Shown: one piece after another, positions 1 through 64,000 of the stretch | Layout: each line of letters begins with the position of its first letter | Position numbering within the stretch: position 1 is the first letter of the stretch | Source of the DNA: an uncultured Holophaga sp. | GTDB lineage: Bacteria > Acidobacteriota > Holophagae > Holophagales > Holophagaceae | Length of the DNA: 64,000 bases | Direction: 5' to 3' | Assembly (NCBI GenBank): GCA_963664825.1 | Contig: OY761614.1 | Span: 2,208,001 to 2,272,000 of the forward strand | Made by a program: the position numbers and the translations under genes | The notes under the pieces: model-generated | What the model was told of the DNA's origin: nothing | Databases searched by the model: none | Seen by the model: the letters and a program-made list of their open reading frames with translations, nothing else

Positions 1-69
1 GGGGGTCTGGAGGAGGGACTGGAGTGCGTCGCGCATCCCTCTGTTGAAGCACAAAGCCGGGGTGGGCTG

Positions 70-85
70 TGTGATCTGCGTCACA
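70..85. promoter_or_regulatory. CRP/FNR-family (HcpR-like) operator TGTGA-N6-TCACA
   Basis: Perfect TGTGAtctgcgTCACA about 95 nt upstream of hcp start. Confidence 0.7.
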
Positions 86-95
86 GGAACGTCTT

Positions 96-113
96 CCTTG
101 ACCCCCGTCAAGG
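96..113. promoter_or_regulatory. FNR/Dnr-like palindrome CCTTGAC-N4-GTCAAGG
   Basis: Perfect 7-bp arms resembling TTGAT-N4-ATCAA, upstream of hcp. Confidence 0.5.
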
Positions 114-180
114 TCGGCCGCTGGTGCGCGCCGGACACTTCCCCTGGACCGGGCCTGAAGCCCCCCATCAGGAGGTAGCG

Positions 181-1467
181 ATGTTCTGCAACCAGTGTGA
201 ACAGGCGAAGAACGGCATGGGATGCGATGTGGTGGGCGTCTGCGGCAAGGACGAGGATGTCCAGAGCCTCCAGGAGACGCTGCTCTACGGCCTCAAGGGC
301 ATGGCGGCCTACGCCCATCACGCGCGCCGCCTGGGGCGGTCCGACGAGGGGGTGAATGCCTTCCTGGAGGAGGCCCTCTTCGCCACCATGACCAATGTGA
401 ATTTCGATATCCCCAGTCTCCTGGAGATGGTGCTGGAATGCGGCAAGCAGAACCTGCGGGTGATGCAGATGCTGGACGAGGCCCATGTGGCGCACTTCGG
501 CAAGCCCGCGGTGAAGGCAGTCTGGTGCGGTACGAAGGCCCAACCGGGCATCCTGGTCAGTGGCCACGATCTGCTGGATCTCTGGAACCTCCTCCAGCAG
601 GTGGAAGGCACGGACGTGCTCGTCTACACACACGGGGAGATGCTGCCGGCCTTCATGTATCCCAAGCTTGCCCATCACCCCAACCTGGTGGGCCACTTCG
701 GCGGAGCCTGGCAGAAGCAGCGCAGCGAATTCGAGGCCTTCGGCGGCGCCGTCATGGTCACCACCAACTGCATCCTGGAACCCCGGAAATCCTACGCGGA
801 CCGCATGTTCTCCAACCGCACGACGGCGGCTCCCGGTGTGACTCGGTTGACGAGCGATGACTTCAGCGCCGTCATCCGGCGCGCCCGGGAATTGGGCCCC
901 CTGGAGGCTCGCGATTTCGGCAAGATCCCCGTGGGCTTCCACCACAGCGTGATCCTGGAGGCCGCCCCGGCCATCCTGGAGGCCGTGAAGAAGGGCGAGG
1001 TCACGCGCTTTTTCGTCATCGGCGGCTGCGACGGCAGTGAACCCGGCCGCAACTACTACACGGACTACGCCGCCAACGCGCCCCAGTCCTCCTTCATCCT
1101 GACCCTAGGCTGCGGGAAGTTCCGCATCATGGACCACGACTACGGCACGCTGCTGGGCCTGCCCCGCCTGCTGGATATGGGCCAGTGCAATAACGCCTAC
1201 GGCGCGATCCAGGTGGCCGTGGGCCTTGCGCAGGCTGCGGGGTGCGGCGTGAACGATCTGCCCCTCACCATCGTGCTCAGCTGGTTCGAACAGAAGGCCG
1301 TGGCCGTCCTGCTCACCCTCCTGCATCTGGGGGTGAAGAACATCGCCGTGGGCCCCGCCGCCCCGGCCTGGATCACGCCCAGGGTCTTCAAGGTGCTCCA
1401 GGACGCCTACGGCCTCAAACTCATCGGCAAGGATGGCAAGGCCGATGTGATCACGGCTTGCCAGTAG
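181..1467 (+). CDS. hcp: Hydroxylamine reductase / hybrid cluster protein (short 428-aa form)
   Basis: MFCNQCEQ..GC..GVCGK, YTHGEMLP, GGCDG, LSWFEQKA motifs; GGAGG RBS before ATG 181. Confidence 0.95.
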   Translation: MFCNQCEQAKNGMGCDVVGVCGKDEDVQSLQETLLYGLKGMAAYAHHARRLGRSDEGVNAFLEEALFATMTNVNFDIPSLLEMVLECGKQNLRVMQMLDEAHVAHFGKPAVKAVWCGTKAQPGILVSGHDLLDLWNLLQQVEGTDVLVYTHGEMLPAFMYPKLAHHPNLVGHFGGAWQKQRSEFEAFGGAVMVTTNCILEPRKSYADRMFSNRTTAAPGVTRLTSDDFSAVIRRARELGPLEARDFGKIPVGFHHSVILEAAPAILEAVKKGEVTRFFVIGGCDGSEPGRNYYTDYAANAPQSSFILTLGCGKFRIMDHDYGTLLGLPRLLDMGQCNNAYGAIQVAVGLAQAAGCGVNDLPLTIVLSWFEQKAVAVLLTLLHLGVKNIAVGPAAPAWITPRVFKVLQDAYGLKLIGKDGKADVITACQ

Positions 1468-1478
1468 GAGGATGTCCC

Positions 1479-1796
1479 ATGACCACGGCCCTCACCAACC
1501 TGAACGAAGCCCTGCCCATATCCCACGGGGCCATCGCCTCCCGGCCTCTCATTGATCTGCCGGAAGACCTGAAACTGGTGCTCTTCGCCATGGATGCGGG
1601 CCAGGAGCTCAGCGCCCACAGCGCCCCCTTTCCCGCTACCGTGCTCTGCATCCAGGGTCGGCTGGAGGTCATGGTGGAGGGCGCCTGGACCCCCCTCGGC
1701 CCCGGCGAGCGCCAGGATCTGCCCAAGGGACGTCCCCACGGCGTGAAGGCCCTGGAACCCACCCACTGGATGCTGACCATGCTGAGGGGACAGTAG
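1479..1796 (+). CDS. Cupin domain protein
   Basis: LFAMDAGQELSAHSAP...PHGVKA cupin motifs; RBS GGAGG directly after hcp. Confidence 0.85.
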   Translation: MTTALTNLNEALPISHGAIASRPLIDLPEDLKLVLFAMDAGQELSAHSAPFPATVLCIQGRLEVMVEGAWTPLGPGERQDLPKGRPHGVKALEPTHWMLTMLRGQ

Positions 1797-1819
1797 GAAG
1801 CTCCTTCCAGGAGATGGCC

Positions 1820-3004
1820 TCAGCCCGCCAGGCGCCTGCCCAGGCCCATGGCGGGCTTTTCGATCCAGCGGAAGACGAACCCCGCCAAGGCCAGGGTCAC
1901 CAGCAGGGCCGTCGGGAAGCTCCAGGCCGCAGACAGGCCCCTGGGCAGCACCTTCAGCACGATGAGCCAGGCGAAGGGGTGGAGCAGGTAGACCGAATAG
2001 CTGGCGCTGCCCAGGAACACGAAGGGCCTGCGCAGGGCATGATCGGGCATGTCATAGAAGGCGAAGATGGCCACGGCCAGCCAGCAGATGCCCACATACT
2101 TGGCCCGGGCCATGCCCGCCATGATATCGAAGTAGTCATAGAAGACGGGCCCCCTCGGGAGCGCCAGCAGGAGCAGGATCCCCAGGGCCCCGAAAAACCA
2201 AGACAGTTTCAGGCGCCAGGAGATCCGCTTGCGCAGATCGGCCACGATGCCCCCTAGCAGGAACAGGCAGGCGTGATTGGGAATCTGCACGTAGGTATGG
2301 AACTTCATTTGGCCCACGTGGGAGGCCATCTGCACCTTGCCGAAGCTCCAGGGCAGGGTCAGGGCCACGAGCAGCGCCGCTCCCAGATACAGGAACACCT
2401 TGCGGCGCGTGGCCCAGGCCAGTAGCGGGAAAACCAGGTAGAAGACGTATTCGATGCCGATGGACCATCCGCCCACCACCAGGGCGTGGTTGGGGTGGAA
2501 GATCCCAAAGGTGAGGGTGAGATTCTCCATGAGCATCCTGGGCGAGAATCCCGGCCCCACGGGGTTGAGGCCGAAGGGCGGGCGCAGGGCCAGGCCCGCT
2601 GCCACCGCCAAGTAGTAGAGTGGCGCGATGCGGAAGAAGCGCTTGATGTGGAAGCGCCGCAGTTCCCGCCCTCCCCAGGCGCTCTCCCCGTAGAGATGGA
2701 AGAAACAGAAGCCGCTGACGATGAAGAAGCCCTCCACCCCGTAGTTCCCGAAGATGGCCAGGGCATTGTTCGCCCGGGTTCCCGCCGCTGAGAGCTCGGA
2801 CCACATGGACAGGTGGTAGACGGCCACCGAGAGCGCCATCAGGCCCCGGAGGATATCCAGTGAATCGATGCGGGAGGCCCCGGCGCGAGGCAGCGTGGAT
2901 GACCCATTCGGGCACTCCCGGGCAGTTCGTCCTCCGGACGAGCCTGGTTTGCGCTGCTCTTCGCCGCCTCCTGTGTCGGCGGCTTCCGGGAGATGCACCT
3001 TCAT
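1820..3004 (-). CDS. Acyltransferase family 3 (OafA-like) membrane protein; start uncertain
   Basis: IDSLDILRG, GVEGFFIVSGF, KRFFRIAPLY, WSIGIEYVFY, SYSVYLLH. Confidence 0.88.
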   Translation of the reverse strand: MKVHLPEAADTGGGEEQRKPGSSGGRTARECPNGSSTLPRAGASRIDSLDILRGLMALSVAVYHLSMWSELSAAGTRANNALAIFGNYGVEGFFIVSGFCFFHLYGESAWGGRELRRFHIKRFFRIAPLYYLAVAAGLALRPPFGLNPVGPGFSPRMLMENLTLTFGIFHPNHALVVGGWSIGIEYVFYLVFPLLAWATRRKVFLYLGAALLVALTLPWSFGKVQMASHVGQMKFHTYVQIPNHACLFLLGGIVADLRKRISWRLKLSWFFGALGILLLLALPRGPVFYDYFDIMAGMARAKYVGICWLAVAIFAFYDMPDHALRRPFVFLGSASYSVYLLHPFAWLIVLKVLPRGLSAAWSFPTALLVTLALAGFVFRWIEKPAMGLGRRLAG

Positions 3005-3005
3005 C

Positions 3006-4043
3006 TCAGCGATAGCGCACCTCGCCTGTGCCCGGCACCAGGGCCCCGATCACCCAGGCGGTTTCCCCCGCGTTCTTCAGCGACAGGACGACTTCATCCG
3101 CATCGGCCTGCTGGACGATCACCACCATGCCCACGCCCAGATTGAAGCTGCGGCGGGCGTCCTCGAGGGGCAGCTGGGCCTTCTCCATGAGGAAGCTGAA
3201 GAGGGGCGGGATCTGCCAGCTTCCGGTTTCGATGGCGGCATCCAGATGCTTGGGAAGCACCCGAGGCAGGTTATCGGTGAGCCCGCCGCCGGTGATATGG
3301 GCCATGGCCACCAGCTTCTTGGCCTTCACCAGGGGCATGAGCTGGGTGAGGTAGCAGCGATGGGTGGCCAGCAGGGCCTCGGCCACGGTCTGCTGCGTGC
3401 CGGGCAGGGTGTCGGTTGTCGCGAGTCCCGCCACCTCGAAGCAGACCCTGCGGGCCAGGGAATATCCGTTGGTGTGGAGGCCCGCACTGGGCAGGGCGAT
3501 GATCACGTCGCCTTCGGCCATGGCCTCCAGGCGCGGCAGCAACTCGTCCTGGTCCACCACGCCCACGATGGTGCCGGCCACATCCACTTCGCCCTTCTCG
3601 TAGACCCCGGGCATTTCCGCCAGCTCGCCGCCGATGAGCGCGCAGCCCGTATTCCGACAGGCATGGGCCATGCCCGCGACGATGGCTTCGATGACCTCAG
3701 GCTCCAGGCGCTGGGCGGCGATGTAGTCCAGGAAGAAGAGGGGGCGGGCCCCCTGCACCAGGATATCGTTGATGCAGTGGTTCACCAGATCGCCGCCCAC
3801 GGTATTCCAGGTGTTGGCCAGGCGGGCCACCTTCATCTTGGTGCCCACCCCATCCATAGAGGAGACGAGGATGGGGTTCTTTTCCGGGAACTGGGCGCTG
3901 AAGAGCCCGCCGAAGAGGCCGATGTCGGAGCGCACCCCGGGGGTCTTGGTGGTCTTCACCAGGGGCTTGATCCGTCGCAGCGCCTCGTCCTGGCGGTCGA
4001 TGTCCACACCGCTGGTTGCGTACGTCACCTGTTTCTCACTCAT
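3006..4043 (-). CDS. purM: Phosphoribosylformylglycinamidine cyclo-ligase (AIR synthetase)
   Basis: YATSGVDI, DGVGTK, PLFFLDY, GGELAEMPG, HTNGYSL, HITGGG. Confidence 0.97.
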   Translation of the reverse strand: MSEKQVTYATSGVDIDRQDEALRRIKPLVKTTKTPGVRSDIGLFGGLFSAQFPEKNPILVSSMDGVGTKMKVARLANTWNTVGGDLVNHCINDILVQGARPLFFLDYIAAQRLEPEVIEAIVAGMAHACRNTGCALIGGELAEMPGVYEKGEVDVAGTIVGVVDQDELLPRLEAMAEGDVIIALPSAGLHTNGYSLARRVCFEVAGLATTDTLPGTQQTVAEALLATHRCYLTQLMPLVKAKKLVAMAHITGGGLTDNLPRVLPKHLDAAIETGSWQIPPLFSFLMEKAQLPLEDARRSFNLGVGMVVIVQQADADEVVLSLKNAGETAWVIGALVPGTGEVRYR

Positions 4044-4134
4044 GGCGCCCCCTGGCTCCCATGATCCCACAGGCGGTCCTAGGATCGGGTCACGAGGGGA
4101 GAAAGATGGCACTCTTAGGCATGCGGAGGACGCC

Positions 4135-4677
4135 ATGAGCATCGACGAGGCGAGGGCGGCCCAGGCCGTGCATGAATTGCTGGCCAGTTTCGGGGCCGAT
4201 CCGGAGTCGCCGGAATTGAGGGAGACGCCCCATCGGGTCGCGCAATATTGGGTCGAACGCCTCCAGGGCTATGGCCTGGATGTGGCCGCGGAACTGCAAG
4301 CCCTTCCCGGGGAGCTGGCCCCCTGTCCCGTGATTCTCGAACACGTGCCCTTCACGAGCACCTGCGAACACCACCTGGCCCCCTTCTCGGGTCAGGCCAC
4401 CATCGGCTACCTGCCCGGGGCCGGGGGCACCGTGGGCCTCTCCAAGCTGGTGCGCCTGGTGCAGGCCTTCGCCAATCGCCTCCAGGTCCAGGAGCGCATG
4501 ACCCGTCAGATATTCGAAGCTCTGGAGATCCATCTGCGCCCCCAGGCCTGGGGCATCAAGCTGGTGGCCGAGCACACCTGCATGAGCCATCGGGGCGTGA
4601 AGACGCCCGGCGTGCCCGTCACCACGATGCTTCTCGGAGGGCTCTGGAAGGACAAGGCACCGGAGGAATTCAGGTAA
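4135..4677 (+). CDS. folE: GTP cyclohydrolase I
   Basis: ETPHRVA, CEHHLAPF, GLSKL, RLQVQER, HTCM..RG. Confidence 0.93.
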   Translation: MSIDEARAAQAVHELLASFGADPESPELRETPHRVAQYWVERLQGYGLDVAAELQALPGELAPCPVILEHVPFTSTCEHHLAPFSGQATIGYLPGAGGTVGLSKLVRLVQAFANRLQVQERMTRQIFEALEIHLRPQAWGIKLVAEHTCMSHRGVKTPGVPVTTMLLGGLWKDKAPEEFR

Positions 4678-4713
4678 AGAGAACCCTCCCTTGCACCGGA
4701 GGAAAGACTGGGC

Positions 4714-4752
4714 TTGACAAGGCTACAAATGTAGACAAACTACATGTGTAGT
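4714..4752 (+). promoter_or_regulatory. TTGACA -35 followed by two tandem BlaI/MecI/CopY boxes (TACA-N2-TGTA)
   Basis: TTGACA 4714-4719; cTACAaaTGTAg 4723-4734; acTACAtgTGTAgt 4739-4752; directly upstream of BlaI gene. Confidence 0.8.
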
Positions 4753-4764
4753 CAAGGAGCCCCC

Positions 4765-5154
4765 ATGACCCAGTCCCCCCGAATTTCCGATGCCGAATGG
4801 ACGGTGATGAAGGAACTGTGGAGGCGTAGCCCCCAGACGGCCCAGGAGGTCACGGCGGCACTCCATGTGCAGACCTCCTGGAGCCCCAGCACGGTCAAGA
4901 CGCTGATCAATCGATTGGTGGGGAAGGGGGCACTGGGCTCCACGAAACAGGGGCGCGAATTTCTGTACTCGCCGAAGGTCTCCGAATCCAGTTGCGCCCG
5001 CGCCGAGAGCCACTCATTCCTCCAGCGGGTCTTCGGGGGCTCCATGCGTCCCATGCTGGCCTCCTTCCTGGAGGAGGAATCCCTCAGTCCCGAGGATATC
5101 CAGGAACTGAGGCGCCTACTGGATCACAAGGAAGCGGAGGATCGCCATGTCTGA
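4765..5154 (+). CDS. BlaI/MecI/CopY family repressor
   Basis: ISDAEWTVMKELW, WSPSTVKTLINRLVGKG, C-terminal LSPEDIQELRRLL. Confidence 0.93.
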   Translation: MTQSPRISDAEWTVMKELWRRSPQTAQEVTAALHVQTSWSPSTVKTLINRLVGKGALGSTKQGREFLYSPKVSESSCARAESHSFLQRVFGGSMRPMLASFLEEESLSPEDIQELRRLLDHKEAEDRHV

Positions 5155-6913
5155 GGCTCTCTCGCGCCTGACGGACGTGGTGCTGCGTGCTTCGCTGGAC
5201 GCCAGCCTCCTGTGTCTGCTGATCCTGGGCCTCAAGATGCTCCTGGGCCGTCGTTGGCCGGCCCGCTGGCATGCCGCCGTATGGCTCGCCCTGATCCTCA
5301 GGCTATGTCTTCCGGCGCCCGTGTTCTCCTGGCACGTCCCTATCACTCTCCCTGTCATCCAGGCTCCGGCTCCATCTTCCCATTCGGGGAAACCGATCGA
5401 AACATCCACATATAGTGCGGGTAGACGGAGTTCGCCCGTCCCGGGGCGCCTTCCACGCTCCACCATCCTTCCCTTCCTGTGGCTGGCGGGTGCCCTGACC
5501 ACAGCAGCCTTCCTCGCTTCGGGAGTCCTTCGTTTCTGGTTGGCCGTGCGAAAGGGGCGGGTCGTGACTTCCGAGCCGATTCTCCGTCTGCTGGAATCCA
5601 CCAAGGTGGAAATGGGTCTCCGAGTCCTGGTGGGGCTCGTGGAAACAGATCGGGTGAGGGCACCGGCCCTCTTCGGTTTTCTGCGCCCGCGGCTCCTGTT
5701 GCCGAAGGGCTTCCTGGAAGCCTTTGATGCAGAGGAACTGTATTACATCTTTCGCCACGAGCTTGCCCACCTCAAGCGCCTGGACATCCTGACGGGCTGG
5801 CTGGTCTGCCTGCTCCAGGCGCTCCATTGGTTCAATCCTCTGATCTGGTATGCCTTCCTGCAATGGCGCAGGGACCGGGAGTTGGCCTGCGACGAAACCG
5901 CAGTTTGGCATCTCGATGCCCCCGCTACCGCCCGCTATGGGCACACCCTGCTCCAGCTGTTCGAGCGATTCAAGGGCCCTGAGCCGCTTCCGAATCTCGC
6001 TGGAGTCCTCGAAACCCCTTCCAATCTCTCAAGGAGGATCCTCATGATCTCTCGTCTTGCCCAGGGCTGCGAACGGCGCTGGCCTCTCGCCTCCCTGCTC
6101 GTGCTGGGCGGTCTCACCGTGGTTTCCATGAGCGGCTTCGCTCATGCTTCGGATCGCTCTGTCGCTGTTCCTGCGGCCGCCGTCGCCCCGGCCCCTGAGC
6201 CCTGGCACGGTTTCGTCAACGATGCCGATCTGCTGGGCGGATGGCGCACCGCGGATTTCGTCAAACGGGTCGAGGATTTCCAGCCCGACCAGCGCCAGTG
6301 GAAGGACCCCGACTACCTCCAGGAAATGTTCTTCCATGCCGATGGCACAGGCAGGGAGGTCTGCGTCAATGGGAACTCAAACAAATGGAAGTGGACTCTA
6401 GGGAAGATCTACGCCGGATCTCCCACCGAGGGGCGGTACGAGATCCGTCAAATGGCTGGACGCACCTTCCTCTTCTTCGCATGGATGAACGGCGATGTGC
6501 TGTCCCGCGGCCACAAACCCTATTGGGTCGTGCTGGAGAAGGCGCCCCGCCTGCGGGAAGTGGCCAGCCGTGTCCAGGACCGGATCGACTACCCCTTCGA
6601 TAACGACCCCGCGTGCCTTGGCAACTGGTCCAGCGTCGATTTCGTGGCGCGGATCGAAGACTTCAAACCCGCCGAGCGGCATACCAAAGAAGAGGCCATG
6701 CCTTTCAAGGGCCTCGAGTTCCTGCCCCAGGGCAAAACGACCGGCTCCTACCGCTGGACCCGGGGCCTGCTGCTGCACGACGGGGATCACACTGCCTCCC
6801 GGTATGAGATCCGCGACATGGATGGGGCCCGCTACCTCTTCTTGGAATGGAAGAGCGGCGACTACACCCATCGTGGAATGAGGCCCAGCTATTACGTGCT
6901 AAAGGCCCAGTAG
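5147..6913 (+). CDS. BlaR1-like M56 metallopeptidase with duplicated C-terminal domain
   Basis: HELAH, LHWFNPLIW, ELACDE; overlaps BlaI stop. Confidence 0.9.
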   Translation: MSEALSRLTDVVLRASLDASLLCLLILGLKMLLGRRWPARWHAAVWLALILRLCLPAPVFSWHVPITLPVIQAPAPSSHSGKPIETSTYSAGRRSSPVPGRLPRSTILPFLWLAGALTTAAFLASGVLRFWLAVRKGRVVTSEPILRLLESTKVEMGLRVLVGLVETDRVRAPALFGFLRPRLLLPKGFLEAFDAEELYYIFRHELAHLKRLDILTGWLVCLLQALHWFNPLIWYAFLQWRRDRELACDETAVWHLDAPATARYGHTLLQLFERFKGPEPLPNLAGVLETPSNLSRRILMISRLAQGCERRWPLASLLVLGGLTVVSMSGFAHASDRSVAVPAAAVAPAPEPWHGFVNDADLLGGWRTADFVKRVEDFQPDQRQWKDPDYLQEMFFHADGTGREVCVNGNSNKWKWTLGKIYAGSPTEGRYEIRQMAGRTFLFFAWMNGDVLSRGHKPYWVVLEKAPRLREVASRVQDRIDYPFDNDPACLGNWSSVDFVARIEDFKPAERHTKEEAMPFKGLEFLPQGKTTGSYRWTRGLLLHDGDHTASRYEIRDMDGARYLFLEWKSGDYTHRGMRPSYYVLKAQ

Positions 6914-7017
6914 TCGCGCACTCGCGGACGCGCCCTCGGACGATTCAAGAATGGTTGCCGCACACGAATCGTGGCAGCCTGCCGAGGGCGCGTCCGCTTG
7001 AGGGTAAACTCGAGACC

Positions 7018-7776
7018 ATGCCCGTGCATCCTTCGATCCTCTCTGCTCCCCGGTCCGCCGATCTCCGGAAGCCCCTCCTGGTCCTCGATATCGATGGCGT
7101 GATGGTGGAGGCGGAGCGCAGTTTCATGGAGGCCGTGGCCCGAGCTCTTCGGGAACTGGCGCCAGGCCTCCCCTGGAGCGACGAGCACTTCCGCGCCTTC
7201 AAGCGGGTGGGGGGCTTCAATAACGATTTCCGTCTGACGGCTGGCGGGTTGGCGCTGCACGAGGCTGGCCAGATCGAACGCCTCTGGTCGGCGGCGGGTG
7301 TGGGATTCCCCGATCTGGAAAACCGCATCCAGGCTCTGGAGCCCCTCTGCCAGCGGGCGGTGCAGGCCCACTACGCCGAGACGCGAAAACTGGAATCGGC
7401 ACTGATCACACTGGGCGAACTGGAGGCCACGGGGCTGGGACTGGCCATCTACACGGGCCGTCCCCCGGAGGAACTGGCCATGGCCCTCGAGGTGCTGGGC
7501 TTCGAGCTTCCCCATGTCTGCGATTGCGCCCCGGAACTCCGCAAGCCCAGGCCCGACGGCCTCCTCCTCCTGGTGGAGCGCTTCCAGGCCAAGGCCGTCA
7601 TCTTTGCAGGGGACACCCGGGACGATGCCGCCGCCCTGCGCTCCGCCCGGGAACTGCGCCCGGAGATCGCCTGGACCTTCGCCGCCATCGGCCCGGAGCG
7701 GGAGCGGATCGCCCTGCCGGGAGATCTCCGGGCGGAAACACTCCGGGGACTCCTCTCCGAACTCGCGATTCTCTGA
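7018..7776 (+). CDS. HAD-superfamily hydrolase (TIGR01548-like)
   Basis: DIDGV motif I, GGFNND, TGRP, KPRPDGL, GDTRDD. Confidence 0.8.
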   Translation: MPVHPSILSAPRSADLRKPLLVLDIDGVMVEAERSFMEAVARALRELAPGLPWSDEHFRAFKRVGGFNNDFRLTAGGLALHEAGQIERLWSAAGVGFPDLENRIQALEPLCQRAVQAHYAETRKLESALITLGELEATGLGLAIYTGRPPEELAMALEVLGFELPHVCDCAPELRKPRPDGLLLLVERFQAKAVIFAGDTRDDAAALRSARELRPEIAWTFAAIGPERERIALPGDLRAETLRGLLSELAIL

Positions 7777-7777
7777 T

Positions 7778-9040
7778 TCAGCGGAGCCGCGCTCGGGCCG
7801 AGGCGGCATGGGCCTTGAGGCCTTCGGCTTCGGCCAAGGCGATGGCCTGGAGCGCCAGGGAGCGCTGTCCCTCGGAGAGGATGCGCTGCCGGGTGAGGGT
7901 CTTGAGGAAGGTGCCCACGCAAACGCCGCCGGTGAAGCGGGCCGCGCCCCCGGTGGGGAGGATGTGGTTGGTGCCGCTGCCATAGTCCCCGAAGACTTCC
8001 GCCGTGGCTGCCCCCACGAAGAGGCTGCCATAGGTGCGCAGGCGGTCCTGGAGTCCCTCGGCCCGGGGCCCCTGCAGCTCCAGGTGCTCCGGCGCCAGGG
8101 CCTCTGCCAGGGCCAGGGCCTCGTCCGGGTCCCTGACGAGCACCGCGAAACCGTTCGCCAGGCTCTCCCGGGCGGGAGTGTCTGGGGGAAGCTCTGCCAG
8201 TTGGCGTCGCAGTTCCGCGTCCACCTGGTCCAGGAGCTCCTCGTCGAAACTGAGCAGCATGGGCAGGGCCTCGGGGTCGTGCTCGGCTTGGCCCAGCAGA
8301 TCCGCCGCGATCCACTGGGGTCGTGCGCCCCGGTCGGCGATGACCAGGAGTTCGCTGGGACCGGCCGGGAACTCGATGCCCACGTCCCCGTAGAGCAGGC
8401 GCTTGGCGCCGGTCACGTAGCGATTGCCGGGGCCCACGATGATGTCCACCCGGGGCAGGCCAGCCAGCCCCCAGGCCGCCGCAGCGATGCCCTGGACGCC
8501 TCCCAGGTCGAAGACCCGGTCGGCCCCGGCCAACACCGCTGCCGCCAGGGTGACGGGATGGATGCGGGGGCTCAGGACGATCACTTCCTCTACGCCGGCC
8601 ACCCGGGCGGGCACCACGCCCATGATCACGGAGCTGGGCAGGGGGTAGCGCCCGCCCGGCGCGTAGCAGGCGGCCCGCCTCACCGGCACGATGCGCTGGC
8701 CCAGGCAGACGCCGTCCTGGACCACGTCGAGATCCCGGAAGCTGGTCTTCTGGACTTCGCTGAAGGCCTTCACCCTCCCGATGGCCGCCTCGAGATGGGC
8801 TCGAAGAAGCGGATCCAGGGCCTCCACGGCCGCCTCCATGCGGGCCCTTGGCACCTCGAAGGCTTGCCCCTCAAAGCCATCCAGCTGGCGGGCCCAGGCC
8901 AGGACCGCCTCGGCACCTCGGAGGCGGATGTCCTCCAGGATGGTGGACACCTCCGGCGGAATGGGGGGCAGGGGACGTTGGGCCCGGGCCAGGACTTCTC
9001 GGGGAGAGAGGCGCTGGAGAAGGGTTGGTGGATTCGACAT
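7778..9040 (-). CDS. hisD: Histidinol dehydrogenase
   Basis: YAPGG, GPGNRYV, AGPSE, QAEHD, APEHL, GDYGSGTNHILPT. Confidence 0.96.
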   Translation of the reverse strand: MSNPPTLLQRLSPREVLARAQRPLPPIPPEVSTILEDIRLRGAEAVLAWARQLDGFEGQAFEVPRARMEAAVEALDPLLRAHLEAAIGRVKAFSEVQKTSFRDLDVVQDGVCLGQRIVPVRRAACYAPGGRYPLPSSVIMGVVPARVAGVEEVIVLSPRIHPVTLAAAVLAGADRVFDLGGVQGIAAAAWGLAGLPRVDIIVGPGNRYVTGAKRLLYGDVGIEFPAGPSELLVIADRGARPQWIAADLLGQAEHDPEALPMLLSFDEELLDQVDAELRRQLAELPPDTPARESLANGFAVLVRDPDEALALAEALAPEHLELQGPRAEGLQDRLRTYGSLFVGAATAEVFGDYGSGTNHILPTGGAARFTGGVCVGTFLKTLTRQRILSEGQRSLALQAIALAEAEGLKAHAASARARLR

Positions 9041-9051
9041 GAGGTGTCCTT

Positions 9052-10323
9052 TCATGGTTTCAGGGCCTGAGGCTTAGCGTCTCCGGGCTTGCGGGTATCG
9101 GTGGTGTGGCGGCGCTCCAGCTCCCGCAGCACCTGTTCCAGGCGGATGCCGCCCTTGGCCAGGCGGACCATGAGGAAGTAGAGGAGATCGGCGGCCTCCC
9201 AGACCCCTTCGTCCGGAGTCTCGGCCCCGATCAGTTCCTCGGTTTCCTCCCGGAGCTTGGCCTCCAGCAGCCCTTCCTCCCGGAAGAGCCGGGCCGCGTA
9301 GCTGCCCTCCGGGGCCGATTCCAGCCGTTGGCGGAGGGTGGCCTCCAGGTCCGGGAGGGCGAAATCGGCCGAGCCGAAGCAGGTGGCGGCTCCCGTGTGG
9401 CAGGCGGGGCCGGTCTGCCTCACCAGGAAGCGCAGGGTGTCCCGGTCGCAGTCCGCCTCGACCCGCAGCAGCTCCTGGCGATTCCCGCTGCCCTTCCCCT
9501 TCTCCCAGAGCTCTCCCCGGGAGCGGGACCAGTAGATGCCCTTGGCCTCCACCAGGGCCCGGCGCAGGCTCTGGCGGCTCTGCCAGGCCACCATGCGCAA
9601 CCGTCCAGACTCGTCCTGGACCGCCGCGGGGATGAGGCCTCCCTGCTTGTCCCAGTCCAGGCAGGCCAGGAAGGCCTCCGCGGGATCCAGCAGGCCCTTG
9701 TAGAGGGCCATGCCCACCTGGGCGTCCAGCCCCATCCGGTCCAGGGCGGCCACGTCCTCGGCGCTGCCCACGCCCCCGGCATAGGTGACCGGGAGCTTCG
9801 TGGCGTCCCGAACCTGGCGGGCGGCCTCCCAGTCCACGCCCTCCAGGCGGCCTTCCCGGTCCACCACGGTCATGAGGAAGCCACCGCAGCAGGGCGTCAG
9901 GCGGCGGGCCCGGTCCATGGGAGCCTCCGCTTCATCGGCGCGCCAACCCCTGGACTGGAGGCGGCCCTGGTGCTGGTCCACGGCGACAAGGGCCCGTTCC
10001 CGGGGCAGCTTGCGCAGGAAGTCCTCGCTGGCGGCCGTGCCGATGATCACGCGGGCCGCCCCGGCCCTCAGCAGTTCGTGGGCCTTTTCCACGGTGCGCA
10101 CGCCCCCGCCCACCCGGCAGCGGGCAATGGCGCAGAGCTCCTTCACCAGTGCGAGGTTGTCCCCCTGGCCGAGGGCGGCGTCCAGATCGATGACGGCCAG
10201 TTCGCCGTAGACGCGCCAGCCCTCGGCGAGGCCCAGCACATCGTCCACTTCCAGGATCCTGGTGCGGCCCCCCACCAGCTGGACGGCCTTGCCCCCCATG
10301 AGATCGATGCTCGGAATCAGCAC
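9052..10323 (-). CDS. hisA-hisIE: Fused HisA + HisI + HisE (GTG start overlapping hisF stop)
   Basis: LIPSIDLMGGKAVQL, VGGGVR (HisA); WSRSR..LWEKG, DCDRDT, ACHTG..CF (HisI); EAADLLY (HisE). Confidence 0.92.
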   Translation of the reverse strand: MLIPSIDLMGGKAVQLVGGRTRILEVDDVLGLAEGWRVYGELAVIDLDAALGQGDNLALVKELCAIARCRVGGGVRTVEKAHELLRAGAARVIIGTAASEDFLRKLPRERALVAVDQHQGRLQSRGWRADEAEAPMDRARRLTPCCGGFLMTVVDREGRLEGVDWEAARQVRDATKLPVTYAGGVGSAEDVAALDRMGLDAQVGMALYKGLLDPAEAFLACLDWDKQGGLIPAAVQDESGRLRMVAWQSRQSLRRALVEAKGIYWSRSRGELWEKGKGSGNRQELLRVEADCDRDTLRFLVRQTGPACHTGAATCFGSADFALPDLEATLRQRLESAPEGSYAARLFREEGLLEAKLREETEELIGAETPDEGVWEAADLLYFLMVRLAKGGIRLEQVLRELERRHTTDTRKPGDAKPQALKP

Positions 10324-11072
10324 GGTCGCACCTCTACACCTTCCTGGATCAGTTGTGTCTTCAAGCGCCCCACGGTGAGGTTTCCTTCGTGCAGGACCGA
10401 GGCCACCAGAACTGCGTCGGCACCGGCCCGGAAGGCCTCCAGGGCGTGGCGCGCCTGGCCGAATCCGCCGCTGGCGATGAGGGGAATGCGCAATTGACGG
10501 GCGGCGATGCCCAGGGCTTCCAGGTCGTAGCCCGAGTTCGATCCGTCCCGGTCCATGGAGGTGAGGAGCACTTCTCCCGCGCCCCGCCCCTGGGCTTCCA
10601 GCAGCCAGTCCTCCAGCTTCCACTCGGTCATGGTTCGGCCCGCGTCCACCACCACTCCGTATCCATCCGCCCTGCGGCGTACGTCCACGGCCAGGACCAC
10701 GCACTGGCTGCCGAAGCGCTGGGCCAAATTGGTGATGAGTTCCGGCCGGGCCACGGCGGCGCTATTGACGGCTACCTTGTCGCAGCCTGCCTGGAGCAGG
10801 GCATCGGCATCTTCAATCTTCCGCACGCCCCCGCCCACGGTGAAGGGGATGAAGATGGACTTGGCCACGGATTCCACCATGGCCAGCGCGGTGTCGCGCT
10901 TCTCGAGGCCCGCGGTGATGTCCAGGAAGACCAGTTCGTCGGCGCCTTCGGCATCGTAGCGGGAGGCCAGTTCCACGGGGTCCCCGCTGTCCACCAGGTT
11001 GAGGAACTGCACGCCCTTGACCACCCGGCCCTCCTTCACGTCTAGGCAGGGAATGATCCGCTTCATCACCAT
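10317..11072 (-). CDS. hisF: Imidazole glycerol phosphate synthase cyclase subunit
   Basis: KRIIPCLDV, GADELVFLDI, IPFTVGGG, TSMDRDG, IASGG. Confidence 0.97.
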   Translation of the reverse strand: MVMKRIIPCLDVKEGRVVKGVQFLNLVDSGDPVELASRYDAEGADELVFLDITAGLEKRDTALAMVESVAKSIFIPFTVGGGVRKIEDADALLQAGCDKVAVNSAAVARPELITNLAQRFGSQCVVLAVDVRRRADGYGVVVDAGRTMTEWKLEDWLLEAQGRGAGEVLLTSMDRDGSNSGYDLEALGIAARQLRIPLIASGGFGQARHALEAFRAGADAVLVASVLHEGNLTVGRLKTQLIQEGVEVRPC

Positions 11073-11860
11073 GTGGTCATCTCCTTGAGACGGCCCAGGC
11101 CCCAGGGGCCGCTCTTCTCGGGGTGGAACTGGCAGCCCGCCAGGTTGCCGCTGCGGAAGGCCGCCACGAAGGGGCCTCCGTAGTGGGTTATGCCGAGCAT
11201 CTGTTGGGGCGTGTCTTGGTCCCATCGGGGCAGGAAGTAGCCGTGCACGAAATAGGCCGAAGGCTGTAAAGGGGGGACCGCCTGGGACAGATGCTGTAAA
11301 GGGGGGACCGCCTGCTCGCTGCGCTCGCGAAGTCCCCCCTTTGACCCCCACGCGCTGGCCGGGCGAAGCCCGGGCAACGCGTCTTGCTGAAAAAGGGGAA
11401 CCCCCTGTGCGCTCGGCTCGCGATGTCCCCCCTTTGACCCCCACGTGTTGCCCGGGCGGAGCCCGGACAACACGTCGCGATCCGCAAAATTCACTCTGGA
11501 CCAGCCCATGTGGGGCACCTTGAGGGAGGGGTCCCTGAAGGGTTCGAAGCGGCCCGGCAGCAGGCCCAGGCCCGGCATGTCCGGGGCCTCTTCCGAGCCT
11601 TCGAACAGCAGCTGCATGCCCAGGCAGATGCCCAGGATGGGGCGCCGGGAGGCGTGGAAGGCCTTCACGGAGTCCTCCAGGTCCCGGCTCCGGAGCTGGG
11701 ACAGGGCATGTCCAAAATGGCCCACCCCCGGCAGGATGAGGCGATCCATGGCCTCGATGGCCTGGGGCGTGGCCACCCGGCGGCTGTCGAGACCCAGGAA
11801 GGCCAGGGCGTTCTCCAGGCTGCGCAGATTGCCGCAGCCGTATTCCAGGATGCCGATCAT
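11066..11860 (-). CDS. hisH: IGP synthase glutaminase subunit with large in-frame insertion
   Basis: YGCGNL, LPGVG, GICLGMQ, PHMGW, YFVHGY, QFHPEKSG. Confidence 0.93.
   Translation of the reverse strand: MIGILEYGCGNLRSLENALAFLGLDSRRVATPQAIEAMDRLILPGVGHFGHALSQLRSRDLEDSVKAFHASRRPILGICLGMQLLFEGSEEAPDMPGLGLLPGRFEPFRDPSLKVPHMGWSRVNFADRDVLSGLRPGNTWGSKGGHREPSAQGVPLFQQDALPGLRPASAWGSKGGLRERSEQAVPPLQHLSQAVPPLQPSAYFVHGYFLPRWDQDTPQQMLGITHYGGPFVAAFRSGNLAGCQFHPEKSGPWGLGRLKEMTTW
11263..11476. repeat. Tandem 93-nt palindromic (REP/RPE-like) units plus a 30-nt partial duplication inside hisH
   Basis: Units start at 11293 and 11386 (shared GTCCCCCCTTTGACCCCCACG); GCTGTAAAGGGGGGACCGCCTG at 11263 and 11293. 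Confidence 0.9.
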
Positions 11861-12426
11861 CGCAGCACGCCCTTGGTGGAGCGCAGTCCCTGGGCAGGGG
11901 AGAGGGCCTCGCCGAGGGCCATGCCGAGAGCCTTGAAGGCCGCTTCGGCCATGTGGTGGGCGTTCTGGCCCTTCACGCTGAGATGCAGGGTGAAGCGGGC
12001 CTCCATGGCCAGGCTCCGGAAGAAGTGGAGGATGTTCTCCGTGGCCAGGCCCCCCAGCATCGGGATGGGGAAGGGGATTTCCAGCACGGCCCAAGGCCTG
12101 CCTCCCACATCCAGGGCGCAGGTGGCCAGGGCCTCGTCCATGGGCAGCATCCGCTGGCCGTAGCGGAGAATCCCGGCGCGATCCCCCAGGGCTTCGTCCA
12201 GGGCCCGGCCCAGGGCGATGGCCACGTCCTCGGTCAGGTGGTGGCCATCCCCCAGGGGCGTGAGATCCTCGGCCTCCAAGGCTAGGCCGATGCCTGAATG
12301 GAAGCTGAGCTGTTCCAGGAAGTGGTTCAGCATGGGCTGGGAAGTGCCGATGAGGCCGGTATCGGCGCCCAGGCTGAGGAGAATCCGCGTTTCCCGCGTA
12401 TTGCGTTCCAGGGTGATGGGTTTCAT
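11857..12426 (-). CDS. hisB: Imidazoleglycerol-phosphate dehydratase (monofunctional)
   Basis: RNTRET, HHLTEDVAIALG, PMDEAL, NAHHMAEAAFKA, STKG. Confidence 0.96.
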   Translation of the reverse strand: MKPITLERNTRETRILLSLGADTGLIGTSQPMLNHFLEQLSFHSGIGLALEAEDLTPLGDGHHLTEDVAIALGRALDEALGDRAGILRYGQRMLPMDEALATCALDVGGRPWAVLEIPFPIPMLGGLATENILHFFRSLAMEARFTLHLSVKGQNAHHMAEAAFKALGMALGEALSPAQGLRSTKGVLR

Positions 12427-13523
12427 CGGCGCTCCTTTTTCATTTCGGTTTCCCACCAGGGAAGGAAGGCTGCCAGGAAGGTCTGGGCCTCGCGTTCGGC
12501 GGTCACGCTGATGCGCAACATGCCCGGGAGGGTATTGGAGAGGTTCTTTACGAGGATTCGGCGCTGGCGCAGCACGGACACGGCGGCTGTGGCGCGGCTC
12601 CCGAGATCGACCAGGAAGAAATGGGCGTCCGAGGGCGGCGTCCGGAGGCCTGCGGATTCCAGGGCGGCCTGGAGGCGCTTCCGGGCCTCCACGGCCCCCT
12701 TCAGTCGGGCCCGCAGCCCCCCGTCGCCGGTGAGCATCTGGGCGCCCAGCGCTGCGGCGATGCCATTGACGTTGAAGGGAGGACGCAGGGGCTCCAGGTG
12801 TTCGATGACCCGCGCATCGGCCAGGATCATCCCGCAGCGCAGTCCCGGCAGGCCGTGGGCCTTGCTGAGGGTGCGCAGGAGGATCAGGTTGGGCCAGTGC
12901 GCCAGGAGGGGCGCGAAGTCCTGGCCGCAGAAGGGGGCGTAGGTCTCGTCGACCAGGACGGGGCGGCCTTGGGAGGCCTCCAGGAGCCTCAGGAGCTGGG
13001 CTTCGGAGATGGCCCGGCCCGTGGGGTTATTGGGGCTGGCCAGGGCGAGCAGAGCCCCCCTGGGAAGGGCCTCCAGGGTGGCCTCCAGGTCCAATCCGAA
13101 ATCCGGCCCCAGGGGCACCTGAATGACGGGGCTGCCCAGGAGCCCGGCATCAATGCGGTACAGGGGGAAGCAGGGCACGGGCAGGACCAGCGGGTCTCCG
13201 GGGCCCGTAAAGGCGCGCAGGAGCAGGGCGATGCCCTCATCGGCGCCATTGACGGGCAGGAGCATGGAGGGCGCCACGCGCCAAGCCTGGGCCGCGGCCC
13301 GCTTGAGGGGGCCGTACTCCGGATAGACCGTGGCGGAATAAGCGCAGAGGGCCAGGGACTGGGCGAGGTCCTCCAGTTCCGGGGCGGGGCCCTCGTTGAA
13401 GTCCAGGCGGAGGAAGGTCCCCCGGCCTTCCTGGGTGGCATAGGCCTGGAGACTGCGGAAGGCGGGCAGGACCTCCGGCGCCTGAGGGCTGTCGGCGTTT
13501 TGAAAGGCCGTCGAGCCCATCAC
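12423..13523 (-). CDS. hisC: Histidinol-phosphate aminotransferase
   Basis: LDFNE, NGADE, SPNNPTG, VDETY, RTLSKAHGLPGLR. Confidence 0.93.
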   Translation of the reverse strand: MMGSTAFQNADSPQAPEVLPAFRSLQAYATQEGRGTFLRLDFNEGPAPELEDLAQSLALCAYSATVYPEYGPLKRAAAQAWRVAPSMLLPVNGADEGIALLLRAFTGPGDPLVLPVPCFPLYRIDAGLLGSPVIQVPLGPDFGLDLEATLEALPRGALLALASPNNPTGRAISEAQLLRLLEASQGRPVLVDETYAPFCGQDFAPLLAHWPNLILLRTLSKAHGLPGLRCGMILADARVIEHLEPLRPPFNVNGIAAALGAQMLTGDGGLRARLKGAVEARKRLQAALESAGLRTPPSDAHFFLVDLGSRATAAVSVLRQRRILVKNLSNTLPGMLRISVTAEREAQTFLAAFLPWWETEMKKERR

Positions 13524-14374
13524 AGCACCACCTTGCTGAAGGCGTATTCGAGGATGTCTGTGGCTCCGGCGGCCTTGAGCCGGGGGATGATGCGCGGCAC
13601 TTCCGAGCGGAGGACGGCCGATTTCACCGCGAAGCCGCCATTCTCCGCAAGGGGCATCACCGTGGGCCTGCGCATGCAGGGCAGGGCCGTCAGCACGGCG
13701 TCCAGGGCGCTCCCATTCACGTTCATCTCCAGCATCACCCGCTTCCGGGCATCGAGCACGGAGCCGACGAGCAGGAGGAACTCTTCCACCACTTCGCGCC
13801 TGGGGCCGCTCATGAGGCCCGGGTTGGCGATCACCCGGGTGGAAGAGGCCATCAGGGTGGCGATTTCGACCAGGCCGTTCTCCCCCAGGGTGCGGCCCGT
13901 GGCCGTGTTGTCCACGATGAGATCGGCGTCCTCGGGGGGGAAGACCTCCGTGGCGCCGTGGCTCTGCACGAAGACGGCCTCATAGCCCTCCCGGCTGAGC
14001 CAGTCCTTGGTGATGCGCTCGTATTCGCTGGCCACCACGATGGGACGCTTCTTCAGCTCGCCGGAGGCGACGAAGGCCGCTGGGGCCGCGGCCACGATGC
14101 GCACCGAATCCAGGCCCGTATCCAGCAGCTCCTCCACCGAAGCCCCCAGCTCCACCACCCAGTCGTGGCCCGCGAAGGCCAGATCGTGGCGCCCCAGTTC
14201 CACCATGCGGACGATGTCCTGGGGCTTGAGGAGCTTCAGTTCGAAGCGGGGGTCGCCGCAGAGGGGGCGGTAGTTGCGCCCGTTGGGCTGCACCTTCAGG
14301 CCGGCCTCCTCCATCAGCTGGAGGACGCCCTCGGCCATGCGGCCCTTGGGAAGTGCGAGGTTGATGGGTGTCAT
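13520..14374 (-). CDS. hisG: ATP phosphoribosyltransferase (long form)
   Basis: LALPKGRM, GATE, ADLIVD, TGRTL; C-terminal regulatory domain. Confidence 0.95.
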   Translation of the reverse strand: MTPINLALPKGRMAEGVLQLMEEAGLKVQPNGRNYRPLCGDPRFELKLLKPQDIVRMVELGRHDLAFAGHDWVVELGASVEELLDTGLDSVRIVAAAPAAFVASGELKKRPIVVASEYERITKDWLSREGYEAVFVQSHGATEVFPPEDADLIVDNTATGRTLGENGLVEIATLMASSTRVIANPGLMSGPRREVVEEFLLLVGSVLDARKRVMLEMNVNGSALDAVLTALPCMRRPTVMPLAENGGFAVKSAVLRSEVPRIIPRLKAAGATDILEYAFSKVVL

Positions 14375-14396
14375 GGGATCTCCCAAATGAGAAATG

Positions 14397-14430
14397 AAAA
14401 AGCCCCGGGTCCGTATGGAACCTCGGGGCT
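14397..14430 (-). terminator. Attenuator terminator 2 (proximal to hisG)
   Basis: Minus strand AGCCCCGAGGTTCC-ATAC-GGACCCGGGGCT followed by U-tract. Confidence 0.85.
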
Positions 14431-14456
14431 GGAATGGCGCAAACGCAGACGCTGGC

Positions 14457-14510
14457 CTACCCCGGGGGTGGGGGATGCGTATGGTGGAGATGGATGGCGA
14501 GGATGTGCAT
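14457..14510 (-). CDS. hisL: His leader peptide 2, MHILAIHLHHTHPPPPG
   Basis: 17 codons, 5 His, immediately before terminator 2. Confidence 0.75.
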   Translation of the reverse strand: MHILAIHLHHTHPPPPG

Positions 14511-14525
14511 GGGCGGTTTCCGCTG

Positions 14526-14567
14526 AAAAAGGAAAAGCCCCCGGGACCTACTAGGTTCCGGGGGCTT
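14526..14567 (-). terminator. Attenuator terminator 1
   Basis: Minus strand AAGCCCCCGGAACC...GGTCCCGGGGGCTT followed by TTCCTTTTT. Confidence 0.85.
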
Positions 14568-14586
14568 CTTCGAAGGATTGAATCGA

Positions 14587-14655
14587 CTAGAAGGCTTCTC
14601 CCGTCACCCGATGGGCGACATGATGATGGGCATGATGGCGGGAAGCGAGCTGCAC
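14587..14655 (-). CDS. hisL: His leader peptide 1, MQLASRHHAHHHVAHRVTGEAF (GTG start)
   Basis: 6 His in 9 codons; AAGGA RBS before GTG; precedes terminator 1. Confidence 0.8.
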   Translation of the reverse strand: MQLASRHHAHHHVAHRVTGEAF

Positions 14656-14849
14656 GGAAGATTCCTTAGCTGCCCAGTTCATCATGTGCGGGCCTTCACC
14701 GTCAAGGGCTGCCCTTGGACCTGAGGGGCCAAGGTCGCAAACCCAGGCCTGGGACAGGGTTTACTACCTCGTTTCTAGATGCACAGACTATCCTGGTTGG
14801 CGAAGCCAGATGCTTCAGTCTCTTCCCTCGGCATGTTCAAGGAGTTCCC

Positions 14850-16952
14850 ATGTCCCGTTCCTGGATCCCGATCCTGCTCGGCCTCACGCTAGGCTGGAGC
14901 ATGGCCGCCACTGAACCCAAGCCCTCCCCCGCGCCCGCAGCCGATCCCTACCTCTGGCTGGAGGATGTGACCGGCGAGAAGGCCCTGGAATGGGTGAAGG
15001 CCCGGAACTGGGAATCCGCCAAGGAACTCCAGGGCGCGGAATTCCAGCAGCTCAAGGCCGACCTGCTGAAGATCTACGATTCCAAGGCGCGCATCCCCGG
15101 CGTCTCCAAGCATGGGGCCTTCTACTACAACTTCTGGCAGGACGCGAAAAATCCCAAGGGCCTCTGGCGGCGCACGACCCTGGCGGAATACCGCAAGGCC
15201 GAACCGAAATGGGATGTGGTACTCGATCTGGATGCCCTGAATAGGGCCGAAAAGGAGAACTGGGTCTGGGAGGGCGCCCAGATCCTGAAGGCGGGCGGCT
15301 ATCGGCATGTCCTCCTGACCCTTTCTCGGGGCGGGGCGGATGCCTCCGTGACCCGGGAATTCGATCTCCAGACCCGCGCCTTCGTGAAGGATGGCTTCTC
15401 CATCCCCGAGGCCAAGGGCAGCATGTCCTGGATCGACAAGGATCAGGTCTATGTGTCGACGGATTTCGGCCCCGGATCCCTGACGACCTCGGGCTACCCG
15501 CGCATCGTCAAACTCTGGAAGCGAGGCACGCGCCTCTCCGAGGCCGTGACGGTCTATGAGGGTAAGGCCGAGGACATGTCCATCGGCGCCTTCCATGACG
15601 ATACCAAGGGCTTCGAACGGGATTACGTCTCCCGCAGCCTCGCCTTCTACCGGAGCGAACTCTTCCTGCGCGACAAGGCCGGGAAGCTCCACAAGCTCGA
15701 CGTGCCCATCGACGCCAATCCTGCGCCCTTCCGGGAATGGATGACCGTGCAGCTTCGCACGCCCTGGACCGTGGGAGGCAAGACCTATCCGGGCGGCGCC
15801 CTGCTGGTGACGAAGTTCGAGGATTTCATGGCGGGAAAGCGCGATTTCACGGTGCTCTATGAGCCCTCGGCCAATAGCTCCCTGGAATCCTTCACCTGGA
15901 CCCGCCATCACCTGGTCCTCAATGTGCTGGAGGATGTGAGAAATGTCCTCACGGTGCTAACGCCTGGCGAGAAGGGCTGGAAGCGCGAAGGCTTCCCCGG
16001 TGCGCCCAGCTTCTCCACCGTTTCCGTCTGGGGCATCGACCCCGAGGCCTCGGACGACTTCTTCATGAGTGTGACGGACTTCCTCACGCCCCCCAGCCTC
16101 TGCCTCGGCCGCATCGGCCAGCAGCCGGAAAAGCTCAAGGAGATGCCCGCCTTTTTCGACGCCTCTGGTTTCGAGGTCAGTCAGCACTTCGCCACCAGCC
16201 TGGACGGCACGAAGGTGCCCTACTTCCAGGTGAGCCCCAAGGGGATGCAGCTGGACGGCTCCAATGTCACCCTCCTCAACGGCTACGGCGGTTTCGAGAT
16301 CTCAGAAGTGCCCTTCTACAGCGGCGGCGTGGGCCGGGCCTGGCTCAGCCGGGGCGGCGTCTACGTGCTGGCTAATATCCGAGGGGGCGGCGAATACGGC
16401 CCCAGGTGGCACCAGGCCGCGCTCAAGCAGAACCGTCACCGGGCCTATGAAGACTTTGCGGCCATCGCTGGCGATCTGGTGGCCCGAAAGGTGACCACCG
16501 CCGGGAAGCTCGGCTGCGAAGGAGGCAGCAACGGCGGCCTGCTCATGGGCAACATGATCACCCAGTACCCCCAGCTCTTCGGGGCCGTCGTCTGCCAAGT
16601 GCCCCTCCTGGACATGAAGCGGTACTCGCACCTGCTGGCAGGGGCCTCCTGGATGGCCGAGTACGGCGACCCCGACAAGGCGGAGGAATGGGACTTCATC
16701 CGCACCTTCTCCCCCTACCAGAACGTGCGGAAGGACGGGAAGTATCCCCCCGTGATCTTCATGACCTCCACGCGGGATGACCGGGTGCATCCGGGCCACG
16801 CCCGCAAGATGATGGCCCAGATGCGCGATATGGGCCACGATGTGCGCTACTTCGAGAATACCGAGGGCGGCCACGGCGGCGCGGCCGATAACACCCAGCG
16901 GGCCCACATGTGGGCCTTGGCCTACACCTTCCTCTGGCAGAAGCTGAAGTAG
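14850..16952 (+). CDS. Prolyl oligopeptidase (S9A), secreted
   Basis: Signal peptide; DPYLWLE, NIRGGGEYG, GGSNGGLL, DDRVHPGH, GGH. Confidence 0.95.
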   Translation: MSRSWIPILLGLTLGWSMAATEPKPSPAPAADPYLWLEDVTGEKALEWVKARNWESAKELQGAEFQQLKADLLKIYDSKARIPGVSKHGAFYYNFWQDAKNPKGLWRRTTLAEYRKAEPKWDVVLDLDALNRAEKENWVWEGAQILKAGGYRHVLLTLSRGGADASVTREFDLQTRAFVKDGFSIPEAKGSMSWIDKDQVYVSTDFGPGSLTTSGYPRIVKLWKRGTRLSEAVTVYEGKAEDMSIGAFHDDTKGFERDYVSRSLAFYRSELFLRDKAGKLHKLDVPIDANPAPFREWMTVQLRTPWTVGGKTYPGGALLVTKFEDFMAGKRDFTVLYEPSANSSLESFTWTRHHLVLNVLEDVRNVLTVLTPGEKGWKREGFPGAPSFSTVSVWGIDPEASDDFFMSVTDFLTPPSLCLGRIGQQPEKLKEMPAFFDASGFEVSQHFATSLDGTKVPYFQVSPKGMQLDGSNVTLLNGYGGFEISEVPFYSGGVGRAWLSRGGVYVLANIRGGGEYGPRWHQAALKQNRHRAYEDFAAIAGDLVARKVTTAGKLGCEGGSNGGLLMGNMITQYPQLFGAVVCQVPLLDMKRYSHLLAGASWMAEYGDPDKAEEWDFIRTFSPYQNVRKDGKYPPVIFMTSTRDDRVHPGHARKMMAQMRDMGHDVRYFENTEGGHGGAADNTQRAHMWALAYTFLWQKLK

Positions 16953-16985
16953 CGCCCTGCCCGGACACCACGTCTGCGTTCCATT

Positions 16986-17012
16986 CAAGGCCCCGGATCT
17001 TCCGGGGCCTTG
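16986..17012. terminator. Hairpin after S9 peptidase
   Basis: CAAGGCCCCGGA-TCT-TCCGGGGCCTTG perfect 12-bp stem; weak U-tract. Confidence 0.6.
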
Positions 17013-17090
17013 GCATATCCGTCCCCCTTCCTGCATCACAGAAGTAGCCGGACGGATACGTGACCCACCCAGCTCATTCAAGGAGAAACC

Positions 17091-17669
17091 ATGGCCTACG
17101 ACGCGAAGAACTACGACCACCTGAAGGGCGGCAGGCTCAAGGGCTTGTCCGATAGCCAGCTCGATCAGCACTTCACCCTCTACAAGGGCTACATCGCCAA
17201 GCTCAACGAGATCGAGGCCAAGGTTGCCGAGATCGATAACACCAAGCCCAACTACTCCTTCAACGAATACAGCGAGCTGAAGCGCCGGGAGGCCGTGGCC
17301 TTCAACGGCTCCTTCCTGCATGAGCTCTACTTCGAGAACCTGGGGGCCGATGGCGATATCTCGCCAGAGCTCGCCAAGGCCCTGGAGGCCGCCGGCGGCA
17401 AGGACAAGGTGCTGGCCGATCTGAAGGCCGCGGCCCTGGGCGGGCCCGGCTGGGCCATCCTCACCCGCAATCGCCGGGACCAGAAGCTCCACACCTACTT
17501 CTTCGGCGAGCATCACCTGGGCGTGCCCATCGAACAGGATCTGCTGGTAGTGCTGGATAGCTGGGAGCACGCGTTTATGGTGGACTATGGCATCAAGCGC
17601 CCGGACTATGTGAATGCCTTCCTGGAAAACATCAAGTGGAGCGAGGTCAGCAAGCGGTTCGGGAAATAA
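17091..17669 (+). CDS. Fe/Mn superoxide dismutase family protein
   Basis: QH..LY.GY, NG..LHELYF, LDSWEHAF..DY. Confidence 0.9.
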   Translation: MAYDAKNYDHLKGGRLKGLSDSQLDQHFTLYKGYIAKLNEIEAKVAEIDNTKPNYSFNEYSELKRREAVAFNGSFLHELYFENLGADGDISPELAKALEAAGGKDKVLADLKAAALGGPGWAILTRNRRDQKLHTYFFGEHHLGVPIEQDLLVVLDSWEHAFMVDYGIKRPDYVNAFLENIKWSEVSKRFGK

Positions 17670-17860
17670 CGGGAACGCATGCTCGCGGAAGGGGCCCCTC
17701 GCGGGGCCCCGCCTGTTTCCTGGGGGTCGCACGCCCTCCCCCGTTCGCCTTCGGCTCACGGAGACGGAGCCTCCATGGTGGGCTATGGCATCAAGCGCCC
17801 GTACTACGTGAGGCCTTCCTGATTCCCTCCCTGCTCCGCGACCCACATGGTCGGGATATC

Positions 17861-18286
17861 TCAGGTGCTGGGCGCTATGCCATGCACACGCCGTCTGGAA
17901 CGGGGTTTCCCGGAGAGTCCGGCCAGCCATTCCCCGAAGGCCTCGTCGAAGGTGAGGATGTGCTGAAGGAACATCCGACGCAGGAGATCGAGGTCCGTTC
18001 GGAGATTGGGGCTTCCCTGGGGCAGGGCCTGCAACACGCGCCCGAAGGCGTCCTGCATGTAGGCATGGGCCACTTGGTGCTGCTGGAGATGGGGGTATCC
18101 GGCCCCTCCCATGACCGCTTCCTCCTGGCGGAAGTGCTCCGAGGTGTAGTGGAGGAAATGCCCCAGCAGCTCTGTCCGGGCCCGCTGATCGTAGTCTTCG
18201 AGGGCGACGATTTCGCAGAGTTCGCTGAACTTGCTGATGATGAAATCGTGCTCCCCATCCGTGATGGGATCGTTGAATCTGTGCAT
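17861..18286 (-). CDS. Bacteriohemerythrin-like protein
   Basis: EH, HFRQEE, HQVAH, HILTFD. Confidence 0.85.
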   Translation of the reverse strand: MHRFNDPITDGEHDFIISKFSELCEIVALEDYDQRARTELLGHFLHYTSEHFRQEEAVMGGAGYPHLQQHQVAHAYMQDAFGRVLQALPQGSPNLRTDLDLLRRMFLQHILTFDEAFGEWLAGLSGKPRSRRRVHGIAPST

Positions 18287-18427
18287 GCTTCCCTCCCGGC
18301 ATGAAATCCCGGATGGTCCACGCTGTGGACCCTGAGGCTCTTGCGGCATGAGCCCCTCCCTTGGGCGTTCCGCCATCCTTCATGGGATGCCACCGGAGGC
18401 TCCCTGTGCCCGAGGAGGCACAAAGAG

Positions 18428-18452
18428 AAGCGGCCCCAGGAAGGGGCCGCTT
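18428..18452. terminator. Hairpin downstream of metalloprotease
   Basis: AAGCGGCCCC-N5-GGGGCCGCTT. Confidence 0.6.
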
Positions 18453-18473
18453 CGGCAGGAGGGTTTCCCGGTC

Positions 18474-21005
18474 TCAATCCTCCGTGAGCTCGGGCCAGCA
18501 GGATTCTGTGGCGCCGCGCCTCAGGGTGGGCATGGCGGGGGCTGGGGCAGGGGTGTTCTTGGGGTCCAGGAAGCGGGTGATCTGGTCCTTCAGGTCCTCG
18601 AGGTGGGCCCGGGTGGCGCGATCCGGCGCCTTGAGGGCCCGGGAGGAGGCCAGGCTCTGGATGCTCTTCAATTCGGCCCGCACGGCCCCCCGGGTATCGT
18701 CCGGGGCGGGGGGCGGCGCCAACCGTGCCCCCAGGAGTTCCACATAGATGCGCTGGAGGCCCCGGCGGTAGGGATCGATGCGGCCTCCGGTGCTGAGCTC
18801 GGTGAGGATCCCTCCTCGCAGCTCCGTCAGGAACTGGCCGAGGGTGTAGGCCTTGTCGCCCAGGATGGCCTCGTGCTCCTGCAGGTGCATCATGCGGTTC
18901 TGGGCCAGCAGTTCTCCCAGGATGCCGCGCTGCAGGTTCCCGAGCCGCCCCTGGCCGCTGCCGGGTTCCAGCTTGCGCAGCAGATCGGCGGGCAGGATCC
19001 AGGAGGGGGTCTTGAAGAGATTCTCGTTGAGGAACTTCACGGCCTCGCTTTGTCGTGCCCTGGAGAGGGGCGTGAAGCGCGGGCCGACCTGGAGCCCAAC
19101 CTTGGGCTCGCTATCGTAGCCGCCCACGAGATTGGCCACATGGCCCAGTTCCCGGCCCCACTGGCCCAGGGTTGCCGCATAGAGGTGCCCGAGCTTTTCA
19201 AAATCTTCGCCGGGCTTGAGGGTGGCCTGGGGCAGCATGGTCATGACGCGTTTGAGGTTGCGAGTGCCCAGCGTCGTGGCCTTCACCGGGTCCATGTCGC
19301 CCACGGCTTCGGCTTCCTCGCCGGGGTCCGTGCCCTGGCTCCCGGCCGTGCTGAAGCGCAGCCAGGGCGTGGTCTCCTGGGGCTTGCACCAGGCGTCCAG
19401 GGTGGGCTTTTCCGCATCCGGCGTCTTGGCATCCGGGATGGGCGTGTAGCCCCACTTGATGGCGAAGATATCGTAGGGTCCCACCTTGGGGATCAGCAGC
19501 TTGGGATCGATGCCATCCTCGGGTTGGACGAGGTAGTTGAAGCGGCTGTAGTCCATGAGCGTCGCCACGTGTCCCATCTTCTCCAGCCAGGCCTTGTCAC
19601 GGAGCTTTTCCACCGGATAGGTGGCGCTGGATTTGAAGTTGTGGGGCAGGCCCAGGGAATGGCCGATCTCATGGGTGATCACGTAGGTCAGCAGCTCGCC
19701 CATGAGTTCGTCGGGCATGGGGAGTGTGGCCACGCGCTTATCCAGGGGGCCCACCTGGGTGAAGTACCAGTCGGTCTGGAGCTGGAGGATATTCTGGTAG
19801 ATCTCGATATCGGCTTCCAGGATCTCGCCGCTGCGGGGGTCGGAGACGTGGGGGCCCATGGCGTTGGCCGTGCGGGAGGGCACCCAGCGGATCACACTGT
19901 AGCGGGCATCATCGGCACTCCATTCGGGATCCTGTTCCGGTGTGGGAGCCTCCTTGGCCTGGATGGCGTTCAGGAATCCGGCCTCCTCGAAGGCGGGCTT
20001 CCAGGCCTCGATGGCCTTCTTGACGAAGGGCACCCACTGCTTGGGTGTGGCCGGGTCCACGTAGAAGACGATGGGCTTGACGGGTTCACTCTTGGCGGCG
20101 CTGGGGTCCTTCTTCTCCAGGCGCCAGCGAGCGATGAACTTGCGGCGCATCACCTCGTGATCGGCGCGGCCGTAATCCGTGTGGCCGTGGCTGAAGAAAC
20201 CCACCCGGTCATCCTCCAGGCGGCCCATCATGGGCTTCTCCGGGAGCTGGACGAAGCTGTAGTGGATGACGGCCGTGCGGGTGGGGGGCGGGGGCATCAT
20301 GGCCGCGAACTGGGGCGGAAGGCCCGGCGGAAGGGGGGTCGGCTGTGGGTTGAAGGTCTGGGTGGCCTCCACATTCAGGTTCAGGGGGAAGGCCTTCACC
20401 TTGTCTACGAAGCTGCGGCTGCTGTCCATGCCCGTGGCCTGCATGGCCCGCCTGGCGGAGAGTTCACTCACATCCGAGGTGAAGAGCCTCGTCACTTCGA
20501 TGACCGGAGCGCCATCCTTGGCGAAGGCTTCAACAGGGAAGCTCATCAGGATGCCCGGCGTGCTCATGGCCTCCACGGCCTTGGCCACGGGGTTAGAGGG
20601 ATCGGCCACATGATTGAAGGAGATGGCTCGGAGCAGCACCTTATTATCCCGCAGCTCCCAGCGCACCACCTCGTTGCCGACTCCCTGGCCGGGATAGCTG
20701 GCGTCCGCAGGGCTCTTCTTCACCACCACCACGACCAGCAGATCCTTGTCGAGTTGGGCTTTGGGGATCTCGAAGTAGACCTTACTCTTGCTCGTATGGA
20801 CATTGAAGAGGCCCTGCTGGGATTTCAGGGCCGAGGTGATCACCTTGTCGTAGGGCTTGGGCTCGCCCTCGACGGGCTTGGGAGCCTCCGGCCTCCCGCT
20901 GGTCGCCTGGCCATTGCCCGGTGGGGGCAGATGGGGTTTCTCCTGAGCCACGAGACAAGTGGCCACCAGGGCCATGATGAAGGGGTGGAATCGCGGCGCG
21001 CTCAC
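18474..21005 (-). CDS. Secreted zinc-dependent metalloprotease (EcxA/DUF5117-DUF5118 type)
   Basis: HEIGHSLGLPHN, Met-turn TLMDY, DPRSGEIL, DDRVGFF; signal peptide. Confidence 0.9.
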   Translation of the reverse strand: MSAPRFHPFIMALVATCLVAQEKPHLPPPGNGQATSGRPEAPKPVEGEPKPYDKVITSALKSQQGLFNVHTSKSKVYFEIPKAQLDKDLLVVVVVKKSPADASYPGQGVGNEVVRWELRDNKVLLRAISFNHVADPSNPVAKAVEAMSTPGILMSFPVEAFAKDGAPVIEVTRLFTSDVSELSARRAMQATGMDSSRSFVDKVKAFPLNLNVEATQTFNPQPTPLPPGLPPQFAAMMPPPPTRTAVIHYSFVQLPEKPMMGRLEDDRVGFFSHGHTDYGRADHEVMRRKFIARWRLEKKDPSAAKSEPVKPIVFYVDPATPKQWVPFVKKAIEAWKPAFEEAGFLNAIQAKEAPTPEQDPEWSADDARYSVIRWVPSRTANAMGPHVSDPRSGEILEADIEIYQNILQLQTDWYFTQVGPLDKRVATLPMPDELMGELLTYVITHEIGHSLGLPHNFKSSATYPVEKLRDKAWLEKMGHVATLMDYSRFNYLVQPEDGIDPKLLIPKVGPYDIFAIKWGYTPIPDAKTPDAEKPTLDAWCKPQETTPWLRFSTAGSQGTDPGEEAEAVGDMDPVKATTLGTRNLKRVMTMLPQATLKPGEDFEKLGHLYAATLGQWGRELGHVANLVGGYDSEPKVGLQVGPRFTPLSRARQSEAVKFLNENLFKTPSWILPADLLRKLEPGSGQGRLGNLQRGILGELLAQNRMMHLQEHEAILGDKAYTLGQFLTELRGGILTELSTGGRIDPYRRGLQRIYVELLGARLAPPPAPDDTRGAVRAELKSIQSLASSRALKAPDRATRAHLEDLKDQITRFLDPKNTPAPAPAMPTLRRGATESCWPELTED

Positions 21006-21283
21006 GGGATCTCCTCGAAGGGCATTCCCTGATGGAATGGAAATATCATCATAATACGAGGCAAGCTCGATGGGAGGCGCTCTCGCGAGTGCACCCCGCC
21101 GAAAAAGGTTGTATCAATCGTGATGCACTCCCATGGGGGCAAAGCCCCCTCTGGCGCCCGTCAAAGCAGTGCGTTCGCGGGTTGTCACCCCTCTGGTTGC
21201 ACTGCCGTGCCCCCAGACCCCTGCCACGTGGTGTACCAGTCTGCTTTCGATAGGCACGTGTCATTCTGACGGGCACCACTAGG

Positions 21284-22066
21284 ATGAGAGTCATGTCCAA
21301 TCTCGATGCCGAATTCCTCCCCTACCAACACCTCCACGGAGCCAAGGGTTCGCTCCATCCGGAAGCCGGGGCCTGTTTCATCTGCGAGGGACGCTTCCTG
21401 GTGGAATCGGCCCTCGAGGCCGGTCGGGAAGGGAAGTTGCGCGTGCTTTCGGTGCTCGCCACCCCCGAGACCTCGGAAGCGTTGGCACCCCTGATCCCGG
21501 AAGGCACGCGGGTGTTGGGTCTCGAGGAGGAGGAGCTGCAGGCGCTGGTGGGTTTCCCCTTCCATCGGGGCCTCCTCTGCGCCGTGGCCACACCCAACGA
21601 GCCCCCCGAGGCGCAGCTGCTCGCGGCGAAGCGTTTGGTGGTGCTGCCCCACGTGGACAATGTGGACAATCTGGGGCTGATCCTCCGGAGCGCGGCCTCC
21701 CTGGGGATGGATGGCGTCCTGACGGGCCGGGGCCCTGGCGTCTTCGAACGCCGCACGGTGCGCGTCTCCATGGGGGCCGCCTGGACCCTGCCCGTCTGGC
21801 AGCGGGAAGATCCTGCGCCTTTGTTGGAACAGTGGCGCGCCCTAGGCGGCGAGATCATTGGCGCGGCCCTGGCCCCTTCGGCCCTGGATGCGCGGCACTG
21901 GGAACCCGCTCCCCGCACGGCCCTGGTGTTGGGCCCCGAGGCCTACGGCTTGGACAGGGCCTGGCTGGGTCGTTGCGATTGTCTCGTGGCCATCCCCATG
22001 GCCAAGGGCATGGACTCCCTCAATGTTGCCGCCGCCGGGGCCATCCTGATGTTCCAAATGCTCTGA
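21284..22066 (+). CDS. TrmH/SpoU family RNA methyltransferase
   Basis: DNLGLILRSA, RVSMG, LGPEAYGL, IPM..DSLNVAAA. Confidence 0.92.
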   Translation: MRVMSNLDAEFLPYQHLHGAKGSLHPEAGACFICEGRFLVESALEAGREGKLRVLSVLATPETSEALAPLIPEGTRVLGLEEEELQALVGFPFHRGLLCAVATPNEPPEAQLLAAKRLVVLPHVDNVDNLGLILRSAASLGMDGVLTGRGPGVFERRTVRVSMGAAWTLPVWQREDPAPLLEQWRALGGEIIGAALAPSALDARHWEPAPRTALVLGPEAYGLDRAWLGRCDCLVAIPMAKGMDSLNVAAAGAILMFQML

Positions 22067-22079
22067 AGCGGAGGCTCCG

Positions 22080-22598
22080 TCAGTAGATCCGCTTGAAGAG
22101 CACTTCGTTCTCGAGATAGATGTGCCGGGTCAGACTCTCCGCCAAGGTCTCGCAGGCCGCGTAGAGGCTCGCCTGAACGGGGACGGCATCGGCTGGCGGG
22201 GCGAAGTCGTTGGTGATGCGCCGAATGCGCTTGAGCAGGCCTTCGGCGGCGCGATGCTCGTCCTCGAAGAGTTCAAGGGGGTCCATGAGCTCGGCTTTTT
22301 CATCCACCTCCCGGCCCTGGTCCTTGGCGAGGATGGCGGGAAACAGGGTGACTTCTTCCATCTTCAGGTGGGCACGCATCTCCGTGCAGAACAGATCCAC
22401 CTCGTCCCGGATGGCCAGGAGCATGGGAATCCTGTGGCCTTCCAGGGAGGCCGCTTCTTCGGCCAGGCATTCCAGTTCGGCCATGCCGAAGCGGGTTTCC
22501 CGGTGGTACCGCTTCAGGATGTGCTGGACCAACTCCGTGAGTGGAGCTTCCTTCCAGCCGTCCAGTTCCGCGCGGGCCTCATCCCAGTTTTGAGCCAT
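22080..22598 (-). CDS. Hemerythrin-domain protein, RIC/YtfE-like (no ScdA_N domain)
   Basis: HILKRYH, HLKMEE..LFP, EH, HIYLENEVLF. Confidence 0.85.
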   Translation of the reverse strand: MAQNWDEARAELDGWKEAPLTELVQHILKRYHRETRFGMAELECLAEEAASLEGHRIPMLLAIRDEVDLFCTEMRAHLKMEEVTLFPAILAKDQGREVDEKAELMDPLELFEDEHRAAEGLLKRIRRITNDFAPPADAVPVQASLYAACETLAESLTRHIYLENEVLFKRIY

Positions 22599-22851
22599 GT
22601 GGATTCCTTGCCTGTGAACCGTGAACAGATGGGGGGTGTTTCCCCTAGTCCCTATCTTGCCAGTGGAGGAGCCGAATGGGGCTCGTCCTTGGTTGGGGAA
22701 AGCTGAGCTGTTGGGGATCGCCGTGGATTGAGCCGAAGCCTAAAAATATTTATAAACACCTGGCTCATGATTTCTTGCATCCAGCATTCCGTTGGTTTTA
22801 CCATCGGAACCCATCCCTCCGACATGCTAGAGCATTCCAGTAGGCCACCTC

Positions 22852-23517
22852 GTGCATCATCACGGTAATTCCAGGTTCCGCGGTTCACCGGGCCTCTCGC
22901 TCGAGCATAGCGGGCGTAGCCTTCAGGCGAGGCACTGGACCTTGTTGCTGGTGCTTAATCTCTTTGGAACCCTGGTGGCCCAGGATCCGAAGATTCCGGC
23001 CCGCATTCTGGCTTTCGAGGGTATCCCTCGGTCGGTCAAGGTGGGAGAGTCCGTGGAACTGCGCTGGGTTGCCAGAGGAACAGATAAGGTGCGTCTGGAT
23101 CCCTCCGGCGAAGAACTCCCTGCTCAGGGACGAATGACGCGGGTTCTCGGGAAAAGCACCCTGTTCTGGCTCCATGCCATCAACGCCAAGGGCGGAGAGA
23201 GTGTGCCCCTGGTGATCGAGGTCCGCCCCTCCCGCGTGGCCTCTCAGAGGCCTCTTGAGGCTTCAAATGGAAATTGGATCCAGTTCGCCGCCCTGGCTGA
23301 TGAATCCAGGGCCCAGCAGCTGGGAAAGACGTTGGAGCAGCTCTCGGGGCATCCGGTCAGTCTTTCCACTGTGGAGGCACCTAAACGCCCGGGCCAAAGG
23401 CTCCATAGGATCCGCATGGGTCCCTTTGCCACAAGGGACGAGGCACGGCGCCGCCTGAAGGATATCGCATCCAGAATCCTGCCTCTCCGCTTGAAGCCCT
23501 GGCTGGCGGAGGATTGA
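22852..23517 (+). CDS. SPOR-domain protein; start uncertain
   Basis: C-terminal WIQFAAL...HRIRMGPFATRDEA; N-terminal hydrophobic segment. Confidence 0.7.
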   Translation: MHHHGNSRFRGSPGLSLEHSGRSLQARHWTLLLVLNLFGTLVAQDPKIPARILAFEGIPRSVKVGESVELRWVARGTDKVRLDPSGEELPAQGRMTRVLGKSTLFWLHAINAKGGESVPLVIEVRPSRVASQRPLEASNGNWIQFAALADESRAQQLGKTLEQLSGHPVSLSTVEAPKRPGQRLHRIRMGPFATRDEARRRLKDIASRILPLRLKPWLAED

Positions 23518-23733
23518 TCGCAACATTCGAGGGGAAGTCGGCATCTTTGTCGGGAAATGGAAATTGCAAAGCCTCGACCCCGGCTCATGATCAGCATGTT
23601 TCCATTGGGGGAACCCTGCCCAGGTCTCTTTTGTCATAGTTGTGTGCATGGTTCTTTAGTTAAACGTGATCAATGGAACTTTGCTGTTGCTTTCCCAAAT
23701 ATAGGATAGAATGACTCCTCACAAGGAGCCCAC

Positions 23734-24261
23734 ATGAATACCCTCAAATACGAAGCTGGTACGGGAAAAGGGAATCGCGCCGTGTTCGTTTGCGGTAAGG
23801 CCACCGTTCCCGCCGCCATGATCTCTCGCCTTCTCAAGGAAATCGAAGGGAAGCCTGAGGCCACCCAGGCCCGTATCCTTATTTCCAAAATTGCTCCCCG
23901 CCATGGCGCCTTTCTGGAGGCCATGGAGAAGGCAGAGATCAGCTACCAAGTGGCCATCCAGACGATGATCGAGCTTGCTCCTGTCAAAACGAAGGGTACG
24001 CCCCGCATTACGAAGGAAGCCTCTGCTGTAGCGAAACTGCTCTGCCGGAAATACAGCAACAAGACCGCCGACGAGATGTTTGCTTCCTTCATCGAGACGG
24101 TGTTCCGCCCCGAGTTCAAGACCCTCGTGCTCGAATTGACGGGTGAAAATGAGAAGAAATTCGGCCGGAATACTCAAGGACGGATCCGTGTGCGTCCCGA
24201 GCGCAAGGATCTGGCTGGCAATGCCGCCAAGGCGCGGGCGGGGCGAAAGAAGAAGGCGTAG
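23734..24261 (+). CDS. Hypothetical basic protein
   Basis: 175 aa; AAGGAG RBS; no recognised motif. Confidence 0.7.
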   Translation: MNTLKYEAGTGKGNRAVFVCGKATVPAAMISRLLKEIEGKPEATQARILISKIAPRHGAFLEAMEKAEISYQVAIQTMIELAPVKTKGTPRITKEASAVAKLLCRKYSNKTADEMFASFIETVFRPEFKTLVLELTGENEKKFGRNTQGRIRVRPERKDLAGNAAKARAGRKKKA

Positions 24262-24305
24262 TTCGTCGGGAATAGATGACAGGCCTGAACGCAGGTTTGG
24301 ATGAA

Positions 24306-24357
24306 ACAAGGGAACCAGGATTGAGGCACCCGCGGGGGCCCATTCTGGTTCCCTTGT
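24306..24357. repeat. 13-bp perfect inverted repeat
   Basis: ACAAGGGAACCAG ... CTGGTTCCCTTGT. Confidence 0.75.
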
Positions 24358-24487
24358 GTTAGGTAGGATCTTCGGTTGGGGCGGGTGGTCTTTCATTCCT
24401 CCATGCCACCAATTTGTAATGGGATTTCCCATTTCCACGGCGAATCGGGTGCACAGTGGAACTGCACACAAACCCTGGAGAACCGCC

Positions 24488-24961
24488 ATGACCCTGAAGC
24501 CTGCCCACCGGAACATGGAGGAAGGCCCCATCACTCGCGGGAAGGGCCTCGATACTCTGGATCGTTTCATCATTCAGAATTGGGCGCCACCGACCCGTTT
24601 TGGCCTTTGGCGCGACCAGTTTGGGGCCCTGGCCGGTCCCAAAGCGTCCCTGGAACACTTCTTCAACGATGCCCTGAAGGTCGGGTGGATGCGCGATGGC
24701 GGCGGGGCGGTGATCACCATCGACCCACCTCAGGATCCATTTGTGACGATTCGGGTGGAGAGCGAGAGCAAGGTCTGGACACCGGAATCCACGTACAACC
24801 CCAAACGTTGGCTTTGGAAGGTGGTGCCCCTGGTGACGGCCCTGGTGAACTTGGAAGCGGCGCGGAGGATGCCCCTGCCGGAAGGGGAGGAGAGCTATCT
24901 GAGAGGCCTGAGGGAAGGCCGATTGAAGGAGGCCTGGGAGGCCTACACCCCGGCTCCTTGA
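24488..24961 (+). CDS. Hypothetical protein
   Basis: 157 aa; GGAG RBS before ATG 24488. Confidence 0.6.
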   Translation: MTLKPAHRNMEEGPITRGKGLDTLDRFIIQNWAPPTRFGLWRDQFGALAGPKASLEHFFNDALKVGWMRDGGGAVITIDPPQDPFVTIRVESESKVWTPESTYNPKRWLWKVVPLVTALVNLEAARRMPLPEGEESYLRGLREGRLKEAWEAYTPAP

Positions 24962-25401
24962 TGGGGTCCAAACCCTGATACGACATCCTCGTCCGCCCTG
25001 TCATTCGCCAATTGCTCGTGCAGGCCGGTGCGGGCGCTCTTGGCCTTCTTCCACCGGGGGATCAGCTTCAAGGCGGCGTTCTCCTCGGCAGCTTTTCGGA
25101 TCACCTCCACCAGCGTCCAGCCCGCATCCCATGCCAGTTTCACGAAGCCCGGTTGGAGTTCATCCTTGAGGATCTCCTCCGCATTGGGGTATTTCAGGAC
25201 GCGGTTCGCCGCCTTGGTGGCCATGATCCGGGCCAGACGATTCTCTTTGATGTCCTCGCTGCCCTCGAAGAGGTAGTAGCTGATCTCCACCTTCTTGCCG
25301 GGCTTGGTCACCAGGAGCAGAGGGGTCCGCTTCTCGGGTACCGGATCGGTGGCCTTGGGGGTGGTGTCTTTCTTGGGCGCGATGGGTTGTGTGCTGGCCA
25401 T
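24943..25401 (-). CDS. Hypothetical protein
   Basis: 152 aa; GGAGG RBS; high-GC3 coding pattern. Confidence 0.65.
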   Translation of the reverse strand: MASTQPIAPKKDTTPKATDPVPEKRTPLLLVTKPGKKVEISYYLFEGSEDIKENRLARIMATKAANRVLKYPNAEEILKDELQPGFVKLAWDAGWTLVEVIRKAAEENAALKLIPRWKKAKSARTGLHEQLANDRADEDVVSGFGPHQGAGV

Positions 25402-25672
25402 GATGAGATCCTCCAGGGTGCCCAGGGCTGGTTGTCCTGGGAGATGGGCAGCCTTGCTTGCCCTCAACCTGAATATTCCAGTCACCATGGCCTTCTGGCA
25501 CGCCATCACCTGCGCCTTGCCGCATCAAATCTAGCTTTCAGAGCCTATCGGGGTGTCGACCAATCGGGTAATAGCCTCCCAACCTCGGCGGGCATTACGG
25601 GCATATAGAATGATTTGGGGCAGTATTTTTATGAAAAATTGGCCGGTGTCCAGATGGGGTTGGGCCGCCTGC

Positions 25673-25846
25673 ACCTAACCGCCCTAATATCAACGCTGCC
25701 CGTAGTCTACGAAGACTCCGGGCAGGGCCTGATCCCTGGAAATTGGTCTATCCGAAGCGGCGCGATGAGGGGAGTGTAGGAATCAGAGCGATTGGTGGTG
25801 GTTGTAAGCGCAAGAGGTAGCGTCAGGGCTGAACGATTGGTTAGGC
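25673..25846 (-). repeat. attC-like site A (chimeric or degenerate)
   Basis: Bounded by ACCTAAC and GTTAGGC; 25752-25846 closely similar to site B, remainder unrelated. Confidence 0.65.
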
Positions 25847-25941
25847 CGTGATTGAGCTTGAGGCTCATGCGGGCCAACCTTGGTTTGGAGACGGATTGGG
25901 ACGAGCGCGATTGTTGGAACCACAACGCCGAAAATGATGAT

Positions 25942-26481
25942 TCATTTTTTTAAGCCAAAGATCTCGCAAACCCACGAGAGTCTGCTTGCTTGAACTCCAA
26001 GAACAAAAGCAGAGACTAAGAAAATAAAATACGCGAGCCAATAATGAAAGGGCACATTGTCCAAGAGCCAGCGAGGAGTTAACTTTTCTGGAGGTGGAAG
26101 CCTAAATTCTGCTTGAGAAGACTCTGGGAGGATGGCCGTAATATTTGATTCGTTAATTTCGTCTGCTCTAGCCAATGTCAGACCACTTTCAAAATCTTCC
26201 CTTGCTGTTAAAAAGACAGCTTTTATTTTTTTTAAAAAATCAAGTTTGGTAGACATAATTACCGGTTTTTCTGCTTCGACGAGAGCCTTAAAGTAAGAGG
26301 AATCATCGCCAAATGCATTTGATATTAGACTACGCACCTTTGCGCGCCAATTTAAGAATTGCTCTTCATCCACTTCTTCATAGGTTCCAACATATTCGGA
26401 ATGTATCGTCCTTCGAGTGGCCTCCAGAGTGGCCAACTGTTCAACAAGTTCCACAAACCGCTTTTCGATTGCCTGGCTCAT
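25942..26481 (-). CDS. Cassette gene: helical N-terminal domain with C-terminal membrane segment
   Basis: AT-rich 179-aa ORF between attC-like sites; PEKLTPRWL..VP..W followed by a hydrophobic helix. Confidence 0.75.
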   Translation of the reverse strand: MSQAIEKRFVELVEQLATLEATRRTIHSEYVGTYEEVDEEQFLNWRAKVRSLISNAFGDDSSYFKALVEAEKPVIMSTKLDFLKKIKAVFLTAREDFESGLTLARADEINESNITAILPESSQAEFRLPPPEKLTPRWLLDNVPFHYWLAYFIFLVSAFVLGVQASRLSWVCEIFGLKK

Positions 26482-26533
26482 TTGGTTCTACTCCGAGTTG
26501 ATGCCTAGTAATGAATTGGCGGAGTTGGGTGTG

Positions 26534-26650
26534 GCCTAACGAGTGAGTTAACCGGCGCTACCGAGGCGGCGCGTTGAGTGGAGATGAGGAATCGGAGTGA
26601 CTGGTGGTGGTTGTAAGTACAAGAGGTAGCGTCCGGGTTGAGCGTTAGGT
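26534..26650 (-). repeat. attC site B (117 bp)
   Basis: GCCTAAC...GTTAGGT; imperfect dyad AACCGGCGCTACC / GGTAGCGTCCGGGTT. Confidence 0.85.
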
Positions 26651-26651
26651 T

Positions 26652-27692
26652 TCACTTGCGACCCCATACACTTACAGACTTGGCATCATAGATTCTTACT
26701 TTACATTTAAATTTGTTTTGAATATTTTCGATATGTCGTTTATTTTCATCTGAATATACACCAATGTAAATGCTATTTAGCTTTGGAAATTCCTTTCGTC
26801 CGAATTTTGCAGCTCGATTGATTGCTTCGATAATGTGTTCGTCGGAAGACCCAAAATTAAATCCGAACGTAACTAATGACCCTGTGATTTTAGACATAGA
26901 ATCATAGCAAAAGGAAAGATAGTGATTGTGCATTATATGAGACAATTTTTCTTTCCCGTCACCTGCGGTCACGAAAATTGGATATTCACCTTTATCCATT
27001 CGTTTTCCAACTTTTTCAAGAAGAAAATTGTGCTGATCATATTCTTCTTTAACGATGTATGCACCTGTATCAAAGAATGGCAGAGCGCCATGTACGTAAA
27101 ATACGTTTTGTTCATCTCTATTTTTTCCCCAGCGTAATTCTGACCAAATAAACTCCTCAGGAGGGTCGTCCGGGTTCTCGAGATCTCTTCCGAATCCATC
27201 CACATGATTTATGACCGCATTTCGCATTAGAACCCAATAGAGAAGTAAATCATAATTGGTGGAAAAAATTAAACCTTCTGTGTCAAGAAATATCTTAAGA
27301 AATTCTGAGCATGCCCTGCTCTCTGATTCAGGTATTGTAAACACGTGTTCTGGATGAAGAGATTTTACCGCATCAAGTAGGCTTGTTTTTAGCTTTTTGC
27401 TAGCTCCATCAATTTTAGCTTTTAGATTTGGATCACCACCAAATGTTTCAATTAGTGACGAAAAATTATCCAATTGTTGCATTATGACTTCGAAATTTTT
27501 TGTCTCGATCACCTTGAGAATTTTGGAAAGATCTTCATTATCGAGTTTTTGAATGAATTCGTGCAACGCATTATAAGAAAAAATCTCCTTATCATAAGAC
27601 ATGCTAAAACCATTGCCGAGTAGCAGGTGAAACTCTCTGTCTCGGTTTTTTGCAATCGATTTTAAAACGTCGTCAAAGGATTCGAGTTCCAT
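26652..27692 (-). CDS. Cassette gene: DUF4917 (SIR2-like fold) protein
   Basis: LLLGNGFS, TNYDLLLYW, DGF, HGAL, PIFV, FG.NF..D.HI; AT-rich. Confidence 0.82.
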   Translation of the reverse strand: MELESFDDVLKSIAKNRDREFHLLLGNGFSMSYDKEIFSYNALHEFIQKLDNEDLSKILKVIETKNFEVIMQQLDNFSSLIETFGGDPNLKAKIDGASKKLKTSLLDAVKSLHPEHVFTIPESESRACSEFLKIFLDTEGLIFSTNYDLLLYWVLMRNAVINHVDGFGRDLENPDDPPEEFIWSELRWGKNRDEQNVFYVHGALPFFDTGAYIVKEEYDQHNFLLEKVGKRMDKGEYPIFVTAGDGKEKLSHIMHNHYLSFCYDSMSKITGSLVTFGFNFGSSDEHIIEAINRAAKFGRKEFPKLNSIYIGVYSDENKRHIENIQNKFKCKVRIYDAKSVSVWGRK

Positions 27693-27733
27693 CGGAAACC
27701 TCCATGTGAAAACTCTGAACAGACGAGGGTGAA

Positions 27734-27857
27734 ACCTAACGATCGAAGCTAACCGGCGCTGCCGAAAGCGGCGCGGAGCGAGAGTGACGGGAAATCCGGA
27801 CGATGATGAGGACGGTGCCTCGCGGAGGCAGCGTCCAGGTTGAGCGCAAGGTTAGGA
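27734..27857 (-). repeat. attC site C (124 bp, canonical)
   Basis: Minus strand TCCTAAC-cttgc-GCTCAACC...GGTTAGC..GTTAGGT; upstream gene's TAA lies in the R'' box. Confidence 0.9.
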
Positions 27858-28469
27858 GCTCCCAGGGGATGGAAGTTCGTTGTCTTCAAGAAGGACAAGC
27901 ATGTTGTAGGCCTTGTTTGCGCATGATTGTATTTCTGGGGATGGTTCACAGACGGCATACAAGGACTGGAATTTGCCTCCAACTCGGTTGATAAATTCTA
28001 GGATTTTATTTTTTCTATTATTAATACTTATATGGACGAGATACATTGCGACACTTAATGGAAAAAATAGATACGAAGATATTATAACCCATGCGCAATA
28101 GTTTGAGCCACAACTCCGGTCAACATAGACACCATTTAAGGCGTAATGTTCAGCAGCATGCCATTGACAAAATTTGTTATTAAAAAACCTAGAATATGCT
28201 GCTTGAATAAAGGCTATAAGTGTCAATATAATACGAAAAAAGAATGCAGTGCGGAAACCAACGATTGGAATAGAACTATATGTTAATAAGTCGTATGAAA
28301 TTGCTATAAGCATAGGAGTGTATTCTTTTTTAAGGTGTTGATTCATTTCTCCGCTAAGTTTTAGTCTTTTAGGGATTGGTTTACCTTCAATGGTAACCGT
28401 CACTGCCCAATTTGGGCCATAAAATGTTGTTCCATGCTTTGTTGAACGACCGTCGATTCTATATTCCAT
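27852..28469 (-). CDS. Cassette gene: DUF1385-like membrane protein
   Basis: WHAAEH and SCGSN resemble DUF1385 HGAEH/RCGTS; hydrophobic segments; AT-rich. Confidence 0.6.
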   Translation of the reverse strand: MEYRIDGRSTKHGTTFYGPNWAVTVTIEGKPIPKRLKLSGEMNQHLKKEYTPMLIAISYDLLTYSSIPIVGFRTAFFFRIILTLIAFIQAAYSRFFNNKFCQWHAAEHYALNGVYVDRSCGSNYCAWVIISSYLFFPLSVAMYLVHISINNRKNKILEFINRVGGKFQSLYAVCEPSPEIQSCANKAYNMLVLLEDNELPSPGSS

Positions 28470-28482
28470 GGATGCTCACAGC

Positions 28483-28546
28483 GCCTAACGATGGAGCTAA
28501 CCCGCGCTGCCGAGGCGGCGCGGCGAGTTGGGTGAAACGAGGATTC
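28483..28546 (-). repeat. attC half-site D (truncated)
   Basis: GCCTAACGATGGAGCTAACCCGCGCTGCCGAGGCGGCGCG matches one arm of B/C; other arm absent. Confidence 0.75.
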
Positions 28547-28806
28547 ATCCCGAGTCTGACACTATGCTGGTTTCATTCCAAGGGGAACAATTCCCTACGG
28601 TGAACCTCCTGATGCTCCATCCCGATGTGGGTGAGCCAATAGCCTCGGCTCCATCACACGAAACTGTGAATCGTCCTTCTCTCACCCATTTGACGCAGAT
28701 CCCGAGCTTTTGAAATCCCCCCGTGCCGGTCCCCCCGTGTCCCTGGGAAAAGGGGGGGGGACCGGTGCAGGGCTGGATCCTGGTTATTTCCCGGGAGGAG
28801 GCCGCA

Positions 28807-29892
28807 ATGGCAAGGGAAAAAGGAAATACGGGGCTGCGAGGTGGACTCCGGCTCCGCAACGGAATCTATAACTTCCGATTCAAGTTCAAAGGTGAGGTGA
28901 TATCCGGGTCCACGGCTTGCCGGGATCGGAAGTCAGCAGAGCGATGGCTACTCCAGTTCCGGTCAAAACTCGCCCTGGAGAACATCAACCTCAAGGAAAC
29001 CAAGATCCCGACCTTCGGGGATTGCTATCACCTCTGGACCAAGGGAAGGGCTCCAAGGCTGGCCGAGACTTCCTTGAAGATGTATCGATGTCATTGGCGG
29101 CGAGTCTGGAGTCCATGGAAGGACATCAAGCTGACGGAGCTTCAGCCTCACATTGATACCCTATACACCACCTATAAGATTGGACATGCCGACGCCAGCC
29201 AACGAGAGATGTTTAGTAAATTGAAAAGCATCCTGAATTTCGCCAAGGAAAGGTGCATCCACAACCTGCCCTTTGATTTCCCCTTGGTAAAGGTCAGTCA
29301 TGCCCCAAAGGTCGTGTTGGTTGGTGATGAGATCACGACCCTCTTTGATCACCTCAATAAGATCGCCAATCTCCAGCAACAAGTTTTGATAAGAAGCATG
29401 TTCCATCTGGGCTTGAGGGTAAGTGAGGCCTATAACCTCCGATGGTCCGGTTACGACGAAGCTCGCCGAACCTACACCTTCATCGGCAAGGGAGGGAAAG
29501 AGGCCACCCTGCCGGTCATCGATGAGATGGCCGAATGGTTTGCCAAGCTTCCAAGGGTTTCAGACCTCATGTGCCCACGGTCCGATAGATCAGATCTACC
29601 CCGTGCGACCAAGTATACGGATGAGGTCTTGAAGCAAGCCGCCGCCATGATGGGTTTGATTGGCTTCAGCCATCATCGGCTCCGGGCTTCACTTGCCACC
29701 CACCTCCTCAATAAGGGGGTTCCTCCGACCCAAGTGCAGGCCATCCTTCGGCACGAATCAATCCAAACCACGGTGGCCCATTACTACCAACAAGATCTCA
29801 AGACCCTCCGAGCGGCCATGGAAGCGCACCACATCAGCACCCGCCCCACGGACCCCGATACCCTCCCGAAGATCATCCCCTTCGCCTGCTAG
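28807..29892 (+). CDS. Tyrosine recombinase, phage-integrase type
   Basis: GLRVSEA (R), GKGGK (K), HRLR, LRH, HYY; N-terminal arm-binding-like segment; GGAGGAGG RBS. Confidence 0.92.
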   Translation: MAREKGNTGLRGGLRLRNGIYNFRFKFKGEVISGSTACRDRKSAERWLLQFRSKLALENINLKETKIPTFGDCYHLWTKGRAPRLAETSLKMYRCHWRRVWSPWKDIKLTELQPHIDTLYTTYKIGHADASQREMFSKLKSILNFAKERCIHNLPFDFPLVKVSHAPKVVLVGDEITTLFDHLNKIANLQQQVLIRSMFHLGLRVSEAYNLRWSGYDEARRTYTFIGKGGKEATLPVIDEMAEWFAKLPRVSDLMCPRSDRSDLPRATKYTDEVLKQAAAMMGLIGFSHHRLRASLATHLLNKGVPPTQVQAILRHESIQTTVAHYYQQDLKTLRAAMEAHHISTRPTDPDTLPKIIPFAC

Positions 29893-29971
29893 ACCCGCCA
29901 ATGCCCCAGAGCCCCCGGCCAATGGGGGCTCTTCTTCTAGAGCGGGATCCCCTGGTTCTACTTCAGTTCCC

Positions 29972-30014
29972 GGTTGTCCCCTGTGGTTGTCCCCCGCCGC
30001 TGGGTGGTTGTCCC
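29972..30014. repeat. Three direct copies of GGTTGTCCC
   Basis: At 29972, 29985 and 30006, downstream of the integrase. Confidence 0.75.
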
Positions 30015-30152
30015 GATATGCTGCCACCCCAATCCCTCCCGATTTGGTTCAGAAAGGGATTCTCCCGAATTTATGTTCGTCTTTTTTCTAAAATTCGTTT
30101 TTTGTGCTTGCGCAAATCGGATAAAAAGCGAAACTAGGTTCGAGGTGATCCC

Positions 30153-30374
30153 ATGAATCTCGAGCGTACCCCCCGGAATGGTGAGCTAAAGTCCTTTGGA
30201 TACAAGCAGATGGGCTACTTCATGGAGTATGGGCCCATCTATGCGCGGGATCTGGATGAAGCTCGAGCCCTCATCCGGCAGCGCCTCAATGCCCGGCGCC
30301 TGCCCTGGGGTCTCCAGATCTGGGATCTGGCTAAACGCCCCCTGGCCAAGTGGCGCGTGGCTGAGGCCTCCTGA
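30153..30374 (+). CDS. Small hypothetical protein
   Basis: 73 aa; GAGGTGA RBS. Confidence 0.65.
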   Translation: MNLERTPRNGELKSFGYKQMGYFMEYGPIYARDLDEARALIRQRLNARRLPWGLQIWDLAKRPLAKWRVAEAS

Positions 30375-30397
30375 TCGCAGAGCGTGGTTCCTGAGGG

Positions 30398-31555
30398 TCA
30401 GCGTTTCTTCTTTTTCTTGCCCTTTTCGGATCCGAAGACCTTGGCCAGGAAGCCCTCGTCCTCCGGGGCTTGACCATCCTGGCGCATGGTCTGCAAGAGG
30501 CCGCGCACGAGTTCCTGCTGCTCCTCACTCAGTTTGGTGGGAACGGCCACGCGCAGGTGCAAGTAGAGATCCCCGCGCCCTGATCCCCGCAATCGGGGGA
30601 CGCCCCCATTGGAGAGCTTGACCACCTTATCGCCGGGGGTTCCGGGGGCGATGCGGATGGAATCCTGCCCATAGAGGGTTTCCAGGGGGAGTTCGCCACC
30701 CAGGACTAGCATGGGCCAGGGCACCTCCAGGCGCCGATGCAGATCGAAGCCGTCGCGTTCGTAGAGGGGATCCTGTTCGATATCGAAGACGACGAAGAGA
30801 TCTCCTGCGCCTGCGCCCGCTCGACCAGCCTCCCCCTCGCCTTCCAGGCGCAGGCGCTGGCCGCGGTCCACGCCGGCCGGGATGCGGAACTTCACCTTGG
30901 TGCGGCGCTGGATGCGGGCTTCACCCCTGCAGGAGGGGCAGGGGCTCTGGATGATCTTGCCCCGGCCCTCGCAGCGGGGGCAGCTCACGTACATCTGGAG
31001 GAAGCCCTGGCGCATGGCCACCTGGCCGTTGCCGCGACACTGGGGACAGGTGAGGGGGGAGGTGCCCTCGGCACATCCGCTGCCGTGGCAGGTGCCGCAG
31101 GCCTCCAGCCTCGGGATCTCGATCTCCTTGATATCCACCCCGAAGACGGCCTCCTTGAAGGGCAGCTTGAGGGTGTATTGCAGATCCGAGCCCCGTTCAC
31201 CGGAACCGGAGCGGCGTCGGCCTGACCCGAAGAGATCGCCGAAGATGCCTCCACCGCCGCCGAAGAAACTGCCGAAGATATCCTGGAAATCCGTGAACTG
31301 GTTCGGATCGAACTGGAAACCGCCCTGGTTGGGGGCGTCGAAGCCGAACTGATCGTAGTGGGGGCGCTTATCGGCGTCCGAAAGAACCGCGTAGGCCTCG
31401 GCGGCCTCCTTGAACTTTTCCTCGGCCTCCTTGTTCCCCGGATTCTGGTCCGGGTGGAACTGCATGGCCAAGCGGCGGTAGGCCTTCTTGATCTCGTCGA
31501 GGGAGGCCTCACGGCCTACGCCTAGAATCTCGTAGTAATCACGCTTCGCACTCAT
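30398..31555 (-). CDS. dnaJ: Chaperone DnaJ
   Basis: HPD J-domain, G/F region, four CxxCxG motifs. Confidence 0.97.
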
Positions 31556-31578
31556 CCTTCCAGACTAGCAGAAGGACC

Positions 31579-33456
<1,878 letters not shown>

Positions 33457-33483
33457 ATGAAAGCTCCATTCATGCAGGCGAGG

Positions 33484-34215
33484 TTACTGGAGATTACCAG
33501 GATCATCCAGTTCGGGAGTGGCTTCTGGGTTGCGGTTCACCACCACCCGGGCGGCCCGCAGGAGCTGGTCTCGGAGCTTGAAGCCCCGCTCGAAGATGGA
33601 CGCGATGGCGCCGTCCGGCAGGGTGGGATCCACCGCCGTGGTGAGGGCTTCCGCATTCTGGGCGTCGAAGGCGTCACCCACCTTGAGTTCAATTTCCTCG
33701 ACGCCGATGCGCCGCAGGGCATCCAGATATTGTTTGTGGATGAGCGCGACCCCTTCGCGGCAGTCTTCCACGGTGCCGTAGGAGGCCCCCAGGCAGCGCT
33801 CGAAGTTGTCCATGATGGGCAGCATCTCCACCAGCAGCTTGCGCTCGGAGAGATCAACGGCCATCTGGATATCCCGCCCGGTGCGGTTGCGGTAGTTGGC
33901 GAAGTCCGCCAGCAGGCGGTGGTGGCGGTCCGCCTGCTCCATCTCTCGCTTTTCCATCTCCTGGAGGCGGGCCGTGGCTTCCTGCATCTCACGCTCGAGC
34001 TCCTGGATGATTCGCTCGGAGACATCTCCTGTGGCCGCGAGGCGGGGCTCTCGGCTGGGAGGTTCCGGTGTGATATCGGCCACTTCGTCGGCCAAGGCCT
34101 GGAGGTCGTCCACCGCTTCCGATTCGTCAATGGTGAGGTCCACCGTCATATCGCCATCGCGGGCGGTCGGCTCCTCGTCGGGGGCTGGGATACTCGAGTT
34201 GGGTTCAGAGATCAT
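33484..34215 (-). CDS. grpE: Nucleotide exchange factor GrpE
   Basis: ADFANYRNR, LPIMDNFER, LLRAARVVV; operon position. Confidence 0.92.
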   Translation of the reverse strand: MISEPNSSIPAPDEEPTARDGDMTVDLTIDESEAVDDLQALADEVADITPEPPSREPRLAATGDVSERIIQELEREMQEATARLQEMEKREMEQADRHHRLLADFANYRNRTGRDIQMAVDLSERKLLVEMLPIMDNFERCLGASYGTVEDCREGVALIHKQYLDALRRIGVEEIELKVGDAFDAQNAEALTTAVDPTLPDGAIASIFERGFKLRDQLLRAARVVVNRNPEATPELDDPGNLQ

Positions 34216-34318
34216 GTTGGGAATTGTAGTCCACCAGCCGGGAATCGGCAGCAGGATCCTGAGGGATCTATCGGGCCATCTTCCGGGTCCAGGGATCTGG
34301 ACGAGGCATCCCGCCCCT

Positions 34319-35365
34319 TCAGGACTGGCGAACCCCGCGCCGGGCCAGTTCCTCGGACCACCAGGCCAAGCCGCCAATCACCTTGCCGTAGTCCAGGCGC
34401 AGGGGGCCGAAGAAGGCGAAGGCGGCCCCGTCGTGGCCGGGCAGACCCACGGTGCGCATGGCTGTGGCCAGGGGGATATCCGGGAGGAAGGGGTTCTCGG
34501 AACCCAGGAGCAGCTTCACCTCCCGGGCCGAGGCCTCGGCGAAGGCGTTCAGGAGGCGGGCCAGGTGGCCGTGTTCCTCGAAGGTGGTCACCAGTTCCCG
34601 GAAGCGCCTGGAATCCTCGAATTCGGGCATCTCCAGCAGCTCTCGCAGGCCCGAGACGATGAGGTGGGGGCCCTCGGCTTCTCCCGAGGAATTCATGCAC
34701 TCCGCGAGGCTCGCCAGCCGCATGCGCAGTTGCCGGGCCTCGTCGGCCTGTCCCTGCAGGGTCTCGAAGAGGCGGCGCCGCATATCGGCCAGGGAGCATC
34801 CCAGGAAGTGGAAGGTGGCGAAGTTCCCCAGTTCCGTGAGGGTGGCCGCATCGAAGCCCCAGGTGTTTTCCATGACCTGGTGCTCCACATCTCCGGCGTT
34901 GCCCACCCAGACGGCCACCAGACGCCGGGGGCCCAGGGATACGAATTCCAGGCGCACCAGGCTGCTGGTGGAGAGGTGCACGGGCAGAGCCACACAGACG
35001 CCACCCATGACCTCGGAGAGTACTCTGCTGGCGTGGCGGAGCCAGGTGTCCGGGTCCTGGTCCATGCCCTCGAAGGCGGCGGCGAGCTTGGCTCCCAGTG
35101 CTGGCGCAGGGCGCTGAGGGCGGACCCAACGGTCTACGTAATAGCGGTAGGCGCGCTGTGTGGGGACCCGCCCGGCGCTGGTGTGGGGCTGGCTCACCAG
35201 GGCTTCCTCTTCCAGATCGGCCAGGACGCTGCGGATGGTGGCGCTGGAGAGGGGTTCGGGAAAGCGCTGGGCGAGCAGGCGGGAGCCCACGGGCTCTCCC
35301 TCCACGAGGTAGGCCTCGATGAGGGCTTTGAGCACTGTCTCGCTGCGGGCATTCAGTGTGGTCAT
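34319..35365 (-). CDS. hrcA: Heat-inducible transcription repressor
   Basis: EPVGSR, SSATIR, QPHTSAGRVPT, GPLRLDY. Confidence 0.95.
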   Translation of the reverse strand: MTTLNARSETVLKALIEAYLVEGEPVGSRLLAQRFPEPLSSATIRSVLADLEEEALVSQPHTSAGRVPTQRAYRYYVDRWVRPQRPAPALGAKLAAAFEGMDQDPDTWLRHASRVLSEVMGGVCVALPVHLSTSSLVRLEFVSLGPRRLVAVWVGNAGDVEHQVMENTWGFDAATLTELGNFATFHFLGCSLADMRRRLFETLQGQADEARQLRMRLASLAECMNSSGEAEGPHLIVSGLRELLEMPEFEDSRRFRELVTTFEEHGHLARLLNAFAEASAREVKLLLGSENPFLPDIPLATAMRTVGLPGHDGAAFAFFGPLRLDYGKVIGGLAWWSEELARRGVRQS

Positions 35366-35435
35366 CACGGATCCGAGGGACCGGCTCCCCTTTCCCATAA
35401 TATACTTCACCCGATTCCACTCTCGGAGGACTCCC

Positions 35436-36272
35436 ATGCGTAAGCTCATCCCTCACGCCGTCTTTGCCGCCCTGCTCGTGCTCGGCACCCTTGCCTGCGG
35501 GAAGAAACTCAGCCCAGAGGCTCAGCAGGCCCAGGATTCCGCGAAGAACGCCGATACCAAAGTGGCCGCCCTGGAGAAGGAACTGGCCGAACTCAAGGTC
35601 GCTAAGACCGGGGATGCCGATACCGAGCATGTCTCCAAGTCCCAGATCAAGGCCGTGGAAAAGCAGCTCCAGGACGCCAAGCGCCAGGCCGAGGTCAAGA
35701 AGAAGGCCGCCCAGGAATTGGCCGCCCAGCCTGTGACCCGGGAAGCGCCCAAGGCCGTTGTGGTGGAAGTGCCTGCGGGCACCAAGCTGGAGGTGAAGCT
35801 CGCCAAGGATCTCAGCACGGAGACCGTGCAGGCCGGGGATGCCTGGGAAGGCCGTCTGGCCACGGATGTCATGGCCGACGGCAAGGTGGCCTGGCCCATG
35901 GGTCTTGAAGTGCGCGGCGTGGTCAGCCAGAGCACGCCTGCGGGGCGCCTCAGCAGCGGCAATGGGGGCTTGGGCATCAAGCTCACCTTCGTGGGCTCCT
36001 ACGATGTGGAGAGTGGCCTCCATGTCGTCACCGGCACGCCCCGGGGTGAGCGCAATGCCAAGTACATCGGCGGCGGCGCGGCCCTGGGCGCCCTGGTCGG
36101 CATTCTCACCGATAAGCACAACAAGGGTGATCACGCCCTGGGGGGCGCGGCCATCGGTGCTGCCGCCGGCACGGCTGTGGCTGCGGGCACCGCCGATACC
36201 GTGATCCGGATCCCAGCCGGAAAGGCCGTGACCTTCACCCTTTCGGCGCCGGAGCGGGTCACGCTGAGGTAG
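35436..36272 (+). CDS. Putative lipoprotein with glycine-zipper C-terminus
   Basis: Lipobox TLAC; VPAGTKLEV; GGGAALGA..GGAAIGAAAG. Confidence 0.75.
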   Translation: MRKLIPHAVFAALLVLGTLACGKKLSPEAQQAQDSAKNADTKVAALEKELAELKVAKTGDADTEHVSKSQIKAVEKQLQDAKRQAEVKKKAAQELAAQPVTREAPKAVVVEVPAGTKLEVKLAKDLSTETVQAGDAWEGRLATDVMADGKVAWPMGLEVRGVVSQSTPAGRLSSGNGGLGIKLTFVGSYDVESGLHVVTGTPRGERNAKYIGGGAALGALVGILTDKHNKGDHALGGAAIGAAAGTAVAAGTADTVIRIPAGKAVTFTLSAPERVTLR

Positions 36273-36300
36273 ACGAAGGACCTCCTGGTTCGGTGACGGC

Positions 36301-36951
36301 ATGACGGAACGCGAAATCCTGGAATCCCTCTGCGAGGCTTGCCGTCGCCTCCATGATCGCGGCCTGCTGGCGGCCGGGGACGGCAATCTCAGCGCCCGGC
36401 TCGCCGATGGGCGCATCGCCATGACGCCCTCGGGGGTGGCCAAGGCCTGGATTCGTCCCCGGGATTTCGCCTTCCTCAGTTCACAGGGCGAGGTGCTGAA
36501 GGGCCAGCCCAGCAGCGAGCGACTCATGCACCTGGCCATCTATGGGGCCTGTCCGGAGGCCAGGGTGGTGGTCCACGCCCACCCGCCCACGGCCATCGCC
36601 TGGACGCTGGCCCGGCCCGAACTGGCGGCGATGCCTTCCGAAGGCCTGCCTGAGCTCATTTTGGGGGCGGGCGCGATCCCCATCGTGGCCTATGCCCGGC
36701 CCGGCACCCCAGGGCTCGGCGAGGCCCTGAAGCCCTTCCTGCCCGCCCATCGCCTGCTCGTCCTGGCCCGCCACGGGGCCGTATGCTGGGGGGAGGATAT
36801 CCACGAGGCCGTGGGGGGCATGGAGCGCCTGGAGCATGTGGCCCAGATTCTCAAGGCCGCCGTGCAACTTGGAGGAATCTCGCCCCTTCCCCATGCTGAA
36901 CTCTCGGCTCTCCGGCAGCTCCGGGCGGAGCTGGGTCCCCGGCTTCGGTGA
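36301..36951 (+). CDS. Class II aldolase/adducin family protein
   Basis: DGNLS, TPSG, PSSE..MHL, VVHAH, LARHGA. Confidence 0.9.
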   Translation: MTEREILESLCEACRRLHDRGLLAAGDGNLSARLADGRIAMTPSGVAKAWIRPRDFAFLSSQGEVLKGQPSSERLMHLAIYGACPEARVVVHAHPPTAIAWTLARPELAAMPSEGLPELILGAGAIPIVAYARPGTPGLGEALKPFLPAHRLLVLARHGAVCWGEDIHEAVGGMERLEHVAQILKAAVQLGGISPLPHAELSALRQLRAELGPRLR

Positions 36952-37545
36952 TCAGAGATCCCAGTTCAGATCATAGGCATGCATGTCCACGGGATGGGGC
37001 TGCTGGTCCACCCGTCCGCCGGTGAATCCCAGATGTTGGAGGGCTTCCCTGAGGGCCGGAGGCATGACTTCGTCGAGGTATTGGGGATAGGGGAACCTCG
37101 CCCAGATGGTGACGCGTGCCTGGTGGGGGGCCCTCTGCACGCCTTCGATGCAGCCTCCGTCATGGCAGGCCTGCCAAAGGAGGCAGAACCGCGCCAGGAA
37201 GGTGGCGATATTCCGGGTGCCCCGGAGATCCTCGAAGTGGGGATGGGAGAACATCAGGGAGGCCATGGTGAAGGCCCGGACCTTCTCCAGGCGCATATCG
37301 AAGAGCCCTCCGTAGGCCGAACGGATCTCACGGAGGAGCTCCACAGGTACCCATGCCTCGGCGGCCGGAGGCTGACACATCAGATTCCGAGCAGCGGGGC
37401 CCAGGTTTTCCAGCAGGAGTTCCTGCCGATCCGAGGTGAGTCCGGCGAGGATCGTGGCCCGGAAGGCCTGGATGCCCAGTCCTCGGACTTGGCTCACGGC
37501 CAGGGAACCGAGCGGGCCACTGGGGCGCGTGGAATCATCGGTCAT
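36952..37545 (-). CDS. Hypothetical protein
   Basis: 197-aa ORF filling the gap between aldolase and mtnA. Confidence 0.55.
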   Translation of the reverse strand: MTDDSTRPSGPLGSLAVSQVRGLGIQAFRATILAGLTSDRQELLLENLGPAARNLMCQPPAAEAWVPVELLREIRSAYGGLFDMRLEKVRAFTMASLMFSHPHFEDLRGTRNIATFLARFCLLWQACHDGGCIEGVQRAPHQARVTIWARFPYPQYLDEVMPPALREALQHLGFTGGRVDQQPHPVDMHAYDLNWDL

Positions 37546-37625
37546 CCATTCATATTAGCGCAGGGGGCCAAGGCCGACGCATTTTTGCTCAAGGGGCCAG
37601 TCCCCGGGTGCACTAGGCTGTTTGG

Positions 37626-38636
37626 ATGAACGAACGGGTTTCCCTCGCGCTGAAGGTGGAGGTGGGTCGCCTCTGGATCCTGGACCAGACCCGGCTGCCG
37701 GACGTGGAATGCTGGCTCGACGGCAGGGACCCTGGGACGATGGTGGGCCATATCCAGCGCCTGGCGGTGCGGGGTGCGCCCCTCATCGGCGTGGCGGCGG
37801 CGCTTTCGCTGGCTTCCTACGCGGAATCCGGCGCTTCGCAAGTTCGGTTGAGGTCGGCCTGTGCGGCTTTGCGGGGGGCCAGGCCCACCGCCGTGAACCT
37901 CATGGTGGCCATGGACCGGATGAAGGGCTGCCTGGACGCGGGCGCCTCCACCCAGGGTCTGGTGCGCGAGGCCGAGGCCATCTTCGATGAGGACGTGGCG
38001 CTCTGCGAGGCCCTGGCCCAGCGGGGCGCGGCCCTGATGGGTTATGGCGAGAGCGTCATCACCCACTGCAACGCGGGGGCCCTGGCCACGGCGGGCATCG
38101 GCACGGCGGTGGGCGTCATTGCCCGCGCCTTCGAACTGGGGAAACTGAATCATGTCTTCGTGGACGAGACCCGTCCCCTGCTCCAGGGGGCCCGGCTCAC
38201 GGCCTGGGAAATGCTTCGCCTAGGCATCCCCCATACGCTCATCACCGATAGCATGGCGGCGATCCTCCTGCGGGAGGGGCGCGTGCAGCGCGTGCTGGTG
38301 GGCGCCGACCGGGTGGCCGCCAATGGCGATTTCGCCAACAAGGTGGGCACCTACGGTCTGGCCGTGCAGGCCTCCCATCACGGCATCCCCTTTCACCCGG
38401 TGGCCCCCTGGACCACGGTGGACCTGGACTGTCCGGATGGAGGGTCCATCCCCATCGAGGAGCGGCTCGCCCAGGAGGTGCGCGGCTTTGGAAGCCTGCG
38501 CTGGGCGCCGGAAGGGAGTCCTGTGTTCAACCCATCCTTCGACGTGACCCCCGTTGCGCTGGTGACGAGTCTCGTGCTCGATCGCGCCGTGCTCTCAGGG
38601 GCTCAGCTGCGGGAGGGCGGATTGTCGAGGCTCTGA
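37626..38636 (+). CDS. mtnA: Methylthioribose-1-phosphate isomerase
   Basis: LDQTRLP, VRGAPLIG, RPTAVNL, THCNAG, ETRPLLQGARLT, NKVGTY. Confidence 0.95.
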   Translation: MNERVSLALKVEVGRLWILDQTRLPDVECWLDGRDPGTMVGHIQRLAVRGAPLIGVAAALSLASYAESGASQVRLRSACAALRGARPTAVNLMVAMDRMKGCLDAGASTQGLVREAEAIFDEDVALCEALAQRGAALMGYGESVITHCNAGALATAGIGTAVGVIARAFELGKLNHVFVDETRPLLQGARLTAWEMLRLGIPHTLITDSMAAILLREGRVQRVLVGADRVAANGDFANKVGTYGLAVQASHHGIPFHPVAPWTTVDLDCPDGGSIPIEERLAQEVRGFGSLRWAPEGSPVFNPSFDVTPVALVTSLVLDRAVLSGAQLREGGLSRL

Positions 38637-39398
38637 TCACGCCGCCAGGAAATTCCTCAGCCAGCCCAGGGGTCCGGTGTAGCGGATGGGGCCCTGTTCG
38701 CGGATGAGGCACCAGCATTCCTCGTTGAGGACCAGGGGCGCATGGGTGGAGCCCTCGCCGAAATGTGTCCAGCAGCCCGTGGGATAGGCTGCCTCGCCGT
38801 CTTCCATCAGGCCCTCCAGCACCAGCATCTGTTCGCTGCCGAAGTGGACATGGGAGGGGGTGCGGAATCCGTGGGGAGCCACCAGCAGGCTCAGGCGGGG
38901 GCCTCCGTCGTCGGCGCCCAGGAGGGTCGCCATGCGCGCGCCGCCGCGGGTCTTCCATTTCCAAGTGGCCTCTGGCGGGAGTTGGGATAGCACCGAGGCA
39001 GGCAGGAAGGGGGCCCCAAGAGGGGCCGTACCCTCCGTGAAGGCCTGATGCACCAATGCCATGATCCGCAGGCTCAGATCCCCACCAGACTGGAGGAGCC
39101 GCTGGAGCTCGCTGGGGATGGGGGAGGGCTGGGGGCGCCGCCGGGGGCGGAATCCTTTGATCCTGGACTGGGCGGCCCGGAGGGCGCCCTGAGCCAGGGG
39201 CAGGAGTTCCTGGGTTTCAAGTCTCAGCCCGATCTCTACGATGGCGGGCAGTCTTCGGACTTCCGCGTTCAGTTGGTGGCATTGGGGACAGCGCAGCAGG
39301 TGCAGCCGCAGGCGGATGCCTTCGGCAAGAGGCACGGCTCCATCCTCCAGGTCCGTGAGGCGGCAGACCACCTGCTGGCAGGTGAGGGGCGATGTCAT
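38637..39398 (-). CDS. Anti-sigma factor, zf-HC2 plus ChrR-like cupin
   Basis: HLLRCPQC; PSHVHFGSE, HAP cupin; overlaps ECF sigma stop. Confidence 0.85.
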   Translation of the reverse strand: MTSPLTCQQVVCRLTDLEDGAVPLAEGIRLRLHLLRCPQCHQLNAEVRRLPAIVEIGLRLETQELLPLAQGALRAAQSRIKGFRPRRRPQPSPIPSELQRLLQSGGDLSLRIMALVHQAFTEGTAPLGAPFLPASVLSQLPPEATWKWKTRGGARMATLLGADDGGPRLSLLVAPHGFRTPSHVHFGSEQMLVLEGLMEDGEAAYPTGCWTHFGEGSTHAPLVLNEECWCLIREQGPIRYTGPLGWLRNFLAA

Positions 39399-40006
39399 AG
39401 CTTGCCTTCGTGGAGAAAGGCCGAGAGGACGCCCCGTAGGCCCAATCTGGCCCGGTGCAGGCGCTGGCGCACCAGCCCGCGGCTGATGCCCAACATGGTG
39501 GCGACTTCCTCGGTATCCATGCCTTCTAAATCCCTCAAGACAAAAACCGCTCGCTGTTCATCGGAAAGACTATTCAGTCCCTCTTGGACCCTCTCCCGAA
39601 CCTGGGCTTCTTCGACGTTTTCAAGGGCCGTGGCCTCCTGGCTGAGATCCTTGAGACCTTCCTTGCCCATGTGATGCCCCTCGGGCGTGAAGTGTGGAAG
39701 GAAATCTTCGATGGTGTCTTCCCGGCGGCGGAGCCTCGAGCGCCGCAGCATCAGCGCCTCGTTGAGGCAGACCCGGTAGCCCCAGGTGCTGAACTTGCTC
39801 TTCCCCTGGAATCGATGCAGTGCGGTGTAGATGCTGAGCAGGGCCTCCTGCAGGGCATCCTGGGTGTCCAGGGGGTCCTGGAGAATGCGCTGGATGCCGG
39901 CGGAAAAGAGTCCCAGATAGGGCTCCACCAGGGCCCCAAAGGCCTCGCCATCCCCGGCGATGGATTGGGCGATGAGTTCTGCTTCGGGAAGTCGGTCCGT
40001 GTCCAT
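39395..40006 (-). CDS. ECF sigma-70 factor
   Basis: DALQE, FSTWGYR, RAVFVLRDLEG..EVA, RLHRAR. Confidence 0.93.
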   Translation of the reverse strand: MDTDRLPEAELIAQSIAGDGEAFGALVEPYLGLFSAGIQRILQDPLDTQDALQEALLSIYTALHRFQGKSKFSTWGYRVCLNEALMLRRSRLRRREDTIEDFLPHFTPEGHHMGKEGLKDLSQEATALENVEEAQVRERVQEGLNSLSDEQRAVFVLRDLEGMDTEEVATMLGISRGLVRQRLHRARLGLRGVLSAFLHEGKL

Positions 40007-40017
40007 TGTTTCTAAGC

Positions 40018-41229
40018 CTACCGTGTCAATCGGGCTAGACGAATGGTGAAGGTGGTCCCGAGGCCAGCCCCGAGGCTCGAGACGCGGATCTCGCCCCCGT
40101 GGCCCCGGACGATTTCCCGGCAGAGGAAGAGTCCCAGCCCCGTCCCGGGGACCGAGCGCGTCATCTCGTCCCCCACCCGGTAGAAGCGCTGGAAGATGCG
40201 GGGGAGGTCCTTGGAGGTGATCCCATGGCCCCGGTCTGCGATGACGATGATCGCGTCGTCATTATCCCCGTCCAGGGTGAGGGTGGTCTCCCGGGGTTCG
40301 GAGGCGTATTTGAAGGCGTTGGAGAGGAGGTTCTCCAGCACCATGGCGAAGGCCCTGGCATCGATCCGGGCCAGGATGTCGGGAGCCAGGTCCATCCGGA
40401 GGCCTAGGAGTCCCTCGCCGAGACGGTGGTCCATCTCCTGGCACACCCGCTGGATGAGGGGGGCGAGTTCCATGACCTCCGGGTTGATTTCCAGCCTGCC
40501 CGCATCCGCCCGGGCCGTTTCCAGGAGATTGGTCACCAGGTCCGTCAGGCGGTGGAGATCCCCATCCATGAGTGTCTGGATGCGCGTCTTCTGCTCCGGG
40601 GCCAATTCCCGACTGAACATGGTCTCCATCCAGACCCGCAGGCTGGCGATGGGCGTCTTCAATTCGTGGGTGACCGAGGCGATGAAGTTGCGCTGGCGGA
40701 ACTTCATTTCCATTTCGGCATTCAGCTTTCGATAGATGTAGGTCATTCCGAAGAGCACGGCGGCCACGAGGATCAGGGCCTCGCCGGCAGTGCGCCAGAG
40801 GGCGAGAGTGCGCTCCCGGTCCATGGCCTGGAGGACTTCGGGACGCAGCGTGAGGTAGGCCGTCTGGTCGGCCAGGAGCACGGGGTCGTCGAGTTCCATG
40901 GGCGTGGGCAGCACCGCCACGAAGGGGTAGCGCTGCTGGATGGCCTGGGTGCGCTCTTCCATCGTGCGGGTATCGGGAAGCCTGCCCACCACCACGCCTG
41001 GGCCTTCGGTCGGATCCCTTGGGAGATCGGGGCGGAAGAGGGCCATGGAATCGAATTGCCAGGCCTCGGCCCGGGCGGCCCTCATCTGGGCAATGCGGGC
41101 ATCCTGGAGGCGCTTGGATTCCCGGACCTGCACGCCGATCCACCAGGCCATCTGGGCGAGCAGCAGGATTGCCACGCCCCAAAAAATGAGCCTCTCCGTG
41201 GCCGGAGGCTTGAGGGATCGCTTGGTCAT
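40018..41229 (-). CDS. Membrane sensor histidine kinase
   Basis: Two TM segments; HELKTP, NLLSNAFKY, DRGHG, GTGLGL. Confidence 0.93.
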   Translation of the reverse strand: MTKRSLKPPATERLIFWGVAILLLAQMAWWIGVQVRESKRLQDARIAQMRAARAEAWQFDSMALFRPDLPRDPTEGPGVVVGRLPDTRTMEERTQAIQQRYPFVAVLPTPMELDDPVLLADQTAYLTLRPEVLQAMDRERTLALWRTAGEALILVAAVLFGMTYIYRKLNAEMEMKFRQRNFIASVTHELKTPIASLRVWMETMFSRELAPEQKTRIQTLMDGDLHRLTDLVTNLLETARADAGRLEINPEVMELAPLIQRVCQEMDHRLGEGLLGLRMDLAPDILARIDARAFAMVLENLLSNAFKYASEPRETTLTLDGDNDDAIIVIADRGHGITSKDLPRIFQRFYRVGDEMTRSVPGTGLGLFLCREIVRGHGGEIRVSSLGAGLGTTFTIRLARLTR

Positions 41230-41388
41230 GGTTGGGGGAAGTCCTCATGAGAAACAGGCCAGGGCCCGAATGGATCGTTTGGTCCTGGAGATTTGGGGAG
41301 GGTATCAGAAGATCCAGTTTGATCCCTGTGGGCCGATTGGGTAAGACTCCTTGCATTGCCCACCAGGGTGGGCATCCTGGAAAAAGGA

Positions 41389-42834
41389 ATGAGTAATCTG
41401 CCCACTAATCTCTTCAAGCCGGGGTCCCCGTCCCAGGGGCCTTCCAACCCCTATAAACCCGGGGCACCCGCTGCGTCGGGCTCCTCTCGGAGCCAGGGGC
41501 AGGAGGTCCTGGTCGAGCTGGTGCAGGCTCAGCGGCTCATTTCCCAGCAGGCCCAGGAACTCACGGAACTGCGTTCCAGGCTCAGCCGCCGGACCCATCA
41601 GATGGCCGTCCTCCAGCATGTGGCCGAAATCCTGGCCGCCACCCCCAAGGTGACCCAGGTGGCTAGCGTGCTCCAGGACGTGTTCGTCCAGGAGTTCGGT
41701 GCCAAGGCCTGTGGCGTGTGGATTCTCGAAGACGAGGGCTCCACCTTCCAGCCCAAGGTGGGGCACGGCTTGCCCCGGAGCCTATGGACTCAGATCGCGC
41801 TTCCGGCGCCCAATCCCTTTCCCAATTCCCCCATCGTGCTCTTCCAGCCTCAGTGGCTGGACCAGGCGGCGATCCGGGGGCCCCTGGAGGCTCTGCGCGT
41901 CTCGCCGGAGGTCTCCCTCTACTTCGTGCCCTTCGAACACCAGCTGCTGCTCATGGGCTTCGCCATCCTGGCCCTGGAGACGGGCCGCGGCATGGATGAG
42001 GACCAGGATAGCCTCACCATTCTGCAGCGGCAGGTGGCGGTCTCCATCTACAACGCATGGCTCTTCCGGGATCTGGGTCAGCAGCGGGATACCCTGAGGC
42101 GGCAGACCTTTGAACTGGAGAAGGCCAATGCTGCCCTGCGGGAAGCCGATCGCTTCAAGAGCGAGTTCCTGGCGCTGACAAGCCATGAGCTCCGCACGCC
42201 CCTCACCGGCATCCTGGGCTTCACGCGCTTGGTCATCGACGAGCTTTACGAGGACGAGGATGAGATGAAGCGGATGCTGCAGGACAGCTACGCCTCCGGC
42301 AAGCACCTGCTCTCCCTCCTCAACGACATCCTCGATCTCGCCAAGATCGAATCCGGACGCATGGAGGTCCAGGTCGAGCCCTTCAGCCTCAATGCCCTCA
42401 TGGATGAGGTGAAACCCATCGCCCAGGCCTATCCCCACAAGGCGGAGGTGGAGCTGCAATGGCCCGAGGGGCTGGAGGAACTGCCCGAGGTGATGGTGGA
42501 CCCCGGTCGCCTGAAACAGGTCCTGCTCAATATCCTGTCCAACGCCCTCAAGTTCACCAAGGAGGGCAGCGTCCGCACGGTGGTGGAGCGGGGATTCGGC
42601 CAGGTGACGGTCCAGGTGATCGATACGGGCATCGGTATCCGGGCCGAGGACAAGACTCAGCTCTTCCAGAAGTTTGTCCAGGCCGAGGGCGGCCACGCCC
42701 GGGAATACGGTGGTACCGGCCTGGGACTGGTGATCTGCAAGCACCTGATGGAGATGATGGGGGGCACCATCACCCTGGAGAGCGAAGGCCAGGGGAAGGG
42801 TTCCCTCGTGACCCTGACCATGCTCATCGCCTAA
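41389..42834 (+). CDS. Cytoplasmic GAF-like histidine kinase
   Basis: SHELRTPL, NILSNALKF, DTGIG, GGTGLGL. Confidence 0.92.
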   Translation: MSNLPTNLFKPGSPSQGPSNPYKPGAPAASGSSRSQGQEVLVELVQAQRLISQQAQELTELRSRLSRRTHQMAVLQHVAEILAATPKVTQVASVLQDVFVQEFGAKACGVWILEDEGSTFQPKVGHGLPRSLWTQIALPAPNPFPNSPIVLFQPQWLDQAAIRGPLEALRVSPEVSLYFVPFEHQLLLMGFAILALETGRGMDEDQDSLTILQRQVAVSIYNAWLFRDLGQQRDTLRRQTFELEKANAALREADRFKSEFLALTSHELRTPLTGILGFTRLVIDELYEDEDEMKRMLQDSYASGKHLLSLLNDILDLAKIESGRMEVQVEPFSLNALMDEVKPIAQAYPHKAEVELQWPEGLEELPEVMVDPGRLKQVLLNILSNALKFTKEGSVRTVVERGFGQVTVQVIDTGIGIRAEDKTQLFQKFVQAEGGHAREYGGTGLGLVICKHLMEMMGGTITLESEGQGKGSLVTLTMLIA

Positions 42835-42839
42835 AATTT

Positions 42840-44169
42840 GGTTCTTCACGTTTTTCCGGGGAAGGCCGCACGGATCTTAAGGAAGAAGTAGCCCTCATCC
42901 CGGTAGCCGTAGGCGATGCGCTTGAGGACTTTGATCTTGTTGTTGATCCCTTCCTGGACGCTGGTATTGAGCGGCCAGCGGCAATGGGAGAGGATTCCGT
43001 CGATCCGCTGGGCGAGATTCTTGGCGAACTTCACGAGGGGCTGGAGTCCACTTGAGGTGGCGAGTTCCATCCAGTTCTCCCAGGCCTTCAGAGCCCAGCC
43101 CTCCCGCGTGTAGCGCCACAGTGCCTTCAGGGCGTCTTTCAGCACGTAGGCGGTCATCAGAGGCTGGTTCGCGTCCAATAACTCGTTGAGGCGGACTTTG
43201 GCATCCCGATTCGGCAGGTTCTCCCAATTGCCCAGCAGGAGCCACTTCGCGCCCTTGACGAGCTCCCGCGAGGCCTTGTCGTGCCGGTATCGATTGGCCT
43301 CATCCACCCGGATCCGGTCGATGACGTCATGGCCGTACTTTGCCACGACATGAAACTGGTCGTAGACGATCTCGGCGTTGGGACAGCGCGCCCGGACTTC
43401 GCCTTCGAAGGCCGCCGACATGTCTATGCCCACGGCCTGGATCCGTTTGCAGCCCTTCTTCCCGATCAGATCGAAGAACGGGCGGATGTCCTCGCGGCCA
43501 CGCCCTTTCCCGACCCAGAGCACGCGACGCGTTTCCGCATCCGTGATGACCGTGGCATAGCTCTGTCCCTTGTGGATGGCGAATTCGTCCATCAGAAGAA
43601 GCCTCGCCTTGCTCAGCTTCACGGGCCCAAGTTCTCGGTCCAGGTAAGCCTTGTCGATCGCCTTCACCGTGCCCCAGTGCAGGTCATAGTGCTCCGCGAC
43701 CTGTTTGATGGGCATGACCTTGCAAAGCCGCGCCACGCTCGCGGCAAGCCGGTTCGTGATCCGGGCATGGGGCTCCAACCAGTCCAGGGCTTCCAGCTTC
43801 GGGCCGCACCGGGGGCAGGCTACTCGAGCCCGCCACACCACTAGGACTGTGTCGGCGTCGAACAGCGGAAGGTCGCGGATCTCCCGCTCTGACCAGTCGT
43901 GGACGCTCCGCACGAAATGCCCACAACCGCTGCACTTCCGGGGATGATCGCCGAACCCAAGCAACTCGATCCACACCTCGGCCCGCGGCCCCTTCACCCC
44001 GGCTTCGAAGCGCTCCACGATTCCGACGCGTTGCCCTTTCCACCCGCCCAAGCGGGACATAAGCTCTTTGGTAGGCAGTGGCGGCCTCCTTCATCTCGAG
44101 TTCTCGACAAACCCAAGATGCCTGAAATCCGCCACTGCCGACCTACTTCACGCAAATCCGCGAAGAACC
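42840..44169 (-). mobile_element. ISL3 family insertion sequence (1330 bp)
   Basis: Terminal IRs GGTTCTTC...; 8-bp TSD TAAAATTT at 42832 and 44170. Confidence 0.93.
42846..44060 (-). CDS. ISL3 transposase
   Basis: CxxC..CxxC zinc finger, MDEFA, DMS, DQFHVV, EGINNKIK...AYGYR. Confidence 0.95.
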   Translation of the reverse strand: MSRLGGWKGQRVGIVERFEAGVKGPRAEVWIELLGFGDHPRKCSGCGHFVRSVHDWSEREIRDLPLFDADTVLVVWRARVACPRCGPKLEALDWLEPHARITNRLAASVARLCKVMPIKQVAEHYDLHWGTVKAIDKAYLDRELGPVKLSKARLLLMDEFAIHKGQSYATVITDAETRRVLWVGKGRGREDIRPFFDLIGKKGCKRIQAVGIDMSAAFEGEVRARCPNAEIVYDQFHVVAKYGHDVIDRIRVDEANRYRHDKASRELVKGAKWLLLGNWENLPNRDAKVRLNELLDANQPLMTAYVLKDALKALWRYTREGWALKAWENWMELATSSGLQPLVKFAKNLAQRIDGILSHCRWPLNTSVQEGINNKIKVLKRIAYGYRDEGYFFLKIRAAFPGKT

Positions 44170-44243
44170 TAAAATTTACGGGGTGCGCACGTGAGCATCT
44201 CTCTGATTTCACGGTTCCGTTGCGACCATTACCCAAATTCCAA

Positions 44244-45644
44244 CTATCTGGATGGCGCGGCACTTCGCCTCCTTCGATGACTCCAGCCCAGGAACCCCAT
44301 TCCGCCGAGAGCCAGTACACCCAGCAAAAGTCCAAGGAGTCCCCTTCCAGCGATCCCCTTCAACACCACCCGGAACGCAAGCTCTGGACTTTCCAGGCTC
44401 TTCAACCGATTATCGGCCGTAGCCACCACTTTGATGGTGAATTCACCCGGCACAGCTTCGAGACCCGTGGCAAGTTCCAAAGTGATTTCTTTCCGCTCTC
44501 GAATACCCAACAATGGGAGGGTAGGCGGCACCAGTCGGCCCTGGACGCCTAACGGATAGTTCACCTGGAGGCTCACGTTACGCGCTTCCGCTCCACCCAG
44601 GTTCTCTATCCAAAAACGGACAGTTCTCCCTTCTCCCAGAACCATTTGGAGTAGCAAGTTGTCACTGCCCAAAACGAGTTTTGGCGCACCGGTTGGTCGG
44701 AGTTGGAGTTCCAGGGTGTCTTCCCGTTCTTTGACCGGTCCATGTTCGCTTTCGGGAGAGGTCTTCATACGAAACGGCAGGGCCTGGTTTAGCCAGATGT
44801 CTTTCCCCTCCGCCGGTATGTAAACGCGAAGGATCAATTTCTGTGTGTTTTGACCCTCCAGGAACCGTAGCTTCGTGATCCGGACTTTTCCCTCACCCTC
44901 CCACCATTCGGTGGCGAACCCCTCAGGAAGCCCCTCCACTCCAAGGGCCAAGGAAACCGTCGCAGGATCGAAACGCTCGATCTGGATACTGAAATCAGCC
45001 TTATCTCCCACCAAACCTTCCAAGGAATAGCTCGGTGAGCTCAATCGTAGATGGCTGCGGTGATCCCGCTGGAGTAGGACGGGAATCTCCTCCCGGCGGG
45101 CGCCGGAGGCGATCAGGATGGTGAGTTCGTCCGCATCTTTGAGGAGGCGAAAATCCAAGCGGGATCGCCCCGTGCTCTTTCCCTCCACCGTCACTTTCCT
45201 TTGGTAGGGCTCGCTGATGATTGCGGTGGCCGACTTCAAACTCACGAGGTAGCTCCTGGCTCCAAGTCCCGCATTCGTTTCCCGCAGTTCCTCGACCTCG
45301 AGGCTGACCAGAATTTCGCCATGAGGGCCGGTGGATTTGGTGGCCGAGAGCAGACGAAAGGAAGGAAGTTCGTTGGACAGGCCCAGCACAGCTCGCTGAG
45401 TTTCAAGTAGCGCGCGTTGCAAGTCTGTTTCTGCATTTTCGAGGTCGTTCCGTGGCACCAGCCCTTGGTCTACCAGCGCGCGAACCTGGGTAGCCTTCTT
45501 TCTGGCCTGTCCTTCGGCGAGCTCGGCCCGTTTGAGGTCCAGGCGGCGCTCCCCTTCAGAAGCCCCCTGGCCTGAGAGTGCTGCTGTGGCCATCGCAAGG
45601 ACAATCCAAGCGAAAGTCCTAAGCCTTAGAATCGTAGACCTCAT
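44244..45644 (-). CDS. Exported NEW3/COG1470-like protein with C-terminal membrane anchor
   Basis: Signal peptide, coiled coil, IENLGGAEARNV Ig-like segment, TM followed by RRRR. Confidence 0.65.
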   Translation of the reverse strand: MRSTILRLRTFAWIVLAMATAALSGQGASEGERRLDLKRAELAEGQARKKATQVRALVDQGLVPRNDLENAETDLQRALLETQRAVLGLSNELPSFRLLSATKSTGPHGEILVSLEVEELRETNAGLGARSYLVSLKSATAIISEPYQRKVTVEGKSTGRSRLDFRLLKDADELTILIASGARREEIPVLLQRDHRSHLRLSSPSYSLEGLVGDKADFSIQIERFDPATVSLALGVEGLPEGFATEWWEGEGKVRITKLRFLEGQNTQKLILRVYIPAEGKDIWLNQALPFRMKTSPESEHGPVKEREDTLELQLRPTGAPKLVLGSDNLLLQMVLGEGRTVRFWIENLGGAEARNVSLQVNYPLGVQGRLVPPTLPLLGIRERKEITLELATGLEAVPGEFTIKVVATADNRLKSLESPELAFRVVLKGIAGRGLLGLLLGVLALGGMGFLGWSHRRRRSAAPSR

Positions 45645-45693
45645 CCAAATCCCTTTCATTAAACCCTGCCGCCGCGCATTCATGGATTAGCCG

Positions 45694-47163
45694 CAATACG
45701 GTTCACTTAAGGTTTTGAATGGAGATGGCGGAGGTGCAGTGGGCGTTGCATTTGATGGTTCTGTCGCGGACGTTCCAATTGCTCATTTTACGCTTGACCC
45801 CTCGGGGATTGGTGCGATTTCGACTGGAACTAGCCGGTTCCTTCACGAGCTCTTGCAGGATGGCGTTGTGGGCGATCAGGCGTTGGGCTGGGGGGAGAGA
45901 GCCGCGAAGTGCGGCAGGGTGCGGCGGATGACCCTCACGGCATGGATGAACGATAGTCGATCCGGGTCGATCTCGGCCTGGAGTGCGGCTTCATGCATGA
46001 GGCCCCGAATGGCGAAATGGGCCATCATCAGGCCGTAGAACTCCTGGCGGATGAGACCGGGGGTCTTGCTGCGCAGCAGCATCTGGCGGCCTCGGAGGTG
46101 GGTCTTCAGCTCGTCGAAGGCGGACTCGATCTCCCAGCGTTCGGGATAGAGCGCGGCCAACTCGACGGCCGGGGCGATCTTGGGATCCAGGAGGGTGGTG
46201 ATGAGACGGTAGGTGGTTTCGCCCTCGGAATCGGGGGGCATTGGAATGCCCTGGAGTGTGTAGGCGATGACTCGCACCCGAACGCCTTTTGAGGGGTGTC
46301 GATATTCACGGGTGGGATACAGGGTGGAGAGGTAGGAGCCGTCTTCGAGTTCCTCTTCCCTGGGCAGGCCGAGCTTTGCATTGACCCTCCAGAGGAGGTC
46401 GGCACCGGTGGCCTTGGCTTTGTTCCAAAACTCGAAGCCGTAGAAACCGCGATCGGCGAGACAGAGCATTCCTGGGGTCAGGGCCGGGAGGAGTTGGTGG
46501 GCGATGGCTTTCTCGCTGGTGTTGAAGCCCTCCATGCGGGAAGCAAAGAGGACATGGGTACCGCTCTCGACCAGGGAGACGAAGCGCACCTGCGGATAGG
46601 CGCTGGTTCCTCGGGCAACGCCGGGGCGGCCGAACTCCGTTTCGATGGCGGGGGCCTCGGGAACATCCAGGGTGCTGCCGTCGATGCTGACAATGCGCCA
46701 CTGGCGGTACCAGGCCCCGGGGGTGTCCGGGGTGGCGATGGGCTGGACAACCTTGTCGTGAAGGCGCTGGAGAGGTTCCCAGCCGAGACGGGACCTGGCC
46801 TGAGAGATGGCGGACTTCCCGGCGATATGCAGGTCCTCGGGGGTACCCTGCAGCCACCGGAGGCCCTCCATGAGGCAGCGCAGGACCTCTCGGCAGGAGG
46901 CCTGGGTGAAGAGGGCCAGAGCGATGACGTAGTAGATCACCACATGCGCCGGCAGATCTCGGTGGCGTTGACTCGCCCGCCCAGTCTCCTTGAGCACCGC
47001 TTCCACCTGGTGCGTGGGGAAGAGCCGGGCCACCACCCCCAGGGTGATGAAGTCCGAGATTCGCGTTCCACCCTCGAGCGTAGCTGGTGTCCTGGCCATT
47101 GTGAGCCCTACACCGAATCTAGGCAGTCGCACAGGCCTGTCAAGGCTTAAATGAACGGTATTA
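45694..47163 (-). mobile_element. IS4 family insertion sequence (1470 bp)
   Basis: IRs CAATACGGTTCACTTAAG / TAATACCGTTCATTTAAG; 10-bp TSD GGATTAGCCG at 45684 and 47164. Confidence 0.93.
45876..47099 (-). CDS. IS4 transposase
   Basis: IDGST, ADRGF, YPERWEIE..FDELK (YREK motif). Confidence 0.95.
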   Translation of the reverse strand: MARTPATLEGGTRISDFITLGVVARLFPTHQVEAVLKETGRASQRHRDLPAHVVIYYVIALALFTQASCREVLRCLMEGLRWLQGTPEDLHIAGKSAISQARSRLGWEPLQRLHDKVVQPIATPDTPGAWYRQWRIVSIDGSTLDVPEAPAIETEFGRPGVARGTSAYPQVRFVSLVESGTHVLFASRMEGFNTSEKAIAHQLLPALTPGMLCLADRGFYGFEFWNKAKATGADLLWRVNAKLGLPREEELEDGSYLSTLYPTREYRHPSKGVRVRVIAYTLQGIPMPPDSEGETTYRLITTLLDPKIAPAVELAALYPERWEIESAFDELKTHLRGRQMLLRSKTPGLIRQEFYGLMMAHFAIRGLMHEAALQAEIDPDRLSFIHAVRVIRRTLPHFAALSPQPNA

Positions 47164-47808
47164 GGATTAGCCGACCATCCTTCAGAATGCCCACCCGATT
47201 GGCCCCCCTTTGAATCGTGTTCAGGTTGTGGGTGGTGAAGAGCACGGTTTTACCCTCCCCTGCGATCTTGCGAAGGAGTTGGGTGACCTCTCCGGTGGTC
47301 TTAGGATCCAGCCCTGAGGTGGGCTCATCCAGCAGGAAGACCTTGGCCCCCTTCTGCAGGCCGATGGCCAGGGAGACTTTCTGGCGCATTCCTTTGCTGT
47401 AAATCCCCACCGGCTGGTCGGCCGCGCTCTCGGGAAACGCTAGGCTCGACAGCAAATCAAGGCAAGCGAGACGATCATGCTGCCGTCCCAATAGCCCCTC
47501 AAAGAAGGACAGGTTCTCCAGGGCCGAAAGATGGCCGTAGAGACGCGTCACTTCAGGCACGTAAGCCAGGGTCTGCTTGGCCCAGAGGGGATCTTGAATC
47601 AAGGAATGTCCCCCGATCCGGATGTCCCCGCTATCAGGTGGCAGGAATCCTAGGCAGAGGTTCAACAGGGTAGTCTTGCCCGCACCGTTGGCCCCGATTA
47701 GGGCGTACGACTCGCCCGGAAAAACTTCCAGGCTGACCCCTTTCAAACCCCTGCCATCCGGAGGAAACGTCTTGGCCAAAGCAGTGCAGATCAATCCTTC
47801 GTGACCGT

Positions 47809-47912
47809 TCATGGCCGCACATCCATTCGGCGAAGGCCCCACAGTCCGGCCATCATGAAGGCCACGCCAAAAAGGATCAGCGCGAGGATGGGCCAAGCAA
47901 TGGAGGCCAGGA
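47809..47912 (-). pseudogene. 3' remnant of an ABC permease gene
   Basis: LASIAWPILALILFGVAFMMAGLWGLRRMDVRP*; ATGA overlap with the ATPase; cut at IS66 end. Confidence 0.65.
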
Positions 47913-49541
47913 GTATCGATTCACCCCCCTTGTCCCTGTGACCACGTAAGCCGGTGGCAGGCAGCCATGATGGGCTGGTGATGTCCCGCTTGCCCTGGCA
48001 GCCTCAGGCTGGTTCCAGTGCCGGTAGGGGCTGGTTGGATCGGGCGGAGTGGAGGGCCCTGAGCAGCCAGTCGAAGTAGGGGACGCCGCGGATGCGGGCG
48101 GTGGTGCCCAGGCTCAGGAGGCGTTCGAAGAATCGCTTTCCGTCCGCGCTGGGCAGTCGCTGGAAGATCCGCTTGAGGATCACGAGGGGGCGCAGGGCCC
48201 GCTCGGCCGCATTGTTCGTCGGCTCCACGCCCTCGACCTTCAGGAACACCCAGAGCTTGTCCCATTTCCGGAGGAGGTCCTTCCCGAGGTTTCGGGCGGC
48301 CTTGTGATCCATCGCGCTGGCCTGGATCAGACCGCGTTTGAGCCGCGCCAGATTGATGGCGGTGCAGGCCCGGAGCTCTTTCCGGCTGATGTCGCCCGCC
48401 CGGAAGGTGTGCCACAGCGCAAAGATCTCCTCCTGCTCGGCGAGCAGTCGCTTTCCCAGTGCGGCCACCTCGGGCTTCTGGGATTCGCTCAGGGCGACGA
48501 ACTCGCGGCGCAAATGGGCCCAGCAGAACTGGCGAACGGCAGATTTTAAGGCGTTGTAGGCGCCGTAGCGGTCCGTGCCAATCACGCCTTGGAAGTCCTC
48601 GGGAAGTATCGCCTTTAGGGCCCTCGCCCCACGGGTGTCACTGAAGTGGAAGAGGGCCGTACGGGCGGAAAGGGCCACCCAGATCCAGTCCCGGTCCTTC
48701 CGGCCGAAGCCGGTCTCGTCGAGGTTGAGCACATCCGCCGTACGGATCTGCTGGGAGAGGTCCTCCCAGGCGGGGAGTAGGTGGCTCCCCAGCGCCACAC
48801 CGCTCTCGTGCAGCCAACCGCGTGAGACCGCTACGCCCGTCACCTCCGAGAGGAAACGCTGGAGCGGCGTCAGGCTCATGCGGCCCTCTGTGCGCAGATA
48901 GGCCGCCGCAGCCTGAAGGCGCGGGCCGATCCCGCCCGGCGCAGCCTCTGGGGGAAGCGGCGCCTGCACCTTCCTCTGGCAGTGCGGGCAGATCCCCTCC
49001 TCCAGCGCGTAGGCGATGACTTCTGTGAGGCGCTGAGCCAGATCCACCACCCGGTGCAGGCGCGTCCCGGTGATGGCCCCTGAAGGAACCTCGCCTCGGC
49101 AGTGGGGGCAACAGGCGAGGGGCACCGAAACCGTACGGTCCTCGCTGCCTTCCGGCAGCATCACCCGAGCGGATCCCTTCCGTCCCGGTTGGCCGCCGCG
49201 CTTGCGCCCCGTGGGCGGCGCCGGTGGCTTGGGTGGCGCCGCGGGTCCGTCCGAACTGGGGGGCTTGCTGCTGTTGCGACTGTCCTTCCCGAGGCGATCC
49301 TGGAGCGACTCCAGCAATTTTTCCAGGCGTTCCATCGCCTCCCGCAGGCAGACCATTTCCGCACGCAGTTCCCCGTTCTCGGCAGCCAGGGCCAGATAAC
49401 GCGGATCAGTCAGAACAGGATCAAGCTCCATCCTTCAGAATCTGACTGGTTTGAGACCAAAGTACAAGCGAATTATTCACTTGCGGTGATTTTATCCTCA
49501 ATCACGAGTTGAGCCTGCATGGGGGGGGGGTGAATCGATAC
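47913..49541 (-). mobile_element. IS66 family element, single-ORF (ISBst12-like) type
   Basis: 17-bp perfect IR GTATCGATTCACCCCCC; no target duplication. Confidence 0.88.
48004..49431 (-). CDS. IS66 transposase (TnpC)
   Basis: NSSKPPSSD, CPHC x2, DETG, TDRY, CWAHL, PTNNAAERALR. Confidence 0.95.
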   Translation of the reverse strand: MELDPVLTDPRYLALAAENGELRAEMVCLREAMERLEKLLESLQDRLGKDSRNSSKPPSSDGPAAPPKPPAPPTGRKRGGQPGRKGSARVMLPEGSEDRTVSVPLACCPHCRGEVPSGAITGTRLHRVVDLAQRLTEVIAYALEEGICPHCQRKVQAPLPPEAAPGGIGPRLQAAAAYLRTEGRMSLTPLQRFLSEVTGVAVSRGWLHESGVALGSHLLPAWEDLSQQIRTADVLNLDETGFGRKDRDWIWVALSARTALFHFSDTRGARALKAILPEDFQGVIGTDRYGAYNALKSAVRQFCWAHLRREFVALSESQKPEVAALGKRLLAEQEEIFALWHTFRAGDISRKELRACTAINLARLKRGLIQASAMDHKAARNLGKDLLRKWDKLWVFLKVEGVEPTNNAAERALRPLVILKRIFQRLPSADGKRFFERLLSLGTTARIRGVPYFDWLLRALHSARSNQPLPALEPA

Positions 49542-50211
49542 GGCGAAACGTCCATTGCACCAGCAGAGGAGCAACCTCTACCCCCCCCGATAAATTTACT
49601 TTGATCCTCGCGGCAGCATTCCCGTCTTCCTGCAGGGGCATGGATCGTGGGTCCAGGGTTGCCTCGAGAACCGTCCCCCCGCCCGACGGCAATACCGCGA
49701 TGGTCAGAAAAGGTTGAAGCTCAGCATCCACTTCTGCCTGGATGCTTGCATTCGGGATCACTCCCTCGTTGAAGAGGACCCTTGCTCGCTGGACATTGGG
49801 TTGGTCGCGGGATAGAACTTTGAAATCCAAGAGGGGGGGCGTGATTCGGAAGGGCGCTTTGGCTTGCCCGGTGAGGGTCAGCAGGAGAACTTCCTTTTGG
49901 GGACCTCCGACATTAATCTGAACGGACGCATGGAGCTCACCATCCCGGCCTCCGGGATTCAGGCTTGCTTCCAAGGAAGTTTGTTCACCTGAGGCTAGGT
50001 CTGCCTTGTCAAGCACAACTGCCGTGCAGCCACAGGAGGTCTCCACAGGTCCGAGCCGAATGTTCTGGTTGCTCTCATTTGTCAAAGCGAAGCGGTGGAT
50101 CAATGTTTTCCAAGGTGATACCACGCCAAAATCATGTTTTGCAGAGTCAACCCCAAGCCTGGGGCTTGTAGCAAGGCAAATTAGACCCACTGCGATGGCT
50201 TGAATGAGCAT
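49542..50211 (-). pseudogene. DUF1573-domain protein, 3' end cut by IS66
   Basis: HDFGVV, TSCGCT motifs; reading frame runs into the IS66 IR. Confidence 0.7.
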
Positions 50212-50408
50212 CCCTGATCTATACACTGTTATTAGGGCCAGGGGTAAATTTGTTTTGAAAAGTTCATTGCACTGAACAGTGCCCATTCTCAGGATGCGTT
50301 GCTATATAAGAAGTCTGGGCCGGGCATTCCGATCCGTAGCCGATAGAATCGAAGCCACATGCAAAGTCATATCAAGAGCTTAGAATGGAGATTATGTCTG
50401 GAGTCCCC

Positions 50409-51605
50409 ATGACTTATCTCCGCCGCGAATCCTTCCTCCCTTTCACCCGCCCAGTCATTGGCCAGGAGGAGATCGAAGAGATGATCGATTCGATCAACTC
50501 GGGCTGGATCACCACGGGCCCCAAATCTGCCAAGTTCGAAGAGGAGCTGGCCCGCTACAACGATGTGAAGCACTGTCTGGTGATGAATAGCGCCACCACG
50601 GCCCAGGAGATCACCCTCCAGGTGTTGGGGCTCCAGCCCGGGGACGAGGTCATCACCACGGCCATGACCTGGGTGTCCACCCTCTCGACCGTCGTGCTCC
50701 AGGGCGGCGTGCCCGTGCTGGCCGATATAGATCCGAAGACCCTGAATATCGATCCCGCGCGCATCGAGGAGATGATCACGCCCCGCACCAAGGGCATCAT
50801 CCCTGTGCATCTCACGGGGCTGCCCGCCCCCATGGAGGAGATCTGGAAGATCGCCGAAAAGCACGGCCTCTGGGTCATCGAGGATGCCGCCCAGGCCATG
50901 GGCGCCCACTATGCCGGCCAGAAGATCGGCCACGACCCGCGCTCGATCATGAGCGTCTACAGCTTCCATCCCAATAAGAACATGACCACCGGCGAAGGGG
51001 GCTGCATCGTCCTCCACGACGATCGCTTCCTGGACCGCATCAAGCGCCTGCGCTTCCATGGCATCGAGAAGGACGCCTGGAAGCGCTTCTCCAAGGATGG
51101 ATCGCCCCACACGGAGGTCATGGAACCCGGCCGCAAGGCCAATTTCATGGACCTCCAGGCCAGTCTCGGCCTGCATCAGATCAAGAAGCTGGACGGTTTC
51201 AATGCCCGGCGGGGCCATCTCTTTCGGCGCTACCTGGAGCTGCTGAAGGATATCGAGGGCCTCGTGCTGCCCTGGGAGGGGGACGCCATCCACGGCCACT
51301 GCTTCCATCTCTTCGTGCTGCGCATCCGGCCGGAGGTGGTGGGGATGGATCGGGACGCCTTCGTGCAGGCCCTGAAAGACGAGAATATCGGCACCGGCAT
51401 CCACTACCGCCCCGCCCACATCCACGCCTTCTACCGGGGCTACTACGCCGAGCATCCCAACGCCCTGCCCCAGGATGGTCTGCCCCATAGCGAATGGAGC
51501 GGCGATCGGTTGATGTCCCTGCCGCTTTGGCCCGGCCTCACCGAAGAGGACCAGGACCAGGTCGTCGCGGCCATCCAGCATGTGATCGCGCAGGCCCGGC
51601 CATGA
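50409..51605 (+). CDS. DegT/DnrJ/EryC1/StrS (ArnB-like) aminotransferase
   Basis: SGWITTGPK, EDAAQAMG, SFHPNKNMTTGEGG. Confidence 0.93.
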   Translation: MTYLRRESFLPFTRPVIGQEEIEEMIDSINSGWITTGPKSAKFEEELARYNDVKHCLVMNSATTAQEITLQVLGLQPGDEVITTAMTWVSTLSTVVLQGGVPVLADIDPKTLNIDPARIEEMITPRTKGIIPVHLTGLPAPMEEIWKIAEKHGLWVIEDAAQAMGAHYAGQKIGHDPRSIMSVYSFHPNKNMTTGEGGCIVLHDDRFLDRIKRLRFHGIEKDAWKRFSKDGSPHTEVMEPGRKANFMDLQASLGLHQIKKLDGFNARRGHLFRRYLELLKDIEGLVLPWEGDAIHGHCFHLFVLRIRPEVVGMDRDAFVQALKDENIGTGIHYRPAHIHAFYRGYYAEHPNALPQDGLPHSEWSGDRLMSLPLWPGLTEEDQDQVVAAIQHVIAQARP

Positions 51606-53266
51606 GCGGCGCCAAGATTGAAGTGATGATGGAAGGCCAGCGGCTTCCGGTGAAAACCGGGGAGAAGATCGTCGATCTGCTCAAACGCTATCCGTCGGTG
51701 GCCGGCAAGCCCCTGGCGGTCAAGATCAACCAGCATCTGGTGAGCCTGGATACCTCCATCCGTTACGCCTGCAAGCTCACGCCGGTGACCTATGCCCAGC
51801 GGGAGGGCACGGCCGTCTACCGGCGCTCGGCCTGTCTCATCCTCTTCGAGGCCGCCAAGGAACTCTATCCAGAGGCCGAGGTGATCGTGGGCCAGTCCCT
51901 AGCCGGGGGCTACTACTTCGATCTGCGCGCGCCTGTGCCCCTGCCCTCGGATCACCTGGCCCAGATCGAGGCACGGATGCGCCAGATCGTGGCGGAGGAC
52001 CGCGTCTTCCAACGCCAGACCATCACCAGCGAAGAAGCGGTGCAGCATTTCCGCGATGAGGGCTACGAAGACAAGATCAAGCTCCTGACCACCACCCGCT
52101 GGATCGAGGTGCGCCTGGTGGGCTGCGGCGTCTTCCAGGATATTCAGCACGGTCCGGTGGTGCCCTCCACGGGCTACATCGACCAGTTCGAGGTGGTGCC
52201 CTACGAACCCGGCTTCGTGCTGAGGTTCCCGGAGCCGTATTCCTCCGAGCTTCGCCCCACGATGGCGCCCGAACCGGGGCTCTTCCAGATCTACAAGGAG
52301 ACCAAGGCCTGGAACCGCATCCTGGGCGTGGTGAACGTGGGCCAGCTCAACGAGGCCTGTCTCTCCGATGAGATCCGCGAAGTGATCAAGATCGCCGAGG
52401 GCTTCCACGAAAAGAAGATCGCCGAATTCGCCGATGTGGTGGCCAGTCGGCGTGGCAAGGTGCGCCTGGTGCTCATCGCCGGGCCCTCCAGCTCCGGAAA
52501 GACCACCTTCAGCAAGCGCCTGATGATCCAGCTGAGGGTGAATGGCCTCCGGCCCGTCACCCTCTCCACGGATAACTACTTCCTGGGCCGGGAGCAGACG
52601 CCCCTGGACGAACAGGGCAAACCCGACTTCGAGTGTCTGGAAGCGGTGGACGTGGCCCTCTTCAACCAGCACCTGGAGCAGCTGCTGGGGGGCCAGGAGG
52701 CCCAGATCCCCACCTACGATTTCTTCACCGGCATGCGCGCCCCCCAGGCGACGCCCATGCGCCTGGGCCCTGACGATATCCTGATCGTGGAGGGCATCCA
52801 CGGCCTCAATCCCAAACTCACGGAGGCCGTGCCTGCCGATAGCAAGCTGAAGATCTACATCAGCGCCCTCACCCAGTTGGGCCTGGACGATCACAACCGC
52901 ATCATGACCACCGATGTGCGCCTGATTCGCCGCATCGTGCGGGACCGCCATTACCGGGGCCACGCCGCCGCACGCACCCTGGGCATGTGGCCCAGCGTCC
53001 TGCGGGGAGAACGGCAGAACATCTTCCCCTTCCAGGAGAGCGCCGATCTGATGTTCAATTCCACCCTCATCTACGAGCCTGCGGTGCTGCGGGTCTTCGC
53101 CGAGCGCTTCCTGCTGGAAGTGCCCAGCGACGATCCCAGCTTCGGCGAAGCCTACCGCCTGCTCCATTTCGTCCGCATGTTCGTGCCCCTCTTCCCGGAC
53201 GAAGTGCCCCCCACCTCCATCCTGAGGGAATTCATCGGCGGGAGCAGCTTCAGCTACAGGGACTGA
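51602..53266 (+). CDS. Nucleoside (uridine) kinase with ThrRS-like N-terminal domains
   Basis: AGPSSSGKTT, VEGIHGLN, RRIVRD, SILREFIGGS. Confidence 0.9.
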   Translation: MSGAKIEVMMEGQRLPVKTGEKIVDLLKRYPSVAGKPLAVKINQHLVSLDTSIRYACKLTPVTYAQREGTAVYRRSACLILFEAAKELYPEAEVIVGQSLAGGYYFDLRAPVPLPSDHLAQIEARMRQIVAEDRVFQRQTITSEEAVQHFRDEGYEDKIKLLTTTRWIEVRLVGCGVFQDIQHGPVVPSTGYIDQFEVVPYEPGFVLRFPEPYSSELRPTMAPEPGLFQIYKETKAWNRILGVVNVGQLNEACLSDEIREVIKIAEGFHEKKIAEFADVVASRRGKVRLVLIAGPSSSGKTTFSKRLMIQLRVNGLRPVTLSTDNYFLGREQTPLDEQGKPDFECLEAVDVALFNQHLEQLLGGQEAQIPTYDFFTGMRAPQATPMRLGPDDILIVEGIHGLNPKLTEAVPADSKLKIYISALTQLGLDDHNRIMTTDVRLIRRIVRDRHYRGHAAARTLGMWPSVLRGERQNIFPFQESADLMFNSTLIYEPAVLRVFAERFLLEVPSDDPSFGEAYRLLHFVRMFVPLFPDEVPPTSILREFIGGSSFSYRD

Positions 53267-53298
53267 GGAAACGCTTCGATTCCTGAGGATGACCAGGG

Positions 53299-55395
53299 TC
53301 AGATCTTATCCATCACCATCTGGAAGGAGACCTCGCCCTGGCCCAGGTCCACGGTGGCTTCGCCCCAGCGCCCCGTGCCGTGCTCCGTGGCACGGATGAC
53401 AACGGTCTTGGTCGAGATGGCTATGCGGATACGTGGTTGGGATTGGTCACGTAGGATCTCGTGTTCCCTTGAATTCCGAGATCCTATTGTAATGCTCCCG
53501 ATTGGCTTGGCCTGACCCTCGACTCGGAATTCCACGTCGAAGCCGTCCAGGGAGAGGACCCGCATCCGCACATCCCATTCGTCCTTGGGCAGTGGCTTCA
53601 GCTCACCGCTGACGCTTCCCGGCGGGAGTTGCTTCATCCACGCCTCGCTGAGGGGGGCGGGCAGGTAGCCAATATGAGCCAGGCTTTGTAAAAATTCCCT
53701 TGGGGGAACCTTATTCAGGTGGATCGTGAGACCACCTGTATTCTCAGCCTTGAATGGGGGAAGCGTGCGATCCAATTCCCTGTCCTCGACACCGGTCGCG
53801 AAGAGCCAGTTCCAGTTCTCTGTCAGGAGGGCTGTCAGCTCCTGGCGCGTGACATCGAGGTCCAGATCGAGCAGTGCCCCGTGGCGGGCCATATGGATAT
53901 GGCGCGGCGCCGTCGGATCGCCCTTGGGCACCCTCAGCACCTTCTTCGCGCTGGAGGGCGTTGTCTGGGAGGGGGCCGCGGGCTCCGGCTGCACGGCCTT
54001 GCCCTGGGCCAGCTGGAGCACGGCAGGCACGTAGCGGCGGGTCTCCTCGCTCAGGGTTCCGGCGTCCAGGGTTTCCTCGCCGCCATTGTAGGCGGCCAGG
54101 GTCTTGGTCAGATCGCCGTGGTAGCGCTGGAGCAGATGCTTGAGGTATCTGGCTCCGGCAGCCATGACCTGATCCGGGTCCGAGAGATCCTGGGCGCCAT
54201 ATTTGAGTGCGGTCTCAGGCTTCACCTGGAGGAGGCCCGTGGAACCCTGGGCACTGACGGCCTTGGGATCGTAGCGGCTCTCCACTTCCGCCAGGGCCCG
54301 CAGCAGATCGGGATCGATGCCTTCCTTCAGGGCCAGGGTGTCCACCTGGGCCACGAGTTCGGCGGGACGCAGGATGGGAGTGGCGGGGCTCGCTTGTGCA
54401 GGGGGCGCCGAGGAGGCCATCATCGGCGAGAGGAGCGAGGCGGCGAGCAGGGCCGGGAGCAGGCCGCCGAGGAGGGGCCGGGGCTGGGTGGGGTGGAGGA
54501 GGCGCGTGATGCGTGCCATGAGGTCTCCTTGATGGGCTCCCAAGGCCAGGTTGGGGGCGGGTTCCGGGAACTGGAAACGGTCCAATGCGGCCAGAGCCAG
54601 CGCCAGGCGCCGGGGTTCGCCGATGGCCTTGGCCGCCAGATCGTCGCAGGCCTCTTCCCGGGTGGCGCGGATGCGAGCCGAGATCCACCAGACGGCGGGG
54701 TGGAAGAAGAGCAGGGTCTCCGCCAGGCTCTGCAGCAGATTGACGAGGTAGTCCTGGCGCTGGATATGGGCCAGTTCGTGGGCCAGCAGCGCCTCCAACA
54801 GCACCGGGTCCATGCCCATGAGCAGCGAGGCGGGCAGCAGCACGGCGGGCTTCCACCAGCCATGGGCCAGGGGCCCTTCCACGCCCTCGCAGAGGCGCAG
54901 TTCAGGACAGCGGGCGAGGCCCAGGCGATGGGCGAGGTCTTTCAAGCGCATCTGCCATTCCCGGGGGGCGGAGCGCGTCCTGTGGCGGCGCAGGCGCTGG
55001 ATCCACATCCACCCGCCCAGGAGGCGCAGGAGGCAGATCATGGCCCCCAGGCCCCATCCCCCCACGATCCAGGGCAGAGCGGGCCGCAGGAGGCGCTCCG
55101 CTCGAGTCCCGAGAGAGGGCGCCGGAGTGGGGCGGGGGCTCGGGGGGGCCGCGGTCATCACGGGGGAAACGGCCACCTGGATGGTCTGGGCCTCCCCGGC
55201 GGGCCAGAGCCGCACCAGTGTGAGGGTGGGGAGGCATAGGCAGGCCAAGAGGCCCGCGCAGGCCGCGAGATGGCGAGCCTGGGCCGAGGCGCCTCGCAGC
55301 AGGCGCAGCACAAGAGCCGTGGCGAGGCCTGCCAGGGCGCCTTGCCAGAGGACATGCAGCAGCGTCCAGCCGAGGGCGAGGGCGATGGGGCTCAT
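53299..55395 (-). CDS. M56 metallopeptidase fused to an SLT lytic transglycosylase domain
   Basis: HELAH, FFHPAVWW, EEACDD; VESRYDPKAVS..GLLQV, AAYNGG. Confidence 0.88.
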   Translation of the reverse strand: MSPIALALGWTLLHVLWQGALAGLATALVLRLLRGASAQARHLAACAGLLACLCLPTLTLVRLWPAGEAQTIQVAVSPVMTAAPPSPRPTPAPSLGTRAERLLRPALPWIVGGWGLGAMICLLRLLGGWMWIQRLRRHRTRSAPREWQMRLKDLAHRLGLARCPELRLCEGVEGPLAHGWWKPAVLLPASLLMGMDPVLLEALLAHELAHIQRQDYLVNLLQSLAETLLFFHPAVWWISARIRATREEACDDLAAKAIGEPRRLALALAALDRFQFPEPAPNLALGAHQGDLMARITRLLHPTQPRPLLGGLLPALLAASLLSPMMASSAPPAQASPATPILRPAELVAQVDTLALKEGIDPDLLRALAEVESRYDPKAVSAQGSTGLLQVKPETALKYGAQDLSDPDQVMAAGARYLKHLLQRYHGDLTKTLAAYNGGEETLDAGTLSEETRRYVPAVLQLAQGKAVQPEPAAPSQTTPSSAKKVLRVPKGDPTAPRHIHMARHGALLDLDLDVTRQELTALLTENWNWLFATGVEDRELDRTLPPFKAENTGGLTIHLNKVPPREFLQSLAHIGYLPAPLSEAWMKQLPPGSVSGELKPLPKDEWDVRMRVLSLDGFDVEFRVEGQAKPIGSITIGSRNSREHEILRDQSQPRIRIAISTKTVVIRATEHGTGRWGEATVDLGQGEVSFQMVMDKI

Positions 55396-55769
55396 TTCTT
55401 CTCCTCTGCAGCGAACAGGGCCCGGATTTCGCTGCGCTCCTTGGCGCTCACGGAACCCGATTTCAGGGCCGCCAGCACGAGTTCCTTGGCCGAGCCCTTG
55501 AAGGCCCGGTCCATGAGATCGGCCACCAGGCCCTTCTGCATGGCCGCCTTGGCGTGGGCGGGCCGGTAGATGTGGGAACGCTCCCGCTCGTCCCGGGTCA
55601 CCAGCCCCTTCTCGAACATCACCTGGAGCATGCGCAGCACGCCCGTGTAGGTGATCTCCCGCTGGGCGCTGAGGACCCGGTGGACCTGCTTGACGGTGGC
55701 GGGCCCCAGATCCCACAACACTTGCAGGAGGCTCAGTTCGACATCGGTGGGGCGGGGCGCTCGGGACAA
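55392..55769 (-). CDS. BlaI/MecI/CopY family repressor
   Basis: PTDVELSLLQVLW, YTGVLRMLQVMFEKGLV; overlaps M56 start. Confidence 0.92.
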   Translation of the reverse strand: MSRAPRPTDVELSLLQVLWDLGPATVKQVHRVLSAQREITYTGVLRMLQVMFEKGLVTRDERERSHIYRPAHAKAAMQKGLVADLMDRAFKGSAKELVLAALKSGSVSAKERSEIRALFAAEEKK

Positions 55770-55931
55770 GGGACCTCCGGATTGGAATTGGGTCTACTGG
55801 ATCATGTCTACGATAATTTGTCTACTATGTTTTGAGTAGGTCATTGCCTCGAGCGTGTCCCGAGACGGAGGTCGCGGGGCCCTGTGAGGGCGGGTATTTT
55901 GGAGGTAGCGCTGCCTCGCGAGGGAGATCCC

Positions 55932-56282
55932 ATGCTGCCCGCCATTCTCACCCTCCTGCTCTTCCAGGCCCTGGGCGAAGTGCTGGTGCGCCTGCTCCGG
56001 GTCCCCGTTCCCGGGCCCGTGGCGGGCATGGGGCTCCTCTTCCTGTGGCTTATCTGGAGGGGTGGGGCCTCCCGGCGCCTGGAACGGGTGAGCCGGGAAC
56101 TGCTCCAGCATCTGGGGCTCTTCTTCGTTCCGGCTGGGGTGGGCGTGATCGTGCTGGGGCCGCGCCTAGCCCAGACCTGGAAACCCATCCTGGCCGCCGT
56201 CCTGCTGGGCACCCTCGTGACCCTGGGGGTGACGGCGCTCGTCTTCCGCCTGCTCACGCCTCGGGCCAAGGAGGAGGCATGA
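55932..56282 (+). CDS. CidA/LrgA family protein
   Basis: PVPGPVAGM, LFFVPAGVG. Confidence 0.9.
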   Translation: MLPAILTLLLFQALGEVLVRLLRVPVPGPVAGMGLLFLWLIWRGGASRRLERVSRELLQHLGLFFVPAGVGVIVLGPRLAQTWKPILAAVLLGTLVTLGVTALVFRLLTPRAKEEA

Positions 56283-56980
56283 ATCCGGTCTCCCATGGCT
56301 GGGTCACGCCCAGCCTTTGCCTGGCGATGACCGCAGGCGTCTATCTCGGGGCGTTCCGGCTGCACCACCTGCTGGGCCGGGCGCCCTGGGCCAATCCCAC
56401 GGCGCTGGCCACGGCTTTCCTGGCGCTATTGGTGGGAGTCTCCGGGGTTCCCTACGCTTCCTACTTTGCCGGGGCGAACCTCGTGCATTTCCTGCTGGGA
56501 CCGGCCACGGTGGCCTTGGGGGTCTCCCTCTACACCCAGCGGGAGAGGATCCGGAGGCTGGCCCTTCCCGGTCTTGTCGCGCTGCTGGTGGGCTCCCTGA
56601 CGGGGATCCTCAGCGCCCTATTTTTCGCCAAGCTCTTCGGAGCCGATCGCGCGCTGCTAGCCACCCTGGCCCCGAAGAGCGCCACCACGCCCATTGCCAT
56701 GGGCATCGCCGAAAGCCTGGGCGGTGATCCAGCGCTAGCTGCGGTGGTGGTGATCCTCACCGGCATCCTGGGGGCGATCCTGGCCCGGCCCCTCATGACG
56801 GTTCTGGGCATGAAGGACCGCGCTGCCCGGGGATTTGCGCTGGGTGTGGCCTGCCACGGCCTGGGCACCGCTGCGGCCTTCGAGGAAGGTCCGGAGGCGG
56901 GCACCCTCGCGGGACTCGCCATGGGCCTCAATGGTTTCCTGACGGCCCTGCTGGTACCCCTGGTCCTGCGGTTCTTCTAA
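56279..56980 (+). CDS. LrgB/CidB family protein
   Basis: LLGPATVAL, PKSATTPIA, HGLGTA. Confidence 0.92.
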   Translation: MNPVSHGWVTPSLCLAMTAGVYLGAFRLHHLLGRAPWANPTALATAFLALLVGVSGVPYASYFAGANLVHFLLGPATVALGVSLYTQRERIRRLALPGLVALLVGSLTGILSALFFAKLFGADRALLATLAPKSATTPIAMGIAESLGGDPALAAVVVILTGILGAILARPLMTVLGMKDRAARGFALGVACHGLGTAAAFEEGPEAGTLAGLAMGLNGFLTALLVPLVLRFF

Positions 56981-57006
56981 AAAAAGGGCCCCGCATGGGG
57001 CCCTTT
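56979..57006. terminator. Bidirectional intrinsic terminator
   Basis: A-run, AAAGGGCCCC-GCAT-GGGGCCCTTT between convergent genes. Confidence 0.8.
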
Positions 57007-57024
57007 CCGGAAGCGAATTGCGGA

Positions 57025-57480
57025 CTATTCCATCACGATCCAGACCTTGCGGTTTTCCTTGACGGCCTGGACCAGCACCATCATGGCTTCGGAGATCTGC
57101 TTGCCCTTGGAAGAACCATCCAGGAGATCGACGATGACGATCGGATCCTCTTCGCCCCTGGGGAGGCTTACGCTGCGGGGCATCTCGCGTTCGGATTTCT
57201 TGGAGGCCGGCATCCGGGAGGGGGGATCGGGCAGGATGAAGCCCTTCCCGTGTTCCAGGGCCTCGAGGCTCGTGCGAAACAGGGCGGCCAGGGCCACCAG
57301 GGCGCTGCCCGAAGGCTTGATCTTGTCGCGTTCCCAGAAGGAGATGGAGGCCTGGTCCACACGCAGGGTCTCGGCCATCTCTTCCTGGGACCAGGCCCAG
57401 AGCATGCGCACAGCCTTGATGCGTTCACCAAGGGTGTTGAGGGAAGGCTGGGTATCGGAAGGGGCTTCGGATCGCTTCAT
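57025..57480 (-). CDS. XRE-family HTH regulator
   Basis: LGERIKAVR...SQEEMAE...SISFWERD..KP. Confidence 0.85.
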   Translation of the reverse strand: MKRSEAPSDTQPSLNTLGERIKAVRMLWAWSQEEMAETLRVDQASISFWERDKIKPSGSALVALAALFRTSLEALEHGKGFILPDPPSRMPASKKSEREMPRSVSLPRGEEDPIVIVDLLDGSSKGKQISEAMMVLVQAVKENRKVWIVME

Positions 57481-57575
57481 GGGAATCTCCCGTGAGTGGG
57501 TGGCTGGGGTTGCTTGCAAGTCTCAACTCTAGATTAGGGAAAAATATCAATCAAGACGTTTCATATCAAAATTCA

Positions 57576-59054
57576 TTAAATTCTTTCATGCGGGAGGGTG
57601 GGGACGGGGGCGTAGATGGCGGTTGTAGGGTCCACGGAGTATAGGTTGCTAATTCTGCCCGTGTAGGCGCTGGCGTATTGCTGGATCTGGTCGGCGAAGC
57701 GGGTTTGTTCGTAGCCGTCACGGAAAATACTGCCCCACCTTGAGTTGAAGGCGGCTTCCAACTGGGTGTCCAGGGACATTACGAAAGTCTCCTGACTTAG
57801 TAGATGCTGCCGAGTGAAATCGAGTTCCTCCCGGATTTGGCTTCCTTCCAGATCCAGGGCCTTCAGGGCCTCGGGGCTCAGGCGGGTCGCCAGGAGATGG
57901 CGGTGTTCCCGGTTCCGCCGCAGCTTGTCCTCCAGGAGGGAGACCCGGACCTCGTTGCGGCGGCGCTGGACCTCGGTGCGGAGGAAGAGCTGGAGATCAT
58001 CGGCGAGATCCTCGAGGCGCTGGAGGGTGGTCCCGAGTTCCGGGATCAGGAGGAGGGTCTTCCAGGAGACGTTCTTCTTGGAACGGAGAATATCGCCATA
58101 GATGTGGTCTCCAACGTAGAGGATCTCCTCGCCGAAGGCCTGGAGCTGGTTCTCGAGCCATCCCGCGTGGCCGCCGGTGAAGGCCTTGGGATGTCCCTCC
58201 GTGGGAAGGGCGGGCGGGGCTTCCTCGAAGAAGACGGGTTTTCGGGAACTGGTCACCACCAGCTCGAAGTAGTCCTCCCAACTGGGCAGGGCGGGATCCT
58301 GGCCATCCAGCAGGAAGCTCAGGACGCCCTTGGTGAAGTGCCAGTCGCTATTGGAGACCACGAAGAGCTTCTTCCCGGCGCGCTTCCAGCGGTCCAGGGC
58401 CGCGGGGAGTTCGGGATCCCGGAGGATGTAGAAGTCCCGGTGGGCCAGGATCTCGGCCTTCATTTCGCCGTTCCGATGGGCGGTATCGATGGCCCATCTC
58501 ACATCCTGAAAGAGATCCAGGTATTCCTTCCCCTGGATCCAGCCCCGCTCCTTGCCATCCACCAACACGGCATAGAGGTAGCTCTCCGGGATCTCGAAGA
58601 GGGTGTCGATGCTGCGGAAGCCCTTGGCGCTGGCTGAGAGCCGCCTCCGGCCATAGGCCCCATCGATGGCTCCGCGCTCCATGGGCAGGCTGCCATGGCA
58701 GGCGCGCACCACCATCCGCTCCGTGTTGAGCTTGAGCAGGTTGCCCCTCAGCCCGTCGAGCACCAATCCCCGGATGGCGAATTCGGGATCGTAGGGAATG
58801 CCCAGCAGTTGATCATCATAGGCCCGCTCCTTCACCAGCAGTTGGCTGGCTCGGCGAAAGGCCAGTTCATCGATCTCCGGCGAACGGTAGTGGCTCAGGG
58901 TGTAGTCCATGTCGAAGCCCACGGCCTTCACATCCCGGAAGTGGATATCCCGGAGCGCGAAGACCTTGCGGGCATGGGGAAGGGGGGCCTCGTCCTCGAG
59001 GCCGCAGAAGCGGGGCACAGAAAGCAGGGCCGGAACGACGTTCTGGAGGGGCAT
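57576..59054 (-). CDS. HAD-IG family 5'-nucleotidase
   Basis: GFDMDYTL, RGLVLD, YVGDHIYGDI. Confidence 0.92.
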   Translation of the reverse strand: MPLQNVVPALLSVPRFCGLEDEAPLPHARKVFALRDIHFRDVKAVGFDMDYTLSHYRSPEIDELAFRRASQLLVKERAYDDQLLGIPYDPEFAIRGLVLDGLRGNLLKLNTERMVVRACHGSLPMERGAIDGAYGRRRLSASAKGFRSIDTLFEIPESYLYAVLVDGKERGWIQGKEYLDLFQDVRWAIDTAHRNGEMKAEILAHRDFYILRDPELPAALDRWKRAGKKLFVVSNSDWHFTKGVLSFLLDGQDPALPSWEDYFELVVTSSRKPVFFEEAPPALPTEGHPKAFTGGHAGWLENQLQAFGEEILYVGDHIYGDILRSKKNVSWKTLLLIPELGTTLQRLEDLADDLQLFLRTEVQRRRNEVRVSLLEDKLRRNREHRHLLATRLSPEALKALDLEGSQIREELDFTRQHLLSQETFVMSLDTQLEAAFNSRWGSIFRDGYEQTRFADQIQQYASAYTGRISNLYSVDPTTAIYAPVPTLPHERI

Positions 59055-59314
59055 TCGAAACCTTGAATGGGATATTTCAGGAACAGGGTATGCCCATAGC
59101 TTAAAAACACAAGATCAACTCATTTTAACAGCTGATTCCGCGCAGACCAGGAGGTAGGCATGATTCATACTGTCACCCCACGAGGCGGTCCCAATCGGGC
59201 ACTCCCGGGCGCAGCCACCTTCATTCTTCCGACCCGATCCCGTGGGTCGCGACGATGTGGGTCACAAGCAAGGCTCCAGTGGAGCCTTGCGCGTGGGGCC
59301 CCACACGGAGCGAA

Positions 59315-59728
59315 TCATGCCGAGGGGATGACGGAGCTCGATTCTTCCGACCCGATCCCGTGTGTGATGCTCTGGTGTCCGAAACTTCCCCAGGCCAGCG
59401 CCCGGAATGCCTCTCCGTGCCCCCAGTTCTTCTCCCCATCCTTCCAGAGCTTGTAGTGGATGAGTTCGTGTTCCAGGATGCGCCGGGTGACGGCCTCGGG
59501 ATCCCGGCAGAGGCAGCCACACACCTGGAGGGGCCAGGTCCGGTCCCGGCGGCGCAGGAGCGGGATGGACAGGCGGATCTCCGGATGCCAGACGCCTCTG
59601 GCATCCTTTTCGATCACGAAGAGTCCCGCGCAGCGGGACATGCGGGGCGACCAGAGGATGGGCAGCGGCGGGAGCGCCCAACCCGCCTGCTGCAGGATGC
59701 CCCCCGCGATGTGGCGCAGCGTCATCAC
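59315..59728 (-). CDS. SprT-like zinc metalloprotease
   Basis: WSPRMSRCAG, LEHELIH, HGEAF. Confidence 0.8.
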   Translation of the reverse strand: MMTLRHIAGGILQQAGWALPPLPILWSPRMSRCAGLFVIEKDARGVWHPEIRLSIPLLRRRDRTWPLQVCGCLCRDPEAVTRRILEHELIHYKLWKDGEKNWGHGEAFRALAWGSFGHQSITHGIGSEESSSVIPSA

Positions 59729-60219
59729 CGCTTCAGGGCCTGGTTCCGGAGGCTGGCCAGGATCTGTTCCACCATCTGGCGGGTGGGGGCGTCGAGGCCC
59801 GAATAGCGGAAATGGGCCAGATGGAAGGGGCCTGTGCCGCCCAGTTCGAGGATGCCTTCTGAGGTGCCCGGCAGTTCGGGGGGGTCGATGCGCCGCGTGC
59901 GGGCGCCGCCGATGCGTGTGTCATGGGCCCGCTTGGCAAAGGGCTTCATGCGTTCCATGGTGGGGAAGCGCAGTTCCATCCCGAAGTGGATGGCCAGGAG
60001 GCAGCGCTCCCCGCTGCCCTCGGTATTTTCGACGAAGACATCCAGGGAATCATCCCCCAGGGGGCGAGCCGCCACGGTCCATTGGGGGGGGTGGTCGAAG
60101 CTCACGAGGCCCCTGGAGAAGTGGACCCAGCCTGCCGGGAGGGGGGCCGGGGGGCGATGGCCCTCGGGTGCCCCGCAGGCCACGCAGAGCACCAGGGGGA
60201 CGAGATACGGGTGCGGCAT
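59725..60219 (-). CDS. Hypothetical lipoprotein
   Basis: Lipobox-like VAC; lies between aspS and the SprT-like gene. Confidence 0.55.
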   Translation of the reverse strand: MPHPYLVPLVLCVACGAPEGHRPPAPLPAGWVHFSRGLVSFDHPPQWTVAARPLGDDSLDVFVENTEGSGERCLLAIHFGMELRFPTMERMKPFAKRAHDTRIGGARTRRIDPPELPGTSEGILELGGTGPFHLAHFRYSGLDAPTRQMVEQILASLRNQALKR

Positions 60220-60238
60220 CGAAAAGACCACGGCGGGC

Positions 60239-62206
60239 CTATTCGAATTCGGGGCCCGGAATCCGTGTGGTTTCGACCTTCACGATCTCGCCATCGAGGA
60301 CCAGGGTGCTCGTGGAAGTGGGCTGGTTCATGGATAGGGTGCGCAGGGCGGCCATGGGGGCCTGGAGTTCTGCGGGAACGCTTTCGAAGAACATCACGCC
60401 GGCCCGGTACTGCTGGGGGCTTTCCAATTGCAGGTGCAGCTCCCGGAGCTGCTTGGCGTCCACGGCGTTGGGGGCGTCGGTCATCAGACACCGAGCCTGG
60501 GCGGTCTTGGGGAAGGCGATGACTTCGCGGATATTGTCCACTCCCGCCAGCAGCATCACCAGGCGATCCAGGCCCAGGGCCAGGCCCCCGTGGGGCGGGG
60601 CGCCATAGGCGAGGGCGTCCAGAAGGAAGCCGAACTTGTTGCGCGCCTCCTCCTCGCCGATGCCGATGGCCCGGAACATCCGGCTCTGGACCTCGGCGTC
60701 GTGGATGCGGATGGAGCCTCCGCCCACCTCGAAGCCGTTGAGCACCAGATCGTAGGCCACGGCGCGGCAGGCGCCGGGGTTCGTCTCCAGCATCTCCATG
60801 TCATCGGGATGGGGGCTGGTGAAGGGGTGGTGGCAGGCCACGAAGCGCTGGTTCTCCTCGCTCCACTCGAAGAGCGGGAAGTCCACCACCCAGAGGAACT
60901 CGAAGCGGGATTCGTCCAGTTGGCCGAAGGCCCGCGCCAGGCGCAGCCGCACTTCGCCCAGCACCTTGGAGGTCAGGGCGTCGGTGCCCACCGCGAAGAT
61001 GGCCAGGCCCTCCCCTTCAGCGCCCAGGGCCGTTTTCAGGGCGGCTTCCTGGGGCCCGTCTACGAACTTCTTGAAGCTGGAGGCAAATCCCTCCTTGCCC
61101 CATTTGGCGTAGGGCAGGCCGCCCCCGCCCAGATGCTTGGCCACATCCTGGAGGGCGTCCAGCTGCTTGCGGCTGTAGGCTCCTGCCTGTTCACCGGCGA
61201 AGAAGAGGGCGCGCACCCGGCGCTGGCCCTGGCTATCGGCGGCGGCGCGGAAGAGATTGAAATCGCTGGCAGCAAAGAGCGAAGTCACGTCCTGGATGCG
61301 GGTGGAGCAGCGGAGGTCGGGCTTGTCCGAACCGTACCACTCCATGGCATCCTTGTACGGGAGGCGCCGGAAGGGCAGTTGGGCTGTCTGCCCGGCCAGG
61401 GGAGCCACTTCCAGCATCAGGCCCTCGATCATGGTCTGGACATCCACGGCGCGGACGAAACTCATCTCGATATCGATCTGGGTGAACTCCGGCTGGCGGT
61501 CTGCCCGCAGATCCTCGTCCCGGAAGCAGCGGCAGATCTGGATGTAGCGCTCGAAGCCGGCCACCTGGAGGAGCTGCTTGTAGAGCTGGGGGCTCTGGGG
61601 CAGGGCGAAGAAATCCCCGGGGTGCACGCGGCTGGGCACAAGGTAATCCCGGGCCCCCTCCGGCGTGGAACGGCCCAGGATGGGGGTCTCCACGTCGATG
61701 AAGTCGTGCGCACGAAAGTAATTGCGGGTGATATTGGTGACTTCCGAGCGGAGCCGCAGATTGCGCTGGAGCTTCTCCCGCCGCAGATCCAGGAAGCGGA
61801 ATTTGAGGCGCAGATCCTCGTTGGCCTCGTTATCGCCATCTTCCACCGGGATGGGAGGGGTGGCCGCGACATTGAGAATCTTGAGGTCCGTGAGGCGCAC
61901 TTCCACGTCTCCCGTGGCCATATTGGGGTTCTTGGATTCCCGCTGGGCCACCATTCCCTCGGCTCCCAGCACGAACTCTCCCCGCACGGCCTTTAGCCGC
62001 GCCAGGAGCTCCTTGGAAGCCGTTTCCTCGTTGGCCACCAACTGCACCACGCCCCAGCGGTCCCTGAGATCGATGAAGATGAGGGAGCCCAGGTTGCGCA
62101 CCTTGCGGCACCACCCCAGGAGGCGCACCGTCTCTCCTATATGGGCGAGCCGGAGTTCTCCGTTCTTGTGCGTGCGTTGGAAGTCGTCGAGCCGATCGAG
62201 TTTCAT
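60239..62206 (-). CDS. aspS: Aspartate--tRNA ligase
   Basis: FIDLRDR, STPEGARDYLVPSR, LPQSPQ, FRDEDLRADRQPEFTQ, PPHGGLALGLDR. Confidence 0.97.
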   Translation of the reverse strand: MKLDRLDDFQRTHKNGELRLAHIGETVRLLGWCRKVRNLGSLIFIDLRDRWGVVQLVANEETASKELLARLKAVRGEFVLGAEGMVAQRESKNPNMATGDVEVRLTDLKILNVAATPPIPVEDGDNEANEDLRLKFRFLDLRREKLQRNLRLRSEVTNITRNYFRAHDFIDVETPILGRSTPEGARDYLVPSRVHPGDFFALPQSPQLYKQLLQVAGFERYIQICRCFRDEDLRADRQPEFTQIDIEMSFVRAVDVQTMIEGLMLEVAPLAGQTAQLPFRRLPYKDAMEWYGSDKPDLRCSTRIQDVTSLFAASDFNLFRAAADSQGQRRVRALFFAGEQAGAYSRKQLDALQDVAKHLGGGGLPYAKWGKEGFASSFKKFVDGPQEAALKTALGAEGEGLAIFAVGTDALTSKVLGEVRLRLARAFGQLDESRFEFLWVVDFPLFEWSEENQRFVACHHPFTSPHPDDMEMLETNPGACRAVAYDLVLNGFEVGGGSIRIHDAEVQSRMFRAIGIGEEEARNKFGFLLDALAYGAPPHGGLALGLDRLVMLLAGVDNIREVIAFPKTAQARCLMTDAPNAVDAKQLRELHLQLESPQQYRAGVMFFESVPAELQAPMAALRTLSMNQPTSTSTLVLDGEIVKVETTRIPGPEFE

Positions 62207-62403
62207 AGCCTTCTAGGATCGCACCTGGGGGGTGTGGGCTCAACCGCCAATGGCACCGAAGGCCTCTGGGCTTCTTGGAATTTCGAAGGCAATCCTATTT
62301 TTTCACGAAATGCGGTTAATATTAGGCGCTCCCATCCTGGAGCCAAATTAATATGAAAAGGGACCCGCGGCCTTAGTGTCGCGCCAGTCCCTGACGGGGT
62401 TCC

Positions 62404-64000
62404 ATGAGAAATTCCATTTGGTCATGGTTCACAAACCTCGCGCTGGCGTTGGTTTTATCTATTTCGTGTATGGCGGCGGGAGGAAAACAGGCCCGGGTTC
62501 CCGTGGGCCGAGTTCCCTTTCAGAGCTATGGGGCCTCCCAGGGACTCGAGAACCTAGCGGTCTGGTGCATGGAGCAGGACACCGATGGCTTCCTGTGGGT
62601 GGGTACCGAGGATGGGCTATTCCGCTATGACGGCCTGAGATTCCAGGCCTTCCGGCAGGAATCGGGATTGCAGAGCACCTGGGTTCGGGCCCTCTGCGCC
62701 GCGGCTTCCGGCCGCCTATGGATCGGCACCACCCGCGGCCTGGCGCTTCGAGAAAAGGGACGGATCCATTCCTTTGGGGAAGCCGAGGGCCTGCCTCAGG
62801 CGGAAGTCTTCGCGCTGGCCCTGGATGCGGAAAACCGGCTCTGGGTGGCCACGGATGGCGGCCTCTTCCGGGAACGGAAGAATCATGGGGGATTCGAGGC
62901 CGCTCCCGGTTGGCCCGGGAGGGCGCTGGCCCGCAGTCTCTGGATGGATGGCAAGGCGGTCTATGTCACCAGTCAGGCGAGACTCCTCCGCTACGACCAC
63001 GGGGACCCGAGGGCCCCCGTGGAGGTGTCAGGCCCCTGGCGAGAGCGGTTGGACGCCGTATTGAAGGATGGCCAGGGGCGTCTCTGGGTGCGGTCCCGCA
63101 GCGGCCTTTGGATGCGCTCAAAGGCGGAGGGGCCTTTCCTGGATCTCAGTCAACGCGTGGGACCTGCTGCCTATGATGGCGCCCTGAGGCTGACCGCCCG
63201 GGGCACGTTGCTGATCCCTTCGGTGGACGGGCTCATGCGGGTTCACGGAGAGACCTGGGAACTCGTCGGTGAGGCCCAGGGGATGCCCACTCCCTACGTC
63301 CATCGGGCCATGGAGGACCGGGAAGGCTGTCTCTGGGCGGGCGGGCAGGGGCTGCACCGCACACTCAGTCGCGAGGTCTGGCGGCAGTATACGAGCCAGA
63401 ACGGCATCAAGGGCGGCGTCGTGTGGTCCATCATCCAGGATGCGCGGGGACGCATCTGGGCGGGTACGATCAATGGCATCTGCGAAGCCAGGGACGGCGC
63501 GTGGAATTTGGTGCCGGGAACCCGTAATCAAGCCTTTCTGGCCCTGGCCCTGGCCCCGGATGGGGCCCTCTGGATGGGGGGGGCGCCCGCTCGCCTCAGG
63601 CGCTGGGTTCCTGGGACTTCCCAGTGGCTGGAATTACCCAAGCCTGATTCGACCATCACCAGCCTAGCCTTCGATGCCCAGGGGGTCTTGTGGGTGGCCA
63701 CCCGCCGCCAGGGGCTGTTCCGCGTGGTGAAGCGGGGCCCTTCCTATGATGTCGAACCCTTTTCGCTGCCCGGGGCCCAAGGGGGAGAGCGGGTGCTGAG
63801 CCTCTCGGCGGGCAGGAACGGTCGCCTGTGGCTGACCAGCACCAACGGGCTCCTGGTGCTGGAAGGTGGCCAATGGCATCGGTTTGGCACGGAGCAGGGC
63901 CTGAAGAAGGCCAGCCTGCTTGCCGTGCACGAGCGCTCCAACGGCGATATCTGGGTCAGCTACCAGGATGTGCAGGGGTTGAGCCGCTTTCGCTACGAGG
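62404..64000 (+). CDS. Two-component regulator beta-propeller sensor protein (partial; absent from ORF track because it has no stop in the window)
   Basis: MRNSIWSW.. signal peptide; repeats QDTDGFLWVGTEDGLFRYDG, QDARGRIWAGT. Confidence 0.88.
   Translation, partial: MRNSIWSWFTNLALALVLSISCMAAGGKQARVPVGRVPFQSYGASQGLENLAVWCMEQDTDGFLWVGTEDGLFRYDGLRFQAFRQESGLQSTWVRALCAAASGRLWIGTTRGLALREKGRIHSFGEAEGLPQAEVFALALDAENRLWVATDGGLFRERKNHGGFEAAPGWPGRALARSLWMDGKAVYVTSQARLLRYDHGDPRAPVEVSGPWRERLDAVLKDGQGRLWVRSRSGLWMRSKAEGPFLDLSQRVGPAAYDGALRLTARGTLLIPSVDGLMRVHGETWELVGEAQGMPTPYVHRAMEDREGCLWAGGQGLHRTLSREVWRQYTSQNGIKGGVVWSIIQDARGRIWAGTINGICEARDGAWNLVPGTRNQAFLALALAPDGALWMGGAPARLRRWVPGTSQWLELPKPDSTITSLAFDAQGVLWVATRRQGLFRVVKRGPSYDVEPFSLPGAQGGERVLSLSAGRNGRLWLTSTNGLLVLEGGQWHRFGTEQGLKKASLLAVHERSNGDIWVSYQDVQGLSRFRYE

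Follow-up and report, generated by a model that had tools for sequence, protein, structure and literature searches.

Three integron cassettes as probable damaged cargo of a small decayed element with a phage-type integrase in an uncultured Holophaga

The window, a 64,000-nucleotide stretch of contig OY761614.1 (assembly GCA_963664825.1, positions 2,208,001 to 2,272,000) from an uncultured Holophaga sp., belongs to the genome designated here as G000. Three co-oriented genes on the minus strand lie next to a divergent tyrosine recombinase gene and a small conserved host gene (Table 1). The GC-content of the three genes is 36.3–41.5% vs. 63.7% for the genome, which confirms the AT-richness reported in a preliminary description of the locus. 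The assignment of the middle gene to DUF4917 was likewise borne out by Pfam. This gene matches PADLOC PDC-S21 with 369 bits, was not detected at E 1e-20 in the other 132 genomes of the family and may be defence cargo. The gene at 25942–26481 has no match above cut-off in Pfam, NCBIfam or PHROG and a weak PADLOC match to PDC-S35 (E 4e-4). The gene at 27852–28469 has no family in Pfam, NCBIfam, PADLOC or PHROG.

Table 1. Features of the locus in window coordinates. Bit scores of attC sites were obtained with model R2.
Feature	Position	Strand	Remarks
Element backbone gene, left end of the remnant	24943-25401	-	Cut after residue 128, break at ~25018
Element backbone, non-coding DNA; hairpin at 25696-25725, no attC part	25402-25751	-	Aligns to the G071 and G012:C1 backbones
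Truncated attC: 97 nt of the 5' part, without L' and R' boxes	25752-25848	-	44.3 bits, arms unpaired
Cassette gene	25942-26481	-	179 aa; 41.5% GC; no family
attC without the 5-nt R''-L'' spacer	26532-26652	-	101.9 bits, 5-column gap
Cassette gene, DUF4917 / SIR2-like	26652-27692	-	36.3% GC; PF16263, 137 bits; candidate anti-phage PDC-S21
Intact attC, ~127 nt, retaining R and L boxes and extrahelical bases	27732-27859	-	112.4 bits
Cassette gene	27852-28469	-	205 aa; 37.4% GC; no family; stop codon within R'' box
3' half of attC, at the place of attI in an integron	28483-28545	-	42/46 bases as in resident attC
Element's tyrosine integrase (lambda type), 361 aa	28807-29892	+	PF00589, 79 bits; phrog_1, E 3e-41
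Arm-type repeats, 9-mer, three copies	29972-30027	+	30008-30027 recurs beyond the core in the attP-type junction
Small conserved host gene, integration target	30153-30374	+	5' end probably from the element
Element crossover core (attR) within the target gene	30213-30226	+	L021 and X1 diverge from the window at 30226

The sites between the genes were scored with R2, a family-specific attC model whose 21 training sites exclude those of the window and whose corrected structure is 92% paired. Both R2 and the other attC model, R1, favour long sites, and short unrelated attC could escape them. Four related palindromic sites had been described at the locus. The cassettes and the recombinase are genuine, and two of the sites score 112.4 and 101.9 bits; the extents of the sites and the number of intact ones had to be revised to one intact, one spacer-less and two partial. 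The two full sites had been taken as intact. However, the R''-L'' spacer absent from 26532–26652 is 5 nt long in 12/12 sites of the G000 integron and 33/33 of the G111 integron (45/45 in the same genus), and a public contig covering 26535–30308 has 0 differences and 0 gaps relative to the window. Therefore, one site out of four is intact, and the spacer-less one is probably not recombinogenic. Spacer counts of 0 for L159, L156 and L043 were judged to be pattern artefacts and were not used. Free folding of the two full sites recovers the hairpin poorly (z −1.3 to −2.7).

The block is broken within attC sites at either end, as the damage previously noticed at the two terminal sites had indicated. 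At the left end, a site at 25673–25846 had been proposed. R2 gives 44.3 bits at 25725–25848, and attC proper is confined to 25752–25848, which shares 92.8% identity with a resident attC over its 97 nt, the match ending at 25752. The stretch 25673–25751 is element backbone: 25402–25751 aligns to G071 and G012:C1 without cassette insertion, and the boundary motif and hairpin once read there as attC fall in this alignment, where the motif differs. At the other end, the half-site at 28481–28545 scores 10.2 bits with R2 (E 0.17), which is not significant alone; BLAST matches it to a resident attC with E 2e-11. The intact site is 91.8% identical to a resident attC over 122 nt. Complementarity between the core and inverse core of each cassette held in full for the DUF4917 cassette (12/12) and came to 8 and 6 contiguous bases in the other two; in the resident integron, 11 measured cassettes range from 7 to 12 bases. 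Joints linking attC sites in contigs (sides of 23–35 bases) were considered as traces of excision and rejected, being explained by repeats in other arrays.

A true intI, for which a genome search had been suggested, was found ~300 kb from the window (C1:2538930; 452.7 bits, no internal stop, 12 attC) and is the only IntI above cut-off in G000. IntI was also found in 84/132 other family genomes. In alignment A5, made with attC model R1, the best identity of the window attC is 0.84–0.89 to the resident array vs. ≤0.68 to genus g7 and ≤0.56 to g14; the attC of L043 and L022 show the reverse (0.79–0.85 to g7, ≤0.65 to g1). By sequence identity, the three window cassettes bear attC of the type found in the integron of the host genus itself. 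G000 contains two more attC loci without intI, at 324–329 kb and 885 kb. The family attI motif occurs three times in G000, at the resident integron and heading two other arrays, and is absent from the window, including the stretch between the recombinase and the array. An alignment of the recombinase–array spacer was equalled by 18/200 shuffles, and a consensus scan of 28550–28800 listed no sigma-70-type site for a Pc towards the array.

The recombinase is not an IntI. It scores 45.9 bits against TIGR02249 (cut-off 265), skipping profile positions 172–243, and falls in a clade separate from IntI with support of 100/99. Its own clade is narrow, with 16 proteins. The catalytic residues are indeed intact: R204, K228, H290, R293, H316 and Y326 are invariant in 13 aligned sequences. 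The IntI-specific insertion is missing, as had been stated, leaving a 32-column gap relative to two IntI. Full-length lambda Int aligns over 352 columns. The phage-like N-terminus suggested earlier agrees with a model of three strands and a helix at residues 14–58 (pLDDT 75–84 over residues 11–50), a predicted lambda-type arm-binding fold; the Pfam arm-binding domain gave no match in the protein.

The target gene of the element is matched in 106/133 family genomes, nearly always once. The similarity of the window to G108, G109, G110 and G111 starts at 30213–30214. By sequence, a 13–14 bp core in the 5' part of the target gene, 14 bp long here, bounds related elements or marks where they have recombined. 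In G012, a direct repeat of the core bounds the element, with two copies (attL and attR) 14.6 kb apart and a host-type 5' flank at the left copy. G000 has a single core copy instead of an attL/attR direct repeat, and the window holds a remnant. A word located ~200 bp before the core recurs ~40 bp after it, and L021 and G012 have the same arm geometry. An attP-type junction was found in L021 (integrase 94% identical) and in one contig of run X1 from another study; of the two underlying contigs, one is 1.3 kb long and the other has a depth of 3, and a tandem join instead of a free circle is possible. Recombination is not among the observations in G000. Empty target sites are represented by 40 target-gene loci without this integrase.

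The core is unproven as the target in L023 and L035 because the DNA preceding it matches g14 genomes without this integrase over 140–340 bp. In L025, the target gene is 6 kb away, on the other side, and sister integrases at 43–44% identity have no adjacent target gene. Rfam and ARAGORN gave no match in the window, hence no tRNA target. The ESM Atlas offered no function for the backbone gene or the target gene. G114 has a complete integron immediately upstream of this host gene, arranged in the same geometry, and the site may therefore attract cassettes for other reasons. An origin of the window cassettes from such an integron was rejected on mismatching attC types (≤0.60 identity).

Homologues of the backbone gene occur in only 3/133 family genomes (G000, G012 and G071), each within ~6–10 kb of this recombinase family. 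Relatives are mostly 191–201 aa long, and alignment with the window copy breaks past residue 128. The cassette block is flanked by backbone on both sides, by the integrase on one and by the family-restricted gene with G071-like backbone on the other. We consider it probable that the remnant of a small integrative element extends from ~25018 to 30226. The whole 7.3-kb gap relative to G108–G111 was rejected as the element: 22852–24961 has no link to the family. The segment 23734–24261 has relatives elsewhere in G109 and G110. No relaxase, conjugation, replication or packaging genes were named among the window ORFs and 30 selected ORFs of related loci, and no relatives were found in viral contigs, phage records or plasmids.

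It had been suggested to check whether homologues of the recombinase neighbour arrays with different cassettes; 3/7 related loci carry different blocks. attC was found near these three vs. 0/20 other integrase loci and 1/40 target-gene loci (Fisher p 0.012, overstated because the loci are non-independent). The count of seven leaves out the window, five loci whose contigs end too soon on at least one side (L021, L024, L026, L027, L028), repeat matches already counted (L034, L047) and L029–L033, at 21–32% identity. With filters off, R1 found no attC in L023, L035, L025, L079 and L044. Each of the four attC-bearing elements has a block of its own, unrelated to the others and with attC of the host-lineage type; no cassette gene is common to them or to the resident array. 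Block ends fall inside attC sites clearly in 4/8 cases and weakly in one more. The fifth L043 site, which is truncated, scores 8.3 bits only. The training set includes the full site of L022 and all four full sites of L043, which were first detected by an HMM from G000 integron sites only. The block occupies a different backbone position in each element, downstream of the integrase, far upstream or missing, and attI was not found. The divergent recombinase described at ~320 bp from the array does stand 318 bp, start codon to first cassette core, from it; this position is not conserved in relatives. The arrays of L022 and L043 are downstream and convergent, and the L043 integrase is truncated.

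The three cassettes are genuine integron cassettes and damaged cargo of a small mobile element with a phage-type integrase. The locus is a CALIN on a decayed integrative element, with attC scores of 112.4, 101.9 and 44.3 bits and no intI within 4–10 kb. This is hitch-hiking of an already described kind and no new integron type; what is new is the element family, its target site and the repeated capture of host-type cassette blocks. The element would be inserted and excised by its integrase through lambda-like attP × attB recombination, the target gene being rebuilt with a 5' end brought by the element, and attC would not be a substrate of this enzyme. The block was probably cut from a longer sedentary array in the G000 lineage and joined to the backbone through non-site-specific recombination, although the route of capture is not distinguishable from later erosion. 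The G000 element is probably immobile because its left junction is gone, and the cassettes are probably locked in, despite IntI in trans, with only one attC intact.

In elements of the lambda family, the target gene is generally restored by a carried 5' end. The window element shares with the lambda-family integrases of prophages and genomic islands the three-domain build, the predicted arm-binding N-terminus and a core with flanking arm-type repeats, and differs in the narrowness of its clade and in its target, an unnamed small protein gene. The attC sites resemble those of sedentary chromosomal integrons with long, homogeneous VCR-like attC, in their length of ~127 nt, their R and L boxes, the three extrahelical bases and the covariation of their arms. 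The AT-rich cassettes, one a candidate defence gene, are also alike; in contrast, the window has no IntI, attI or detected Pc, and the real integron is 300 kb off. With the CALINs of Cury et al. 2016 (PMC4889954), the locus shares at least two attC and an intI that is not nearby but elsewhere on the replicon. Cury et al. count 50 non-IntI tyrosine recombinases beside attC, 29 with IntI elsewhere in the genome, and conclude that they are not IntI. The window differs in that its recombinase belongs to a defined element whose core and arms are mapped, and in that the blocks of its relatives are unrelated. The integron fragments and CALINs of phages and prophages in Qi et al. 2023 (PMC9892861) likewise represent sedentary-integron segments with host-type attC taken by a mobile element, whereas the window remnant has no phage structural genes seen, no viral or phage matches and no captured intI or attI.

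The two readings offered in the preliminary description fared differently. Capture of a cassette block by an integrative element is supported by the backbone on both sides, the host-type attC and an integrase with its own core. That the recombinase itself drives an integron-like platform, moving the cassettes or recombining attC, is highly improbable. The divergent layout, intact catalytic residues and attC enrichment near relatives speak for it. Nevertheless, the genome has its own IntI with matching attC, the recombinase lacks the IntI insertion and has another target, a separate double-stranded core with arm-type repeats, and the window lacks the attI motif present at the resident integron and two other arrays. 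Moreover, the first boundary is a broken attC, 3/4 sites are damaged, and the block position varies among relatives, with L022 and L043 convergent.

It is unlikely, if less so, that the host IntI put the cassettes singly into a secondary (attG-type) site of the element and that later deletions trimmed both ends. Such insertion at genomic attG sites has been experimentally shown (10.1101/2022.09.11.507474); IntI is intact in G000 and frequent in the family, and the attC type tracks the host lineage. Yet under this route no attC half should precede the array, and its last attC should run whole to the crossover G. With breaks inside attC at either end, two further deletions are required, and the backbone position of the block differs from element to element. 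A chance neighbour, i.e., a CALIN produced by chromosomal rearrangement that came to lie in an insertion hot spot beside an unrelated integrase, is improbable in view of the backbone on both flanks and of the (overstated) enrichment near related loci. Such juxtapositions do occur: 50/18,808 non-IntI tyrosine recombinases are near attC in Cury et al. 2016 (PMC4889954), G000 has its two other intI-less attC loci, attC is missing at 4/7 related loci, and an integron stands at the same host gene in G114.

With the capture of a cassette block by an integrative element, an attractive case for an integron without IntI falls away; the criteria separating the two cases are an att core belonging to the recombinase itself, attI and conservation of position. 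The locus also gives Acidobacteriota a family of integrative elements whose target site and arms are mapped and which seems to acquire cassette blocks more often than other islands. If the higher uptake holds on more loci, it would be an exit route for sedentary integron cassettes from their genome. It is tentative, and unlikely, that the integrase family acts as a cassette shuttle, its small elements repeatedly taking sedentary blocks of the current host by attC-hairpin breakage and carrying them among Holophagaceae genera. If so, a resident IntI could re-harvest the carried cassettes, defence genes included. The integrase–att pair might also serve site-specific integration in this poorly tractable group.

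The tyrosine recombinase beside the attC cassettes of the window is not an IntI, as the preliminary description had proposed. It scores 45.9 bits on TIGR02249 (IntI cut-off 265), has no counterpart of the insertion present in the two IntI compared and belongs to a clade separated from IntI with support of 100/99 (26 rows, all from loci and proteins gathered here). The predicted structure of residues 14–58 consists of three strands and a helix, as in lambda-type arm-binding domains. Full-length lambda integrase aligns with the recombinase over 352 columns. The clade is small (16 proteins) and was found in 3 of the 132 other Holophagaceae genomes. A G+C-rich inverted repeat with 18-nt arms lies just upstream of the integrase start.

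Features of the window
Feature	Position	Strand	Remark
SPOR-domain gene and two ORFs without assigned function	22852–24961
Inverted repeat	24306–24357
attC 5' fragment	25752–25848	-	44.3 bits on attC model
Cassette gene	25942–26481	-
attC without 5-nt R''-L'' spacer	26532–26652	-	101.9 bits on attC model
Cassette gene (DUF4917)	26652–27692	-
attC	27732–27859	-	112.4 bits on attC model; sole intact site among the four
Cassette gene	27852–28469	-
attC 3' half	28483–28545	-	10.2 bits on attC model
Inverted repeat	28719–28772
Recombinase gene	28807–29892	+	361 aa
Target gene	30153–30374	+
Core (attR)	30213–30226		14 bp

The cassette region (25752–28545), part of a single 3.47-Mb contig, comprises three AT-rich genes on the minus strand, interspersed with four related sites. 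The attC model was trained on 21 sites, those of the window being excluded, and its structure features R and L boxes and three extrahelical bases; 92% of its cells are paired, and six pairs show compensatory change. The 5-nt spacer missing from one window site is present in 45/45 same-genus integron sites. The segment 25673–25751, previously counted as attC, aligns instead with the cassette-free element backbone of genome G071. By its match to the candidate defence family PDC-S21 (369 bits), the DUF4917 gene is a candidate defence gene; defence genes in cassettes are reported in 10.1101/2024.07.02.601686, the accessible text of which does not mention DUF4917. A consensus scan for promoters upstream of the array gave no hit.

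The target gene belongs to a conserved family of 62–83 aa, for which no Pfam match was found; it has matches in 106 of the 133 family genomes and is nearly always single-copy among them. In six of the seven gene-holding loci with at least 52% identity (window, L021, L022, L023, L035 and L043), it lies 0.3–4.9 kb downstream of the integrase, and in the seventh (L025), 6 kb upstream. Locus L021, with a 94% identical integrase, tracks the window to 30226 and then enters new DNA repeating the 20-mer of 30008–30027. The join seen in L021 recurs, with 38 near-identical intervening letters, in a contig of the public run X1, which comes from another study than the runs containing the whole stretch. 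In genome G012 (locus L043) the core occurs twice, at a distance of 14.6 kb; the left copy is accompanied by a host-type 5' flank, the right copy by the remainder of the target gene. L021 and G012 each contain a 16–18-base word twice, roughly 200 bp ahead of the core and 40 bp past it. Judged by sequence, the junctions in L021, X1 and G012 show the attP/attL/attR pattern of lambda-type integrases, and the recombinase has its own target, distinct from attC. It would insert and excise the element at the core, and the integrating element would give the target gene a new 5' end. However, the DNA before the core in L023 and L035 resembles genomes of genus g14 lacking this integrase, and a tandem join could account for the attP-type junction.

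The G012 element, in which both att sites are retained, includes an RHS/PKD gene of 2409 aa; at L043:8762–9625, the 5' part of the backbone gene is joined in frame to the catalytic half of the integrase, a deletion within the element. The sister elements L042:9673–14323 and L044:8568–13137 do not adjoin the target gene and each contain a tandem pair of related integrases separated by 3.5 kb. The related elements L022:6791–8743 and L023:1993–4497 have a queC-like gene cluster in common, which may be a DNA-modification defence module.

The window's genome, G000, contains one core copy, and the backbone gene to the left of the cassette block breaks off after residue 128; the element is therefore a remnant of about 5.2 kb. 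Element backbone flanks the cassette block on both sides. The SPOR-domain gene and its two neighbouring ORFs account for the remaining part of the gap relative to same-genus relatives, and no link between this segment and the element was found.

The search for a true intI located one in G000 at C1:2538930 (452.7 bits on TIGR02249, cut-off 265), with 12 attC sites upstream. The family attI motif was found at this resident integron, within its array (L011 near 11085, C1:2536085), at the head of the array at 324 kb and in L043; a motif search did not find it in the window. The array at 324 kb is a second orphan array (L012:5650–10770, C1:323.6–328.8 kb) with no intI nearby. A lone attC adjoins about 2 kb of AT-rich DNA at L013:7147–7273 (C1:885 kb). 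The resident array contains a duplicated 292-bp cassette with no clear gene (L011:7105–7396, 12129–12420) and, at its far end, two transposase-like ORFs. In the same genus, G111 (C1:743–827 kb) harbors a very long array whose attC sites are of this type; its first 19 kb alone contain 33 of them.

A check proposed in the preliminary description was whether homologues of the recombinase sit beside attC arrays with different cassettes. Sites of attC type occur between integrase and attR at L043 (four full) and L022 (one full, one partial) and about 8 kb upstream at L042 (one short, one half), and were not found by attC model searches at L023, L035, L025 and G071. Thus, attC lies near 3/7 related integrase loci, versus 0/20 other integrase loci (about 20 kb each) and 1/40 target-gene loci. 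The enrichment (Fisher's p 0.012) is a hint only, because two of the elements (L022 and L043) are related and two of the loci (L042 and L043) come from one genome. The sole positive target-gene locus is a complete integron directly upstream of the same gene in G114 (L104:882–1889, 2946–9904; L126:675–4750). Its IntI shares 68% identity with the IntI of G000, it has at least 14 attC, and its array, integrase and gene are arranged as in the window. G000 contains 14 tyrosine recombinase matches. Three of them are the window's recombinase, IntI and a fragment adjoining the integron; the remaining 11 lie 53 kb or more from the nearest attC.

A non-IntI recombinase beside attC, with IntI elsewhere in the genome, has precedents: Cury et al. 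2016 (PMC4889954), who defined CALINs (attC clusters without neighbouring intI), found attC next to 50 of 18,808 non-IntI tyrosine recombinases, and 29 of these 50 belong to genomes with IntI elsewhere. As in the window's element, pieces of sedentary integrons are carried by mobile elements in Qi et al. 2023 (PMC9892861), there phages. A literature search missing most subscription journals found no paper dealing with this family of elements or with integrons of the Holophagaceae.

The main rival explanation is that IntI inserted the cassettes and erosion followed. IntI insertion has been shown at genomic attG sites (10.1101/2022.09.11.507474), and CALINs are regarded as moved in trans or borne by mobile elements (PMC11389934, 10.1101/2025.06.18.660453). 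Since only one attC site is intact, IntI in trans probably cannot excise the window cassettes. More probably than by IntI insertion and erosion, a piece of a sedentary array was joined into the element backbone, with breaks within attC sites. Capture by an integrative element stands, given the backbone on both sides and a recombinase with its own core target. The other option of the preliminary description, an integron-like platform driven by a non-IntI recombinase, is not upheld in view of that target and the lack of an attI motif in the window; the cassettes are cargo of the element, and the locus is a real CALIN within a decayed integrative element. The three longer window sites have best identities of 0.84–0.89 to the G000 array, and those of L043 and L022 of 0.79–0.85 to arrays of genus g7, and attC type thus tracks host lineage. 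No genes common to the cassette blocks of different elements were found and, taken with this lineage pattern, capture therefore occurred more than once.
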